NCBI GenBank assembly: GCA_964357255.1 | Contig: CAYHKQ010000042.1 | Coordinates: forward strand, 1-22,317 | Direction of reading: 5' to 3' | Source: an uncultured Elusimicrobia bacterium | Lineage (GTDB): Bacteria > Elusimicrobiota > Elusimicrobia > JACQPE01 | Length of the DNA stretch: 22,317 nt | Shown here: piece after piece, positions 1 to 22,317 of the stretch | How the letters are laid out: each line of letters starts with the position of its first letter | How positions within the stretch are numbered: the first letter of the stretch is position 1 | Translations under genes and position numbers: made by a program | The notes under the pieces: model-generated | Databases searched by the model: none | Told to the model about the DNA's origin: nothing | The model's input: only the letters and a program-made list of their open reading frames with translations

Positions 1-3000
1 TCCAGGGTTGTTTCGCCTTCTCCTATCCCCAGGGCCTGAATGTAGGGGATAAATTCGGCCATGGCCTTGGTCCGATAGAACGCGGCCTCGACTCCGGACG
101 TCGCGTCAATGGCGGCCAAAGAGGCGGTGACGCTACTGATGTAGAAATTATTTAAGCCCATCACGCCTTTTAATGAAAGGTTTGATTGAGGAGGCGTGGC
201 ATCGAATATGAAGTGGGCAGGGTAGAGATTTTCTTCCTGGACGCCCTGGGAATCTTTGGCACGGGAAACCGCCGAGTAGAGGCCGTCGTTTAAGGTTGCG
301 CTCTCTAGCGCCAAGGTCCAGGTTTCCTTGCCAAGGGCCGTGAGCCAGTTTATTCCTCCCCATCCGCCGCTGGTCCAGATGCTTGGCGTTGAGCTTGAGC
401 TTTGAATTTGAATTTCTACCAGGGAGATTGCCGTGCCCTTGCCTTGGGCGGTTCCGGAGATGGCAGGCAGGGTTTTGACGACGCCGTTTTCCAGGGGCCA
501 GAGAATTTTGGAGACGGGCGCGATACTGCTGAAGATGAAGGCGCGTTTGGCCCGGCTCATGCTCACGGACACTGCACCCTCGGAGTTTTTCGTTGTCTTG
601 ACGGCTTGGAGATAATAGGTGGCTCCCAGTTTAAGCGTGGCCGTGGCCATGCCGATGTCGAGAGGATTAATCACGGCGCTCGATCCCGTGAAATTTTCAA
701 TAGTTTTTTCCGCCACCGGGCCCGAGGATGGTTGGTTAAAAAATTTAAAGTTCATGCGTCCGCTTTGGTTCTCGAGAGGTCCGGTCCACGCGGCAATCGG
801 GGGAGCGCCTTTGACCCAGGCAATATCGAGCGGCCCGGCCTGGACCAGGCTTTTGCTCACGGTGGGGTCCCCCAGCGAGCCGTTGATGCTTACGGACACG
901 ACATAGGCCTTGCTAACGCCTATGGGCCAGTCCATTGAGGAGCGGCGGCGAGCGTACGTTAAACGCCCTTTCGCGTCTTTTGTGACGCGAATGGTTTCAG
1001 CGGGAGCGTTTTCCTCCAGCGTTCCTGAAAATCCAACCGGGATTTCCCGCGCGAGCCGCCAGGCTGTGGCGCCGGGATCGAGGCAATAGACGCGGTAGGA
1101 TCCAATCAGCGCCGTATCTTCAAGGGCTTGCCAGCTCAAATTCATTTCAAGCTCGTCCTTGTCGGTCCAATTCCAGGCTGAGGTGAAATTTTGCGGCGAG
1201 GGCGGCTTGGTGGAACTGATGAAGAATTTTGTCGTCATCGTGGACCAGTTATAGGCCTTATCAATGGCGTATGTTAGAACCTCGTAATGATGCCCCGGAA
1301 TCCACGCCGGCGTCTCCAGGGTCCAGGCGTTTCCCGTGAGCGCGGGTTTGATGTAGGCGTAATGGGATTGCCAATTGCTTCCGCTCCAGATTTGGGAGTT
1401 GTCGAGATCCTTGATGATGAAATACATGTACCAGAGACCGGCCAAATTATCCGTGATGTTGCCGGACAATGAGATTTGATTGTAATAGGTGGCGCCGTTT
1501 TTTGGGAGATCAAAAGTGACGTTCGGCCCGTTATTGTCCGCTGTAAAGGAAACGCTTGGGACCGGGTTTTGAACATTTTCGGAACTGTCTATGGCCCGGA
1601 CTTTGAGTTCGTAGGATTTTGCGCTCTCAAGGGTCACGGTCGAGATGCTATGTTGCCAATAACCGTAAAAGCTGTCATAGGCGGAAGTGATGGATTTGAT
1701 GGTTTGCGCGTTAAACCAGTTCGCCGAGGCTTGCCATCCCGATGGCCCCCAAGACAATCCGCCGGAGTTTTCTTTGATGGACATTTGGATTTTTGCCACG
1801 TCTTGGGGCTGGAAATTTCCGCCTAGAGGCGTGTTTTTGCCGATGATCTGATTGGGCATGGGCGTGCCGATGGTCGCGGTGGGCAGGGTTACGTCGTAAA
1901 CGCTAAATGCATTAGGCGCGGCCAGGGAGCCGGGGGTCTGCCCGGTGGGGGGGTAATTGCCGGCCTCATCCGTTGCGTCAATGAAGTAGTTGACTTTTTT
2001 GGTTTTTAAGCTTTGCAAATAGTAACCTGGAATCAACGCTCGGAATTTTGCGTTTCCGAGCGCGAACATCGGGATGGTGTAGTATTTTGACGTTCCATCC
2101 TGCCAGAAGGTGAGTCCCGCGATGGCGACTGAGGCATTGTCCGTGATTTTGGCTTCGATGATTAAATTTTTATTGTCCGCCACGGTCGCGGCCATTGGCG
2201 TATGGCTTATGTGGGGCGGCTCAAGATCGGATTTGACCAGAAATTGATCCGCTTGGGCGTCGGCATAAACTCCGGTATGCGCTGGATTGGCCCGGAACAT
2301 GGGCCAGGGGCGCGAGAAGGGCGGCACATTGGACAGCGTGTCCTTGACGCTCCAGAACCGGTCGCCTCTCATGCTATTGATGTCGCCGAAGCGGTCCTGG
2401 AAGAAAATTTCAAGTTTTCCATCGCCGTCAACATCGCCCACAACGGGCGAGGAAACCGATGTGTAAGAACCCTTGAAGGAATCAAGGAAGGCGCCATTGT
2501 CGCCTTGAAGGAGCGTGAGATATCCCGCGAAGGTGATGATATAGACGTCGAGGCGTGGTCCAGGGCCGCGCGCGGCAAGGGCCGGGGAACTGTAAATCGG
2601 GGAACCTAAATCCCTGCTCCATTTGAGCGAGCCATCGCTGTTGAGACAGTAGACTTTGCCGTCCCCTGAGCCGAACACGATTTCCGGTTTGCCGTCGCCG
2701 TCCGTGTCGCCGATAGCCGGGGAGGAAATAATAGAGCCGCCGGTGGCGAAACTCCAGCGCGTTGCCCCTGTGGCGCCGTCTAAGGCCAGGAGCGTTCCGC
2801 TGGAAATCCATGGGGTTCCAATGATGACTTCCCGGCGCCCATCGCCGTTTAAATCAGCCAGCGCGGCCGAGGCGCGCAGGGACTCGCCGGCGTTGACTTT
2901 CCATTTAAAGGCCCCGGTGCTAGCGCCCAGGCAATAAAGATAGCCGTCATCCGAGCCGATCAACACTTCCTTAGCGCCGTCGCCGTCCGTGTCGCCAATG

Positions 3001-3653
3001 GCCGCGGTGGACCAGATGGGTCCGCGCGTGACAAAACGCCAGGCGATTTGGCCGGTGGCGCCGCGAAAACTCTTGACGGAATAATCAAACGATCCGGCGA
3101 AAACCCGCCATTCGTTATTGCCCATGCGAGCCGTGGCCGGCGTGGACAGGACATGGCCGTTATAAGGGTTGGCCCAGACCCATTGAGAGAAAGGATGGAT
3201 GGCCTGAACCTCGTTGCCGGACGTGGTGCCCCCGATGATTTCGGATGTTCCGTCGCCGTTTAAGTCCGCGAGATTGATTGAGGAGTGAGCCTCGTCGTTT
3301 TCAGTGTCTTTCCACCAGATGACGTCCCCTTTGGAGGAAAACAAGAACCATCGGCCGAGCGGCCCGTCGGATGTGGTATCGCCTAAGGGATGGTATTCTT
3401 CATTGCCCGTGGCGACTTCCAGGCCCGGGTAATCCGGCCGCAATTCGCCGATCGCCGCGGATGGCCCGGGAATCATGCGGTAGTCGCCGCCGAAGACGAT
3501 TTTGAATTGGTAGTTCCAGTTATTGACAAGGATATTGTTGTAGGTGGCGCCGGTGGAGACGAGCGCTAAAAGGGGGGAGCGGTTGGGCAGATAAGCGCTT
3601 AGGCAGATCAGTGAAATAAGGAAATTCCTTAAAACACTCGACCGCTTATTCAT
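1..3653 (-). CDS. Very large secreted surface protein, >1,217 aa inside the window and still open at window start. It has an N-terminal signal peptide (MNKRSSVLRNFLISLICLSAYLP...). At least five FG-GAP/VCBS-like Ca-binding beta-propeller repeats follow (D-x-[DN]-G-D-G-x-x-E with Y-C-L blade ends). Several Ig-like/Fn3-like beta-sandwich repeats come after them. The 3' end lies beyond the window.
   Basis: I translated the minus strand by hand from the ATG at 3653..3651. The frame with codon tops at positions congruent to 2 mod 3 reads stop-free to position 1. Examples of the repeats are IGDTDGDGAKEVLIGSDDGYLYCL, LADLNGDGRREVIIGT, AIGDTDGDGKPEIVFGSGDGKVYCL and VVGDVDGDGKLEIFF. The supplied ORF track shows no ORF in this frame and no other ORF longer than 178 aa anywhere in 1..3650. 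That fits a start-to-stop finder skipping an ORF that has no stop. The ATG overlaps the upstream gene's stop (ATGA). Confidence 0.75.
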   Translation of the reverse strand, partial: MNKRSSVLRNFLISLICLSAYLPNRSPLLALVSTGATYNNILVNNWNYQFKIVFGGDYRMIPGPSAAIGELRPDYPGLEVATGNEEYHPLGDTTSDGPLGRWFLFSSKGDVIWWKDTENDEAHSSINLADLNGDGTSEIIGGTTSGNEVQAIHPFSQWVWANPYNGHVLSTPATARMGNNEWRVFAGSFDYSVKSFRGATGQIAWRFVTRGPIWSTAAIGDTDGDGAKEVLIGSDDGYLYCLGASTGAFKWKVNAGESLRASAALADLNGDGRREVIIGTPWISSGTLLALDGATGATRWSFATGGSIISSPAIGDTDGDGKPEIVFGSGDGKVYCLNSDGSLKWSRDLGSPIYSSPALAARGPGPRLDVYIITFAGYLTLLQGDNGAFLDSFKGSYTSVSSPVVGDVDGDGKLEIFFQDRFGDINSMRGDRFWSVKDTLSNVPPFSRPWPMFRANPAHTGVYADAQADQFLVKSDLEPPHISHTPMAATVADNKNLIIEAKITDNASVAIAGLTFWQDGTSKYYTIPMFALGNAKFRALIPGYYLQSLKTKKVNYFIDATDEAGNYPPTGQTPGSLAAPNAFSVYDVTLPTATIGTPMPNQIIGKNTPLGGNFQPQDVAKIQMSIKENSGGLSWGPSGWQASANWFNAQTIKSITSAYDSFYGYWQHSISTVTLESAKSYELKVRAIDSSENVQNPVPSVSFTADNNGPNVTFDLPKNGATYYNQISLSGNITDNLAGLWYMYFIIKDLDNSQIWSGSNWQSHYAYIKPALTGNAWTLETPAWIPGHHYEVLTYAIDKAYNWSTMTTKFFISSTKPPSPQNFTSAWNWTDKDELEMNLSWQALEDTALIGSYRVYCLDPGATAWRLAREIPVGFSGTLEENAPAETIRVTKDAKGRLTYARRRSSMDWPIGVSKAYVVSVSINGSLGDPTVSKSLVQAGPLDIAWVKGAPPIAAWTGPLENQSGRMNFKFFNQPSSGPVAEKTIENFTGSSAVINPLDIGMATATLKLGATYYLQAVKTTKNSEGAVSVSMSRAKRAFIFSSIAPVSKILWPLENGVVKTLPAISGTAQGKGTAISLVEIQIQSSSSTPSIWTSGGWGGINWLTALGKETWTLALESATLNDGLYSAVSRAKDSQGVQEENLYPAHFIFDATPPQSNLSLKGVMGLNNFYISSVTASLAAIDATSGVEAAFYRTKAMAEFIPYIQALGIGEGETTL

Positions 3654-4228
3654 AGTTTTTGCCCTTGTTTTTCCGGTCCGTTTTTTTTGTTTTGATCGGG
3701 TTGGGGCGAGCGCAGGAGCTTGTCCTTGCTCATGCGGTCAATTTCGAGTTCGAGTTTATGCTCTTTAAAAAATCGCCTTTCTTTTCTTGTGCCTCGGTCG
3801 TTAAGGCCGGGGATGCTATCCTCGATCAATTCCTCAAGAGCGTGAATGGCCGGGTCCGCGTCGCCATGATATTCGGCTTCTTCTTGCGGCGAAGCCTCGG
3901 CTTGCATGGCATCGAGGAGATCGAGGGCCGGGGTCGCGGCCTTGGACTTGTCCGTTTCGATTTTGCCGCCTTGATTTTCGACCCAAAGCTCTAAAGAGCC
4001 GTTCGCGGGCGCTCCAACCGCGGTCGCGCCGGCTGGGCTTTCTTGGGGCGAAGCGCCGGCCGGCATGATGTCTTTTTCCTGCGGGACCGTGACTTGTGGA
4101 GGGTTTTGAGCGGCTATTGGCGCGGACTCATCAAGAGCCACAACGTCCGGGCGCAGCCCAATCAACGTGAGCGATCCCAAGAAAAGAAAAAAATTTGTTT
4201 TTCGTCCTCGATTTTCAGTTTTTTCCAT
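3650..4228 (-). CDS. Acidic, Pro/Ala/Glu-rich low-complexity protein of 192 aa with an N-terminal hydrophobic signal/anchor (FFLFLGSLTLIGL) and a Lys-rich C-terminus. Hypothetical periplasmic or anchored accessory protein.
   Basis: ORF from the track. A GGGGAGA Shine-Dalgarno-like sequence sits about 8 nt upstream of the ATG at 4228. Its stop TGA (3650..3652) overlaps the ATG (3651..3653) of the giant downstream gene. It is nested between the beta-barrel gene and the giant gene on the same strand. Confidence 0.55.
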   Translation of the reverse strand: MEKTENRGRKTNFFLFLGSLTLIGLRPDVVALDESAPIAAQNPPQVTVPQEKDIMPAGASPQESPAGATAVGAPANGSLELWVENQGGKIETDKSKAATPALDLLDAMQAEASPQEEAEYHGDADPAIHALEELIEDSIPGLNDRGTRKERRFFKEHKLELEIDRMSKDKLLRSPQPDQNKKNGPEKQGQKL

Positions 4229-4242
4229 TGTGTCATTCTCCC

Positions 4243-5226
4243 CTAAAATTTAATCGTCAAATTCATTCGATGCGCATTGCCAAGAAGTCCGAACGGTTGA
4301 AACGAGTAATCCAAGCCGATAGCGCCGAGCGCTAAGCCGAATCCGGCTCCGAGTCCGCCTAAGGCCGAAGCTCCCGCGCTTTCTAATCCGTGATAGCCCA
4401 GGCGCAGGGCCAAGGGACGGCCGGAGGATTCTCCTGCGGCCGGCGCGAGTTCTACGCCAGCCGCCAGTTCGTGGGATTTTTCGCCGGGCCTCATTTTGTA
4501 ATCCGCGGCGAGGCGGATGCCGCCGAGATTGAAACCCGCTCCCAGGGCGTAAGTGAGCGGCAGTTTTGAGACCTCGTTGATGAATCGCAGGCCCGGTCCC
4601 GCGTTTTGAATGGCCGCGCCAAACGTCAGTTTTTTGTTGGCCGCCAGCATAATTCCAAAATCGCCGAAGTAGGTGGCGGCCTTGTAGCCAGCGAGGGACT
4701 CTTGAAAATAGGAAAGTTTGAATCCGGCGAGAATTCTCGGATGAATTTGCCGGGCCATGCCCAGGCTAACGGCCAAGTCGCCGGCTGAAAAGTCATCGCT
4801 CAGTCGTCCCGCGCTGTCGCGTCCCGTGAATTGTCCCATGTCCATGCGGTAGAAGCTTAACCCCAGAACGCCGGCTTTGCTAGGAAGAGCCAGCGCGGCA
4901 AATTGCATTTGAGAGCCCTCAAGCCATTCGCTGTGCATTAAGGAAAGCATGGGCCGTTTTATTCGGGCCAAGCCGGAGGGATTGTACGCGAGGGCCAGCG
5001 GGTCATTGGCCAGGGCCGTGTAGGCGCCGCCCAGGGCCGAGGGCCGGGCGCCGATGCCGGCTAAAAGGGATTCAGCGCCATTGGTTCCGGCGGCATACAG
5101 GGGCAAGGTGAATGAGGCAATAAAAGAAAGAAGAGAAGATAACCCGGCTAGAAACCGGGACTTCGTCCCTTCCTTAAAGTACGAAACGCTCGTTTCGTTT
5201 TGTGACCGTCTATTACCTAGGCTCAT
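4243..5226 (-). CDS. PorV/PorQ-like outer-membrane beta-barrel protein. The N-terminal motif GARPSALGGAYTALANDPLALAYNPSGLA resembles the PorV-family signature G-x-R-A-x-G-M-G-G-A...NPAGLA. The protein ends in a C-terminal Phe (LTIKF). The track ORF extends to 5364, but that N-terminal 46 aa are Arg-rich and lack a signal peptide. Met47 at 5226 gives an n-region plus an h-region (FLAGLSSLLSFIASFTLPLYAAG).
   Basis: Track ORF 4243..5364. Motif recognition and the alternating hydrophobic beta-strand pattern with a terminal aromatic residue. The stop TAG at 4243..4245 lies 14 nt before the next gene. The start is uncertain between 5226 and 5364. Confidence 0.65.
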   Translation of the reverse strand: MSLGNRRSQNETSVSYFKEGTKSRFLAGLSSLLSFIASFTLPLYAAGTNGAESLLAGIGARPSALGGAYTALANDPLALAYNPSGLARIKRPMLSLMHSEWLEGSQMQFAALALPSKAGVLGLSFYRMDMGQFTGRDSAGRLSDDFSAGDLAVSLGMARQIHPRILAGFKLSYFQESLAGYKAATYFGDFGIMLAANKKLTFGAAIQNAGPGLRFINEVSKLPLTYALGAGFNLGGIRLAADYKMRPGEKSHELAAGVELAPAAGESSGRPLALRLGYHGLESAGASALGGLGAGFGLALGAIGLDYSFQPFGLLGNAHRMNLTIKF

Positions 5227-5448
5227 TGGCTTGCATTCGGTTCGTCCAAGCTCGCCATCGGCAGCCAGGCTACCCGAGCGTTTACACCGGCCGCTTTGTG
5301 GGGAGTCCAAAGCGGACTGGAGTTTTGTCTGTCGGGCCCTTGGCTTCGCGCCCCTGCCTTTCAAAGATCAGGTTTGCCGTTTCGTGGCGGTCACTTTACG
5401 ACAACCATTAACTTTCACCCCAAAACGGGTTTGCGTCAAGGGGGGTCG

Positions 5449-5476
5449 GGTTGTAAAGTTGGGGGGAGGTTGTAAA
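5449..5476. promoter_or_regulatory. Direct repeat GGTTGTAAA occurring twice (5449..5457 and 5468..5476, 19 bp apart) in the divergent intergenic region. Inverted half-copies ACAACC (5401..5406) and TTACAA (5495..5500) also occur, and a TACAAT -10-like hexamer lies at 5496..5501. Candidate transcription-factor operator array.
   Basis: Read directly from the sequence. The region lies between divergently oriented gene starts, about 5226 or 5364 on the minus strand and 5514 on the plus strand. Confidence 0.3.
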
Positions 5477-5513
5477 TTTGTCCGTATATATTTCTTACAA
5501 TGAATAGACACCG

Positions 5514-5759
5514 ATGAATGAAGAAAAGAACGGATGGATTAAAAAAATCTTGGGCGTCAACGGCCATGATGAAGAGCCTTCGCATGTGAGCGGCAACGGG
5601 GGGTTTAAAACAACGGATAAAGCTATAGCGACGGCCCTTGTTTTTGTGATTGCCTTGATTTTAATGTTGCGCTTTAAAAATCCTGAGTTGGGATTGATTC
5701 TGGGCGCCGTGGCCGTGGGCGTCACCGTCTTCATCTGGAAAAATCATAGGAGGGGCTGA
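5514..5759 (+). CDS. Small membrane protein of 81 aa. It has a soluble N-terminus followed by two predicted TM helices (IATALVFVIALILML and LGLILGAVAVGVTVFIW). Probable partner of the downstream SPFH protein.
   Basis: Track ORF. Its stop TGA overlaps the downstream ATG (TGATG at 5757..5761). Confidence 0.6.
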   Translation: MNEEKNGWIKKILGVNGHDEEPSHVSGNGGFKTTDKAIATALVFVIALILMLRFKNPELGLILGAVAVGVTVFIWKNHRRG

Positions 5760-6676
5760 TGTATTTTGCAATTGCCGCCATTATTGCCGCTGTTCTTTTA
5801 ATTCTTAAAAAAGAGCAATGGCTTGACGTGAGACATGGGATTCTTTGGAATCAATTTTCGGTTTTTTTGTTTCGCTACGCGGCGATTTTATTCATACTAG
5901 CGTTGGCGGGCACGATAGCCGATGACGCTGTTGTCGTTGTGCCCGCCGGCCAGAGGGGCGTGGTTTATGACATTCTAAGGAAGGGGGTTCGTCCGGTGCC
6001 ATTGGGCGAAGGGTTTAATTTTATCACCCCTTTTGTCCAGCAAATTACATTAATGGACGTGCGCGTGCAAAAAGACACTTATGACGCCACCGCCCAGTCC
6101 AAAGATTTGCAAACCGTCCATGCCAAGGTCGCCTTAAACTTTCATCCCATTCCCAGTGAAACGCCGGCTATTTACCGTGATTTCGGTTTGGGGTATTCGG
6201 AAAAAGTGGTCAGTCCCGCTGTCCACGAAGCCTTAAAGCAGGTAACGGCGAAATTCACCGCTGAAGAGTTAATCACCAAGCGCGATGATGTCAAAAGACT
6301 GATCCGCGAAGTAGTGGAGCATCAGGTCGCGTTCGCTCATATTAAAGTGCAAGAGCTCTACATCACTGATTTCGATTTTTCGCGGTTATTTGCGGAATCC
6401 ATCGAATCCAAGCAGATTGCTGAACAGCAGGCGCTCAAGGCTAAGCGCGATCTCGATAGGATCAGGGTGGAAGCCGAGCAAAAAATAGCCACGTCTCGCG
6501 CCGAGGCCGAGGCCTTGCGGATGCAACGAGAGGCTGTTTCCCCGCAACTCATTCAACTCAGACAAGTTGAGGTTCAGAAACTGGCCGTGGACAAATGGAA
6601 CGGCCAAATGCCTCAAATCATCCTAGGCAACGGTTCCATGCCGCTGTTGGACCTAAGCTCTCTTCGATCTAAATAA
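5759..6676 (+). CDS. SPFH/band-7 prohibitin-family protein of 305 aa. It has an N-terminal TM helix and a C-terminal coiled-coil, Ala/Glu/Gln-rich segment.
   Basis: Sequence pattern VVPAGQRGVVYDILRKGVRPVPLGEGFNFITPFVQQI...DVRVQKDTYDATAQSKDLQTVHAKVALNFHP typical of the prohibitin (PHB) domain. The coiled-coil tail reads QIAEQQALKAKRDLDRIRVEAEQKIATSRAEAEALRMQREA. Confidence 0.85.
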   Translation: MYFAIAAIIAAVLLILKKEQWLDVRHGILWNQFSVFLFRYAAILFILALAGTIADDAVVVVPAGQRGVVYDILRKGVRPVPLGEGFNFITPFVQQITLMDVRVQKDTYDATAQSKDLQTVHAKVALNFHPIPSETPAIYRDFGLGYSEKVVSPAVHEALKQVTAKFTAEELITKRDDVKRLIREVVEHQVAFAHIKVQELYITDFDFSRLFAESIESKQIAEQQALKAKRDLDRIRVEAEQKIATSRAEAEALRMQREAVSPQLIQLRQVEVQKLAVDKWNGQMPQIILGNGSMPLLDLSSLRSK

Positions 6677-6696
6677 CTTTTTAGGTTTAGGATTGG

Positions 6697-6739
6697 GAAC
6701 GGCAAAGAATTAACGGAACCGTTCTTCTGATTTGCCTAA
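6697..6739 (+). terminator. Weak candidate intrinsic terminator after the SPFH operon. A 6-bp stem GAACGG...CCGTTC with a long loop is followed by a T-rich tract (TTCTGATTT).
   Basis: Inverted repeat read from the sequence. The stem is short and the loop long. Confidence 0.25.
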
Positions 6740-6766
6740 TTTAATTTAAAAATTAATCAAGAAAAC

Positions 6767-7234
6767 GTGATAGATTTTCATTTTCGCACGGCCTCCAATC
6801 AAGATGGGATGGCGGTGATCGCGCTGGTTTCGCGTCTCTTACAAGAGCACGGCCTGCGCTATGATTCAATGGCCGAGGATGCCGACCTCGACGACATTGA
6901 GAAGGTTTATCTGAGATCGGGCGGCGCTTTCAAAGTGGTGGAGAACTCAAAGGGCGAAATTGTGGGCACCTTCGCGCTTTATCCGATGCAGGACAGCGCC
7001 TGCCAACTTAGGAAGATGTATCTTAGTCCAATCCTACGCGGGCAAGGCCTGGGTCTGCGCATGCTCCGGTGCGCCGTTGATGACGCCCGGGGACTGGGGT
7101 TCAAAAAAATAGTTTTGGAGACCGCCAACGTCCTAAAGAAAGCGATCCGCCTGTATACTCGGTTCGGTTTCAAACCAATGGATGGCGCGCCACACTCAAA
7201 GCGCTGTGATCAGGCGTACTTTCTGGATTTATAA
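6767..7234 (+). CDS. GNAT-family N-acetyltransferase of 155 aa, with a GTG start.
   Basis: Acetyl-CoA-binding motif A QLRKMYLSPILRGQGLGLRMLRCAVDDARGLGFKKIVLETAN and a C-terminal RLYTRFGF segment typical of GNAT. Confidence 0.8.
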   Translation: MIDFHFRTASNQDGMAVIALVSRLLQEHGLRYDSMAEDADLDDIEKVYLRSGGAFKVVENSKGEIVGTFALYPMQDSACQLRKMYLSPILRGQGLGLRMLRCAVDDARGLGFKKIVLETANVLKKAIRLYTRFGFKPMDGAPHSKRCDQAYFLDL

Positions 7235-7302
7235 AATTCAACGGAATGGAAGAAAATAAAATCGGCTTTCGCGAAGTCCAAATAATCGGCATGGGTGTAA
7301 TA

Positions 7303-8574
7303 TCAGATGCGCCGGTCCACTCGGCCGGTTTTTTTTCGGCCCAGGCCGAGGGCGTCGTGAAGGGTTCGCAGGGCGTCGAGGCCTTGGCGCTCGGCGATCA
7401 CACAGGCGATTTTGATGTCGGAAGCGGAAATCATTTGGATATTGATGCGCCGGCGGGCCAGGGTGTCGAAAACTTTAGCCGCGATCACCGAGTCATTTTT
7501 GAGACCTGCGCCGATAACGGAAATTTTGGCGCAGGACTCATCCACATCGATGCGCCCGGCGCCGATTTCGCGCCCGGCGCGCTTTAGGGCCGCCTGCGCC
7601 GCTTGACTCGCGGCGCGTTCGACCATGATTGAGATGTGATTGGTCCCATCGGTCAGGGCCGCGGACTGCACGATCATGTCGAGCGCAATGGCGTCTTTGG
7701 CCAGCTCGCGCAATATGATCGCGGCGACGCCCGGTTTGTCCGGCGCTTTTTGGATGGTAATTTTGGCGAGGCTTTTATTAAGAGCCACGCCTGAGATGAG
7801 GGGAGCTTCCATGGCGGAGCTTTTAGTTTTAGATGACGATTTCATGATCCACGTGCCCTCCTGATTGTTAAAACTGCATTTGACGCAGATGGGAACATTG
7901 TAGCGTTTGGCCATTTCAATGGAACGGGACTGCATGACCTGAGCGCCGGCTCCGGCGAGTTCGAGCATCTCGTCATACGAGAGGCGCTCAACTCGCCGCG
8001 CCCAAGGGACAAGGCGCGGATCCGCGGTATACACGCCTTCGACGTCCGTGTAAATTTCAGCGGCCCGGGCGCCCAGCGCCGCGGCCAGGGCCACCGCGGT
8101 CAAATCCGAGCCGCCTCGGCCCAAGGTCGTGATTTCGCCCTCGGCGTTCATGCCCTGGAATCCGGCCACGACGACTACTTTACGATGACCCAGACATTCC
8201 AGAATTTTTTTGGGTTTGATGCCTACGATTTTGGCCGTGGTGAACGAATTTGTGGATAGGATTCCGGCTTGGCCGCCGGTGAGCGAGACGGACATCGCGC
8301 CTTGGGATTTCAGAGCAATCGCAAACAGGGCGATGCTGATTTGCTCGCCCGTGGCCAAGAGCATATCCATTTCGCGCCGGTCCGGCTCGGGGCTGATGTT
8401 GCGGGCCAAATCTACGAGCTCATCCGTCATTTCTCCCGGCGCCGAAACCACGACCACGACGTCAAGGCCCTGTTTCTTGGCTTTGATAACTTTTTTTGCC
8501 GAGGACAGAATCCGCTCGGGATTGGCGACCGAAGTGCCGCCGAATTTCATGACAACGAGTTTTTTAACGGACAT
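7303..8574 (-). CDS. lysC: Aspartate kinase of 423 aa with C-terminal ACT regulatory domains.
   Basis: N-terminal MKFGGTSV... kinase motif. The pattern ...GRGGSDLTAVALAAALGA...YTDVEGVYTADPR is typical of aspartokinase. Its start overlaps the end of hom (8564..8574). Confidence 0.93.
   Translation of the reverse strand: MSVKKLVVMKFGGTSVANPERILSSAKKVIKAKKQGLDVVVVVSAPGEMTDELVDLARNISPEPDRREMDMLLATGEQISIALFAIALKSQGAMSVSLTGGQAGILSTNSFTTAKIVGIKPKKILECLGHRKVVVVAGFQGMNAEGEITTLGRGGSDLTAVALAAALGARAAEIYTDVEGVYTADPRLVPWARRVERLSYDEMLELAGAGAQVMQSRSIEMAKRYNVPICVKCSFNNQEGTWIMKSSSKTKSSAMEAPLISGVALNKSLAKITIQKAPDKPGVAAIILRELAKDAIALDMIVQSAALTDGTNHISIMVERAASQAAQAALKRAGREIGAGRIDVDESCAKISVIGAGLKNDSVIAAKVFDTLARRRINIQMISASDIKIACVIAERQGLDALRTLHDALGLGRKKTGRVDRRI
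7312..7336 (+). terminator. Candidate intrinsic terminator for the plus-strand GNAT gene. A 6-bp GC-rich stem (CCGGTC / GGCCGG, one G-U pair) with a 5-nt loop is followed by T8. It lies inside the 3' coding end of convergent lysC.
   Basis: The hairpin and T8 run are read directly. The same bases encode the lysC C-terminus (...GRKKTGRVDRRI). Confidence 0.35.
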
Positions 8575-9913
8575 CGCCCTCGAATCTCAAGCGAGACGCG
8601 ATTTGCACATCGGAGCCGAGGCCTTTGAAGCGAGTCAGCGCTTGGCGCATTGCGCGTTCTTTGGCGCGATGAGTCACGAGGATAATCGTCGCCCGGCCTG
8701 GTTTTGGCGTCAAGGCTCTCACCGGTCCTTGATGGACTTGGGCGATCGAGATTTCAGCTCGAGCCATGACTTGGGCTATTTTTGCCAAGACACCGGGCCG
8801 ATCCTTGGCATCCAGCCTTAAGTAATAAGAGGAAGAGACCTCATCCATAGGCTTGACCTTTGGGCGCTGTTCGGATGACGCGGCGTTCGTTGCCGGACGG
8901 GAGTCAAGGAGGCGTTTGGCCGCGTCCGCTAAATCGCTTAAGACCGCATTGGCCGCGGGCAGGGCGCCGGCCCCCTTGCCTTGGAAGTATAAATCCCCGG
9001 CCCGGTCGGTTTTGAGCCAGATGGCATTGTACTCGTCATGAACCGTGGCAAAAGGGTGTTTCGTGGGAATCAGGCAAGGATGGACGCGGAAATCCAGCTG
9101 GCCGTTGTCCTCGCGGCGAAAGAGGCCGAGCAAGCGGCAGGTGCGGCCCAAATGCTGCTGGGCGAAGAGGATGTCCGCGGTGTTAAGTCCGCTAATTCCC
9201 TCGATATGGGCCAGTCGCGGAGCCACCCAGGAGCCGCTTATTAAGGAAGCTAAAATAGAGAGCTTGTGAGCCGTGTCAATTCCTTCGATATCGAGCGTGG
9301 GTTTAGCCTCGGCTAATCCCAGGGCTTGGGCTTTTTTGAGCGCTTCGCCATAGCTTAATCCTTCATGAATCATCCGCGTCAAGATGAAATTCGTCGTGCC
9401 GTTTAATATGCCTTGAAGGGCCATGATTTTTGAGGAAGCCAGGCCTTCCCGGATCGAGCGGATAATGGGAATGGCGCTTGCCACGGACGCTTCGTAATAA
9501 ATCGCGCGGTTGTGTTCGCGGGAGGCCTGATGGATTTCCTCCCAGCAGGTCGCCAGGAGCAGTTTATTGGCGGTGATGACGTCTTTGGAATTAGCCAGGG
9601 CTTCAAGAATCAGTCGCCGCGCGTCTTCCAAGCCGCCGATAAGCTCGACGACGATATTAACCCGATTGTCCTTGAGCATCGGGCCAAAGTCCCGGGCGAC
9701 TTGGGTTTGGGACGAAATTCGTAATTTCGTTGTTTTGTTTCGCGGGTGCCGGTCAATGAGCCAAAGCAATCTGATTTTGGCGCCCAGGATTGCCTCCATG
9801 CGTCGGCGGCGTTCCTCAAAAAGTTGGCAAGTTGCCCGACCCACATGACCCAGGCCAACCAAGGCAATACCGACGGACAGGGAATTCATTGATGAGAGTT
9901 TACCTAACTCCAT
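8564..9913 (-). CDS. hom: Homoserine dehydrogenase with a C-terminal ACT domain. The likely true start is Met9 at 9889 (MNSLSVGIALVGLGHVG... gives a near-N-terminal GxGxxG NAD(P)-binding motif).
   Basis: GLGHVG Rossmann motif and the substrate-domain pattern NGTTNFILT...GLAEAKPTLDIEGIDTAHKL. The C-terminal ACT-like segment reads YYLRLDAKDRPGVLAKIAQV. It forms an operon with lysC, overlapping it by 11 nt. Confidence 0.9.
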   Translation of the reverse strand: MELGKLSSMNSLSVGIALVGLGHVGRATCQLFEERRRRMEAILGAKIRLLWLIDRHPRNKTTKLRISSQTQVARDFGPMLKDNRVNIVVELIGGLEDARRLILEALANSKDVITANKLLLATCWEEIHQASREHNRAIYYEASVASAIPIIRSIREGLASSKIMALQGILNGTTNFILTRMIHEGLSYGEALKKAQALGLAEAKPTLDIEGIDTAHKLSILASLISGSWVAPRLAHIEGISGLNTADILFAQQHLGRTCRLLGLFRREDNGQLDFRVHPCLIPTKHPFATVHDEYNAIWLKTDRAGDLYFQGKGAGALPAANAVLSDLADAAKRLLDSRPATNAASSEQRPKVKPMDEVSSSYYLRLDAKDRPGVLAKIAQVMARAEISIAQVHQGPVRALTPKPGRATIILVTHRAKERAMRQALTRFKGLGSDVQIASRLRFEGDVR

Positions 9914-10003
9914 GCCCCGTGTGAAATTTTACTCTTGATTGCAGGACTTTTTACTGGTAGACTTAATGCGTAGGGCGGTTGTCTTTGCCTGTAGGGAGGA
10001 AAC

Positions 10004-10633
10004 ATGAATTTGTTGCTATTTTTTTTGGCGGGCGCTTTGAGCGCGTCGCCGACCGCGCGTCTTGAGGTCGGCAAGGGAACGGTTCATTTGATGCGCGCGG
10101 GATCATCGGTTTGGTTGCCGATTGAAACAAACACGGAAGTGTTGCAAGGCGATAAGTTGAGAACCTATGCCGATACCAAGGCGATTTTAATTTTGGCCGA
10201 CAGCTCGACGGTCGAACTGCATCCTTGGAGCTTATTGCAGATTGACAGCCTCGATAGTCAGGGTCAGAATTTTCGTCTTGATATGGGTAGCGTTCGCTCG
10301 AGGGTGGCCAAGTTCATGAGGCGTTTTCAAGTAGCGACCCCTGTGTCTGTTTGCGCGGCGCGCGGAACGGATTACAATGTGGCCGTTGACCCCGACCAGC
10401 AGGGCAAGACCAGCGTCAGCGTCGCGGAAGGCAAGGTTTCGGTCAAGGACGACAAGGGCGGGGAGGTCTTATTGGCCAAGGGCGATTCGGTGATTGTTTT
10501 GGCCGAAGGATTGCAGACCCCGGCGCGTTCCTCGCCGTCCGAGGAGTCCGAGTCGCCGCCCCGGCGCCGGCGATTGTTTTACAGCGTGATGGGCGCGTTT
10601 GTTTTTATCGCGGTTGCGTTGGTTGCGATTTAG
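10004..10633 (+). CDS. FecR-domain protein of 209 aa with an N-terminal signal peptide and a C-terminal TM anchor (RRRRLFYSVMGAFVFIAVALVAI). It has no N-terminal anti-sigma domain.
   Basis: Two FecR-like beta segments (LEVGKGTVHLMRAGSSVWLPIETNTEVLQGDKLRTYADTKAILILADSSTVELHPWSLLQID, and ATPVSVCAARGTDYNVAVD...VSVAEGKVSV). A GGGAGGA Shine-Dalgarno-like sequence sits 4 nt before the ATG. Confidence 0.6.
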   Translation: MNLLLFFLAGALSASPTARLEVGKGTVHLMRAGSSVWLPIETNTEVLQGDKLRTYADTKAILILADSSTVELHPWSLLQIDSLDSQGQNFRLDMGSVRSRVAKFMRRFQVATPVSVCAARGTDYNVAVDPDQQGKTSVSVAEGKVSVKDDKGGEVLLAKGDSVIVLAEGLQTPARSSPSEESESPPRRRRLFYSVMGAFVFIAVALVAI

Positions 10634-10634
10634 T

Positions 10635-10778
10635 GAAAGCTCGTAACTACCCAGGTCCCCTTGGATTCGTCATACCGGCGAAAGCCGGTATCCAGTGAAG
10701 GCAAATCCAAAGAAGGCCTGGATTCCGGCTTTCGCCGGAATGACGGGGAAGGGGAACCTGAGTAGTTACGAAAGCTCG
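10635..10778. mobile_element. MITE-like palindromic element, about 126 bp core (10644..10769), flanked by a 9-bp direct repeat GAAAGCTCG (10635..10643 and 10770..10778), a putative target-site duplication. Terminal inverted repeats are GTAACTACCCAGGTCCCC and GGGGAACCTGAGTAGTTAC. Internal twin hairpins are TACCGGC-GAAA-GCCGGTA (GNRA tetraloop) and TTCCGGC-TTTC-GCCGGAA.
   Basis: Read from the sequence. It starts 1 nt after the FecR-gene stop. Translating across it gives the spurious N-terminus WIPAFAGMTG of track ORF 10695..11189, a peptide signature I recognise from repeat-derived ORFs in other genomes. Confidence 0.5.
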
Positions 10779-10805
10779 ATAATTTATAATATTAGCGAGA
10801 AGCTG

Positions 10806-11189
10806 ATGATTAAAAAATTAGCAATCATGGCGTTGATCCTTGGGGTCAGCCAAGCGAGCGCTTGTTTGCTCCAATGCCAAGGCATGAGCAGCCATCAAAA
10901 TCGCCGGCCACAAACTTCATCCGCGCATCATTGCTGTCCTAATTCCAAGCGGTCCAAACAAGTTCCTTCTCACCCCGGAGCTGTTTGTTGCCTGGTAAAA
11001 TTTCAATCTCAAGATTCAACCCTGAAAGTCGCTTCGTTTCAAAAGACCGATATCGTTTGGTTGCCGCAGAGTAGCGGCCCGGATTCGGCCCAAGTGTTTC
11101 GCGGCCCGGTCTTGGAATCCGTTCTTCCTCAAAAAATTCCCAAACCTCTTGTTTGGGCTATTCGCCTTCTTCGTTCTCCTCCAGCATAA
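10806..11189 (+). CDS. Small secreted Cys/His-rich protein of 127 aa. Signal peptide MIKKLAIMALILGVSQASA, then CLLQCQG, HHCCP and AVCC motifs. Possible periplasmic metal-binding or redox protein. The track start at 10695 is an artefact of reading through the MITE.
   Basis: In-frame ATG at 10806 followed by a canonical signal peptide. Cys/His clustering. It sits between two MITE-like elements just upstream of the cus-like operon. Whether the gene is real is uncertain. Confidence 0.35.
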   Translation: MIKKLAIMALILGVSQASACLLQCQGMSSHQNRRPQTSSAHHCCPNSKRSKQVPSHPGAVCCLVKFQSQDSTLKVASFQKTDIVWLPQSSGPDSAQVFRGPVLESVLPQKIPKPLVWAIRLLRSPPA

Positions 11190-11263
11190 AAACGCTCTTG
11201 CCGTAAATCCGGCCGTTGCGTTTTATAAGAAGTTTATTGCCGGACCTTAATATTTCGTTTACT

Positions 11264-11400
11264 TGTTTACACGACTCATGCAAAATACGCCCGCTCATGG
11301 TGAGCTTGTCGAACCATGAGCCTGACCAAGGGATTGGCTCATCCTTCGACAAGCTCAGGATGAGCGGGTTCAATCAATTTGCATGACTCGTATTGTTTAT
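11264..11400. mobile_element. Second, unrelated MITE-like element (core 11271..11391). Terminal inverted repeats are ACGACTCATGCAAA and TTTGCATGACTCGT (1 mismatch). It is flanked by a direct repeat TTGTTTA (11264..11270 and 11393..11399). Internal twin hairpins have 8-bp stems (GCTCATGG/CCATGAGC and GCTCATCC/GGATGAGC) and 13-nt loops that are exact reverse complements of each other (TGAGCTTGTCGAA and TTCGACAAGCTCA).
   Basis: Read from the sequence. Translation gives the spurious ORFs 11158..11373 and 11339..11674 containing LSLSKDEP and FDKLTMSG, peptide signatures of a widespread repeat family. Confidence 0.5.
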
Positions 11401-11423
11401 CGTGAGGTCCATATGGAGGTGAA

Positions 11424-12674
11424 TTGAAGATTATTCTAGCGCCAGCGTTTGTGGTCATGCTTATTGTTCCGGCTATGGCTGAGGAGACTGTTTTCATTTC
11501 GACGGGATCCCTTACATTGAAGGAAGCCTTGGCCGAGGCCCGCGAGCGCAGTCCTGAAATTTTAGCCGCCCGTAAATTTTGGGAGGCGCTTGCGAGCAGG
11601 CCGGTTGGGGCGGCCGCGCCGGAGAATCCCCGTCTGGATATTGAAAGAATGTACGCGAGCGGCGGAAGGAACATTATAACAGGGGCCGAGGAAAAAAATT
11701 TTATGCTCAGCCAGGAGATTCCTTTCCCGGCAAAACTTCATTTGAGAAAGCGGGTGGCTTTAAAAGCCGCGGCCATGGCGGAGCAAGGGTATTTGGCCAA
11801 GATCAGGGACGTGCTGGCCCGGGTCCGTTCGATCTATGCCATGCTTTATCTTTCACACAAAAATTTGGAATTGTTTAACGAGAATATTGAGTTGTTGCGC
11901 CGTTTTGCCAAGGTGGCTGAGTCAAAATACGCGGCCGGCCGCGCGAGCCAATCGGACGTCCTTAAGGCCCACGTGGAATTGAGCAAGATGCTTAATATGC
12001 TCGTGGTTGTTAATCAGGACAAGGAGGCGGCCGGGTTCATGCTCAACGCGCTTTTGGGCAGGGCCCCGGAGTCGGCATTAGGGGTTCCGGTTGATCTTGA
12101 TTCAAAAAAATTGGACTACAGTCTCGACGAGCTTGAGCGCCAAGCCTTGCAATCGCGTCCCCAACTGCTCGAAGCGGCGCTCGGCGTGGAGCGGGCCGCC
12201 GGCGCGCTTTCATTGGCCAGATCGGAATTTTTTCCTGATTTCATGCTTCAATACCGCCAGCGCCGCGATTCTATGCGTGGAAGTTCTCAGGACGCGATGA
12301 TTGGATTTACGATCCCTCTTTGGTTTTGGAAGCCCGCGGCCATGGCGGCCGAGGCCAAGTCGGAGTTGCAAATGTTTCAGGCCCAACTGCAGGCCACCAG
12401 GCTCATGACCCTGTCCGAGGTCCGCGCTTCCTTTGTCCGGGCCCGGACAAGCCAGCGCCTGATTGAACTTTATCGCAACGGCGTCTTGGCGCAGGCCGAG
12501 GGGGCGCTTAAAGTGGTTGAGGCGAGTTATCAGGCCGATAAGGCGAGTTTTCTGGACTTGGTGGACGGACAGCGCGCATTTTTGAATTTTAAGCTCGAAT
12601 ACTACCAATACATCGCCGAGTACGAACAACGCCTCGCGGAGCTAGAGCGCGCTGTTGGAAAGGAGTTGCTATGA
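11424..12674 (+). CDS. cusC: Outer-membrane efflux protein of 416 aa (TolC-like outer-membrane factor, CusC/CzcC type). TTG start 4 nt after a GGAGG Shine-Dalgarno sequence, followed by a signal peptide.
   Basis: Signal peptide MKIILAPAFVVMLIVPAMA. Two repeated alpha-helical coiled-coil/beta segments typical of OEP-family proteins. Its stop overlaps the next gene's ATG (ATGA at 12671..12674). Confidence 0.8.
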   Translation: MKIILAPAFVVMLIVPAMAEETVFISTGSLTLKEALAEARERSPEILAARKFWEALASRPVGAAAPENPRLDIERMYASGGRNIITGAEEKNFMLSQEIPFPAKLHLRKRVALKAAAMAEQGYLAKIRDVLARVRSIYAMLYLSHKNLELFNENIELLRRFAKVAESKYAAGRASQSDVLKAHVELSKMLNMLVVVNQDKEAAGFMLNALLGRAPESALGVPVDLDSKKLDYSLDELERQALQSRPQLLEAALGVERAAGALSLARSEFFPDFMLQYRQRRDSMRGSSQDAMIGFTIPLWFWKPAAMAAEAKSELQMFQAQLQATRLMTLSEVRASFVRARTSQRLIELYRNGVLAQAEGALKVVEASYQADKASFLDLVDGQRAFLNFKLEYYQYIAEYEQRLAELERAVGKELL

Positions 12675-14059
12675 GAAAAAATAAACTTGTGATTTTAATC
12701 CTTGCGGTTTTTATCTTTGGAGCCGGCGGCCTGGTTGTGCGGTTTCGCCGTGGAGCAAGTCATGGCGCTGGAGTCGCCCCAGAGGCGGTCCGTTATTATT
12801 GTCCGATGCATCCTACTTATACCTCGGATCGCCCCGGCGCTTGTCCGATTTGCAACATGTCTCTTGTGCCCATGGAGACGCCGGATGCTTCCGGGGCCGC
12901 GGCTCAGAATCCTGCCGGTTCCGGAAAAAAAGTCTGCCTGCTTCACAACTGCAACATGGCCAATTGCCCCATGGAGTTAGAACTCAAACCAGGCCAAAAG
13001 GTGACATGTCCCGTATGCGGGACTCATGTAGAGGAGGCGCAAGAGCTTGCTCAAGGAAAAATTCTCTATTACCGTCATCCCGTGCGGCCGGAGCTAACGT
13101 CCCCGTCGCTCAAAAAGGATGAGATGGGAATGGATTACGTGCCTGTCTATGCCGAGAAACAAGACGTTCGGGTTCCGGTCGGGGGCCAAGCCGGCGTGAC
13201 TTTGACGGCGGAGCGCCGCCGGCTCATTGGCATGGAATCGCAGGCATTGGTAAGACGTGATTTAAAATTTACGGTCAGGGCCAGCGGCCGCGTGGCTTAT
13301 GATCCTGATCTTTACAACGCCATTGCGGAATATCGGGAGGCTGTGCGGACTAAAGAACAGGTCAAGGAGAATTCCTGGCCCGATGTCCAGGATCGTTCCC
13401 AAGCTTTAGTGAGGGCTTCCCTTTTGAGATTGAGACAGTCGGGTTTATCTGAGTCTCAAATTGAAGATATTGCCCGGAGCACGGGGGCGCAGTCAACTAA
13501 TCTCCTTTTGGGAGGTTCCGAAGAAAGCGTCTGGGTCTATGCCCAGATTTATGAGTATGAGATTGGCTTTGTCAAATCCGGCCAGAGAGCCGAAATTACA
13601 ACCCCGGCTTATCGGGGACGGAAATTTTACGGCACGGTTAAAGCGGTGGACCCTATCCTTTCCGCGGAAACCAGGTCTCTTAAAGTCCGTATCGAGGTTC
13701 CCAATCCCGAGGGGCTCTTGAAGCTGGAAATGTATGTCAACGCGGAGATCCGCGTGGACATTGGATTTAAGCTTGCCCTTCCCGAGGAGGCGCTTATGGA
13801 GACGGGCGAGCGTCAACTCGTTTTTATTGACCTTGGCCAGGGGCGCATTGAGCCAAGAGAGGTGCGCATCGGCCAAGAGGCGAAGGGTTATTATGAGGTC
13901 ATCTCCGGCATCCGCGAAGGCGAGAGGGTCGTGACATCGGCCAATTTCCTCATTGACTCCGAGTCGAAACTGAAGGCCGCCATTTCAACCTCGAAGGACA
14001 AGGCCAAGGGCAAGGGCGACTCCCAACCCGCCGATTCTTTTTCGGAACACAGGCATTGA
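12671..14059 (+). CDS. cusB: Efflux RND periplasmic adaptor (membrane-fusion protein) of the CusB/SilB type, 462 aa. N-terminal TM anchor. It has a heavy-metal-binding motif YYCPMHPTYTSDRPGACPICNMSL, an additional Cys cluster CLLHNCNMANCPMELELKPGQKVTCPVCGTHV, and the degenerate YYRHPVRP...KDEMGMDYVPVY motif. The C-terminus is His-rich (SEHRH).
   Basis: The CPMHP...CPICxM motif is characteristic of Cu(I)/Ag(I) adaptor N-domains. Beta-barrel/lipoyl-like segments follow (VKAVDPILSAETRSLKVRIEVPNPEGLLKLEMYVNAEI). Translational coupling with cusC. Confidence 0.85.
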   Translation: MRKNKLVILILAVFIFGAGGLVVRFRRGASHGAGVAPEAVRYYCPMHPTYTSDRPGACPICNMSLVPMETPDASGAAAQNPAGSGKKVCLLHNCNMANCPMELELKPGQKVTCPVCGTHVEEAQELAQGKILYYRHPVRPELTSPSLKKDEMGMDYVPVYAEKQDVRVPVGGQAGVTLTAERRRLIGMESQALVRRDLKFTVRASGRVAYDPDLYNAIAEYREAVRTKEQVKENSWPDVQDRSQALVRASLLRLRQSGLSESQIEDIARSTGAQSTNLLLGGSEESVWVYAQIYEYEIGFVKSGQRAEITTPAYRGRKFYGTVKAVDPILSAETRSLKVRIEVPNPEGLLKLEMYVNAEIRVDIGFKLALPEEALMETGERQLVFIDLGQGRIEPREVRIGQEAKGYYEVISGIREGERVVTSANFLIDSESKLKAAISTSKDKAKGKGDSQPADSFSEHRH

Positions 14060-14066
14060 GGCTTTT

Positions 14067-17000
14067 ATGGTCAGAAAACTTATAGCTTGGTCGGCGCACA
14101 ACAAGTTCCTGGTGATGGCCTTGACGGCCGTTTCCATGGTGGCGGGCTGGTATTGCATGAAGAACATTCGGCTCGACGCGATTCCGGACCTCTCGGACAC
14201 GCAGGTCATCGTCTATTCCCGATGGGATCGCTCTCCCGACATCATCGAGGACCAGGTCACTTATCCGATTATCACCGCTCTCCTGGGAGCTCCGAAGGTC
14301 AAAGCTGTGCGCGGTTTTTCCGACTTCGGCTTCTCCTACGTCTACGTCATTTTCGAGGATGGCGCCGACATCTACTGGGCGCGTTCGCGCGTGCTGGAGT
14401 ACCTGAGCAAAATTCTGCCGCAGATGCCCGATGGTGTGCGCACCGAGCTTGGCCCTGACGCTACGGGCGTGGGCTGGGTTTACCAATACGCCCTTGTCGA
14501 CAAGACGGGCCGGCACAGCCTCGCCGACTTGAGATCCTTCCAGGATTGGACGTTACGCTATTACTTGCAGTCAGTTCCGGGAGTGGCCGAGATCGCTTCT
14601 ATCGGAGGCTTCCAGAAACAATATCAGGTGCAGGTTGACCCCAATGCGCTGGTCGCCTATCGCATCCCGCTCGGCCGAGTCGTTGACGCCATCCGCGACG
14701 GCAATAACGACGTTGGCGGACGGCTTGTCGAGTTCGCGGGCACGGAATACATGATCCGCGGCCGCGGCTACGCTAAGTCGGTCGAAGACATCGAGCAGAT
14801 CGTCGTCGGCCGCGACACGCGCGGCACGCCTGTCCTGGTCAAGAGCATAGCCAAGGTGACCTTGGGCCCTGATATCCGGCGTGGCATCGCTGATCTTGAC
14901 GGCGAGGGCGATGTTGTCGGAGGCATCGTGGTGATGCGCCATGGCGAGAACGCCCTCAACGTCATCAAAAGGGTCAAGGCGCGCCTCGATGAGGTCGGGC
15001 CCTCGTTGCCGGAAGGAGTCGAGATCGTCAAGACCTACGATCGCTCCGAGCTCATCGAAGGCGCCATTGCCACCTTAAAGGATGAGCTTTTTATGCAGAT
15101 GTTGTTGGTCAGCCTTGTCATCCTTGTTTTTCTCTGGCACATTCCCTCCGCGATTGTGCCGATCGTGACGATTCCGATTTCGACGGTGCTGGCCTTTATT
15201 CCTTTGTACTTCATGGGCGTGAGCGCCAACATCATGTCTATCTCAGGGATCATGCTGTCCATCGGCGTGCTCGTGGACGGCTCTATGGTGGAGGTGGAGA
15301 ATGCTTATAAGAAGCTACAACTTTGGGTCGCGGGAGGGCGCAAAGGCGATTTTCACGCCGTGCGCCTGGAGGCGTTGCAGGAGGTCGGGCCCGCGGTGTT
15401 TTACTCTCTAATGGTCGTGGCCGTCGCTTTCTTTCCGATTTTCGCGCTCGTGGACCAGGAGGGCAGGCTCTTTAAGCCGTTGGCCTACACAAAGAACCTG
15501 ACAATGCTCCTGGCGGCGTTTCTCGCCCTGACCCTGGATCCGGCTGTGCGCATGATGTTCTCGCGCATGAACTATTTTGTGTTCAAGCCGAATTGGCTCG
15601 CGTGGACCATCAACCAGATTACCGTCGGCCGCTATTACGCTGAGGAAAAGCACCCGATCAGCAAGGGTTTGTACCGCCTCTACGACCCCGTCTGCCGCTG
15701 GGTGTTGGAGCGGCCGTGGAAGGTGATTGGGGCCGCCGTACTCATCACCCTGGCAACCGTGCCGATTTACCTCAAGCTGGGTTCTGAGTTCATGCCTCCG
15801 CTCAACGAGGGCACGATTTTGTACATGCCGACGACCTTGCCGGGGATATCGGTCACTCAGGCCGCGGACTTGCTTAAGAAGCAGGATGAGATCCTTAAAA
15901 GCTTTCCGGAGGTGGAGCGGGTTTTCGGTAAGGCGGGCCGCGCCCAGACCTCGACCGACCCGGCCCCTTTTTCAATGATGGAGACCACCGTAATCCTCAA
16001 GCCAATGGACCAGTGGAGGAAAAAAGAACGGTGGTATTCCCTGTTCCCGGAGTTCTTCCAGAAGCCATTGCGGCGTGTCTGGTGGGACAGGCTCACCTGG
16101 GACGAACTGGTCGCCGAGATGGACAAGCGCATGAGGTTCCCGGGCGTGACCAACGCCTGGACCATGCCGATTAAGGCGCGCATTGATATGCTGACTACCG
16201 GAGTGCGCACACCCATTGGTATTAAGGTCTACGGGGCGGACCTAGCGCAGATCGAGGCGGTGGGGCAGGAGATCGAAGCGGTCCTTCGCGAGGTTCCGGG
16301 GACGCGCTCCGTCTATGCCGAGCGCACTGCGGGCGGCTATTTCGTTGACTTCCGGCTCAAGCGCGAACAGTTGGCGCGCTATGGTTTATCCGTCAAGGAG
16401 GTCGAGATGGTCATCATGTCAGCCATTGGCGGTGAAACAGTCACGACCACCATCGAAGGCCGAGGGCGCTATAGCGTCAACGTCCGCTACCCGCGCGAGC
16501 TCCGGGACAATCTCCCCAAGCTCAAGCGGGTGCTCGTGGCCACAATGGACGGCGCGCAGATTCCCCTGGCTCAGTTGGCCGACATCGAATTGACGATGGG
16601 CCCGGCGATGATCCGCAACGAGAATGGGATGCTGGCCGGTTACGTCTACGTGGACGTTGCCGGACGCGACATTGGAGGCTATGTCGAGGAAGCCAAGAAG
16701 AAGGTCGCTTCGGTGGTGGACCTTCCTGTCGGCTACGCCATTGGGTGGAGCGGCCAGTATGAAAACATGGTGCGCGTGCGCGAGCGCATGACCCTGGTCC
16801 TTCCTTTGACCCTGGTGATCATCGTCCTGCTCATGTACATGAACACCAAGTCCTGGATCAAGACGGGGATCGTAATGCTGGCGGTGCCATTTTCGCTCAT
16901 CGGCGCCTTCTGGGGGTTCTATCTCCTCGACTACAACCTCTCGGTGGCGGCCTGGGTGGGCATGATCGCGCTCATGGGCCTTGACGCTGAGACGGGCACC

Positions 17001-17357
17001 TTCATGTTGCTCTACCTCGATCTGGCCTACGCCGACGCGGTGCGCGAGGGCCGAATGCGCAACTACGAAGACTTAAAGGAGGCGGTGATGCACGGCGCGG
17101 TCCGGCGCATCCGCCCTAAGATGATGACGGTGTTCACCGATTTTCTCGGCCTGATGCCGATCATGTGGTCGCTCGGCACGGGGGCGGATCTCATGAAGCG
17201 CATTGCCGCGCCCATCATTTTTGGGCTGTTCACGAGTTTTGCGCTCGAGCTTGTGGTCTACCCGGCGATTTTTCTCCTCTGGAAGTGGCATGGCGATATG
17301 CGAAAGGGAACGGTGGACGTAAATCAACTTCCGGTCCCGGAGATTCGGGAGTATTGA
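14067..17357 (+). CDS. cusA: Heavy-metal efflux RND transporter of the CusA/CzcA family (HME-RND), 1,096 aa, with 12 TM helices.
   Basis: Length, TM pattern and conserved HME-RND blocks. The TM4 proton-relay block reads SIGVLVDGSMVEVEN (S-D-E). This matches the monovalent Cu/Ag type A-D-E more closely than the divalent D-D-E type. Confidence 0.93.
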   Translation: MVRKLIAWSAHNKFLVMALTAVSMVAGWYCMKNIRLDAIPDLSDTQVIVYSRWDRSPDIIEDQVTYPIITALLGAPKVKAVRGFSDFGFSYVYVIFEDGADIYWARSRVLEYLSKILPQMPDGVRTELGPDATGVGWVYQYALVDKTGRHSLADLRSFQDWTLRYYLQSVPGVAEIASIGGFQKQYQVQVDPNALVAYRIPLGRVVDAIRDGNNDVGGRLVEFAGTEYMIRGRGYAKSVEDIEQIVVGRDTRGTPVLVKSIAKVTLGPDIRRGIADLDGEGDVVGGIVVMRHGENALNVIKRVKARLDEVGPSLPEGVEIVKTYDRSELIEGAIATLKDELFMQMLLVSLVILVFLWHIPSAIVPIVTIPISTVLAFIPLYFMGVSANIMSISGIMLSIGVLVDGSMVEVENAYKKLQLWVAGGRKGDFHAVRLEALQEVGPAVFYSLMVVAVAFFPIFALVDQEGRLFKPLAYTKNLTMLLAAFLALTLDPAVRMMFSRMNYFVFKPNWLAWTINQITVGRYYAEEKHPISKGLYRLYDPVCRWVLERPWKVIGAAVLITLATVPIYLKLGSEFMPPLNEGTILYMPTTLPGISVTQAADLLKKQDEILKSFPEVERVFGKAGRAQTSTDPAPFSMMETTVILKPMDQWRKKERWYSLFPEFFQKPLRRVWWDRLTWDELVAEMDKRMRFPGVTNAWTMPIKARIDMLTTGVRTPIGIKVYGADLAQIEAVGQEIEAVLREVPGTRSVYAERTAGGYFVDFRLKREQLARYGLSVKEVEMVIMSAIGGETVTTTIEGRGRYSVNVRYPRELRDNLPKLKRVLVATMDGAQIPLAQLADIELTMGPAMIRNENGMLAGYVYVDVAGRDIGGYVEEAKKKVASVVDLPVGYAIGWSGQYENMVRVRERMTLVLPLTLVIIVLLMYMNTKSWIKTGIVMLAVPFSLIGAFWGFYLLDYNLSVAAWVGMIALMGLDAETGTFMLLYLDLAYADAVREGRMRNYEDLKEAVMHGAVRRIRPKMMTVFTDFLGLMPIMWSLGTGADLMKRIAAPIIFGLFTSFALELVVYPAIFLLWKWHGDMRKGTVDVNQLPVPEIREY

Positions 17358-17375
17358 TCATCATGGAAATGATCT

Positions 17376-18263
17376 ATGCCTTTTAAATTTAAGCGCGAAG
17401 AGATCCGTAGGAGGAATCACCGTCGTCCTTGGCATCCACGCAACGCCGCTGTGATGCTTGCCTTGTTGAGCGCGGGGTTGGGGCAGGCTTTTGCTGAACA
17501 GGCGCATCATCAGGCCGGCGCCGCTACGGTGCGGGCGGGTCAGTGGATCGCTCAGCCCTGGGAGACAGGCGAGGAACGTTTGCGCTGGCGCATATTCGGT
17601 TCATATTTGTCCTCCCAATCCCGATTCGACGCGCTCGGCGATCGAGTGGCGCTTGAGAATAACGGACGTTATTCTAACTTTGGACTGAACGCCTTTTTGG
17701 AGTATGCGTTGAACCCGCGTTGGAGCATTGCCGGACTGGCTCCGTTGCAATGGTCCAGGCTTTCGGATGACTTGAGCCGTGAGCGTTGGGTCAATGTCGG
17801 AGATACGTATGGCTGGGTCCGCCGCTCTATTGAAGGGAATGCGCGCTGGAGCGCCGGCGCGCTGGCTGGAATCAAGATTCCGGGAAATTACCGGCCGGGC
17901 GCCGCTACGGGGGACCGTCAAACGGACATGGAGGCTCAAGGGTTTTTGGGGCACGGTCTTGGCCGCGGCAGTTTCGCATCTTTAGGTTCCGGATATAGGG
18001 TCCGTTTCGGGAGTCCATCTGATGAAATTTTTTTTAACGCGCAGTTCGGCTGGAACCCCGGGAACGGATGGCTTCTCGTGCCGGCCGCCGCCGGCGCCCT
18101 GGGCGTCGGAGGGGGCGTTCCTAAAGACTTCCTTAATGCCGGGGTTACTATTTTTCGTTCCCTGCGGGGCCCATGGAGACTTCTAGGCTCCTATAATCGT
18201 GTTATTGCGGGCAAAAATACGGTGAGCGCCGGCGTCTGGGCGCTAGGAGTTTCATATCAATAG
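17376..18263 (+). CDS. Putative outer-membrane beta-barrel protein of 295 aa from the first ATG. The signal peptide is more plausible from Met27 at 17454 (MLALLSAGLGQAFA|EQAHH). It is Gly-rich with an alternating hydrophobic pattern. Family undetermined.
   Basis: Track ORF directly downstream of cusA with an 18-nt gap. The amphipathic beta-strand periodicity and the aromatic-rich C-terminal strand (VWALGVSYQ) suggest an outer-membrane barrel. An AGGAGG-like sequence at 17409..17414 lies between the two candidate starts. Confidence 0.5.
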   Translation: MPFKFKREEIRRRNHRRPWHPRNAAVMLALLSAGLGQAFAEQAHHQAGAATVRAGQWIAQPWETGEERLRWRIFGSYLSSQSRFDALGDRVALENNGRYSNFGLNAFLEYALNPRWSIAGLAPLQWSRLSDDLSRERWVNVGDTYGWVRRSIEGNARWSAGALAGIKIPGNYRPGAATGDRQTDMEAQGFLGHGLGRGSFASLGSGYRVRFGSPSDEIFFNAQFGWNPGNGWLLVPAAAGALGVGGGVPKDFLNAGVTIFRSLRGPWRLLGSYNRVIAGKNTVSAGVWALGVSYQ

Positions 18264-18297
18264 AGCTACCCATGTCGCACAGACCCGGGCGCCAACA

Positions 18298-19836
18298 ATG
18301 GCGGCTATGGCCATAGTCCTTTGGATAGCGCCAAGTGTCCTGATTTTTGCCCAGGAACACGCAGGGTTCCGCCATGGAGAGTCCGCAATGGCCAAGGTTC
18401 CTTCGCAACATTCTGACGATGAAATTGCGGCCAAAGAGTTTGGCTTGAATCTTGAAACCTGGAGCGGACTCACGCGCATGGGCCATGCCGTGGCAACCTG
18501 GAGGATGAAACCCATCCCGGAAAGGCGAATCATTCTTTTCGATTTTTCCTATCGTCGCTCGTTGGCCTTAAATAAAGCGCAAGAGTTATTGAAAGCCGGA
18601 GAAGATGCCGATTGCGAAGAGATCCGCTTTTTAAGGATTTATTTGGGAGATGGGGCCATGCGCCCGATACTTCTGAAACACGAAAAAAGCGAAGCCCATC
18701 TGGCGCATGAACACCCCGGCAAACCTCCGCTGGCCGGGGAAGGACAACGTCCCGCAGAGCCGGTAGTTAAGGATATTAAGCTCTGCCGCATCAACTGGGA
18801 CGGCCCAAAGGAGCCGACAATTCCTTCTCCTGTTCCGCTTCCTGGGGGAGGATTCGATTCTCACGAAGGCCATCGCGGTCATTCTTCGGGAGGCATCACT
18901 CGCGATCATGGGAATTCCAGGCACGAAGACCATCGTAGAGGTTCGGGAGGAGGTGGCCCATCGCAGGGTCATGAAAATTCTCATCGCCAAGGTTCCGCCG
19001 GCGGACCAGATGATGCTCGTCATGGCCCAGGCGCTTCTCGTTCTGAGGGCGCCCAGCATAACTCAAGCCACGGCCAATCTCTCAGCATCGCGCCTGCTAC
19101 GAGCGCCGGCGCTTCTCATGTTCACGCGGCTAAGGGGGGATCGAACGCGATGTCGAGTCCTCGGCATAACAGCGAGCCCGCTAGCCTTCATGGCGATCTG
19201 GCTCATCCCCAACCAGTTTATGGGCGCTCCTACGAAAGACCGGTTGCTGGTTTTTCAAAAAACCATGCCCATGTTCCATCGTTAATGAATTCTCCGGCTA
19301 AGGCCGGCCAAGAGGGAGATCATCGTTTGCATTCATCTTCTGATTACAGCGCTATTGTTGACCATGGAGTTCATCAAATATCGCATGAAGCAAGTTCGCC
19401 TCAAGGGAGTTTCCAGCGCCACGCGCGTCATTCTCAGGCAACTCAAGACCCTGGCCTTCCTCACCATGCCGTGGCTCATGGGACGCCAGATTCAAATTTT
19501 CCAAGCGCTGTCCATGAAAGCGTTTTTGGCCATCGTGCCGTAGATGACCATCAGGAACGTCACAAAAGCCTTGCGGCAAGGCAAACTAATGGCGCCCCTG
19601 CAGATATTGCCGCAAGCCACGTTCATCACAATGATCACTCAACCCACCAAAAGCAAGACATTGAACGCCCTGCCAAGGAAAACTTATCGCCAGGCTCGGA
19701 TGTTGATCAAAAGGGAAATATCCCTCCGTGGCCCTGGAAGGGGGCTGTCTTGTTTGCCTCTGTAGCCTATGCCGGAGCGCTTTGGAAGCGGCGTAAAGTA
19801 GGGCCGCAATTCAGAAATTCGCAAAGGAGGAAATGA
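18298..19836 (+). CDS. Histidine-rich protein of 512 aa. It has a hydrophobic N-terminal signal-like segment (AMAIVLWIAPSVLIFA|QE) and a roughly 150-aa globular N-domain. A roughly 300-aa Gly/Ser/His-rich low-complexity region follows. By my hand count it holds about 37 His, with no Cys and few Met. The C-terminal TM anchor (GAVLFASVAYAGALW) carries a basic tail (KRRK). Putative periplasmic, membrane-tethered metal-binding or metal-buffering protein.
   Basis: Track ORF with degenerate H-x-x-S-x-H / GH / HxH repeats. An alternative start at 18388 (ATG 7 nt after GGAGAG) would remove the signal segment. No recognisable enzyme motif. Confidence 0.7.
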   Translation: MAAMAIVLWIAPSVLIFAQEHAGFRHGESAMAKVPSQHSDDEIAAKEFGLNLETWSGLTRMGHAVATWRMKPIPERRIILFDFSYRRSLALNKAQELLKAGEDADCEEIRFLRIYLGDGAMRPILLKHEKSEAHLAHEHPGKPPLAGEGQRPAEPVVKDIKLCRINWDGPKEPTIPSPVPLPGGGFDSHEGHRGHSSGGITRDHGNSRHEDHRRGSGGGGPSQGHENSHRQGSAGGPDDARHGPGASRSEGAQHNSSHGQSLSIAPATSAGASHVHAAKGGSNAMSSPRHNSEPASLHGDLAHPQPVYGRSYERPVAGFSKNHAHVPSLMNSPAKAGQEGDHRLHSSSDYSAIVDHGVHQISHEASSPQGSFQRHARHSQATQDPGLPHHAVAHGTPDSNFPSAVHESVFGHRAVDDHQERHKSLAARQTNGAPADIAASHVHHNDHSTHQKQDIERPAKENLSPGSDVDQKGNIPPWPWKGAVLFASVAYAGALWKRRKVGPQFRNSQRRK

Positions 19837-19839
19837 CCT

Positions 19840-20214
19840 ATGTTCCAACTCATGAAATCAAAAACACTGCTTAGCGCAATGTTGTTAACGATGGCTCTGG
19901 GATTGGCGGCGATGGCCGCTAACGACTCATACAAGAAAAAGCCCGGCCATCACCCCGCATGCCCCATGAAAATAGAAGGGGCGGAAGTCCGCGTGGATAA
20001 TATTGAATCCGGCGTGGTGGTTCATATAACAGCCGAGGATCCGGCTGTCGTCAAAAACATTCAGGATACGGCTTCCCGAATGGTTCAACATCATTCCCAG
20101 AAAAAGGGAGGGGCTAAAAAGGAAATTTATTCCTGCCCCATGAATGACTACTCCGGATCCCAGACCAAAGATGGCCGTTGCCCTAAATGCGGCATGAATC
20201 TTGAGAAAAAGTAA
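19840..20214 (+). CDS. Small secreted protein of 124 aa with a standalone heavy-metal-binding domain. Signal peptide, N-terminal HHPACPM, and a C-terminal YSCPMNDYSGSQTKDGRCPKCGMNL (the same Y-x-CPM...G-x-CP-x-CGM-x-L motif as the CusB N-domain). Candidate periplasmic Cu(I)/Ag(I) metallochaperone.
   Basis: Motif identity with the adaptor metal-binding motif in 12671..14059. Signal peptide MFQLMKSKTLLSAMLLTMALGLAAMAA. It lies 4 nt after the His-rich gene. Confidence 0.7.
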   Translation: MFQLMKSKTLLSAMLLTMALGLAAMAANDSYKKKPGHHPACPMKIEGAEVRVDNIESGVVVHITAEDPAVVKNIQDTASRMVQHHSQKKGGAKKEIYSCPMNDYSGSQTKDGRCPKCGMNLEKK

Positions 20215-20257
20215 GAGCAGGGGGTTGTGATGAGAGGAAATAAATTGAAAGGAGCAA

Positions 20258-20449
20258 ATGACGATGAAAAAATGGAATAGACGCGGAGAAGCGAGCATAG
20301 GCATAATTCTCATCATGGGGGCCATGATGCTGGGCATGTTCTTGTTGCATAAGTTTAAAGGGAGTCGCTCAAGCGATCATTCTGATGGCAAGTCGGGCGC
20401 CGCCCAGGAGCCTGCGGAGCATAAGTCGAGCGAAGGGGGACACCATTAA
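20258..20449 (+). CDS. Small single-pass membrane protein of 63 aa with a charged, Ser/His-containing C-terminal tail ending HH.
   Basis: Strong Shine-Dalgarno sequence AAAGGAG about 6 nt upstream of the ATG. One TM helix (SIGIILIMGAMMLGMFLL). Last gene on this strand before a convergent gene. Confidence 0.45.
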   Translation: MTMKKWNRRGEASIGIILIMGAMMLGMFLLHKFKGSRSSDHSDGKSGAAQEPAEHKSSEGGHH

Positions 20450-20526
20450 TTTCATCGCCAACCCTTAAACGATTGCCATTTGAGCGGCTTGTTTTTTTGT
20501 CAGGAGAATTTTTTTGACGGCGCCGG

Positions 20527-21471
20527 CTATACGGATATGCCCCAGATGCTTTTGACGCCGAGGCCGATGACGTAGGTGACGCCTACGGCTGTGGCGAGGA
20601 TGACAAAATTGACCGCAATTCGGCGCTTGATGTTCATTCCGGAAAGGAACGCGAGGATGTAGGAGATCAGCGCCACCATGCAAGCCGAACTGGCCAAAGA
20701 CGCGAGGACGTTTTTGGCTCCCAAGAGCACCGGCATCACAGGGATTATCGCGCCGACAAGATAGCTCGCCCCGACTATCGCTCCCGTGGCAAGCGGGTTT
20801 TCGCCGTCGTCTTGAGGTTTCGCGTCGGGATCGAGGAAACGCTCTTTGGCGGCATCTATTCTTTTGACCTCGCGTTCCGAAGTGGCCGCGACAAAGGCTC
20901 CGGCCGCCATGGAAAACGCTCCGGCCGCCGCCACCGTCGAGCTCGCGATTAAAATTGCGGACGGTTCGTTGAAAGCCGCGAAAAATCCGCTCACAGCCCC
21001 GAGGATTTCTACTAAGCCGTCGTTTAAGCCGAGGAATATGCTTCTGATTCGTTCGGGATTAATTTTTCTTTGCGTTAACTGGGAGACGATTTGATCCTCG
21101 TGTTTGAGTTCGTCGGCAAGGATTTCTTTGACGGCTTCCCCAAGGGGGGCATTCTTGTTGGTTTCCCAGATGTCGAGGTACTTGCGGATTCCGTAAATTT
21201 CAATGGCTTCGAGAACCAAATGGATGCCGGTTGACCGGAACAATCGGCACGCCAAGACAAGAAGGCGCAGTTTGATGCGTTGCGGCATGTCCAGGTTTTT
21301 AACCTTGACGCCGGTAAAATTTTCCCAAAAGGCATGATGCTTTTGTTCGATCGGGATGAGTTCTTCGAGAATTTTGCGCGGCCCCGGGGCGCTGACCCTG
21401 GAGAGTTCTTTGTAGAGCGTCAGGTCGAACAGTTCGTCCGCGACGAGGCTATGGGCCAGTTTGGGATTCAT
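20527..21471 (-). CDS. mbfA: Ferritin-like (erythrin) - VIT1/CCC1 fusion protein of 314 aa. A membrane-bound ferritin-like Fe/Mn transporter of the MbfA type.
   Basis: The N-terminal four-helix ferritin-like region carries Glu/His ligand motifs (ADELFDLTLYKE...EQKHHAFWEN...LEAIEIYG...LADELKHED). The VIT1 signature is ERIRSIFLGLNDGLVEILGAVSGF, and a C-terminal TM bundle follows. The ATG overlaps the upstream gene's stop (ATGA at 21468..21471). Confidence 0.85.
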   Translation of the reverse strand: MNPKLAHSLVADELFDLTLYKELSRVSAPGPRKILEELIPIEQKHHAFWENFTGVKVKNLDMPQRIKLRLLVLACRLFRSTGIHLVLEAIEIYGIRKYLDIWETNKNAPLGEAVKEILADELKHEDQIVSQLTQRKINPERIRSIFLGLNDGLVEILGAVSGFFAAFNEPSAILIASSTVAAAGAFSMAAGAFVAATSEREVKRIDAAKERFLDPDAKPQDDGENPLATGAIVGASYLVGAIIPVMPVLLGAKNVLASLASSACMVALISYILAFLSGMNIKRRIAVNFVILATAVGVTYVIGLGVKSIWGISV

Positions 21472-22316
21472 GGGAAGTCCTGGGCGCGGATGCCTGGGTC
21501 GAGTTCCAATAGTGTGATCCCTTGCGCGTCCATAAATTCGGCGTTGACGCTTCCCTTCACGCCAATGACAATAAAGGCGAGGGGGTCTTGCTTGCGGCGG
21601 CCTTGGAGAAAGCGGATGAGATCGAGAAAATCACTGTCGCCCGTGGCCAGGGCAATGACGTCGAGCCGGCTGGAGCGCTCGAGCACGTCGAGCGCCATTG
21701 CGATATCAACATTGCAGGTATAACCGCCGTTCTTTCGCTTGTTGGCCTGCTTGCCCATAATCTCGTAATGCTTATCACGCAGTTTATTTTGCTCTGTTTT
21801 TGCGTCTTCTCTGAGGTAGGCGACGCGCATGGACACAAAAAAGTCTTTGTTGTGGGCGCTTATTTTTTGTTCCAAAGCCTCGGCGATATCAGTCGCGCTC
21901 TGAGCGCGCGCCGTCTTTTCCTGCAGGCAGAGCCGGATATTTTCAAAATCAACAAATAATCCGGCGCGTTTGAGCGAGGTGGCTTTTTGGGCCCTGCTCT
22001 TGAGGTTTTCAATTACAATCTCTTGCTCGCGGCATTGCAGGGACGCGGCGCCGAGTTTTTCGGCGGTTGCCTTGAGCTCCGCCTCGCATTTTTGGAACTC
22101 ATCGAGACGGTTGTCTTTTTTTCCTGAAAATTTTTCCAGTTTATTTTTCGTTTCTTGAAGCTCGCGATTGAGCCGGTCCATCTCGATGTGGGCCTTTTTG
22201 AGTTCCTCTCTTGTTTTTTTGAGCTGGTTTTGAGCGCGGCCGTTCTCTTGGGCGCCGCCATCGGGCTGTTTGTTCTCATGCGCAGGGGGTTGCGGCAGGG
22301 GCGGTTTGTCCGGCAT
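21468..22316 (-). CDS. NYN/LabA-like (DUF88) domain protein with a long N-terminal coiled-coil, at least 282 aa. Its start lies at or beyond the window edge. Putative RNase or RNA-binding protein.
   Basis: The NYN core reads AGLFVDFENIRL...YTCNVDIAMALDVLERSSRLDVIALATGDSDFLDLIRFL...AFIVIGVKGSVNAEFMDA. The coiled-coil is Lys/Glu-rich (ELKKAHIEMDRLNRELQETKNKLEKF). The first Met is at 22316, one base from the window end. Confidence 0.7.
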   Translation of the reverse strand: MPDKPPLPQPPAHENKQPDGGAQENGRAQNQLKKTREELKKAHIEMDRLNRELQETKNKLEKFSGKKDNRLDEFQKCEAELKATAEKLGAASLQCREQEIVIENLKSRAQKATSLKRAGLFVDFENIRLCLQEKTARAQSATDIAEALEQKISAHNKDFFVSMRVAYLREDAKTEQNKLRDKHYEIMGKQANKRKNGGYTCNVDIAMALDVLERSSRLDVIALATGDSDFLDLIRFLQGRRKQDPLAFIVIGVKGSVNAEFMDAQGITLLELDPGIRAQDFP

Positions 22317-22317
22317 A

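Follow-up and report, generated by a model that had tools for sequence, protein, structure and literature searches.

A cargo protein and its carrier, of the type IX sorting kind, are probably encoded side by side in the Elusimicrobiota locus described here, in which an outer-membrane barrel of the PorV/PorQ family would act as the cognate carrier and anchor for the C-terminal domain of its giant neighbour (probability of about 0.65). The locus lies at the left end of a 22,317-nucleotide stretch of DNA (hereafter referred to as the window) from a groundwater Elusimicrobiota MAG. Three tightly packed minus-strand ORFs, for the barrel, a middle protein and the giant, were read from the sequence (Table 1), and the three genes, the ATGA overlap and the 14-nt spacing were all present as the earlier note had described them. 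The barrel stop codon (4243..4245) is followed by a spacer starting with the Shine-Dalgarno-like sequence GGGAGA, the middle gene begins with an ATG at 4228, and its TGA overlaps the ATG of the giant gene at 3653. An identical 4-nt overlap between middle and giant genes was found in the related locus L009 (1399..1995 and 1992..9686). The barrel ORF does reach the TTG at 5364 from which it had been read, but the start supported by gene callers and orthologue alignments is the ATG at 5226, and the gene calls on identical contigs give a product of 327 aa.

Table 1. Features of the locus, in window coordinates.
Feature	Position	Strand	Basis
PorV/PorQ-family outer-membrane barrel gene, 327 aa	4243..5226	-	NF033709, gene calls, orthologue alignments
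Spacer, 14 nt, from barrel stop to middle-gene ATG	4229..4242	-	read from sequence
Clade-specific small secreted protein (predicted), 192 aa	3650..4228	-	ORF; no Pfam/NCBIfam match
ATGA stop/start overlap of middle and giant genes	3650..3653	-	read from sequence
Giant cargo gene, 5' part, 1217 codons, extending beyond the left window edge	1..3653	-	translation
FG-GAP/PQQ-like beta-propeller region of the giant, ~aa 100-460	2274..3356	-	Pfam
Ig-like domain array of the giant, initial part, aa 585-1217, continuing beyond the window	1..1901	-	Big_7

The barrel is a member of the PorV/PorQ family, yet is neither PorV proper nor PorQ proper. Its match to the family model NF033709 (130.6 bits, curated cut-off of 90 bits) ran from residue 48 to residue 327 and covered profile positions 1–326 of 326, and the barrel orthologue of locus L006 scored 129.1 bits on the same model. 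It failed the PorV equivalog NF033710 (29.8 bits, 250 required) and the PorQ equivalog NF033711 (220 required), the latter being its best equivalog match, with 85.6 bits over residues 56–233 only. The N-terminus carries the PorV/PorQ signature GARPSALGGAYTALANDPLALAYNPSGLA, and inspection by eye distinguished a signal peptide (~aa 1–46), a hatch with a YNPSGLA motif (~aa 48–90) and 14 subsequent beta-strands. The AF2 model also had 14 strands (pLDDT 82.7). The earlier proposal of a PorV-like barrel was borne out by HMM, PDB profile search and fold, all of which favoured PorV over FadL: the profile search gave an E value of 4e-28 for PorV (6h3i_F) versus 1e-3 to 4e-2 for FadL/TodX chains, and the best Foldseek matches of the model were PorV 8gl6_F and 6h3i_F (TM 0.67), with values of 0.56–0.59 for TodX and FadL. 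These two PorV entries come from substrate-bound T9SS translocon structures. In Pfam, the barrel matched UPF0164 (27 bits); Toluene_X (PF03349) and PorP_SprF were absent at E ≤ 0.1, and no POTRA, Omp85 or ShlB domain was found with Pfam or NCBIfam. The barrel is small, with ~280 mature residues and loops shorter than those of PorV.

The giant had been described as a propeller followed by an Ig stack, and both parts were recovered with Pfam models. The propeller matched FG-GAP_3 (73.5 bits), FG-GAP (67.4 bits), Beta-prop_CGLA (63.8 bits) and PQQ_2 (45 bits), and Big_7 (33.8 bits) was the sole Ig-like model above cut-off within the window. Over the last 45 residues in the window (aa 1171–1215), a barrel_OmpL47 match truncated by the window end reached 32.1 bits, below the cut-off of 40; the region of the L006 orthologue collinear with aa 585 onwards contained Big_13 and Big_7, as well as a pair of OmpL47-type domains (105.4 bits). 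The metagenome scan returned no longer contig carrying the window sequence. The full-length giant of L009 (1992-9686, 2564 aa) is collinear with the window giant over 1185 aa, with 51% identity, and its tail was identified as a sorting domain of T9SS type A (38.8 bits on TIGR04183, where 23 are required), the domain for which a check had been suggested. The tail of the L006 giant likewise matched TIGR04183 (25.5 bits) and the PorZ C-terminus (51.8 bits). Judging from these orthologues, the window giant, the C-terminus of which lies outside the window, probably ends in such a domain too. More broadly, of 81 distinct tails encoded by genes adjoining related barrels, 79 matched TIGR04183 at E ≤ 0.01 and only four the type B model TIGR04131. 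The profile of these sorting domains had its strongest matches in the C-terminal domains of PorU (E = 5e-13) and PorZ (E = 3e-12).

The adjacency of barrel and cargo was surveyed for 84 strong related barrels from 80 genome loci; 78 of the barrels were evaluable, the other six lying at contig edges. A sorting-domain gene ended directly upstream, on the same strand, of 67 of the 84 barrels, often with a 4-nt overlap; such a gene lay downstream of five, including those of the window's clade, and within 2 kb of three, and none was present for a further three. Barrel and cargo were thus adjacent in 72 of the 78 evaluable cases, yet the 1.18 Mb of flanking DNA contained only 82 sorting-domain ORFs, so this adjacency is beyond chance. 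The usual order across relatives is cargo then barrel, opposite to that in the window. Distances between barrels correlated with those between sorting domains (r = 0.92, a value reached in none of 2000 Mantel permutations), and the correlation was also obtained for comparisons of paralogues within genomes (r = 0.80, n = 54). Nothing else recurs beside the pairs, which are flanked by housekeeping genes. The pairs are present in multiple copies per genome (at least nine barrels in JACPOW01), with diverse cargo bodies, the shortest complete cargoes having ~330 aa and the longest over 3300 aa. Complete Elusimicrobiota genomes with such pairs include CP096137.1 and CBDIQC010000001.1, and similar pairs were found in FCB-group MAGs (Eisenbacteria and Calditrichia). 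The proposal of a PorV-like barrel dedicated to a single giant cargo, as tether or export pair, is strongly backed by the PorV-like character of the barrel, the near-universal adjacency and the sorting domain of the orthologue. Two of the outcomes named in the earlier note as speaking against it, a cargo without a sorting domain and a lack of conserved co-occurrence, are contrary to the L009 tail and the 72 adjacent pairs, respectively. Pairs of this kind are not a peculiarity of this locus but a multi-copy module across Elusimicrobiota.

The conserved unit is this pair of barrel and cargo, rather than the trio initially proposed, the middle protein being limited to the narrow clade of the window. 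It is confined to four close relatives, with orthologues in L005, L006 and L009 only, always between barrel and giant; in other lineages, the middle gene is missing or unrelated. A database of 5.8 billion proteins contained only two clusters of it, and neither this database nor the metagenome scan yielded any occurrence outside the window's population. The protein, which had no Pfam or NCBIfam match, starts like a signal peptide, is Pro/Ala-rich and of low complexity in the centre, and has a conserved charged motif (RGTRKE[KR]RFFKEHKLELEIDR) at the C-terminus. It had been presented as acidic, anchored and disordered. The acidity applies to the window protein, which is mildly acidic (pI 4.95), but is not conserved (pI 5.3 to 7.9 in orthologues); the hydrophobic stretch at the N-terminus resembles a cleavable signal peptide, not a membrane anchor; and AF2 yielded no fold (pLDDT 50.7), a low confidence compatible with disorder.

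No SprA/Sov, PorU or GldK/L/M/N gene was present in any of the flanks examined (up to 10 kb each, 1.18 Mb in total). T9SS is assigned in reviews to Bacteroidota or to the FCB group (PMC11205867), and our literature search yielded no publication on this system in Elusimicrobiota. The description of the locus as outside the canonical type IX context holds where the phylum and the flanking genes are concerned.

Under the cognate-carrier reading, the giant propeller-plus-Ig protein would be exported to the periplasm by an N-terminal signal peptide and would cross the outer membrane presumably through a SprA-like translocon encoded elsewhere. Its type-A-like C-terminal sorting domain would be recognised by the adjacent 14-stranded barrel and held at the outer membrane, the barrel being both cognate carrier and permanent surface anchor of one cargo, as in PorQ-PorZ, PorV-PorU and SprF-SprB. 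We infer that the sorting domain binds the barrel physically, that the cargo is moved across the outer membrane and that it is surface-exposed. The tight packing of the genes (14 nt and ATGA here, a 4-nt cargo/barrel overlap in most relatives) may result in roughly matched production of the partners, and the middle protein may be a lineage-specific periplasmic accessory. Several points count against this reading. Correlated divergence can come from co-duplication alone, without interaction. A 14-stranded, hatch-plugged barrel could not by itself pass a folded protein of 2500 aa. The type A domains of Bacteroidota share one generic PorV, rather than having cognate barrels. The small size and short loops of the barrel leave its mode of domain binding putative, and the lack of T9SS core genes in the flanks, in a phylum outside the described T9SS range, also weighs against it.

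The same parts and the same docking might instead operate with no T9SS translocon or motor, as a self-contained display module, the cargo reaching the surface by another route, such as type II secretion or co-insertion with its barrel assisted by BAM. We consider this unlikely, although the machinery is absent from the flanks, where the contexts are unrelated housekeeping ones, the phylum and its literature lie outside the described T9SS group, and a layout of one barrel per cargo is unlike the Bacteroidota type A pathway. Absence from flanks nevertheless carries no information on the remainder of the genome, the FCB-group MAGs with similar pairs may have T9SS cores, and PorV-family proteins acting without SprA lack precedent. 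It is similarly doubtful, but conceivable, that Elusimicrobiota and some other non-Bacteroidota have a modular display of one barrel per cargo, consisting only of a PorV-family barrel and a type-A-like domain, with no SprA or GldLM/PorKN; the interaction of barrel and domain would then be an ancestral core, later coupled to a powered translocon in Bacteroidota.

The other readings concern what the barrel is. In its one-to-one coupling of a barrel to a giant adhesin-like protein with repeats, the arrangement is reminiscent of TpsA/TpsB operons, and the barrel might translocate its partner in a two-partner or autotransporter-like manner, the cargo threading through unfolded; this is very unlikely, given a barrel with no POTRA, Omp85 or ShlB domain, 14 strands around an N-terminal hatch, and a recognition element that is a folded C-terminal Ig-like domain rather than an N-terminal TPS domain. 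Two-partner secretion proper, with POTRA and a 16-stranded Omp85 barrel, is at odds with the HMM results and the 14-strand model. Orthology of barrel and giant to PorQ and PorZ (or PorV and PorU), as one T9SS attachment complex, is highly improbable and largely refuted by scores and copy number: PorQ is the best equivalog for the barrel and the cargo tails resemble the PorZ and PorU C-termini, but all equivalog scores are far below cut-off (85.6 versus 220 for PorQ, 29.8 versus 250 for PorV and 51.8 versus 260 for PorZ), the PorZ match is restricted to the tail, and there are many paralogous pairs per genome with cargo bodies of widely differing length. A role of the barrel as a FadL/OmpP1-type channel, taking up hydrophobic compounds and lying beside the giant incidentally, is extremely unlikely. 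The barrel has a FadL-superfamily fold and, in the hatch, an NP[SA]G motif that recalls the NPA of FadL, and one homologue is named long-chain fatty acid transport protein in a JGI record; however, the clear FadL/OmpP1 identity that the earlier note had set against its own proposal was not obtained, in that Toluene_X was not matched and the E value for PorV (4e-28) contrasts with ~1e-3 for FadL/TodX. The sorting-domain neighbour in 72 of 78 evaluable cases and the correlated divergence also argue against incidental adjacency. A type B domain with a PorP/SprF barrel was rejected on the basis of the lack of a PorP_SprF match for the barrel and the presence of TIGR04131 in only four of the 81 tails.

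The closest parallels to the proposed cognate pair are PorQ-PorZ and PorV-PorU of P. gingivalis, in which 14-stranded PorV/PorQ-family barrels hold surface proteins, PorU and PorZ remaining bound to PorV and PorQ (PMC12365241); here, such holding is proposed. The barrels belong to the same NCBIfam family, and the cargo tails are nearest to the PorU and PorZ C-terminal domains. The pairs described here are, however, non-orthologous to these, with many paralogues per genome and diverse cargo bodies, and are encoded by adjacent, often overlapping genes in Elusimicrobiota rather than Bacteroidota. PorV of F. johnsoniae (PDB 6H3I/8GL6) is the best match of the barrel in sequence and fold, but the window barrel is shorter (327 aa versus 402 aa for the 6h3i_F chain), fails the PorV equivalog and is paired one-to-one with a cargo, whereas PorV is a generic carrier shared by every type A cargo, and its gene does not lie beside theirs. 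PorV binds type A domains via its extracellular loops (PMC10994853). In the Bacteroidota pairs SprB-SprF and PG1035-PorP, as here, a giant adhesin with a C-terminal sorting domain is linked to its own barrel, with several specific pairs per genome; type B cargoes depend on these genetically linked cognate PorP/SprF shuttles, the barrel being needed for both secretion and anchorage (PMC12618676, PMC9143113). The pairs of Elusimicrobiota differ in barrel family (PorV/PorQ) and in having sorting domains of type A (79/81) rather than type B (4/81). FadL/TodX and Treponema UPF0164 share the 14-stranded barrel, N-terminal hatch and NPA-like motif (UPF0164, 27 bits; TM 0.56–0.59), but the sequence similarity to FadL/TodX is marginal (E ~1e-3) and the context of the barrel points to protein sorting, not lipid uptake.

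In current models, type A domains share a generic PorV, gene-linked cognate carriers are found for type B only, and T9SS is confined to Bacteroidota and close allies. In Elusimicrobiota, type-A-like domains number in the dozens, each with a PorV/PorQ-family barrel of its own to which it is coupled, in many cases translationally, and the largest cargoes exceed 3300 residues. For annotation in this phylum, a PorV-family gene marks where a surface-protein gene ends (3') or, occasionally, where it begins (5'). Should the machinery be present, type A carrier specificity would be evolvable and T9SS would be wider across bacteria than stated. If it is absent, barrel and sorting domain would constitute a minimal device for surface anchoring, which may be ancestral and would be of use both in tracing the origin of the system and in engineered display.

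Re-reading of the open reading frames (ORFs) in 1..5364 of the window agreed with the earlier note as to coordinates, stop/start overlap and 14-nt spacing: three minus-strand genes, encoding a barrel, a middle protein and a giant cargo, lie there with near-zero intergenic space. Short contigs assembled from metagenomes of Hainich groundwater encode identical proteins. The other genes of the window encode SPFH, GNAT, aspartate kinase, homoserine dehydrogenase, FecR-domain, VIT1 and NYN proteins and a CusCBA-like efflux operon, and no T9SS genes were found among them. In the efflux operon, genes for an OEP protein, a membrane-fusion protein carrying an HMBD (heavy-metal-binding) domain and a pump of the AcrB family are followed by two further ORFs and the gene for a small HMBD protein.

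Features of the window and of related loci (L numbers denote loci of related barrels retrieved in the genome scan)
Sequence	Feature	Coordinates	Strand	Details
Window	Barrel gene	ORF 4243..5364; supported start ATG 5226	minus	327 aa; gene calls on identical contigs and orthologue alignment
Window	Barrel hatch motif YNPSGLA	residues 81-87 of 4243..5226	minus	
Window	Spacer	14 nt after barrel stop	minus	first bases GGGAGA; sequence
Window	Middle gene	3650..4228	minus	192 aa; ORF
Window	ATGA overlap	3653..3650	minus	middle-gene TGA and giant ATG
Window	Giant gene	from ATG at 3653	minus	off left window end after 1217 codons; ORF
Window	FecR-domain protein	10004..10633	plus	
Window	CusC/CusB/CusA-like RND efflux operon	11424..20214	plus	
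Window	ORFs after RND pump	17376..18263; 18298..19836	plus	no Pfam match
Window	Small HMBD protein	19840..20214	plus	
L009 (JACQPE010000028, Elusimicrobia)	Barrel	398..1387		
L009	Small protein	1399..1995		
L009	Giant	1992..9686		2564 aa
L006	Giant gene	2032..7981		four ORFs; two frameshifts and one in-frame stop
L010	Barrel, middle gene, giant cargo, in this order	10019..19834		cargo 2352 aa
L016 (Nitrospirota-labelled MAG)	Barrel	2780..4021		C-terminal SH3-like extension
L022 (unclassified MAG)	Barrel	9863..11119		C-terminal SH3-like extension
L084	FecR-domain relative	5795-6925		directly after barrel
L031	FecR-domain relative	2139-3557		
L017	FecR-domain relative	12909-13721		
L029	FecR-domain relative	17349-18983		
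L068, L069, L087 (Eisenbacteria)	Conserved block	about 6960..15600		

The window barrel covered the whole of the NCBIfam model NF033709 (“PorV/PorQ family protein”) with a score of 130.6 bits (cut-off 90), but fell below the equivalog cut-offs for PorQ (85.6 vs 220), PorV (29.8 vs 250) and PorV2 (39.3 vs 325). UPF0164 was its sole Pfam match, with none to Toluene_X (FadL) or PorP_SprF. A profile of 16 homologues searched against the PDB retrieved Flavobacterium johnsoniae PorV (6h3i_F; E = 4e-28), with FadL and TodX at about 1e-3. The AF2 model (pLDDT 82.7) consists of a helical hatch segment followed by 14 strands; its best Foldseek matches were PorV chains of T9SS translocon structures (TM 0.67), ahead of TodX and FadL (TM 0.56-0.59). 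All three approaches favoured PorV over FadL/OmpP1, as the earlier note had proposed. The barrel is a PorV-like member of the FadL superfamily and belongs to the PorV/PorQ family, yet is neither PorV nor PorQ. This family identity is already known, as the NCBI annotation at this locus is “PorV/PorQ family protein”. The hatch motif resembles FadL's NPA motif. All 16 homologues share N82 and G85, and the seven closest also share P83, which points to a conserved structural role of the hatch in a family whose ligands are thought to be proteins and not lipids.

Within the window, the giant protein starts with a signal-peptide-like segment, continues with an FG-GAP/PQQ-like propeller (approximately aa 100-460) and then has an Ig-like array with Big_7 above the cut-off; its 45 last in-window residues matched an OmpL47-type domain at 32.1 bits, below the cut-off of 40. 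Its own 3' end was not recovered: the contigs returned by an exact-protein look-up (Hainich groundwater and Logan) were all shorter, and a metagenome scan for leftward extension, based on the middle-protein alignment, returned the same population only. The sorting domain predicted beyond the window end was nevertheless found in orthologues. The scan of GTDB species genomes identified two close relatives (L009 and L006, the latter identical to L008) with the same gene order as the window. The giant of L009, the gene for which overlaps that for the small protein by 4 nt, is collinear with the window giant (51% identity, 1185 residues), and its last 110 residues matched the T9SS type A domain TIGR04183 with 38.8 bits (cut-off 23) and the PorZ C-terminus with 53.7 bits. 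The L006 giant also ends in a TIGR04183 domain (25.5 bits). Orthologues of the window cargo are, therefore, type A sorting-domain proteins. The broken reading frame in L006 may reflect assembly error rather than a pseudogene, the MAG name suffix “_52_3” possibly denoting about 3x coverage.

The barrel scan, based on an alignment of seven close barrel sequences against GTDB species genomes, yielded 346 relatives. Among the best 80 loci, 61 were labelled Elusimicrobia/Elusimicrobiota, eight unclassified “bacterium”, four Eisenbacteria, two Armatimonadota, two “Clostridia” and one each Calditrichia, Hydrogenedentes and Nitrospirota; single MAGs contributed many loci (eight for JACPOW01, which has at least nine barrels, six for JAUYSH01 and five for JAKFCD01). 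Such pairs are also present in the complete Elusimicrobiota genomes CP096137.1 (3.8 Mb) and CBDIQC010000001.1 (3.1 Mb). A sorting-domain HMM was seeded on the L006 tail and iterated over the C-terminal ends of every ORF in the retrieved loci; 79 of the 81 distinct tails collected had an independent TIGR04183 match (E <= 0.01). The best matches of the resulting Elusimicrobiota profile were the C-terminal domains (CTDs) of PorU (E = 5e-13) and PorZ (E = 3e-12), those of ordinary F. johnsoniae cargoes scoring 3e-4 or weaker. Complete cargoes at related barrels range from 332 to 2772 aa, and partial ones exceed 3300 aa.

Barrel ORFs were identified by HMM searches of all ORFs, with barrel limits taken from the envelope coordinates to allow for C-terminal extensions, and 84 strong barrels from non-duplicate loci were classified by adjacency. 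The nearest sorting-domain gene ended directly upstream on the same strand in 67 of the 84 cases, typically with a 4-nt overlap or a spacing of less than 30 nt. It lay downstream in five (the window clade, L010, L064 and L085) and 0.3-2 kb upstream in three; six barrels at a contig edge fell in an indeterminable class. Only three had no such neighbour: the cargo of L005 is cut by the contig end, leaving L016 and L022 as the sole evaluable complete barrels lacking one. Clustering of 2376 ORFs revealed no third conserved gene, as only the barrel and cargo families recurred and the other large clusters were antisense artefacts. Ten recurrent neighbours included no T9SS machinery, being BamD, NadD, PolA, a histidine kinase, a LacI-type regulator, adenosine deaminase or unmatched proteins. 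As no other family recurs and the neighbours are housekeeping genes, barrel and cargo form autonomous two-gene modules in unrelated contexts. In Eisenbacteria, the conserved block contains a weak barrel match (~45 bits), a 563-659-aa sorting-domain protein and a barrel of 500 aa that is extended at its C-terminus, and continues with BamD, NadD and DNA polymerase I. FecR-domain genes occur in the window and near modules in four other loci, perhaps by chance or perhaps in loose association.

The coupled trio of the earlier note was thus retained as a barrel-cargo pair, which recurs throughout the phylum, whereas the middle gene is limited to the narrow clade of the window. Its orthologues were found in the window, L005, L006 and L009 only, always between barrel and giant; a search of 5.8 billion proteins returned two clusters only, and a metagenome scan the Hainich population only. 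At other loci, the middle position holds either no gene or an unrelated one, such as that for a 592-aa TPR protein in L010. The middle protein is therefore a lineage-specific accessory rather than a defining part. Its N-terminus resembles a signal peptide and contains A-x-A-type sites, its centre is rich in Pro and Ala, and a charged motif, RGTRKE[KR]RFFKEHKLELEIDR, is conserved at its C-terminus; AF2 gave no usable fold (pLDDT 50.7). Its description as an acidic anchored linker was overstated, given a pI of 4.95 to 7.9 across orthologues and no lipobox.

Pairwise divergence of barrels was strongly correlated with that of sorting domains (69 pairs, r = 0.92; none of 2000 Mantel permutations gave as high a value). 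As common organismal phylogeny alone could account for this value, paralogous pairs of one genome were compared, and the correlation persisted (r = 0.80, 54 comparisons). Barrel and cargo genes duplicate and diverge as one unit, as expected of cognate partners, although this is no proof of contact.

Type A domains rely on a generic PorV (PMC12618676); type B domains need cognate, gene-linked PorP/SprF-like shuttles, which then anchor them (PMC12618676, PMC9143113). PorU stays bound to PorV, and PorZ to PorQ (PMC12365241). In the reading we favour, with a probability of roughly 0.65, each barrel would recognise the C-terminal domain of the neighbouring cargo as its cognate carrier and would then keep it permanently anchored, so that the giant adhesin-like protein would be exposed at the cell surface. 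The pairing follows the logic of SprB/SprF-type type B pairs, with components from other families. The scores, the copy number and the architecture spoke against interpretation of the barrel as a FadL channel, as a PorQ/PorZ orthologue or as part of a two-partner secretion system, and these readings were rejected. As a folded giant protein cannot pass through a plugged barrel of 14 strands, translocation would require an SprA-type translocon encoded elsewhere, or another route; a self-contained display system of barrel and sorting domain, with no translocon, is considered unlikely.

According to reviews, the T9SS is a feature of Bacteroidota or of the FCB group (PMC11205867), and literature searches for T9SS, PorV or sorting domains in Elusimicrobia/Elusimicrobiota returned nothing relevant. 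A systematic, one-to-one and frequently overlapping association of type-A-like cargoes with PorV-family barrels of their own appears to be unreported in the searchable literature; individual genomes contain many such pairs, and the phylum lies beyond the groups in which the T9SS has been described.

Follow-up and report, generated by a model that had tools for sequence, protein, structure and literature searches.

A miniature transposable element with IS66-like ends encloses a doublet of Ssn-related hairpin motifs

The Correia elements of Neisseria have 26-bp ends of the TATAGTGGATTAA type and a TA duplication, and in the NIMEs of this genus hairpins of the dRS3 type flank variable segments. 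REPINs, which are mobilized by RAYT, consist of two short inverted hairpin repeats that form a larger hairpin. Each hairpin is preceded on its 5′ side by a conserved single-strand flank, and REPINs are intergenic and present in multiple copies. A further class of hairpin was described by Chenal et al. (Nat Commun 2025; PMC11893778). It comprises the Neisseria NTS (CGTCATTCCCGCGMAVGCGGGAATCYRG), in which dRS3 is contained, and a broader form of the NTS, the Ssn-related motif (SRM). NTS and SRM are single-stranded DNA (ssDNA) sites of SsnA, a 94-residue GIY-YIG (cd10448) nuclease that binds the hairpin, cuts a few nucleotides 5′ of it, and is inactive on double-stranded DNA and on RNA (PMC11893778). 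The 5′ CGTCAT is critical for cutting and the C directly past the palindrome for binding, and the Neisseria enzyme no longer cuts when the sequence of the stem is changed with its structure kept (PMC11893778). According to the same authors, NTS-ssnA-NTS resembles an insertion sequence (PMC11893778). Insertion sequences of the IS66 family are marked by ends starting with GTAA and by 8-bp direct repeats (PMC11946415). ISDge4, an active member of the ISBst12 group of this family with a single 449-residue transposase, has the ends GTGACTACTCAGCA and GTAACTGCTCAGCA and an 8-bp direct repeat (PMC12898284).

We analyzed a stretch of 22,317 nucleotides from an uncultured Elusimicrobia bacterium, hereafter the window, for which a MITE-like insertion downstream of a FecR-domain gene had been proposed. 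[quoted passage not shown] It represents a new family combining two known kinds of sequence, IS66/ISBst12-type ends and a doublet of known SRM hairpins. Our overall reading, in which we have good confidence, is that this non-autonomous MITE with an SRM doublet inside is moved by a transposase of the ISBst12 group and spreads Ssn sites.

Table 1. Features of the MITE and of its immediate neighbors in the window
Feature	Position	Strand	Basis or remark
FecR-domain protein gene, 209 aa, upstream neighbor	10004..10633	+	Outside the element; stop 1 nt before the duplication
Left 8-bp target-site duplication copy, GAAAGCTC	10635..10642		Length set against five other copies
MITE proper, GTAACTAC...GTAGTTAC	10643..10769		127 bp, no coding capacity; ends are where similarity to at least 10 other loci stops
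Left terminal inverted repeat, GTAACTACCCAGGTCCCC	10643..10660	+	Starts with GTAA; 11/14 bases identical to each ISDge4 end (PMC12898284)
SRM unit A, CGTCATACCGGCGAAAGCCGGTATCCAG; 8-bp stem, GAAA loop, sense on + strand	10668..10695	+	Match to the published SRM pattern; perfect local hairpin
Central spacer between units A and B, non-palindromic	10696..10717		Length and sequence vary among copies
SRM unit B, CGTCATTCCGGCGAAAGCCGGAATCCAG, sense on - strand; one compensated stem pair apart from unit A	10718..10745	-	Match to the SRM pattern
Right terminal inverted repeat; minus-strand reading GTAACTACTCAGGTTCCCC	10751..10769	-	Inverted-repeat analysis and copies
Right 8-bp target-site duplication copy, GAAAGCTC	10770..10777		Compared across copies
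Small ORF, downstream neighbor, 127 aa from ATG at 10806, no Pfam match	10806..11189	+	Outside the element; precedes a CzcCBA-like RND efflux operon

The direct repeat GAAAGCTCG, at 10635-10643 and 10770-10778, begins 1 nt past the stop of the FecR-domain ORF (which ends at 10633, with the repeat starting at 10635), as originally described. It had been read as a 9-bp target-site duplication. The 9-bp repeat is indeed present, but the duplication itself is 8 bp long, because five other copies are flanked by perfect 8-bp duplications of other sequences; the left terminal repeat already begins with the ninth base, G, whose recurrence on the right side is coincidental. Both ends of the element are GTAACTAC, beginning with GTAA. 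The outer inverted repeat has arms of 20 nt at 10641-10660 and 10752-10771 that are 90% complementary; the terminal inverted repeats, announced as 18 to 19 bp, were found with arms of 18 to 20 nt. The arms of the inner inverted repeat, at 10668-10695 and 10718-10745, are 28 nt long and 93% complementary, confirming that they are not exact reverse complements. They form two perfect 8-bp hairpins, ATACCGGC-GAAA-GCCGGTAT and ATTCCGGC-TTTC-GCCGGAAT, whose sole difference is a swapped A/T pair. The GAAA loop of each hairpin lies on its own sense strand, and any one strand therefore shows one GAAA and one TTTC. The 22-kb window contains no second copy of the element, and neither the core nor the terminal motif was found in shuffled windows. 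Like the MITE, Correia elements and NIMEs are small intergenic repeats with terminal inverted repeats; however, neither the end sequence nor the duplication length of the Correia elements matches those of the MITE.

A scan of metagenomes for the terminal repeat followed by the beginning of the hairpin unit recovered 16 contigs, mostly from the Hainich H41 groundwater series. One of them (L140) is the window's own locus, and the remaining contigs match the window inside the element only. An identical copy of the window locus is L001, from the Hainich H41 groundwater series, and L137 aligns with the window over 129 nt at 100% identity. The related copies that had been expected elsewhere thus exist in the same groundwater metagenome, where at least 10 distinct intergenic insertion sites were found, counted over contigs of this community whose flanks are unshared. 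Perfect 8/8 duplications flank six copies, and all are different: GAAAGCTC in the window, GAAAAAAC in L125, AAATAAAC in L126, AAATAATC in L128, TCGGCAGG in L133, and ATTTTTAT in L139. L131 and L135, with duplications matching at 6/8 positions, are older copies. The element occurs in both orientations, and its terminal inverted repeats (about 18 bp; consensus GTAACTACYCAGGTCC) are kept at both ends in all complete copies; L135 has kept both ends with a single SRM.

Copies without nested inserts range from 106 to 139 bp, and those with inserts reach 220 bp (L128) and 182 bp (L097). All frames across the copies are short or interrupted by stops, and there is no transposase gene. The only long ORF through any copy is one stop-to-stop frame in L128, and at several copies neighboring frames reach into the element ends, by about 30 nt at most. 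Numerous contigs terminate inside the element, as expected of a repeat. The insertions at unrelated loci, the copy-specific perfect 8-bp duplications and the assemblies that break inside the element uphold the proposal of a MITE-like mobile insertion. The whole element is known from the 16 metagenome contigs and one metagenome-assembled genome (MAG) only. The latter, CBDUZI01 of an unclassified bacterium, has a 182-bp copy (L097:2990-3171) with the same terminal repeats, in which the stem of one unit is the variant ACCCCGGC and the loop of the other contains a 35-nt hairpin insert; no matching 8-bp duplication was found at this copy.

The ends of the element resemble those of ISDge4. The MITE end consensus GTAACTACTCAGGT agrees with each ISDge4 end (GTGACTACTCAGCA and GTAACTGCTCAGCA) at 11 of 14 bases and with their degenerate consensus at 12 of 14, ISDge4 being the one published comparator, and both elements combine GTAA ends with 8-bp target-site duplications. 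In contrast to ISDge4, the 127-bp MITE lacks a transposase gene, and only 11 of the 14 end bases are shared. Judging from terminal sequence and duplication length, the mobilizer is likely an IS66-family transposase of the ISBst12 group acting in trans. No end pairs 1 to 4 kb apart, as an autonomous partner would have, were present in any fetched locus. A search for the parent element in viral contigs gave 43 single matches, mostly within coding sequence and chance-like, and one pair: in L160:2946-3624, two inverted GTAACTACTCAGGT ends are separated by 678 nt and lack a matching 8-bp duplication, which may represent a larger non-autonomous relative or a chance pairing. A literature search on ISBst12 together with MITEs returned mainly papers on plant MITEs.

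We identify the hairpins inside the element, from their match to the published pattern, as the SRM motif and not as a new RNA motif. Units A and B both match HGTCWYN(0-2)YYVSBRHN(0-5)WNVSBRGN(0-2)RNCYNB, for which 0.125 matches are expected per shuffled window, and both keep the 5′ CGTCAT and the C directly 3′ of the palindrome; the same flanks are conserved in 142 units. Like SRM/NTS, they are oriented 28-nt hairpins that run from CGTCAT through an 8-bp stem, a G-M-A-V loop and the return stem to C-C/Y-R-G, and in both cases units are found across many phyla. They differ from them in the stems, which are ATWCCGGC/GCCGGWAT in the window versus ATTCCCGC/GCGGGAAT, and in their location within a transposon that has terminal repeats and a target duplication. 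Neither the strict NTS pattern CGTCATTCCCGCGMAVGCGGGAATCYRG nor the dRS3 pattern ATTCCC-N8-GGGAAT matches in the window. The units are thus SRMs rather than strict NTSs, because their stems differ by one or two compensated pairs. A BLAST search of the whole element against a plasmid collection aligned only the 32-nt core, at 93.8% identity, with N. gonorrhoeae chromosomes misfiled there. On the element itself there was no Rfam match at the gathering threshold, and the best sub-threshold E values, 0.16 to 8, are at chance level.

SRMs inside a transposon do not appear in the main text of the Ssn paper, from which the words MITE and target site duplication are absent (PMC11893778). A hand-written motif screen of six-frame translations gave no credible GIY-YIG or ssnA-like ORF, either within the 22-kb window or across the fetched loci, which amount to about 1 Mb. 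By extrapolation from the Neisseria and Wolbachia enzymes, units A and B would be substrates of an Ssn nuclease.

Predicted structures on both strands are far more stable than those of shuffled sequence. The RNA fold energies of the element are -86 and -89 kcal/mol for the two strands (z = -10.5 and -11.9), and the DNA fold energy is -45 kcal/mol (z = -10.2). For the fully single-stranded element, the predicted fold is one long hairpin of -45 kcal/mol, and the local hairpins have about -9 kcal/mol each; in this model the long hairpin is predicted to mask both local ones.

The swapped A/T pair had been interpreted as a compensatory change that keeps the local stems perfect while breaking the global palindrome. 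This pattern extends to the whole family. In a set of nine elements, comprising the MITE family and one Elusimicrobia doublet, the local stems are paired at all 142 positions, compared with 116 of 142 when the arms are paired with each other. In each of the nine, one or two stem pairs distinguish one unit from the other, and every difference is compensated. One ancestral A/T swap is common to four Hainich copies, and L131, L132, L133, L097, and L119 are independent cases. At larger scale, with a scan pattern that left both W positions free, the W...W stem pair is complementary in 149 of 149 units from more than 100 genomes (123 T/A, 26 A/T), and the approximately 43 mismatches expected from base frequencies contrast with none observed. 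These comparisons support a constraint that acts on the local single-strand hairpins, not on the long palindrome, in agreement with the published finding that Ssn recognizes structure as well as sequence. Selection on RNA or ssDNA hairpins had been envisaged; the part concerning single-strand hairpins stands, but the substrate of the Neisseria enzyme is ssDNA and not RNA (PMC11893778). The original prediction of internal GNRA hairpins likewise holds for the two hairpins in the window, but not as a strict rule for the loop, whose consensus across 142 units is G-[A/C]-A-[A/G].

Three unrelated doublets, L065:1158-1226 (Desulfobacterales), L105:3436-3513 (Methyloligella), and L119:5210-5300 (Elusimicrobia), resemble that of the window in having an A-type unit, ATACCGGC, and a different unit on the opposite arm. 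Such hetero-doublets may be favored, perhaps as a way to avoid perfect long palindromes.

Genome scanning with the unit GTCATWCCGGCNNNNGCCGGWATCC yielded at least 120 loci. The matches listed include Alpha-, Beta-, Gamma-, and Deltaproteobacteria, Chloroflexota, Bacteroidota, Planctomycetota, Acidimicrobiia, Elusimicrobia, and one Bathyarchaeota contig. Conservation among 142 units covers only about 29 nt, YC-GTCAT-T-CCGGC-G[A/C]A[A/G]-GCCGG-A-ATCC-AG, with random flanks, and in a BLAST comparison of the whole element with the 120 genome loci listed similarity never went past the 28- to 33-nt unit. Thus, the unit is widespread and the whole MITE is not. The family had been presumed to be widespread, which is correct for the 28-nt hairpin unit (at least 120 loci in many phyla) but not for the element that encloses it (16 contigs and one MAG). 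The Bathyarchaeota match (L103, a binned Candidatus Bathyarchaeota contig) is an SRM-type unit with the 9-nt loop GTCATTCCGGCATGTTTTTAGCCGGAATC; the unit may be truly archaeal, or the contig may have been binned wrongly.

With a relaxed unit definition, the 120 genome loci listed (L003-L122) contain 218 units. Pairs at most 150 nt apart are convergent, with CGTCAT outward, in 65 cases, divergent in 2, and in tandem in 6. We did not find this convergent-doublet layout described in the main text of the Ssn paper (PMC11893778). In Dyella, Elusimicrobia, and other genomes the repeat does not extend past the SRM units and lacks an outer terminal repeat. Convergent doublets being a common layout, the family of the window therefore consists of a typical SRM doublet enclosed by IS66-type ends. 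A Dehalococcoidia MAG (L074:3083-3314 and 4980-5068) has tandem same-strand arrays of units with a period of about 62 nt; we rejected a CRISPR interpretation of this array, its "spacers" being themselves repeated, with degenerate CGTCAY half-motifs.

Extra DNA lies within the SRM hairpin loops of two MITE copies, L128:1370-1589 and L129:1766-1912. An identical 50-nt insert with two hairpins, TCCCAACCCTCTATTAAAATTGAGGGGACTGTCCCGTCTCCTGACGGGAC, is found in both, between CCGGCG and GAAAGCCGG. Its host is a T-type unit in L128 and an A-type unit in L129, and its position and orientation relative to the unit are identical; the other unit of L128 holds a hairpin insert of 41 nt that is distinct from it. 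No duplication is obvious around these loop inserts, suggesting a tiny loop-targeting element. Split SRMs were also seen in Dehalococcoidia MAGs (L030, L108 at two sites, and L118), where "loops" of 29 to 31 nt hold a second SRM-like unit (CGTCA[T/C]CCCGTAC...GATACGGG), and L003 has a different 31-nt loop insert in a split SRM.

The element lies 9 nt past the FecR stop codon and 36 nt ahead of the next start codon. The translation WIPAFAGMTG given for it earlier is correct (frame +2); searches of the literature with peptide strings such as IPAFAGMT and RGNDG returned collagen noise only. A mechanically called ORF, 10695-11189, has a GTG start within the MITE, and its translation crosses unit B as ...WIPAFAGMTGKGNLSSYES... 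This GTG probably creates a spurious N-terminal extension, the true start likely being the ATG at 10806. Exact-protein look-ups of both versions of this small ORF found no called gene on record.

The closest named relatives of the aspartate kinase encoded in the window are from Elusimicrobiota MAGs (65, 59, and 56% identity). The ask-hom-FecR order is kept in L123, whose FecR homologue (56% identity) is the only one, and in the Elusimicrobia loci L184 and L185. The element is absent from these three loci, as is any SRM. They are not clean empty sites because their downstream genes differ, and none was recovered among the orthologous loci examined. Synteny with the relatives stops exactly at the MITE; downstream, the relatives have Omp85 or response-regulator genes, and the window (10806-20214) has a secreted-looking small ORF, a CzcCBA-like RND system whose membrane-fusion protein carries an HMBD domain, two ORFs without Pfam match, and a second HMBD protein. 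This segment may be an acquired metal-resistance block. Elsewhere in the window, a c-di-GMP-I riboswitch (RF01051; 5257-5388, minus strand; 40.1 bits versus a gathering score of 35) lies upstream of an ORF for an outer-membrane protein of the UPF0164 family. The mechanical TTG start of this ORF at 5364 overlaps the riboswitch, and its true start is thus probably further downstream.

If the element were instead a locus-specific structured regulatory RNA, or a transcription terminator separating the FecR-domain gene from the efflux operon, its very stable folds on both strands and its tight fit between stop and start codons would make sense. Against this, multiple copies occur at unrelated loci in both orientations, orthologous ask-hom-FecR loci do without the element, and Rfam gave no match at the gathering threshold. 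The promoter and terminator scan made no call on the element, which has no T-run, and the Neisseria Ssn enzyme that recognizes the related NTS did not bind RNA (PMC11893778). We therefore consider a regulatory RNA or terminator extremely improbable. A main role as a recombination or integration hotspot, with transposition secondary, would liken the element to the dRS3/NIME attachment sites of Neisseria, which are used by IS110-type or phage recombinases. The resemblance of the core to dRS3/NTS of N. gonorrhoeae (93.8% identity over 32 nt), the status of dRS3 as a known phage-recombinase target (PMC11893778), and the nested loop inserts of 35 to 50 nt, constant in position and orientation in several copies, argue for such a role. 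However, it leaves the terminal repeats and the 8-bp duplications unexplained, the core departs from the strict dRS3 sequence, and there is no integrase gene near the element, making this a quite improbable main function.

The mobile unit could also be the SRM doublet itself, moved like a REPIN by an ssDNA mechanism involving Ssn or an HUH/Y1 enzyme such as RAYT, with the outer repeats and the duplication incidental. The predominance of convergent doublets in unrelated genomes (65 versus 2 in the loci listed), the repeats of Dyella, Elusimicrobia, and others that end at SRM units, and the likeness of NTS-ssnA-NTS to an insertion sequence (PMC11893778) speak for mobility of the doublet. The MITE family also shares with REPINs the pair of short inverted hairpins forming a larger one, the intergenic multicopy distribution, and the conserved flank 5′ of each hairpin. 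Its 5′ motif is CGTCAT, however, and the GT[AG]G tetranucleotide of REP sequences is absent; moreover, the enzyme of the SRM hairpin class is a GIY-YIG nuclease rather than a Y1/HUH transposase, and REPINs have neither outer terminal repeats nor 8-bp duplications. Similarity between MITE copies runs about 25 bp past each unit, to GTAACTAC and GTAGTTAC, where perfect 8-bp duplications follow in six copies. Copy-specific 8-bp duplications directly at the ends are the mark left by DDE transposition with staggered cuts rather than by a single-strand peel-and-paste mechanism, and L135 has both ends with one SRM. Movement of the doublet by itself is thus a very improbable explanation for this family.

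In the preferred reading, transposition of a MITE with an SRM cargo, a DDE transposase from the ISBst12 group of the IS66 family would bind to the terminal repeats and cut the target with an 8-bp stagger. Whenever the region became single-stranded, in transformation, conjugation, or replication, each unit would fold its own hairpin, and a GIY-YIG Ssn nuclease could then bind the unit hairpin and cleave the strand a few nucleotides 5′ of CGTCAT. Because the two units have opposite orientations, one sense site is present on either strand. In this way the MITE would carry Ssn target sites to new places in intergenic DNA. At the window locus itself the element is most likely neutral, probably with no role of its own. 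A more elaborate and rather doubtful possibility is a layered mobile-DNA system centered on SRM hairpins, which would then be more than passive nuclease targets, and in which doublets defined by Ssn cuts were captured by an IS66/ISBst12-type MITE and the loops serve as landing sites for hairpin elements of 35 to 50 nt. It is suggested by the 65 convergent versus 2 divergent doublets, by the same 50-nt insert in two MITE copies, and by the nested units of Dehalococcoidia.

For annotation, spurious peptides of the WIPAFAGMT or VIPAKAGIQ type and false N-terminal extensions such as that from the GTG at 10695 are to be expected where these sequences occur, and assemblies break at these MITE repeats. 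Target hairpins of Ssn reach hundreds of copies in some genomes, and with regard to insertion-sequence-like behavior of NTS-ssnA-NTS Chenal et al. only speculate. The MITE family would provide a concrete route for their spread, a conventional cut-and-duplicate transposon with an SRM doublet as cargo, in a groundwater lineage, probably of Elusimicrobiota, that is far from Neisseria.

Follow-up and report, generated by a model that had tools for sequence, protein, structure and literature searches.

What is the hairpin-forming insert of 122 nt that stands just ahead of a metal-efflux operon in an uncultured Elusimicrobiota bacterium from Hainich groundwater well H41: a regulatory device of that operon, a mobile element, or a structure with a wider role? 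The insert lies at positions 11270-11392 of the window, by which we mean the whole 22,317-nt stretch of DNA that was analyzed.

Anatomy of the insert

The insert consists of two inverted hairpins within a pair of terminal inverted repeats (TIRs), flanked by direct repeats:

11263-11269, no strand: left copy of the target-site duplication, TTGTTTA (sequence reading and repeat finder)
11270-11284, + strand: left TIR, C-ACGACTCATGCAAA (repeat finder; family consensus YACGASTCATGCAAA)
11285-11292, no strand: left linker from TIR to hairpin (copy alignment; the sequence in subfamily A is unlike that in subfamily B)
11293-11321, + strand: hairpin module 1, GG-type, GCTCATGG-TGAGCTTGTCGAA-CCATGAGC (loop consensus on the + strand)
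11322-11337, no strand: inter-module spacer, the apical loop of the long hairpin (sequence not kept between subfamilies)
11338-11366, - strand: hairpin module 2, CC-type, read on the - strand as GCTCATCC-TGAGCTTGTCGAA-GGATGAGC (repeat finder)
11367-11377, no strand: right linker from hairpin to TIR (copy alignment)
11378-11392, - strand: right TIR, TTTGCATGACTCGT-A (a single mismatch against the left TIR, fixed in subfamily A)
11393-11399, no strand: right copy of the target-site duplication, TTGTTTA (sequence reading and repeat finder)

The direct repeats, TIRs, hairpins, complementary loops and GG/CC swap that a sequence-only reading of this DNA had described were all recovered when the sequence was read again and run through a repeat finder. 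The inverted arms found by the program, ACGACTCATGCAAA at 11271-11284 and TTTGCATGACTCGT at 11378-11391, are complementary at 13 of 14 positions. Each hairpin has a stem of 8 bp (GCTCATGG/CCATGAGC in hairpin 1 and GCTCATCC/GGATGAGC in hairpin 2) that a T-A pair extends to 9 bp. The 13-nt loop of one hairpin, TGAGCTTGTCGAA, is the exact reverse complement of that of the other, TTCGACAAGCTCA. At the top of the stem, two pairs that read GG/CC in one hairpin read CC/GG in its partner.

The + strand folded with an MFE of -69 kcal/mol, compared with -39.5 +/- 3.7 kcal/mol in 200 shuffles (z = -8.1), and the - strand with -72.5 kcal/mol (z = -8.5); none of the 200 shuffles was as good for either strand. 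A chance palindrome is ruled out by z scores of -8 together with the many copies described below. By our own calculation, direct repeats of 7 nt would arise at matching offsets with a probability of about 6e-5 for each offset. With the element removed, the joined flanks read ...TTTCGTTTAC-TTGTTTA-TCGTGAGG...

Covariance model R1, which was built from a set of 141 modules discussed below, scored module 1 at 47 bits (E = 1.5e-11; 11289-11325, + strand) and module 2 at 50.9 bits (E = 1.1e-12; 11333-11369, - strand), and found no third module copy in the window. Neither the 29-nt hairpin nor the 13-nt loop was found elsewhere in the window, where 0 to 0.03 matches were expected.

Other copies and target-site duplications

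The sequence-only reading had called the insert a MITE-like element, a claim that a sequence present at one site only could not sustain. We scanned metagenomes with a pattern anchored on the outer repeat (ACGASTCATGCAAA, a gap of 2-14 nt, and CGCTCAT) and found other copies: 16 contigs matched, 14 of them from Hain-H41. The two from other metagenomes, with compositional correlations of r = 0.10 and 0.56, are probably chance matches. The window's host is identified by homologues that are annotated as Elusimicrobiota MAGs, and the other copies were placed in this host by composition and sampling site. Tetranucleotide frequencies of 13 of the 14 Hain-H41 contigs correlated with those of the window at r = 0.79-0.94, and those of L134, which is only 1.1 kb long, at 0.67; in the controls, pieces of the window compared with the window itself gave 0.78-0.90 and unrelated genomes at most 0.78. 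Besides the window copy, six full copies and eight half copies were recovered. The half copies all lie at contig ends, where a repeat that interrupts assembly would be expected to lie, and the element is a probable cause of contig breaks.

The copies fall into two subfamilies. Subfamily A, the window type of about 122 nt, comprises the window copy, L128 and the contig ends L129 and L133, and its members are one nucleotide apart. Subfamily B, of 132 nt, comprises L122, L124, L130, L132, L136 and six contig-end halves; five of its copies are 100% identical over the 132 nt. Alignment of A with B showed that the TIRs and both hairpins are common to the two, whereas the linkers are not. The left TIR is unchanged in all seven aligned full copies, and in subfamily B the TIRs are perfect. 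Direct repeats were read one base outside the ACGAC...GTCGT ends, as follows:

Window: TTGTTTA, perfect
L122: TTATTAT, perfect
L130: TGAATAA, perfect
L132: TTTTTAA, perfect
L128: TTGATAA, perfect
L124: ATAATAA on the left and TTAATAA on the right, matching at 6/7
L136: TAACAAA on the left and TAACAGA on the right, matching at 6/7

The AT-rich duplications are thus 7 bp long throughout, and each of the five copies with a perfect duplication has its own 7-mer. The element has TIRs, a duplication of fixed length that varies by copy, dispersed copies and a small, non-coding body of 122-132 nt, across which the ORFs are only spurious. The MITE-like designation is therefore borne out by multiple copies with their own 7-bp duplications in the same genome population. 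The insert is a transposable element with TIRs and a 7-bp duplication that occupies at least 11 insertion sites and was recently active, and it marks recent transposition in the genome of this uncultured bacterium.

An empty site was sought for the window copy and for every other copy, and none was found. The three contigs that span the window site all carry the element or are broken nearby, and the nearest orthologous operons, at 60-64% identity, are too distant to give an exact empty site. Nor did the window or the fetched Hainich contigs hold an autonomous IS or a transposase with matching TIRs. Because no transposase with matching ends was found, we can only infer the class of the mobilizing enzyme; the TIRs and the fixed-length duplication point to one that is probably of the DDE type.

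In size (about 120-130 bp), lack of an ORF, TIRs, fixed-length duplication, many copies per genome, long-hairpin fold and frequent position beside gene starts or ends, the element resembles bacterial MITEs such as the Correia elements of Neisseria, ERIC/IRU, RUP and Nezha. It differs from them in having no known parent IS, and in that its conserved part includes the interior, which is common to elements with unrelated TIRs in other phyla. We know of no named MITE family that combines a 7-bp AT-rich duplication with YACGASTCATGCAAA ends. An integron attC site was also considered and rejected: on inspection, the R''/R' core sites (RYYYAAC ... GTTRRRY) fit neither end on either strand.

We consider it likely that 11270-11392 is a subfamily A MITE copy whose interior is a REP-like inverted heterodimer, and that it was moved by a transposase encoded elsewhere. 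Such a transposase would move the whole unit. The hairpin pair would be either a conserved cargo or a module that settles at palindrome centers, and it may act in single-stranded form, on the strand carrying TGAGCYTGTCGAA.

The metal-efflux operon and the predicted RNA fold

The genes around the element are as follows:

10806-11189, + strand: small Cys/His-rich ORF of 127 aa, upstream of the MITE, with no Pfam match
11424-12674, + strand: TolC/OEP-family gene, the first of an RND heavy-metal efflux operon, with a TTG start at 11424
12671-14059: CusB-like gene with a heavy-metal-binding domain, after the TolC-like gene
14067-17357: CusA/AcrB-like gene, after the CusB-like gene

The distance to the operon had been given correctly: 32 nt separate the end of the element from the TTG start of the TolC-like gene. 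The spacer between the small ORF and tolC measures 234 nt, which equals 105 nt plus 129 nt for the element and one copy of the duplication, and the window copy would have landed in a spacer of about 105 nt between these two genes. Homologous operons were found in other Elusimicrobiota; about 100 nt precede tolC in the two where the distance could be judged, and in a third the upstream ORF overlaps tolC. A small ORF with the pattern HxCC...CCL was recognized by eye upstream of the tolC homologue in L196, with a tblastn E-value of only 9.0. A candidate antitoxin remnant on the - strand at 11158-11260 had no Pfam support and was rejected.

The sequence-only reading had proposed that the RNA could alternate between a kissing-loop complex and one long hairpin. 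This is without thermodynamic support. In our folding check, the long hairpin came to -68 kcal/mol, the twin hairpins to -24.5 kcal/mol, and the twin hairpins plus a TIR stem to -38.5 kcal/mol, so that the long hairpin is favored by 30-43 kcal/mol and the twin state has a Boltzmann weight of about 1e-22 or less. During synthesis hairpin 1 would form first, and it is predicted to be displaced once hairpin 2 has been made. The complementary loops had also been taken as a special design. They follow from the inverted duplication of one hairpin, and any inverted pair has them. Their exactness is lost in subfamily B, where loop position 6 is C/T, and also in other genomes, with loops that differ from each other in 23 of the 38 twins among the matches listed.

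A cis-regulatory RNA switch of the cus-like operon, working by kissing loops and refolding or by supplying or occluding a promoter, would agree with the position of the element close to the first gene, with flanking genes on the same strand, and with the perfect complementarity of the loops in the window copy; a related twin also lies within an expressed Aggregatibacter sRNA candidate, although the match to this family, RF02901, reaches only 32.8 bits. Nevertheless, we regard such a switch as very unlikely. Near-identical copies stand at at least 10 other unrelated sites, and the homologous operons are without the element. Loop complementarity is not kept within the family, and the energies place the long hairpin far ahead. 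Finally, no sigma-70-like promoter was predicted on the + strand at 11190-11423, and no T-run terminator was predicted after the hairpin in the + strand spacer.

If the element is transcribed together with the small ORF and tolC, its RNA would fold into a single long, imperfect hairpin with about 45 bp and two internal loops of 2x2, and this hairpin could be a processing, stabilizing or attenuating structure rather than a switch. Going by the predicted fold, it is plausible that the ~45-bp helix is an RNase III or stability determinant, provided that the small ORF and tolC are co-transcribed. Any effect of the element on the efflux operon is conjecture.

A conserved hairpin module in about 13 phyla

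One genome per GTDB species was scanned with the pattern GAGCTTGTCGAANNATGAGC, which gave at least 119 loci in about 13 phyla; by our own calculation, about 17 chance matches were expected. Hosts among the matches listed include Alpha-, Beta- and Gammaproteobacteria (Methylococcaceae, Gallionella, Lysobacter), Chloroflexota, Acidobacteriota, Vulcanimicrobiota/Eremiobacterota, Armatimonadota, Fibrobacterota, Parcubacteria, Dojkabacteria, Bacteroidota/Chlorobiota, Tectimicrobiota, Binatia, Planctomycetota, Marinimicrobia and another Elusimicrobia MAG; three of the hosts listed are cultured strains, namely Methylobacter tundripaludum OWC-G53F, Methylovulum psychrotolerans Sph1 and Lysobacter sp. 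Root916. The module consists of a TGAGCYTGTCGAA loop between the two arms of a stem, with a covarying stem of 8-10 bp and a nearly invariant loop of 13 nt; its consensus is nnCCGCTCATCC-TGAGCTTGTCGAA-GGATGAGCGnnn.

The scan pattern set only the loop and the 3' arm, leaving the 5' arm un-ascertained. Among the matches listed, the 5' arm nevertheless proved complementary at stem positions 1-6 in 84-97% of the 136 copies, and the free NN positions covary (CC/GG in 48, GG/CC in 34 and GC/GC in 24, with AT/AT, AA/TT and GT/AC rarer). Partner copies that fall outside the scan pattern were found near the scan matches, and 54 of these 66 have the loop TGAGC[C/T]TGTCGAA on diverse, compensated stems. 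In the 141 unique modules among the matches listed, 81% of the cells are paired, compared with 64% in shuffles and at most 44% in slid controls, and changes on both sides occur in 317 cells, compared with 140 in shuffles; conservation in loop columns 13-17 and 19-25 is 90% or higher. When the strand with TGAGCYTGTCGAA is read, G.T pairs outnumber A.C pairs by 51 to 26 among the matches listed, which suggests that selection acts on this strand as single-stranded RNA or DNA. A loop closed by tandem sheared G.A pairs (T13-A25, G14.A24, A15.G23, G16-C22) would, if true, explain both the invariant loop bases and the strand asymmetry; it was not predicted by nearest-neighbor folding and stays conjecture.

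The matches listed contain 38 unique inverted pairs, of which 33 are heterodimers, made of a CC-type and a GG- or GC-type unit, and only five are homodimers. From the type frequencies of the pairs listed, about 15 homodimers would be expected (p ~3e-4, own calculation). The two dimer topologies are about equally frequent (21 vs 17 among the matches listed). The GG/CC swap, which had been said to preserve each local hairpin at the expense of the global palindrome, is thus real, and is better read as a family-wide heterodimer rule, under which the local hairpins stay intact while the global palindrome is imperfect. Judged from these pairs, the swap is an inherited property of the family and not an adaptation of this locus.

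The module is mostly intergenic, and among the matches listed it lies between convergent gene pairs more often than between divergent ones (18 vs 7), with no orientation bias relative to the neighboring genes (14 vs 9). None of 5,426 E. coli genomes contained it, and of the 72,556 plasmids in PLSDB only two did, both of them megaplasmids. In phage-like contigs of IMG/VR, about 18 of 59 pattern matches are true hairpins; the remainder are at the number expected by chance, and phages were not retained as carriers. An all-against-all BLASTP comparison of 2,720 ORFs from the 119 loci listed revealed no recurring family adjoining the module. A likeness to the 5' region of 16S rRNA is confined to one arm variant, GCTCAGGAYGAACG, and was taken as coincidence.

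Comparison with REP sequences and known RNA families

The module pair was compared with the described classes of palindromic repeats, of which REPINs and CGTC-type REP dimers nested in palindromes come nearest to it. REPINs with their RAYT (Bertels and Rainey 2011, PMC3116915) are likewise inverted palindromic pairs around a short spacer, occur as singlets and doublets, are extragenic, and show by stem covariation that the hairpin is selected. As in REPINs, the 38 unique pairs listed from elsewhere and the pair in the window form inverted palindromic doublets that fold into a hairpin. In contrast, the module is without the unpaired GTAG (GYRG) tetranucleotide of the GTAG superfamily, which is absent from its consensus; no associated RAYT was found at the loci listed; and the element moves with a target-site duplication. 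Moreover, REP/RAYT systems are lineage-specific, whereas the module keeps the same loop across phyla.

A second comparison was with the CGTC superfamily, of which Neisseria dRS3 and Rickettsia RPE-4/6 are members (Di Nocera et al. 2013, PMC3733652). CGTC repeats are known from five phyla with no linked transposase, and in H. neapolitanus they are always nested in longer palindromes (PMC3733652). The module similarly occurs in several phyla, mostly as inverted dimers, with no dedicated or linked transposase among the matches listed, and can be nested in palindromes; its 5' motif YSTC-AT resembles a CGTC/TGTC/CCTC tag followed by AT. The two differ in structure. In the CGTC superfamily the tag is unpaired and precedes a stem of 8-9 bp that begins with AT (PMC3733652). 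The loop of the module has 13 nt rather than 4-5, its 3' flank has no CCA consensus, and the 'tag' is paired: YSYTC-AT pairs with the 3' arm GAGC/GAGG, and columns 5-10 pair with 28-33 in 76-98% of the copies among the matches listed. Head-to-head dimers predominate in the CGTC superfamily, in contrast to the nearly equal topologies of the module.

The BIMEs of E. coli, in which Y and Z types of REP alternate, also obligately join two different unit variants in a dimer with an imperfect global palindrome. Their sequences are unrelated to the module, and they are confined to enterobacteria and have IHF and gyrase sites. Rfam at gathering thresholds gave no match in the element. With E-value thresholds, only RF02901 (AaHKsRNA41, Aggregatibacter sRNA 41), below its gathering score of 97, and meaningless miRNA matches appeared, and a curated RNA family was rejected. 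Positions 7-96 of the RF02901 model nevertheless hold GCUGAgCUUGcCGAAGCAU...AUGgUUCGgCAAGcUCAgC, the same twin as one long hairpin; the rest of the 187-nt model is unmatched, and the family is a species-level sRNA candidate, not the description of a repeat class.

On these features, the core is REP doublet-like, a heterodimer of the REPIN or BIME kind that fails the defining features of both the GTAG and the CGTC superfamilies. A full-text search for the DNA strings of the motif and for the peptides it encodes, which did not cover figures or subscription journals, returned no relevant description, and the motif was absent from the text and supplements of the REP papers examined, the figures of which are not searchable. 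On this limited evidence of novelty, the cross-phylum hairpin heterodimer seems to be a REP variant that has not been described before.

Is the whole element, then, a REPIN that moves as single-stranded DNA by means of a RAYT-type Y1/HUH transposase, its outer inverted repeat being the lower stem of the REPIN? The two inverted units around a short spacer, the occurrence of both singlets and doublets, the extragenic positions with their convergent excess, and the surplus of G.T relative to A.C on the loop-consensus strand, which fits a single-strand function, would all suit this explanation, and heterodimeric doublets are known for enterobacterial REPs (PMC3733652). We searched for RAYT genes by tblastn with IS200 TnpA and E. 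coli RayT. Locus L003 has a degraded Y1 gene 1.1 kb from a twin, and the only intact RAYT-like gene found is that of L053 (Y1_Tnp 29 bits, NF047646 55 bits). A GTAG-type REP doublet stands upstream of this gene and is repeated within it, so that its cognate repeat is a different one. REPIN mobility and IS200/IS605-type mobility leave no target-site duplication. Since the unit is flanked by five perfect and two near-perfect 7-bp duplications, a REPIN/RAYT mechanism is contradicted for the window element; the missing GTAG tag and the lack of any gene family recurring beside the module at the 119 loci listed weigh against it as well. On the sequences compared, the mechanism is unsupported, and we consider it unlikely.

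Even less probable, in our estimation, is that the module is a structure of benefit to its hosts (a 3'-end stabilizer, a target of RNase or gyrase, or a nucleoid site) that has been selected in many phyla, with the MITE shell as one of several vehicles. Its near-invariant loop and covarying stems in about 13 phyla among the matches listed, and its preference for intergenic sites after gene ends, are what such a role might produce. Roles of this kind are established for the REPs of E. coli (reviewed in PMC3733652). The distribution of the module is patchy, however, as the E. coli and plasmid counts show, which argues against a general housekeeping role; the lack of orientation bias also speaks against it, and the recent bursts of identical copies look selfish. 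A MITE with a REP-like heterodimer as its interior, moved by a transposase encoded elsewhere, remains our preferred reading of the window element.

One core in different shells

The same core was found inside unrelated outer inverted repeats in other lineages:

Groundwater Chloroflexi MAG: shell CTAGGYTCTGTTGACATT
Parcubacteria contig: shell AGGACTTCCTCRCTTT
Another Elusimicrobia MAG: shell AAAATGGATACA
Hainich contig L130: a different shell around the same core

In about 40% of the modules among the matches listed, the arms are complementary to at least 16 bp. A hairpin of 33 nt, whose loop is conserved to the nucleotide and whose pairs follow a heterodimer rule, thus recurs in unrelated palindromic shells in about 13 phyla. 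The window itself contains another MITE-like element, at 10641-10771, to which the present one had been called unrelated. This is true of the shells, which differ, but not of the architecture, which is common: the element at 10641-10771 is likewise built as a TIR shell around two inverted copies of a widespread REP-like hairpin, but its core is a different one. That core, CGTC-ATACCGGC-GAAA-GCCGGTAT-CCAG, fits the definition of CGTC-1 REPs (a CGTC tag left unpaired, a stem of 8 bp that begins with AT, a loop of 4 nt and a CCA tail), a group to which Neisseria dRS3 and Rickettsia RPE-6 belong (PMC3733652). In Hainich contig L123, module-like loops lie within the loop of a CGTC-1 hairpin. From these arrangements we infer that REP-like units tend to sit at palindrome centers, with MITE shells as one vehicle.

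It is possible, though we hold it to be doubtful, that the TGAGCYTGTCGAA-loop hairpin represents a third pan-bacterial REP superfamily beside GTAG and CGTC, present also in CPR and in some phage contigs and spreading to the apices of palindromes (MITEs and other REPs). Such a family would need a trans-acting enzyme, or else a conserved host factor that recognizes one strand of the loop. The recurrence of the module raises the question of how palindromic units without a transposase spread and persist across phyla, which the REP field has left open for the CGTC repeats. Covariance model R1 and the three culturable carriers provide a handle on the present family. The module also explains a class of spurious 'hypothetical proteins' produced by gene callers, recognizable by the motifs ...VSLSNHE... 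and ...FDKLR....

Possibly Module-Derived Ends, and Module Arrays

The terminal inverted repeats (TIRs) of the MITE (window 11271–11284 and 11378–11391) have a core, CTCATGC/GCATGAG, that exactly matches an arm variant common in the REP-like hairpin module, CCTCATGC...GCATGAGG; possibly the TIR shell is a module too, an outer one that has decayed. Duplication of MITE ends was seen on two Hainich H41 contigs: the terminal 16-mer ACGACTCATGCAAAAT is present in four tandem copies on L128 (1857–1918), and L136 carries an additional terminal fragment ahead of the target-site duplication (2179–2216).

The module was also found as arrays. In Alphaproteobacteria (L017, L035, L040 and L086), the loop has grown into tandem arrays, (GAGCTTGTCGAAGGAT)n, likely through slippage between two TGAGC motifs. 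Head-to-tail arrays of the whole hairpin, with a period of ≈40 nt, were found in MAGs from the Bacteroidetes/Chlorobi group and from Ca. Cybelea, which is of Vulcanimicrobiota/Eremiobacterota type (L069, L081 and L105).

Two ORFs run through the MITE:

Window 11216–11386, plus strand, ORF of 56 aa (...VSLSNHE...FDKLR...)
Window 11158–11373, minus strand, ORF of 71 aa (...LSLSKDE...FDKLT...)

Peptides of these kinds, which occur in many database "hypothetical proteins", are translation artefacts of the module repeat. A likeness to 16S rRNA was limited to a single module arm variant, GCTCAGGAYGAACG (e.g., L014 and L112), in which 14–15 nt exactly match bacterial 16S rRNA in its 5' region, GGCTCAGGAYGAACGCTGGCGGC. 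This identity is probably coincidental.

Other REP Elements and Palindromes

A separate MITE-like element, called the "first", lies in the same window:

Window 10641–10771, MITE-like element with a 20-nt TIR shell, TCGTAACTACCCAGGTCCCC / GGGAACCTGAGTAGTTACGA

Inside the shell, its core is an inverted pair of CGTC-ATACCGGC-GAAA-GCCGGTAT-CCAG hairpins, which fit the definition of the CGTC-1 REP class (dRS3/RPE-6 type). The same shell end is present on another Hainich H41 contig, L123, and in L047, a Chitinispirillaceae MAG, a TGAGCTTGTCGAA twin is enclosed by a similar shell. At L123 1490–1570, the loop of a CGTC-1 hairpin contains two module-like loops, TTCGACTAGCGCTCA and TGAGCGGAGTCGAA, an apparent case of a REP of one type nested in the apex of a REP of a second type.

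A gene resembling the REP-associated tyrosine transposases (RAYTs) was found on a Parcubacteria contig:

L053 168–773, RAYT-like Y1 transposase gene

A GTAG-type REP doublet, GTAGGGGTTGACC...GGTCTGCCCCTAC, lies immediately upstream (55–150), and a further copy forms an in-frame insertion within the gene itself (445–540). In another Elusimicrobia MAG (L194 300–400), the spacer that precedes a tolC homologue holds a different, perfect palindrome of 58 nt, which includes GGGGACAC, matching the GGGGWSAS motif reported for TIRs flanking tyrosine-transposase genes.

Elsewhere in the window, a riboswitch was predicted upstream of a minus-strand ORF (4243–5364):

Window 5257–5388, minus strand, c-di-GMP-I riboswitch aptamer (score, 40.1 bits; gathering score, 35)

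Follow-up and report, generated by a model that had tools for sequence, protein, structure and literature searches.

A predicted CusCBA-type operon from an uncultured Elusimicrobia bacterium carries four candidate copper-accessory genes downstream of the pump

A run of seven genes in an uncultured Elusimicrobia bacterium (assembly GCA_964357255.1) was predicted to encode a CusCBA-type Cu(I)/Ag(I) efflux operon together with four envelope proteins. Judging from sequence, we gave an even chance to the reading that these four proteins come from a lineage-specific copper-accessory set whose members are mixed and matched among loci. Because their relatives recurred beside CusCBA-type pumps in other uncultured bacteria, the four tail genes probably help the cell to handle copper. 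No account of this arrangement was found in the searchable literature, in accord with an earlier sequence-only reading of the same DNA, which had not recognized it as a described architecture.

The DNA analyzed (hereafter the window) was positions 1-22,317 of contig CAYHKQ010000042.1, forward strand. The seven ORFs, all on the plus strand, spanned positions 11424-20449 (Table 1), and the intergenic distances from ORF1 to ORF7 were -4, 7, 18, 34, 3 and 43 nt, which reproduced the coordinates and the tight co-directional spacing reported earlier. All gaps inside the operon were too small to leave room for another gene. The cluster was considered to end after ORF7 because the next gene, of the VIT1 family, is convergent. 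Pfam scanning of 27 ORFs of the window gave no match to CusF, two-component or MerR-family proteins, and no cuproenzyme gene, including multicopper oxidase, was found among the scanned ORFs. The statement that the locus has no cusF, silE, cusRS or cueR-like gene was thus borne out, SilE being excluded only through the absence of any Pfam or NCBIfam match to a tail protein.

Table 1. Positions of the predicted operon and its bordering features in the window
Feature	Coordinates	Strand	Description
Nested inverted repeat, 121 nt	11271-11391	+	Long hairpin 33 nt upstream of ORF1 start
ORF1	11424-12674	+	416 aa, TolC-type outer-membrane factor with signal peptide
ORF2	12671-14059	+	462 aa, HME-RND periplasmic adaptor with N-terminal membrane anchor
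ORF3	14067-17357	+	1096 aa, CusA-type heavy-metal RND pump
ORF4	17376-18263	+	295 aa, 12-stranded outer-membrane barrel, HHQ clade
ORF5	18298-19836	+	512 aa, His-rich; predicted periplasmic, inner-membrane-anchored
ORF6	19840-20214	+	124 aa, secreted, two domains including HMBD
ORF7	20258-20449	+	63 aa, one Met-rich transmembrane helix
VIT1-family gene	20527-21471	convergent	Next gene past ORF7

The inverted repeat ahead of ORF1 consisted of 33-nt arms with 88% complementarity plus outer 14-nt arms, and its RNA fold had an energy of -68.1 kcal/mol (z = -9.7). It matched no Rfam family at threshold. This hairpin is possibly a leader, an operator or a repeat element, and its membership in the system is uncertain. 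ORF1 starts with TTG, 5 nt after a GGAGG sequence, and ORF7 has the ribosome-binding site AGGAG; no obvious Shine-Dalgarno sequence preceded ORF4 or ORF5. Promoter and terminator scans of the locus gave hits at chance level only.

Comparisons with Pfam, NCBIfam and PDB identified all three genes of the CBA core, as the sequence-only reading had recognized them. ORF3 is a CusA-type (monovalent) HME-RND pump. It scored 1021.6 bits against the CusA/CzcA model TIGR00914 (cutoff 701), and in a phmmer search of PDB it scored 965 bits with CusA and 465 bits with ZneA. In the phmmer alignment to 3t51_A, ORF3 kept the three-methionine Cu(I)/Ag(I) site M573/M623/M672 (in YMPT, SMM and DML, respectively), and the proton relay was also kept (D405, E939 in DAETG and K984 in RPK). 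The pump had previously been assigned an "S-D-E relay"; the CusA relay and the Met triad were indeed conserved, whereas that label is not the standard description. The fourth transmembrane segment read GVLVDGSMVEVEN in ORF3 versus GAMVDAAIVMIEN in CusA, with Leu in place of M403 and Glu in place of M410. This pair, the one compared among the CusA transmembrane methionine pairs of the proposed cytoplasmic entry path, is therefore not kept in ORF3.

ORF1 contained an OEP domain (Pfam, 1.8e-42) and scored 89 bits against the TolC family model TIGR01844, under the model cutoff, and 12 bits against the CusC model PRK09837 (cutoff 598). ORF1 has no Cys and therefore no lipobox, and it was rejected as a CusC lipoprotein and assigned as a TolC-type channel. 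Its orthologues, with 52-54% identity, were present in contigs L003, L005 and L007 (L numbers denote the compared loci). In ORF2, Pfam identified HlyD_D23 (6.9e-31) and HMBD (2.5e-12, 47.0 bits versus a gathering cutoff of 23.6); the HMBD corresponds to CPMHP...CPICNM at residues 42-67, and further Cys residues cluster at 89-116. Among NCBIfam models, ORF2 scored 111.5 bits with CusB (NF007303, cutoff 390) and 106 bits with CzcB, also under cutoff. Far below the CusB cutoff and with an N-terminal HMBD instead, ORF2 was rejected as a CusB equivalog and classed as an HME adaptor.

None of the tail proteins matched a well-characterized unrelated family in Pfam or NCBIfam, and relatives of ORF4 to ORF7 all recurred in or beside CusA-type operons or metal-handling clusters on other contigs. 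No relatives were found on sequenced plasmids. Gene content and order varied among loci, YHS, Haem_bd and DUF2231 proteins being substituted in some, and an ORF4 relative was absent from L003, L005 and L007. From motifs, topology and synteny, we infer that the tail may act as a metal-delivery and buffering module feeding the pump. This idea had been put forward before; the synteny of the tail genes favors it, but the four genes do not form a constant unit, and ORF4 may constitute an outer-membrane route of its own instead of supplying the pump.

The ORF6 family lay downstream of a CusA-type gene in every locus with usable context. ORF6 relatives adjoined cusA in L003/L004, L007/L008 and L009, and belonged to the same gene run as cusA in L005/L006, L001 and the window; no CusF family match was recorded in any of these loci. 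The HMBD of ORF6 (PF19335) covered residues 97-124 (E = 4e-7, 30.3 bits versus the gathering cutoff of 23.6) with the ligand pattern C99-x-M101...C114-P-K-C117-G-M119, and the pattern C-x-M...C-P-x-C-G-M was invariant across seven family members. HMBD-type TCPMHPEIR motifs are known from SilP/CueA-type Cu/Ag ATPases (PMC6387184). ORF6 had been described as a free-standing copy of the adaptor motif: an HMBD does follow a signal peptide, but the protein also has a separate, conserved N-terminal domain, a new one with three strands plus a helix and an invariant Cys41-Pro42. ORF6 matched neither the CusF Pfam family nor any PDB fold, and with neither a CusF_Ec domain nor an OB fold with a Met/His/Trp site it was rejected as a CusF member. 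ORF6 would act as a soluble periplasmic Cu(I) carrier in place of the missing CusF, and ligand exchange would move the metal from its HMBD to the matching one of the ORF2 adaptor.

ORF5 contained 45 His residues (8.8%), about 40 of them within residues 186-450, and His made up about 15% of its low-complexity region. A signal-like N-terminus was followed by a helical-looking domain of about 105 aa (residues 35-139), a His/Gly/Ser-rich region of about 265 aa and a C-terminal hydrophobic segment, GAVLFASVAYAGALW-KRRK, which resembles an anchor. The N-terminal hydrophobic segment, the His content and this C-terminus agreed with the earlier description of a His-rich protein with a signal peptide and a C-terminal anchor. 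A word-indexed protein search returned ORF5 itself only, and Pfam and NCBIfam gave no family. By tblastn and BLASTP, a single homologue was found, an uncalled 591-aa ORF in another Elusimicrobia cus operon (L005:1506-3281), which matched ORF5 in architecture and was 44% identical to it over residues 35-139 (E = 3e-25). It ends 4 nt within the channel ORF of that operon and thus lies upstream of the pump, whereas ORF5 lies downstream. We considered it very improbable that ORF5 is a decaying or spurious frame and that the true operon has six genes. The lack of a Shine-Dalgarno sequence and of a database family, the atypical GC3 (0.47 versus 0.55-0.78 in the neighbors) and the fact that annotators left the L005 counterpart uncalled would fit such a frame; however, 512 codons stay open in DNA of 55% GC, NCBI annotated ORF5, and the homologous 591-codon frame occupies an operon-compatible position in a different MAG. 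As a genuine protein, ORF5 may be a disordered, His-rich sponge tethered to the inner membrane, near which it would buffer copper in the periplasm, much like SilE/PcoE or the His-rich N-terminal region of PcoB.

ORF7 had one hydrophobic segment (residues 10-34), as expected from its earlier description as a 63-aa membrane peptide, with a Met-rich helix, IGIILIMGAMMLGMFLL, and a polar, His-containing C-terminal tail; Met and His accounted for 9.5% and 7.9% of residues, respectively. Similar peptides were located at L003:10729-10926, L005:1319-1546 and L010:1405-1647, the similarity being short and composition-driven. ORF7 may serve as a small partner protein in the membrane, perhaps for the pump.

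The ORF4 barrel, formerly labelled unclassified, could be classified: it is a divergent, remote COG4313/Phenol_MetA_deg-like outer-membrane barrel. In fold, ORF4 was a 12-stranded monomeric barrel like COG4313, and no match to PF13557 (Phenol_MetA_deg) was obtained at E <= 0.1; this model matched only 6 of 61 remote relatives. Pfam CopB gave no match either. The wider family comprises about 445 cluster representatives, of which 61 were inspected and 13 were of the HHQ type. ORF4 has the mature N-terminus EQAHHQ, and the pattern A-E-x-x-H-H-Q was confined to its clade, the rest of the family starting with GAWT. The COG4313 channel of known structure has its lumen plugged by about 14 N-terminal residues (PMC4493636). 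By analogy, the conserved His-His segment of ORF4 may lie within or below the lumen of the barrel, a tentative placement since residues 1-65, which include this segment, had a pLDDT below 50 in the model. ORF4 itself would give copper a passive path across the outer membrane, analogous to PcoB/CopB.

Close relatives of ORF4 lay directly 3' of cusA in three other contigs, and in a fourth, L019, the relative was 1.6 kb past cusA. In L001 and L018, the barrel gene started at most 45 nt beyond the end of cusA. Counting the window, the barrel was downstream of cusA in four of the five contigs that had at least 2 kb upstream of it. YHS-type metal-binding proteins flanked the relatives in L001, L002, L010, L018 and L019. 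In Myxococcota, cus-like operons were 2.4-4.3 kb from the barrel in three of five genomes, and a multicopper oxidase gene was 0.5 kb (L013) or 3.5 kb (L014) away. No RND gene was within reach of the close relative in L010 or of the Myxococcota relatives in L015 and L016, and no metal genes surrounded the barrel in the single GAWT-class control locus. It is quite unlikely that ORF4 is an ordinary COG4313 channel that passes a hydrophobic compound or some unrelated small molecule, with ORF5 and ORF7 evolving fast without a metal role and ORF6 alone linked to the pump. The characterized COG4313 channels are indeed implicated in uptake of hydrophobic compounds and not of metals (PMC4493636), ORF5 is nearly an orphan, ORF7 similarity is weak and accessory sets vary between loci. 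Nevertheless, barrel and RND genes were adjacent in four independent contigs, the Myxococcota relatives were near cus-like operons and multicopper oxidases, and the clade-specific His-His N-terminus was retained at about 25-50% identity; the His content of the low-complexity region and the homologue inside another cus operon likewise speak against a metal-independent ORF5.

A tentative extension of the accessory-set reading, which we regard as possible but doubtful, is that HHQ-clade barrels are an unrecognized family of outer-membrane copper channels, descended from the COG4313 fold, whose conserved N-terminal His-His plug binds copper and gates the pore, and that ORF6 represents a new, CusF-replacing class of periplasmic metallochaperone. 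Together with small ORF6-type HMBD or YHS carriers of the periplasm, such barrels would form a second, TolC-independent copper route across the outer membrane alongside CusCBA in diverse uncultured diderms. Conversely, the tail could be a set for copper acquisition and trafficking rather than detoxification, in which ORF4 would admit copper across the outer membrane and ORF5 and ORF6 would retain it and route it to cuproenzymes of the periplasm or membrane, adjoining the efflux pump only for shared regulation of supply and overflow. The authors of the PcoB structure argue that Cu(II) flows inward through this outer-membrane barrel, which a resistance operon encodes (PMC9210255), and the Haem_bd, DUF2231 and FtrD-like genes of related loci suggest redox or uptake functions. 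We considered this unlikely, given that ORF6 relatives were associated specifically with the cusA 3' end, that related loci also contained detoxification-type genes (CsoR, MerR, ArsP/HMA permease and multicopper oxidases), and that the scanned ORFs of the window included no cuproenzyme gene.

To our knowledge, nearly all that is understood of copper handling in the periplasm around Cus-type pumps comes from proteobacterial proteins (CusF, SilE/PcoE and PcoB). The present locus, like those related to it, suggests that diderms of other phyla meet periplasmic copper with unrelated parts: an HMBD-based carrier for CusF, a His-rich polymer on a membrane tether and a barrel of the COG4313 fold whose N-terminus bears a His-His pair. 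If this is confirmed, the known outer-membrane copper channels would grow by one family and the metallochaperones by one class, the uncharacterized HHQ clade would gain a function within its large family, and metal-resistance annotation in metagenomes would improve.

As in E. coli CusCFBA and plasmid SilCFBA, a single (predicted) operon encodes the channel, the adaptor and the RND pump, and ORF3, with its Met triad and relay, is much nearer to CusA than to ZneA. Unlike those systems, the locus is without CusF/SilF and CusRS/SilRS, its channel is a non-lipidated TolC type, its adaptor uses an N-terminal Cys/Met HMBD, its pump has Leu and Glu at M403 and M410, and four extra genes follow the pump gene. 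PcoB/CopB (PDB 7PGE) is an outer-membrane copper barrel and a partner of the multicopper oxidase PcoA. ORF4 resembles it as a small outer-membrane barrel in a copper-type cluster with His in the pre-barrel segment, and in Myxococcota (L013 and L014 only) a multicopper oxidase gene is near the barrel; it differs in the absence of a CopB match and of a multicopper oxidase among the scanned ORFs of the window. In PcoB, the disordered His-rich N-terminus is needed for resistance (PMC12509749). From COG4313 channels such as Pput2725 (PDB 4RL8), ORF4 differs by missing the Pfam model, by the H-H-Q N-terminus of its clade and by a metal-efflux context, whereas the context of known members is aromatic or hydrophobic catabolism. 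ORF5 is like SilE/PcoE in that its gene accompanies a Cu/Ag efflux system and in having a His-rich region of low complexity, probably disordered and with a predicted periplasmic location. However, it shares no sequence similarity with them, has only 1.6% Met and carries a predicted C-terminal membrane anchor as well as a conserved domain near the N-terminus that looks folded; with no profile match, it was rejected as a member of that family. It is also about 3.5 times as long as SilE. ORF6 resembles CusF as a small secreted protein encoded in the pump operon with Cys/Met soft-metal ligands, whereas its fold and motif are unrelated, combining the three-strand-plus-helix domain with an HMBD ribbon.

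The window, 22,317 bp, makes up an entire contig of a MAG labelled Elusimicrobiota bacterium. Seven tightly spaced co-directional genes, ORF1 to ORF7, had been described in the sequence-only reading, and the cluster was present as described (see the table below). Because the next gene, of the VIT1 family, is convergent, the cluster ends after ORF7. Ribosome-binding sites of the GGAGG type were found upstream of ORF1, ORF6 and ORF7, and no obvious site was found upstream of ORF4 (locus tag AAB091_06405 in the source contig) or ORF5. A scan for consensus promoters and terminators gave matches at the level of shuffled sequence and was uninformative on transcription units. The nested inverted repeat shortly before ORF1 occurs once in the window and matched no Rfam family; it may serve as a leader structure or operator, or be a repeat element. 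The product of the ORF directly before the operon is probably secreted. A 'GHCCDG' pattern, similar to its motifs, occurs in L007 in the gene (1610-2026) that precedes the channel gene; L007 is one of the loci on other contigs (L numbers) that hold relatives of the tail genes ORF4 to ORF7. BLAST-level similarity between these two genes and Pfam matches were both absent, and the pair could represent a further small metal-related gene.

Coordinates of features in the cluster and elsewhere in the window
Feature	Position	Strand	Details
Open frame at the left contig end	3-3698	-	> 1232 aa; runs off the contig; signal-like beginning
ORF with an aptamer at its 5' end	4243-5364	-	weak UPF0164 match; outer-membrane-protein look
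c-di-GMP-I riboswitch aptamer	5257-5388	-	Rfam RF01051, 40.1 bits (gathering score 35)
ORF directly upstream of the operon	10695-11189	+	Cys/His motifs CLLQCQ..., AHHCCPN, AVCC
Nested inverted repeat	11271-11391		121 nt; hairpin -68 kcal/mol, z -9.7; end 33 nt before ORF1 start
ORF1-ORF7 cluster	11424-20449	+	seven ORFs; gaps -4, 7, 18, 34, 3 and 43 nt
ORF2 second Cys-rich stretch, after the HMBD	12935-13030		residues ~89-116; CLLHNCNMANCPM...CPVCG
VIT1-family gene	20527-21471		next gene past ORF7; convergent to the cluster

The first three genes encode the pump. ORF1 encodes an outer-membrane factor of the TolC type (Pfam OEP, 1.8e-42); it reached only 12 bits against the CusC model, and its lack of cysteine sets it apart from the CusC-type lipoproteins. 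The HME-RND adaptor is ORF2 (HlyD_D23, 6.9e-31); it carries an N-terminal HMBD, the Cys/Met metal-binding motif of Pfam PF19335 (47 bits), and it fell far short of the CusB model (111 bits against a cutoff of 390). Its second Cys cluster, for which Pfam gave only a weak zinc-finger match, may be a second metal site. ORF3 passed the CusA/CzcA model with 1021 bits, and its score against E. coli CusA (965 bits) was far above that against ZneA (465 bits). The alignments showed the CusA methionine triad M573/M623/M672 conserved, together with D405, E939 and K984 of the relay, whereas M403 and M410 in TM4 of CusA were replaced in ORF3 by Leu and Glu, respectively. The model scores and the conserved ORF3 residues indicated that ORF1 to ORF3 form a pump of the Cus type whose adaptor and channel are non-canonical. 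The monovalent type proposed earlier for the pump is supported, although the 'S-D-E relay' named there is a non-standard descriptor.

ORF6 had been taken for a free-standing copy of the metal-binding motif of the adaptor. This description fits its last 28 residues and overlooks a conserved N-terminal domain. Six homologues were found, and the four that carry a source name all came from Elusimicrobia MAGs. Wherever the context was usable, the homologue lay downstream of a CusA-type gene: directly next to it in L003/L004, L007/L008 and L009, after a Haem_bd protein and a 59-aa ORF in L005/L006, and after barrel and YHS (another metal-binding-type protein) genes in L001. No CusF-family match was recorded in the window or in the loci of the ORF6 homologues. 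It is unlikely in our view that the tail, ORF4 to ORF7, serves copper supply. Upstream of the cus operon in L005 (208-1546), two further secreted HMBD proteins and an ORF7-like peptide are encoded, and one of these HMBD proteins is fused to a coiled-coil region that is similar to the 117-aa protein in L003; HMBD modules are joined to varied partners in these loci.

ORF7 (63 aa) consists of a single Met-rich hydrophobic helix and a polar tail with His. Similar peptides of 65, 75 and 80 aa were seen in L003/L004, L005 and L010, respectively; the first lies three genes past the pump and the second immediately ahead of the ORF5 homologue. The similarity is short and partly compositional. Neither ORF7 nor the L010 peptide, the sole such peptide scanned, matched Pfam or NCBIfam.

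ORF5 contains 45 His (8.8%), about 40 of them within residues 186-450. It has a hydrophobic segment at the N-terminus and a C-terminal GAVLFASVAYAGALW-KRRK segment, consistent with a type I membrane anchor; a PEP-CTERM-type sorting signal at this end was rejected, as no NCBIfam model supported it. A word-indexed protein search returned ORF5 alone, and tblastn against the fetched loci revealed a homologue in L005 (GCA_016234805.1, JACRNU010000019.1), a 591-codon frame at 1506-3281. This frame was 44% identical to ORF5 residues 35-139 (E 3e-25), with the likeness running on into the Gly/His-rich region, and it likewise has a hydrophobic C-terminal segment, followed by an RRKGGRR tail. Its end overlaps by 4 nt the longest ORF of the channel gene in the L005 cus operon and lies 72 nt before the annotated start of that gene. 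The L005 gene calls lack the frame and place two short minus-strand genes within it, probably in error because of the Gly/His-rich low-complexity region. Neither protein matched a Pfam or NCBIfam model, and the part that they share is a conserved domain without a known family. The similarity, architecture and cus-operon position of the L005 homologue argue for ORF5 as a real but rare gene family tied to cus operons, and a non-functional ORF5, for all that the protein search found no relative, is very improbable.

No Pfam or NCBIfam model matched ORF4. A word-indexed search found only two relatives besides ORF4 itself; with an exhaustive profile search, the family grew to 445 cluster representatives at E <= 1e-3, just 5 of which passed E <= 1e-30. 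Among 61 aligned family members, PF13557 (Phenol_MetA_deg) was detected in six and a generic OMP barrel model in three, and the profile of these 61 sequences had a sole match among all PDB sequences, 4rl8_A (E 0.0028). Sequence and structure were in agreement, which points to ORF4 as a divergent outer-membrane channel of predicted COG4313 fold. [quoted passage not shown] ORF4 falls in a clade, the HHQ clade, whose mature N-terminus A-E-[AQ]-[SA]-H-H-Q is kept among members at only ~25-50% identity; in the ORF4 model, this His-His segment had a pLDDT below 50. Other inspected family members mostly begin with 'GAWT'; this majority of the wider family, also without Pfam assignment, forms a large group of ~270-aa outer-membrane barrels with only a loose tie to PF13557. 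A search of a plasmid collection with ORF4 and ORF6 found no relatives on sequenced plasmids.

The HHQ barrel genes kept recurring company. L001 carries an HMBD-adaptor, an RND gene, the barrel, two YHS proteins, a 117-aa membrane protein and the ORF6-like protein. The barrel is flanked by an RND C-terminus (87% identical to that of the window) and YHS in L018, follows the RND gene by 1.6 kb in L019, with one YHS-like gene before it and three after, and precedes a YHS-like gene in L002. In L010, whose 12-kb contig has no RND gene, it lies amid YHS-like proteins, a DUF2231 protein with a His-rich tail and the ORF7-like peptide. In three of five Myxococcota genome loci (L013, L014 and L017), the barrel lies 2.4-4.3 kb from a cus-like operon, and confirmed multicopper oxidases lie 0.5 kb (L013) and 3.5 kb (L014) from it. 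The contigs of P0012, P0013 and P0014 were too short to be informative. In the GAWT-class control locus, the barrel sits amid glycosyltransferase and thioredoxin genes. These contexts indicated that the HHQ clade is associated with copper/efflux loci recurrently across lineages, in a small sample with a single control locus. That ORF4, ORF5 and ORF7 have an unrelated function is somewhat less probable than a role of the tail in copper supply.

In L022/L023, another HHQ-clade member adjoins a MacB-type ABC exporter (FtsX + ABC_tran), and MacB-type genes also lie near the barrel in L010 (7914-10430), which additionally carries an FtrD-like gene. These neighbours hint at ties to efflux machines other than RND pumps.

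Elsewhere in the window, the riboswitch aptamer lies at the 5' end of a minus-strand ORF, so the true start of that ORF is probably downstream of the aptamer. The left 3.6 kb is not non-coding but a single long minus-strand ORF; short ORFs in its other reading frames had no Pfam match.

The best-supported reading is that of a Cu(I)/Ag(I) efflux operon of the Cus type whose accessories come from a pool of envelope genes for metal handling that is variable and lineage-specific; the pool includes the HHQ barrel, small Met-rich peptides, Haem_bd, DUF2231, and HMBD, YHS and His-rich proteins. In such an operon, ORF6 would substitute for CusF and pass Cu(I) to the HMBD of the adaptor, ORF5 would act as a tethered His sponge, ORF4 could let copper pass passively across the outer membrane in the manner of PcoB, with its His-His N-terminus as a plug, and ORF7 might be a small membrane partner.

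No description of this gene arrangement was found in the literature; searches on HMBD with CusB, YHS with CusA and Elusimicrobia copper efflux returned nothing relevant, and the match for PF19335 concerned an algal chaperone and was uninformative here. Heavy-metal RND operons with accessory genes are common, and the locus is therefore not a wholly new kind of system; its most interesting pieces are the clade of HHQ barrels and the family of ORF6. Precedents for the proposed roles are PcoB (structure, PMC9210255), whose disordered His-rich N-terminus is required for copper resistance (PMC12509749), and the SilP/CueA-type ATPases, in which 'TCPMHPEIR' motifs of the HMBD type occur (PMC6387184).

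Follow-up and report, generated by a model that had tools for sequence, protein, structure and literature searches.

The gene at 18298-19836 on the forward strand of the stretch of DNA analysed here (22,317 nucleotides in all, hereafter the window) encodes a 512-aa histidine-rich protein which, in the reading favoured here with modest confidence, is tethered to the inner membrane and buffers or collects metal ions in the periplasm, with high capacity, for the CusCBA pump of Cu(I)/Ag(I) type encoded next to it. Both the gene and the architecture of its product are conserved in an elusimicrobial family that has had no prior name or model, and whose members are consistently linked with Cu/Ag efflux and small metal-binding genes. 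The ORF is a real gene; an identical protein, P0001, is found in an Elusimicrobiota MAG, where the NCBI annotation of the same gene begins at M4 (18307) and gives a hypothetical protein of 509 aa. The preliminary description of this DNA had pointed to an open frame of 512 codons and to a marked enrichment in histidine, and both are upheld: the protein contains 45 His, i.e. 8.8% of its residues, vs 1.5% in the 13 other proteins of the window (binomial P ~1e-20). The hand count of about 37 His given in that description was too low, and its statement that the protein is free of Cys was wrong, since C106 and C163 are present and are invariant across the family.

The His-rich gene lies, on the same strand and with short gaps, downstream of the pump genes (11424-17357, forward strand), which encode an outer-membrane efflux protein (OEP, 11424-12674), a membrane fusion protein with an N-terminal HMBD (MFP, 12671-14059) and a CusA-like RND protein (14067-17357), as assigned by Pfam and by a best PDB match to CusA. 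The RND protein matches CusA with an E value of 6e-289 vs 4e-138 for ZneA, and the three methionines of CusA are conserved in it (LYMP, SMMET and RIDML). The RND protein is of CusA type with its Met triad intact, and the earlier claim that a His-rich, Met-poor, membrane-tethered protein is part of a Cus operon of Cu(I)/Ag(I) type is supported. Immediately upstream of the His-rich gene is g295 (17376-18263, forward strand), which encodes a secreted 295-aa protein that matches no family (no Pfam match at E up to 10); that it forms an outer-membrane barrel is a guess. Three nucleotides downstream follows a gene for a secreted 124-aa HMBD protein (19840-20214, forward strand; Pfam HMBD, E 4e-7), a candidate periplasmic Cu(I)/Ag(I) chaperone judging by its domain, and the last gene on the strand is an ORF, g63 (20258-20449), for a 63-aa small membrane protein with a His-rich tail, whose homologue in locus L005 has a weak DUF2933 match (E 0.46). 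None of the window ORFs that were scanned gave a match to a CusF domain.

The same kinds of genes recur around the relatives in varying order. The window and L006 share the order CusCBA, g295, His-rich gene, HMBD, g63. In L002 and L003 two HMBD genes are followed by the His-rich gene, the OEP-MFP(HMBD)-RND genes, Haem_bd and a further HMBD gene; there the His-rich gene is directly upstream of an orthologous pump (RND proteins 75-76% identical to that of the window), and the listed coordinates of its ORF and of the OEP ORF overlap by 4 nt. In L008-L010 two YHS genes precede the His-rich gene (P0002), which is followed by an HMBD gene. The 124-aa HMBD protein has orthologues in the clusters of L002 and L003, and in L008-L010 one is encoded immediately downstream of P0002. 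L008 has no RND pump within 10 kb, and the link is therefore to metal-binding genes in general and not strictly to CusCBA. In L005 the RND gene is followed by a decayed copy of the His-rich gene and the g63 homologue. It had been considered earlier that the His-rich tract might occur away from metal-related genes; instead, metal genes adjoin the His-rich gene at every locus with enough context.

The family is small and narrowly distributed. An exhaustive HMMER phmmer search with the N-domain over 1.84 billion representatives returned only three relatives, P0002, P0003 and P0004, so that the query protein and its relatives make up only four clusters among these representatives; P0002 (593 aa, E 4e-41) aligns full length, from residue 40 to 504. 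The loci confirmed by tblastn (L002-L007) are all from Elusimicrobia MAGs or groundwater metagenomes, all copies detected by the locus scans are in groundwater MAGs of Elusimicrobia, and the protein had no match in plasmid records, where sil and pco reside. Five full-length members could be compared, namely the window protein, P0002, P0004 and the products of the L002 and L003 genes. By hydropathy and composition, all of them have a signal-like N-terminus, a Q(x)HxGH motif, a head domain, a His-rich and Cys-free disordered region, and a C-terminal hydrophobic segment followed by an R/K-rich tail.

The disordered region comprises residues ~171-475 (305 aa; 18808-19722, forward strand) and contains 12.1% His, 12.1% Gly and 14.1% Ser, no Cys, and just 12.5% hydrophobic residues. 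Its disorder is predicted from this composition and from a single-sequence AlphaFold2 model, in which residues 126-478 are without secondary structure and pLDDT is mostly below 50. The tract had been described as made of degenerate HxxSxH, GH and HxH repeats. Tandem Repeats Finder detected no DNA-level repeats in the gene, and at the protein level H..H occurs nine times, H.H three times and GH four times, so that the tract reflects a compositional bias rather than a repeat array. Across the members the region has 9.5-16% His and no Cys in every one, and its length is about 303-316 aa in four of the five (105 aa in P0004), while its sequence varies from Ser/Ala-rich in the window protein and P0002 to (GGGGHGS)n-like in L002 and L003. 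The His enrichment of the region is thus conserved while its sequence turns over.

Both ends of the chain have features of an exported and anchored protein. Residues 1-18 (MAAMAIVLWIAPSVLIFA; 18298-18351, forward strand) are predicted to form a signal peptide, and the hydrophobic, signal-like N-terminal segment noticed earlier is confirmed by a Kyte-Doolittle (KD) hydropathy of 2.0 and by the canonical signal peptides of the relatives at the equivalent place, which begin MKFPQAR... or MKLR...; the signal peptide of the window copy is without a basic n-region. Cleavage would leave a mature N-terminus QEHAGFRHG (18352-18378, forward strand), which by alignment corresponds to QEHEGHH in P0002, QHEGHGG in P0004 and QGHGGHEGH or QGHGGHN in L002 and L003. 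This family pattern, Q(x)HxGH, is also found on the neighbouring HMBD proteins and may be an amino-terminal metal site. At the other end, residues 478-496 (WPWKGAVLFASVAYAGALW; 19729-19785, forward strand) form a predicted membrane anchor by hydropathy, with an AlphaFold2 helix at 480-509, and are followed by KRRK...RRK within the tail KRRKVGPQFRNSQRRK (19786-19833, forward strand; 7 K/R in 16 residues). According to the positive-inside rule, this basic tail would be placed in the cytoplasm. The C-terminal transmembrane segment with its KRRK tail, as described earlier, therefore stands in part: the hydrophobic segment and the basic tail are present, but the segment of the window copy is weak (KD 0.88 over a 19-aa window), and calling it transmembrane leans partly on the relatives, whose equivalent segments reach KD 1.2-2.7 (2.1-2.7 for the strongly hydrophobic ones). 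The residues preceding the helix differ among members (WPWK/WPWR, SKFLIL/SRFLIL or GGRAWL), and no C-terminal sorting signal (PEP-CTERM, LPXTG, GlyGly-CTERM or others) was matched in NCBIfam at E up to 1 in any member. From these features we infer that the protein is exported and adopts an N-out/C-in topology.

The only strongly conserved sequence of the protein is the head domain, residues ~36-166 (about 130 aa; 18403-18795, forward strand), which is predicted to be all-helical. It includes 29 invariant alignment columns, among them W55, G57, L58, R60, G62, W68, D82, F83, C106 (18613-18615, forward strand), E108, R113, YLGD115-118, P123, L125, I160 and C163 (18784-18786, forward strand). The motif HEKSEAHLAH (18679-18708, forward strand), in which H128, E129, S131, H134, A136 and H137 are invariant and which takes the family form HE(K/E)SxxHxAH, is a candidate metal site of the domain; C106 and C163 likely form a disulfide in the periplasm, or C163 could be a metal ligand. 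The absence of any recognisable motif in the N-domain was noted previously and is borne out: the protein, including this domain, matched nothing in Pfam, NCBIfam or the PDB, and the relatives gave no Pfam or NCBIfam family either (E up to 0.01-10, any member). Conservation of the head domain suggests a function more specific than bulk buffering.

In the favoured reading, a cleavable signal peptide would export the bulk of the chain, and the C-terminal helix and basic cytoplasmic tail would anchor it in the inner membrane in a type-I-like manner. Some 300 residues, Cys-free, nearly devoid of Met and with roughly one His for every eight residues, would then extend into the periplasm as a disordered tether and would carry at its far end the helical head domain, with HE(K/E)SxxHxAH, its Cys pair and the His-bearing amino terminus. 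The many imidazoles would capture metal ions that enter the periplasm and hold them near the pump, from where the metal would pass to one of several recipients: the secreted HMBD or YHS proteins, CusB with its HMBD, or the head domain. The metal-sponge reading proposed earlier is judged reasonable, and we infer metal binding itself, the identity of the metal and its hand-over. Some observations run against a buffer. For Cu(I)/Ag(I), binders in the periplasm mostly rely on Met, frequently together with His; the disordered region contains 2 Met and two His-Met pairs within four residues of each other, and a His-only polymer is better suited to Cu(II), Zn(II) or Ni(II) than to the presumed substrate of the pump. 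The hand-over step is also without precedent, because SilE does not interact with SilF or SilB (PMC10407283).

A possible though rather doubtful alternative is that function resides in the head domain, the His-rich chain being mainly a long flexible spacer. The protein would then be a periplasm-spanning tether, comparable to TonB or TolA with inverted polarity, placing the head, as a specific domain for binding metal or protein, near the outer membrane (e.g. docked on g295, CusC or the HMBD proteins), where it would assemble, regulate or feed the pump and not act as a bulk metal buffer. The concentration of invariant columns, including the HE(K/E)SxxHxAH motif and the two Cys, in the head alone is consistent with this, as is the near-constant length of a region whose sequence is free, which is expected of a spacer of defined reach. 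The pair formed by g295 and the His-rich gene, moreover, recurs in one other genome, in which a 50%-identical g295 homologue is directly upstream of the family member (L004). However, a pure spacer need not hold 10-16% His in every lineage, a region of 105 aa suffices in P0004, and g295, a putative partner, is missing from L002, L003 and L008. The tether and buffer readings are not mutually exclusive. An unlikely but more elaborate proposal is a periplasm-spanning "histidine fishing line", in which the length-conserved chain collects ions over the full breadth of the periplasm and passes them by ligand exchange to the head domain or to the HMBD chaperones and CusB, while the head, with its HE(K/E)SxxHxAH site and Cys pair, may dock on the outer-membrane side, on g295 or CusC. 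The protein would be an RND-pump accessory factor of a new kind, working as a tethered, directional relay and not as a passive sponge, and its fold would be one without known relatives.

It is distinctly unlikely that the protein is a periplasmic metal sensor or regulator, in which metal binding shifts the conformation and so modulates the RND pump or a histidine kinase. The motif of three His and one Glu may resemble sensor sites in general, a divergent HisKA/sigma-54 response-regulator pair adjoins the P0002 operon and could be the two-component system concerned, and SilE has been proposed as a regulator (PMC10407283, PMC5008109). Against a sensor, the cytoplasmic tails of the members are just 9-50 residues long, unconserved and without an output domain; there are no conserved regulator genes beside the His-rich gene in the window, L002 or L003; and no similarity to CnrX/NccX-type or other periplasmic metal-sensor folds was found.

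The compartment depends on the start codon. Two starts predicting opposite topologies had been proposed, and both sites are present: the upstream one at 18298, before which the frame has no other start back to the stop at 18244, and an internal ATG (M31) at 18388 that has a good Shine-Dalgarno, GGAGAG, 6 nt upstream (18376-18390 for the whole element, forward strand). With initiation at M31, the His-rich chain would be anchored by its tail but would stay in the cytoplasm, where it would buffer metal as Hpn does. This is very unlikely, although no Shine-Dalgarno precedes 18298 or 18307 and the signal peptide of the window copy has no basic residues. Residues 1-30 are conserved as protein: in all full-length relatives a hydrophobic segment is followed by the Q(x)HxGH pattern, whose counterpart in the window protein is at residues 19-27 and thus precedes M31, and M31 itself has no counterpart in P0002, P0004, L002 or L003. 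The strongly basic segment after the transmembrane helix, too, argues for C-in/N-out, the invariant Cys pair suits an oxidising compartment, and the neighbouring partners are all secreted. The dilemma is thus settled by comparison: because the relatives share the signal-like segment and the Q(x)HxGH motif, M31 is unconserved and the basic tail fits an N-out/C-in orientation, 18298 or 18307 is the favoured start, and most of the protein is predicted to be periplasmic. M31 is disfavoured as the main start, and minor internal initiation may occur there. Given the lack of a Shine-Dalgarno and of a basic n-region, the weak codon adaptation of the gene and its marginal transmembrane segment, expression and insertion of the window copy may be inefficient.

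A decaying or non-functional frame, e.g. a frameshifted remnant in which the His-rich frame is not the one selected, is highly improbable. In its favour, the His-rich part scores below zero for codon usage in frame 0 and better in frame +1, its GC3 falls to ~0.41-0.42 (vs 0.58-0.78 in the pump genes), and one relative, in L005, survives as a truncated remnant. Against it, all 512 codons of frame 0 are open where frames +1 and +2 have 15 and 26 stops, the frame +1 ORFs match no family above cutoff, and the architecture and the same GC3 drop are repeated in all relatives (four other genomes). The frame +1 signal is accounted for by composition, since G or C is the first base of the codons for His, Gly, Ala, Pro, Arg, Asp and Glu, and T is rare as the second base. 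With the ORF and its architecture kept in at least five genomes, the earlier concern that it might be an untranslated or frameshifted remnant does not hold.

If metal is bound as predicted, the CusF-less Cus systems of deep-branching uncultivated phyla would use HMBD or YHS proteins together with a tethered chain, selection could fix the composition and length of a disordered region while its sequence drifts, and a small helical domain with a signature of three His, one Glu and two Cys might form a new kind of metal site in the periplasm. Practical gains are modest, and lie in a better annotation of metal-resistance loci in groundwater MAGs and possibly in a high-capacity metal-binding module.

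Among known systems, the Hpn proteins of Helicobacter are cytoplasmic storage proteins of ~60-70 aa with ~25-47% His and with Cys or Gln tracts. The protein described here had been called Hpn-like, which is acceptable as a loose functional analogy, as both are rich in His and would presumably bind metal at many sites with low specificity; but there is no homology, and here a protein of 512 aa with a much lower His density (8.8%, or 12% in the disordered region) is predicted to be exported and membrane-anchored, i.e. in a different compartment. CopM (DUF305), a periplasmic "metal sponge" of cyanobacteria, is helical and either periplasmic or membrane-associated, and copper sequestration has been proposed as its role (bioRxiv 10.1101/013581); it lacks a long His-rich tether, and the present protein gave no DUF305 match and no fold-search match. 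As with CusF and SilF, an accessory periplasmic component is encoded with a CusCBA pump, in this case in an operon without CusF. CusF is a small folded beta-barrel that uses His, Met and Trp, whereas the present protein has no CusF domain by Pfam and its head is predicted to be all-helical; the secreted HMBD protein (19840-20214) is a more plausible chaperone for the operon than the His-rich protein.

The sil and pco operons encode the periplasmic "molecular sponges" SilE and PcoE, disordered proteins of His/Met type (PMC5008109, PMC10407283), and the present protein resembles them in being secreted and largely disordered (by prediction), in having many His as presumed ligands, in a likely role in periplasmic buffering (PMC5008109, PMC10407283), and in the place of its gene, beside a CusCBA-type pump within a cluster for Cu/Ag resistance. 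It differs in that neither it nor its relatives have sequence homology to them, as judged from the lack of a Pfam or NCBIfam family, and in that SilE and PcoE are small and soluble while this protein, at 512 aa, is ~4x larger and has a C-terminal helix anchor. A conserved folded head domain with two Cys is absent from SilE. SilE and PcoE also have paired His/Met motifs, MxxHxxxxxHxxM and HxxMxxxHxxM (PMC5008109), while here no MxxH or HxxM repeat motifs accompany the 2 Met in 305 residues. The N-terminal region of PcoB (CopB) is likewise a disordered, poorly conserved, His-bearing and tethered periplasmic part of a copper system, in which composition is kept and sequence is not; PcoB, however, is tethered through an outer-membrane barrel and its ~75 aa are of His/Met type, vs a single inner-membrane helix, ~300 aa of His-only type and no CopB domain here. 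Compared with soluble SilE and PcoE and with the fusion to an outer-membrane channel in PcoB, the inner-membrane tether would represent a third way to deploy a disordered His-rich metal binder in the Gram-negative envelope.

The open reading frame at 18298-19836 on the forward strand is present in the window sequence as first described and encodes 512 aa. NCBI starts the same gene at its second Met (18307), giving a 509-aa hypothetical protein (P0001) from the Elusimicrobiota MAG GCA_038059855.1, contig JBBTIS010000272. The product contains 45 His residues (8.8%, against 1.5% in 13 other window proteins; binomial P ~1e-20), more than the approximately 37 of the preliminary description, and is not Cys-free as stated there, since it carries C106 and C163. 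Nor did the reported degenerate repeats stand: Tandem Repeats Finder detected no DNA-level repeats in the gene, and the His-rich part is a compositional bias, not a repeat array. Frame 0 is open across all 512 codons, the other forward frames containing 15 and 26 stops. Over the His-rich part, frame 0 scores below zero for codon usage (training set: well-supported window genes) and frame +1 scores higher, and the GC content at third codon positions (GC3) is 0.41-0.42 versus 0.55-0.78 for most neighbouring genes. Composition accounts for the frame +1 signal: the codons for His, Gly, Ala, Pro, Arg, Asp and Glu have G or C in first position, and xTx codons for hydrophobic residues are scarce. In five of five genomes (window 18808-19722 and its equivalents in loci L002, L003, L004 and L008), the disordered region has a lower GC3 than neighbouring genes, for example 0.42 versus 0.58-0.78 in the window and 0.71 versus 0.88-0.95 in L002. 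The idea of a frameshifted remnant can thus be dismissed: frame +1 ORFs gave no family matches above the cutoff, their codon signal is compositional, the GC3 drop recurs in four of four orthologous genes, and both reading frame and architecture are kept in other genomes.

With residues 22-186 as the query, HMMER was run exhaustively against 1.84 billion cluster representatives and recovered, besides the protein itself, no more than three relatives: P0002 (593 aa, 52% identity, E 4e-41), P0003 (183 aa, a fragment from an 809-nt contig, 39%, E 3e-21) and P0004 (357 aa, 38%, E 3e-14). P0002 (MBI2069490.1) is a hypothetical protein of another Elusimicrobia MAG, and its alignment with the window protein spans residues 40 to 504. 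A word-indexed protein search was nearly blind in this case, missing the self-match of the N-domain and, with a profile query, P0001, P0002 and P0004; its negatives are untrustworthy for queries of this type. Pattern scans of genome and metagenome collections yielded six loci. Two of these come from a Hainich H41 groundwater metagenome: L006, which belongs to the window's own organism, and L007, which is the same as L004. All genome loci of the family are from groundwater Elusimicrobia MAGs. As far as these data show, the family, with five full-length sequences only, is previously undescribed, very rare and confined to groundwater Elusimicrobia.

The architecture of the family is conserved, with signal-peptide and transmembrane (TM) assignments resting on hydropathy and comparison. 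Members begin with a hydrophobic, signal-like segment, which has a normal basic n-region in the relatives (MKFPQAR..., MKLR...) and, unusually, no Lys or Arg in the window copy. Directly after a plausible cleavage site comes a conserved mature N-terminus: QEHAGFRHG in the window (18352-18378), QEHEGHH in P0002, QHEGHGG in P0004, QGHGGHEGH in L002 and QGHGGHN in L003. Predicted mature starts of the Q(x)HGGHGGH type, with His at position 2 or 3, occur in secreted proteins at L002 9021-9581 and 18042-18500, at L003 8943-9488 and 18043-18579, and at window 18352-18378. Such starts resemble XH- or XXH-type Cu(II)/Ni(II) sites at protein N-termini and could represent a shared N-terminal metal tag, although cyclisation of the N-terminal Gln might block such a putative site. 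A variable Pro/His-rich stretch leads to a conserved head domain, followed by a disordered region that in all members lacks Cys, has few Met and contains 9.5-16% His. Beyond this composition, the sequences of different lineages are unrelated, being Ser/Ala/His in the window and P0002, and (GGGGHGS)n-like in L002 and L003. Four members have regions of 305, 303, 316 and 314 aa, and that of P0004 spans 105 aa; the sequence turns over while His density and approximate length persist. The C-terminal hydrophobic segment has Kyte-Doolittle values of 0.9-2.7 and is weakest in the window copy, flanked there by WPW...LW; an Arg/Lys-rich tail of 9-50 aa ends the chain.

The head domain (~130 aa) has 29 invariant columns among six sequences, including W55, G57, L58, R60, G62, W68, D82, F83, C106, E108, R113, YLGD115-118, P123, L125, H128, E129, S131, H134, A136, H137, I160 and C163. 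No family member had a Pfam, NCBIfam or PDB sequence match, which agrees with the earlier remark that this domain bears no recognisable motif. AlphaFold2 was uninformative with the single sequence (pLDDT 42); supplied with an alignment of four sequences, it predicted an all-helical core with confidence (pLDDT 84-95 for residues 39-128), with modelled helices at ~37-47, 52-60, 65-70, 73-100, 106-120, 122-129, 132-138 and 155-163. These results place the head domain outside any recognised family. The invariant HE(K/E)SxxHxAH motif and Cys pair are obvious candidates for metal ligands or, in the latter case, a disulfide.

The preliminary description had pointed out two candidate starts that predict opposite topologies. 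Its observation holds that 18298 lacks a Shine-Dalgarno site and that the internal Met at 18388 (M31) is preceded by GGAGAG, but comparison favours the upstream start and a periplasmic location. The protein sequence ahead of M31 (residues 1-30, with the hydrophobic segment and QEHxGH) is conserved; the relatives lack a Met equivalent to M31; and no other in-frame start follows the stop at 18244. Moreover, the strongly basic stretch past the C-terminal helix fits the positive-inside rule with C-in/N-out orientation, the invariant Cys pair fits an oxidising compartment, and the neighbouring small partner proteins all have signal peptides. Judged from sequence, this is most likely an exported periplasmic protein anchored by its C-terminus. 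For the window copy, low expression or a minor internal start is possible, given its signal peptide without Lys or Arg, missing Shine-Dalgarno site and marginal anchor.

In the window, the gene lies within a run of genes on one strand with short gaps. The CusCBA-type pump genes OEP (11424-12674), MFP with an N-terminal HMBD, a small metal-binding domain (12671-14059), and RND (14067-17357) are followed by a secreted 295-aa protein of no known family, g295 (17376-18263), the His-rich gene, a secreted HMBD protein 3 nt downstream (19840-20214) and a 63-aa membrane protein (20258-20449). The RND is clearly of the CusA type on sequence comparison (E 6e-289 to Escherichia coli CusA versus 4e-138 to ZneA) and keeps the three CusA methionines (LYMP, SMMET and RIDML in the alignment), which bears out the earlier placement in a Cu(I)-type Cus operon; relative to E. 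coli CusA it has two insertions of ~14-22 residues (query residues ~497-523 and ~653-676). No CusF domain was found among the scanned window ORFs. For g295 there was no match in Pfam, NCBIfam or PDB; it may be a putative outer-membrane barrel partnering the His-rich protein. Its mature chain and that of its L004 homologue (L004 501-1328) both start AHHQAGA. The 63-aa protein, the operon's last gene, has a single TM segment and a His-rich C-terminal tail (...EGGHH), and its L005 homologue (1712-1873) matches DUF2933 faintly (E 0.46). A FecR-domain protein (10004-10633) and an unassigned 164-aa ORF (10695-11189) just upstream of the pump genes have no counterparts in the related loci and are therefore probably not part of the system. 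Directly downstream, convergent on the opposite strand, are a VIT1-family (iron/manganese transporter-like) gene (20527-21471) and an NYN-domain gene (21468-22316).

The family gene shows conserved linkage to genes for Cu/Ag efflux and for HMBD or YHS proteins (YHS being another small metal-binding domain), and the preliminary alternative of a common linker in unrelated contexts, lacking metal-related neighbours, finds no place among these loci. In L002 and L003, the family gene is immediately upstream of an orthologous OEP-MFP(HMBD)-RND set (listed family-gene and OEP coordinates overlap by 4 nt; RND 75-76% identical to that of the window) and is preceded by two secreted HMBD proteins; the pump is followed by a Haem_bd gene and an orthologue of the window HMBD protein. 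The Haem_bd genes (PF14376; L002 17539-18045, L003 17212-17970) stand after RND in these two high-GC relatives, a position taken in the window by g295 and the His-rich gene. In L004, a g295 homologue (50% identical) directly precedes the family gene. The loci carrying P0002 (L008-L010) have the order YHS-YHS-gene-HMBD, with no RND within 10 kb of the gene. Beside the L008 operon are a divergent HisKA kinase/sigma-54 response-regulator pair (5115-8681, reverse strand) and a stretch of small ORFs that includes genes for recombinase and integrase (12474-17608), suggesting possible regulation and a mobile-element neighbourhood. In L005, only the signal peptide and first ~85 residues of the family gene remain after RND, followed by a SnoaL-like gene and the 63-aa homologue. 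Within L005 872-1715, homology ends past ~85 residues and the SnoaL/DUF4440-like gene at 1182-1715 overlaps in a different frame. This copy is decayed or replaced, so the family gene is dispensable in some lineages. Across these arrangements, the gene changes its position but remains among genes for Cu/Ag efflux and for small, Cys-based metal-binding proteins.

We infer that the ectodomain, held in the periplasm by its inner-membrane anchor, would bind metal ions at many weak sites along the His-rich chain and keep them near the pump, from where they would be taken over by the head domain, or by the HMBD proteins and the CusB HMBD. The main tension is that a His-only, Met-poor chain chemically suits Cu(II), Zn(II) or Ni(II) better than the Cu(I)/Ag(I) implied by the pump. 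Imidazole pairs, however, can hold Cu(I) and Ag(I). Linear Ag-L2 complexes have been discussed (PMC5008109). The constant length of the disordered region and the strong conservation of the head domain leave room for another explanation, compatible with metal buffering, in which the specific function lies with the head domain and the chain serves chiefly as a spacer with a set reach.

Known systems include the disordered His/Met sponges SilE and PcoE, which are soluble (PMC5008109, PMC10407283). By analogy, the His-rich protein may work like these or like the N-terminal region of PcoB, but it belongs to neither family: it has no homology to them, lacks His/Met motifs, is of a different size, is anchored in another way and carries an additional folded domain. 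Nor is it a CusF, a C-terminal sorting-signal protein or, as regards membership, one of the Hpn-like group to which it had been likened. Disordered, His-rich proteins that bind periplasmic metal are already known from Cu/Ag resistance clusters; what is new is the protein family that would fill this role here.

Follow-up and report, generated by a model that had tools for sequence, protein, structure and literature searches.

The stretch of DNA analysed here, referred to below as the window, is a contig of 22,317 nucleotides from an uncultured Elusimicrobia bacterium. Its forward strand carries a cluster of genes for a putative Cus-type efflux system and, near the end of this cluster, a small gene for a protein with a heavy metal-binding domain (HMBD) at its C-terminus. 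The genes and features are listed in the order of their positions.

11424..12674, + strand: OMF, CusC/TolC-like (Pfam OEP, E 1.8e-42)
12671..14059, + strand: CusB-like periplasmic adaptor (MFP), with Pfam HlyD_D23 and HMBD; its best PDB match is CusB
12794..12871, + strand: HMBD of the adaptor, residues 42-67, YYCPMHPTYTSDRPGACPICNMSL (Pfam, 47 bits); proposed partner site
14067..17357, + strand: CusA-type HME-RND transporter (TIGR00914, 1021.6 bits for a cut-off of 701)
17376-18263, + strand: 295-aa ORF, between the RND gene and the His-rich ORF
18298-19836, + strand: 512-aa His-rich ORF, directly 5' of the small HMBD gene
19825..19830, + strand: Shine-Dalgarno sequence AGGAGG, 9 nt 5' of the ATG, read directly off the sequence
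19840..20214, + strand: small HMBD gene, 124 aa, ATG start, stop included (ORF list, conserved columns common to homologs)
19840..19917, + strand: predicted Sec signal peptide, residues 1-26, MFQLMKSKTLLSAMLLTMALGLAAMA (hydropathy heuristic and A-x-A motif)
19948..20109, + strand: 'CP module', residues 37-90, with Cys41-Pro42, a beta-hairpin (49-55/58-64) and a helix (68-90) (AF2, module profile)
20125..20211, + strand: HMBD (PF19335), residues 96-124 (Pfam, 34-sequence alignment, 8OVL alignment, AF2)
20258..20449, + strand: gene closing the + strand cluster, for a mini-protein of 63 aa that has one TM helix and a His-rich tail (ORF list)

The ATG of the small gene lies 3 nt past the stop of the His-rich ORF. 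The same protein is present at NCBI (P0001, from an Elusimicrobiota MAG) with a shorter start giving 111 aa, under the name "heavy metal-binding domain-containing protein". We favour the 124-aa start because it is preceded by the AGGAGG ribosome-binding site and because an equivalent N-terminus, charged n-region included, is present in all homologs. This N-terminus combines K6 and K8 with a hydrophobic core covering about residues 9-24 and ends with A-M-A at residues 24-26, after which cleavage is predicted from the A-x-A motif; inspection of the same segment revealed no lipobox Cys. The clear signal peptide announced by the first-pass annotation is therefore upheld as a Sec-type pattern, by hydropathy heuristic, that is common to the homologs, and the small protein looks exported and is probably periplasmic. 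Promoter and terminator scans around the small gene gave nothing exceeding shuffled background. Parts of the window recur with 99-100% identity in two other contigs, L117 and L119, which originate from groundwater sampled at Hainich (ERZ1292625).

The RND transporter of the window reaches 964 bits with E. coli CusA as the reference and 465 bits with ZneA, and residues M573, M623 and M672 of the CusA periplasmic cleft (chain numbering offset of +7) all align with Met in it. With the three cleft methionines kept, the pump is predicted from its sequence to be a monovalent CusA-type Cu(I)/Ag(I) exporter. The position given to the adaptor, three genes upstream of the small gene, has to be corrected: it lies four genes upstream, with three genes (RND, 295-aa ORF and 512-aa His-rich ORF) in between. 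No two-component or other regulator is adjacent to the cluster in the window. The 63-aa mini-protein that follows the small gene has no match in Pfam; two other loci, L001 (65 aa) and L096 (62 aa), have an ORF of this type in a matching operon context.

The adaptor HMBD matches the structure 8OVL (E 1.8e-4) and aligns weakly, at 15 bits, with the N-terminus of E. coli CusB, WYDPMYPNTRFDKPGKSPFMDMDLVP. In this alignment, CusB residues M49, M64 and M66 correspond to a Met, the second Cys of the CxxC and a Met of the HMBD, respectively; one flavobacterial CusB has independently been described as having a Cys at the position of M64 (PMC11213822). As a separate observation, the adaptor gene of L001 contains an in-frame TGA, the sole case among the 211 HMBD motifs in the loci examined, and the search for a selenocysteine SECIS-like hairpin at this TGA yielded none that is convincing (z -0.43).

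The last 29 residues of the small protein, IYSCPMNDYSGSQTKDGRCPKCGMNLEKK, correspond to the HMBD. The Pfam model PF19335 matches residues 97-124 with 30.3 bits for a gathering score of 23.6 (E 4.2e-07), and the match spans profile positions 2-28 of 28. Since the score exceeds the gathering score, this is no chance match, and the Pfam search by which the first-pass annotation proposed to check its reading thus returned a significant result. AF2 models the domain with pLDDT values of 97-98. Candidate metal ligands in the sequence are C99, M101, D103, C114, C117 and M119. In the 34 proteins that combine one or several CP modules with a C-terminal HMBD, all of which are matched by the HMBD profile, C99, M101, G112, C114, C117 and M119 are invariant (34/34), and position 103 is Cys in 24/34 and Asp in 9/34, that is, Cys or Asp in 33/34. 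The conserved set C99, C/D103, C114 and C117 makes a Zn-type site possible besides the two methionines. A profile search with YHS/TRASH (PF04945) gave no match in the small protein; YHS is found in the relatives P0013, L026, L050 and L100, and HMBD and YHS are both counted among the TRASH-type domains in Pfam. When the profile of the small-protein family was compared with the PDB, weak matches (E 0.1-0.2) were obtained with 8OVL and 3RFU, which correspond to the N-terminal domain of L. pneumophila CopA. In the NMR structure 8OVL, this metal-binding domain (LpMBD) adopts a rubredoxin-knuckle mini-fold and binds Ag+/Cu+ via M44, C59 and M61; on superposition, its residues C42, C56, C59 and H45 take the places of the ligands in Zn-binding domains, and it resembles the Ag+-bound N-terminal metal-binding domain of SilB (PMC11970713).

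It had been claimed that the C-terminal 30 residues of the small protein repeat a signature of the adaptor. Both proteins do share the HMBD, whereas the peptide concerned is 29 residues long and the C-G-M said to be common to both is present in the small protein but reads C-N-M in the adaptor. The loop from CPM to CxxC is 12 residues long in the small protein versus 11 in the adaptor, and the small-protein HMBD belongs to a subtype, G[CD]YxGPxTxDG[RK]CPKCGM, that is conserved across phyla. We considered a recent duplication of the adaptor HMBD as the source of the small HMBD and rejected it, given the differences in loop length and flanking residues and the conservation across phyla of a subtype of its own.

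The stretch HHPACPM at residues 37-43 opens a separate conserved module of about 45 residues, with the consensus x-C-P-x-x-[IVM]-x-G-A-x-V-x-V-x-N-x-x-x-G-V-x-I-x-I-T-x-x-D-P-x-x-V-K-x-I-Q-x-x-A and AF2 pLDDT values of 94-97 for residues 41-80. No Pfam model scores above threshold for this CP module of the small protein. A profile built for it matches 741 representative clusters at E<=1e-3, with 134 of them reaching E<=1e-10. The module is present in 1-6 copies per protein, plus one protein of 2072 aa with 13 copies; about 35 of the top 150 profile matches carry a C-terminal HMBD, and one CP module protein (P0013) carries a terminal YHS domain. Among the proteins combining CP module and HMBD, C41 and P42 are each conserved in 33/34 and G47, G58 and Q75 are invariant (34/34), M43 is kept in 13/34, and H37 and H38 in 5/34 each. 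HHPACPM had been read as a second metal site: the stretch is indeed there, but it is no second copy of the HMBD and only its Cys41-Pro42 is conserved. We consider that this unannotated Cys-Pro module merits a family definition of its own.

The CP module shows some resemblance to TusA/SirA, in that its Cys-Pro is followed by G-x-x-[LIV]-x-[IV]-x-x-D-P-x-x-x-x-x-I. The small protein scores 15.9 bits with the TusA model (PF01206), for a gathering score of 28.6; sub-threshold matches covering the CPxP Cys are found in 17/34 family members, with P0099 alone exceeding the threshold, and hhalign against E. coli TusA gives a probability of 68.6%. The module differs from TusA/SirA in being only about 45 residues long, in lacking TusA strands 1, 3 and 4 and in its predicted secondary structure; it is not predicted to adopt the TusA-type alpha/beta sandwich of two layers, in which the Cys N-caps helix 1, and TusA structures were not recovered as its structural matches. 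The differing secondary-structure prediction and the lack of TusA structures among the matches lead us to treat the resemblance as unproven.

Loci for comparison were collected in two ways. The first set was retrieved via the small protein itself and therefore cannot reveal the absence of its gene. In this set, the small gene is located directly 3' of OMF-MFP(HMBD)-RND in L001, L003, L006, L008, L009, L017 and L026. Small HMBD proteins that have a signal-peptide-like N-terminus and are otherwise unrelated to the small protein lie less than about 100 nt from CusA-like genes in the proteobacterial locus L022 and, with the same placement, in the Bacteroidetes loci L024, L028, L034 and L060. In species-representative genomes, such proteins occur in 38/80 HMBD-bearing loci, and 10/38 are within 1 kb of a CusA-like gene. 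The second set consists of metagenome contigs fetched with the RND protein as query and is thus unbiased as to the small gene. We defined as close relatives those with an RND transporter 84-88% identical to that of the window and at least 3 kb of sequence downstream, and as distant relatives those with about 70% identity.

Among these RND-anchored contigs, the HMBD small gene is present in 4/7 close relatives (L096, L097, L098 and L111), directly 3' of OMF-MFP-RND in L097. The 7 kb that follow the RND gene contain no such gene in the contig sequences of L095, L099 and L109, three loci whose RND transporters are 84-87% identical to that of the window and whose OMF-MFP-RND operon is intact. The distant relatives yielded a single occurrence out of about seven, in L100, as an HMBD+YHS fusion; no HMBD small gene was found downstream of the pump on the contig of L104, nor within 7 kb on those of L101, L103, L105, L106 and L108. 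In L095, L097 and L098, the RND gene is immediately followed, instead or additionally, by genes for a lipoprotein of the YHS type and a membrane protein that is YHS-like. The first-pass annotation had named absence from relatives that keep the operon as an observation that would speak against its proposal, and such absence was found in part, three close relatives lacking the gene in the stretch covered and four having it. Since the small gene is missing from this stretch in 3/7 close relatives and in most distant ones, the pump does not seem to need it. The small gene appears to be an accessory, not an obligatory, part of the pump operon, and its patchy retention suggests that the product is not a core component but a helper that can be dispensed with, or a buffer. 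Small secreted HMBD/YHS proteins, the modular class to which the small protein belongs, recur at the tail of cus-like operons of Elusimicrobia, although not of all of them.

Co-occurrence with the His-rich gene, which had been put forward as a further check, was not observed in the relatives' loci. Only the N-terminal ~140 residues of the 512-aa His-rich ORF have homologs, in L003 and L023, where they are encoded upstream of the OMF gene; the full-length gene is found elsewhere only in the near-identical contig L117. Contexts of paralogs of the small protein were taken from precomputed gene calls, and small-protein neighbours from match-anchored ORF extraction. Paralogs of about 180-220 aa, most of them with two CP modules, adjoin genes for a Crp-family regulator, hisS and aspS, and other paralogs of the family have neighbourhoods that show no relation to cus.

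How RND pumps are supplied with Cu(I)/Ag(I) in the periplasm is known almost exclusively from enterobacterial CusF/SilF, and many cus-type operons lack CusF. None of the scanned ORFs of the window matches the Pfam model CusF_Ec. A tblastn search with E. coli CusF (an approximate query sequence) found no match in the window; the same search picks up CusF-like ORFs in the proteobacterial locus L070. CusF was not found in the related Elusimicrobia loci examined either. The AF2 model of the small protein consists of a beta-hairpin and helix followed by the presumed knuckle domain and is not an OB-fold. The statement that the protein is evolutionarily unrelated to CusF thus stands, for sequence as well as for predicted fold. 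Some CusA-bearing genomes likewise have no CusF (PMC11213822), and the N-terminus of CusB is known as the site to which CusF passes Cu(I)/Ag(I) (PMC10407283).

We propose that the small protein is an exported periplasmic helper that captures Cu(I)/Ag(I) for exchange with the pump via the adaptor HMBD, a reading that we consider to have about an even chance of being correct. The mature protein would be soluble and periplasmic, with about 98 residues after cleavage forming two small modules, and its gene would share the transcript of a CusCBA-type operon without CusF, at whose tail it lies. The HMBD, presumably of the rubredoxin-knuckle type, would by homology with the LpCopA domain and SilB/CusB hold Cu(I) or Ag(I) between three sulfurs, those of M101, C117 and M119; C99, C114 and D103 could supply a fourth ligand or serve in a Zn-like tetrahedral site. 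The Cys-Pro/beta-hairpin/helix module would probably contribute another thiolate site or else a surface for dimerisation or docking. Once metal has been captured in the periplasm, the most economical route for its exchange with the pump would be ligand exchange with the homologous N-terminal HMBD of the adaptor, in a chaperone/target pair of the same fold like CopZ and the HMA domain of CopA. The small protein may therefore play a CusF-like role with no homology to CusF. We purely infer that metal would pass from it to the adaptor, and its metal specificity is deduced from the type of pump. The proposed exchange role is weakened by the existence of paralogs outside cus contexts and by the fit of C/D103, together with C99, C114 and C117, to structural Zn(II). 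We also count against it that Cys ligands may oxidise in the periplasm.

The same observations can be accommodated by other explanations. The small protein could be a periplasmic metal buffer, like CopK, PcoE/SilE or CueP, that hands nothing to the pump and owes its place in the operon to co-regulation. We judge this rather unlikely, even though close relatives that retain the pump can do without the gene, some members of the family are not encoded near an RND pump, the variable copy numbers of CP module and HMBD/YHS point to capacity rather than specific docking, and SilE does not interact with SilF or SilB in the sil system (PMC10407283). A single HMBD would indeed provide a low binding capacity, the tight position right after cusA recurs across phyla, and the fold is presumably the same as that of the adaptor's own metal site, which favours exchange. 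It is less probable still that the metal-loaded protein is a regulator or sensor that binds the adaptor or CusA to switch the pump on, or that signals to a regulator: the adaptor already has an HMBD of its own, no two-component or other regulator gene adjoins the cluster in the window, and the small gene is absent in close relatives. This explanation draws on the characterised HMBDs (the LpCopA domain and the SilB N-terminal domain), which are proposed to be sensors and not delivery sites (PMC11970713), and on the switch model discussed for CusB (PMC10407283).

Finally, Cu/Ag may not be the primary business of the small protein at all, its HMBD being a structural Zn-ribbon and its Cys-Pro module a TusA-type Cys carrier or an envelope thiol-redox module. 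Conservation of the four-ligand set C99, C/D103, C114 and C117, the fold that LpMBD has in common with Zn-binding domains (PMC11970713), and the hhalign result and sub-threshold TusA matches in half of the family (17/34) agree with this. However, the TusA score of the small protein itself is below the gathering score, both Met of the Cu(I) triad are invariant in 34/34 proteins, the gene stands in a Cu/Ag pump context, and the CP module is fused to YHS/HMBD in relatives; we hold this explanation to be the most improbable of all. A periplasmic helper exchanging Cu(I)/Ag(I) with the adaptor HMBD is the reading we prefer. Its generalisation, a CusF-independent route from HMBD protein to adaptor HMBD in Elusimicrobia and apparently in some Bacteroidetes and Proteobacteria, with the CP unit as a widespread and hitherto undescribed metal-handling repeat, is put forward tentatively and seems to us possible but somewhat doubtful. 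If true, it would explain how diderm bacteria devoid of CusF feed or switch their pumps, would provide a simple two-protein system (small HMBD protein and adaptor HMBD) for periplasmic metal exchange between domains of the same fold, and would give a function to hundreds of proteins labelled "heavy metal-binding domain-containing" or "hypothetical".

The HMBD family is already known in Pfam and the protein is already named after this domain at NCBI. Our searches of the literature retrieved no paper on stand-alone periplasmic HMBD proteins, and the only use of PF19335 in the papers found to cite it concerns a ferredoxin-fold MXCXXC protein. A stand-alone exported HMBD, its recurrent placement beside CusA genes and the fusion of an HMBD to an unannotated CP repeat module were not found described in the searchable literature. 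The finding is a modest one, since the domain is in Pfam, the NCBI name exists and not every such pump operon has kept the gene.

A known system comparable in role would be CusF/SilF, likewise a small exported protein of cus-type operons, whose transfer of metal to the adaptor N-terminus (PMC10407283) is the role proposed for the small protein. CusF differs in being an OB-fold beta-barrel with a Met2-His-Trp site, and the small protein has no sequence similarity to it. The N-terminal domain of LpCopA shares with the small protein the arrangement C-P-M ... C-P-x-C-G-M, its M44/C59/M61 corresponding to M101/C117/M119 and its C42/C56 to C99/C114. [quoted passage not shown] CusB of E. coli (M21/M36/M38, mature numbering) and SilB of C. 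metallidurans are periplasmic and contain a homologous stretch, with the three-sulfur Cu(I)/Ag(I) site of the Cus/Sil pump that the predicted site of the small protein resembles. Their site lies within the adaptor and is made of three Met, whereas the small protein is free-standing, has a mixture of Cys and Met and carries an extra N-terminal module. A parallel for the proposed partnership is provided by CopZ/Atx1 and the HMA domain of CopA, where a soluble chaperone shares both fold and ligand motif with the metal-binding domain of the transporter, although that pair has a ferredoxin-like HMA fold, works in the cytoplasm and serves another class of transporter.

The small secreted HMBD protein and the CusB-like adaptor encoded upstream contribute the following features to the window:

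19948-20109, + strand: N-terminal Cys-Pro/beta-hairpin/helix module (CP module), with relatives among the homologous proteins P0007-P0154
12935-13021, + strand: second Cys-rich stretch of the CusB-like adaptor, residues 89-117, sequence CLLHNCNMANCPMELELKPGQKVTCPVCG

No Pfam model exists for the CP module, and its family is large (741 clusters), with 1 to 13 tandem copies per protein. The module is often Cys-rich, and in some proteins it is fused to HMBD or YHS domains. It merits a separate family definition. A paralog of about 180-220 aa, with an HMBD and, in most copies, two CP modules, is syntenic in many Elusimicrobiales, where it adjoins a Crp/Fnr-type regulator, hisS and aspS (homologous loci L011, L013-L016, L018-L021, L090 and L093). 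At L015 this paralog is also preceded by an ArsR-like gene and by a permease that, judged by eye, reads as ArsP_1-like. An ArsP_1+HMA permease gene lies just downstream of the small HMBD gene itself in L003 and L006.

Residues 89-117 of the adaptor, for which Pfam reports no HMBD match, read as a second, degenerate HMBD (CPM, 11 residues, CPVCG-T). This stretch is conserved in the adaptor (L001:5292-6665) of an orthologous Elusimicrobiota operon, that of L001. The L001 adaptor gene contains a single in-frame TGA near position 5472, which in the CxxC motif of the HMBD aligns exactly with the second Cys (GACPICNMSL in the window, GDCPI*NMKL in L001). The pairing of Cys with TGA at a metal ligand is a classic signature of candidate selenocysteine, and the L001 codon is such a candidate; a sequencing error or a pseudogene would explain it just as well. 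A search 3' of the TGA found no convincing SECIS-like hairpin (z -0.43), and the L001 case is the only one among 211 HMBD motifs in the loci examined.

Beyond these two genes, the cluster and its borders include the following:

14067-17357, + strand: RND protein
17376-18263, + strand: ORF of 295 aa, signal-peptide-like at its N-terminus and with GVSYQ at its C-terminus
18298-19836, + strand: 512-aa His-rich protein, hydrophobic at its N-terminus and with a hydrophobic anchor at the C-terminal end
20258-20449, + strand: 63-aa ORF whose product has a single TM helix (GIILIMGAMMLGMFLL) and a tail rich in His
20527-21471 and 21468-22316, - strand: genes convergent on the cluster, for a VIT1/CCC1-type transporter and an NYN-domain protein

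The 295-aa ORF, which matches neither Pfam nor NCBIfam models, is possibly an outer-membrane beta-barrel; a homolog in L118 (46% identical) also follows the RND gene. Homologs of the 512-aa protein are limited to residues ~26-167 and are located upstream of the OMF gene in both cases (L003:1833-2147 and L023:9038-9469), and its long His/Ser/Gly-rich region is without a match in the loci searched. The 63-aa ORF has no Pfam match. Mini-proteins of the same type are encoded downstream of the small HMBD gene in L001 (65 aa) and ~400 nt 3' of the RND gene in L096 (62 aa).

Other small genes were observed in relatives. Directly 3' of the RND gene, the close relatives L095, L097 and L098 encode a lipoprotein of ~91 aa with a YHS-like CPVSG...YF motif, followed by a membrane protein of ~86 aa with a Cys-less YHS-like domain:

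L095:10307-10864: YHS-like lipoprotein and membrane protein pair
L097:7146-7683: the same pair
L098:10307-10850: the same pair

A coiled-coil protein of ~100 aa, His-rich at both ends, adjoins the small HMBD gene in L097 and L001.

The housekeeping genes upstream of the cluster in the window, for aspartokinase and homoserine dehydrogenase, point to a chromosomal rather than a mobile context. Of the convergent products, the Fe/Mn transporter has an N-terminal extension and the NYN-domain protein a coiled coil.

The RND protein of the window differs from E. coli CusA by insertions in two places, around residues 497-520 and 653-674, and its TM4 motif is SIGVLVDGSMVEVEN, whereas that of E. coli CusA is AVGAMVDAAIVMIEN.
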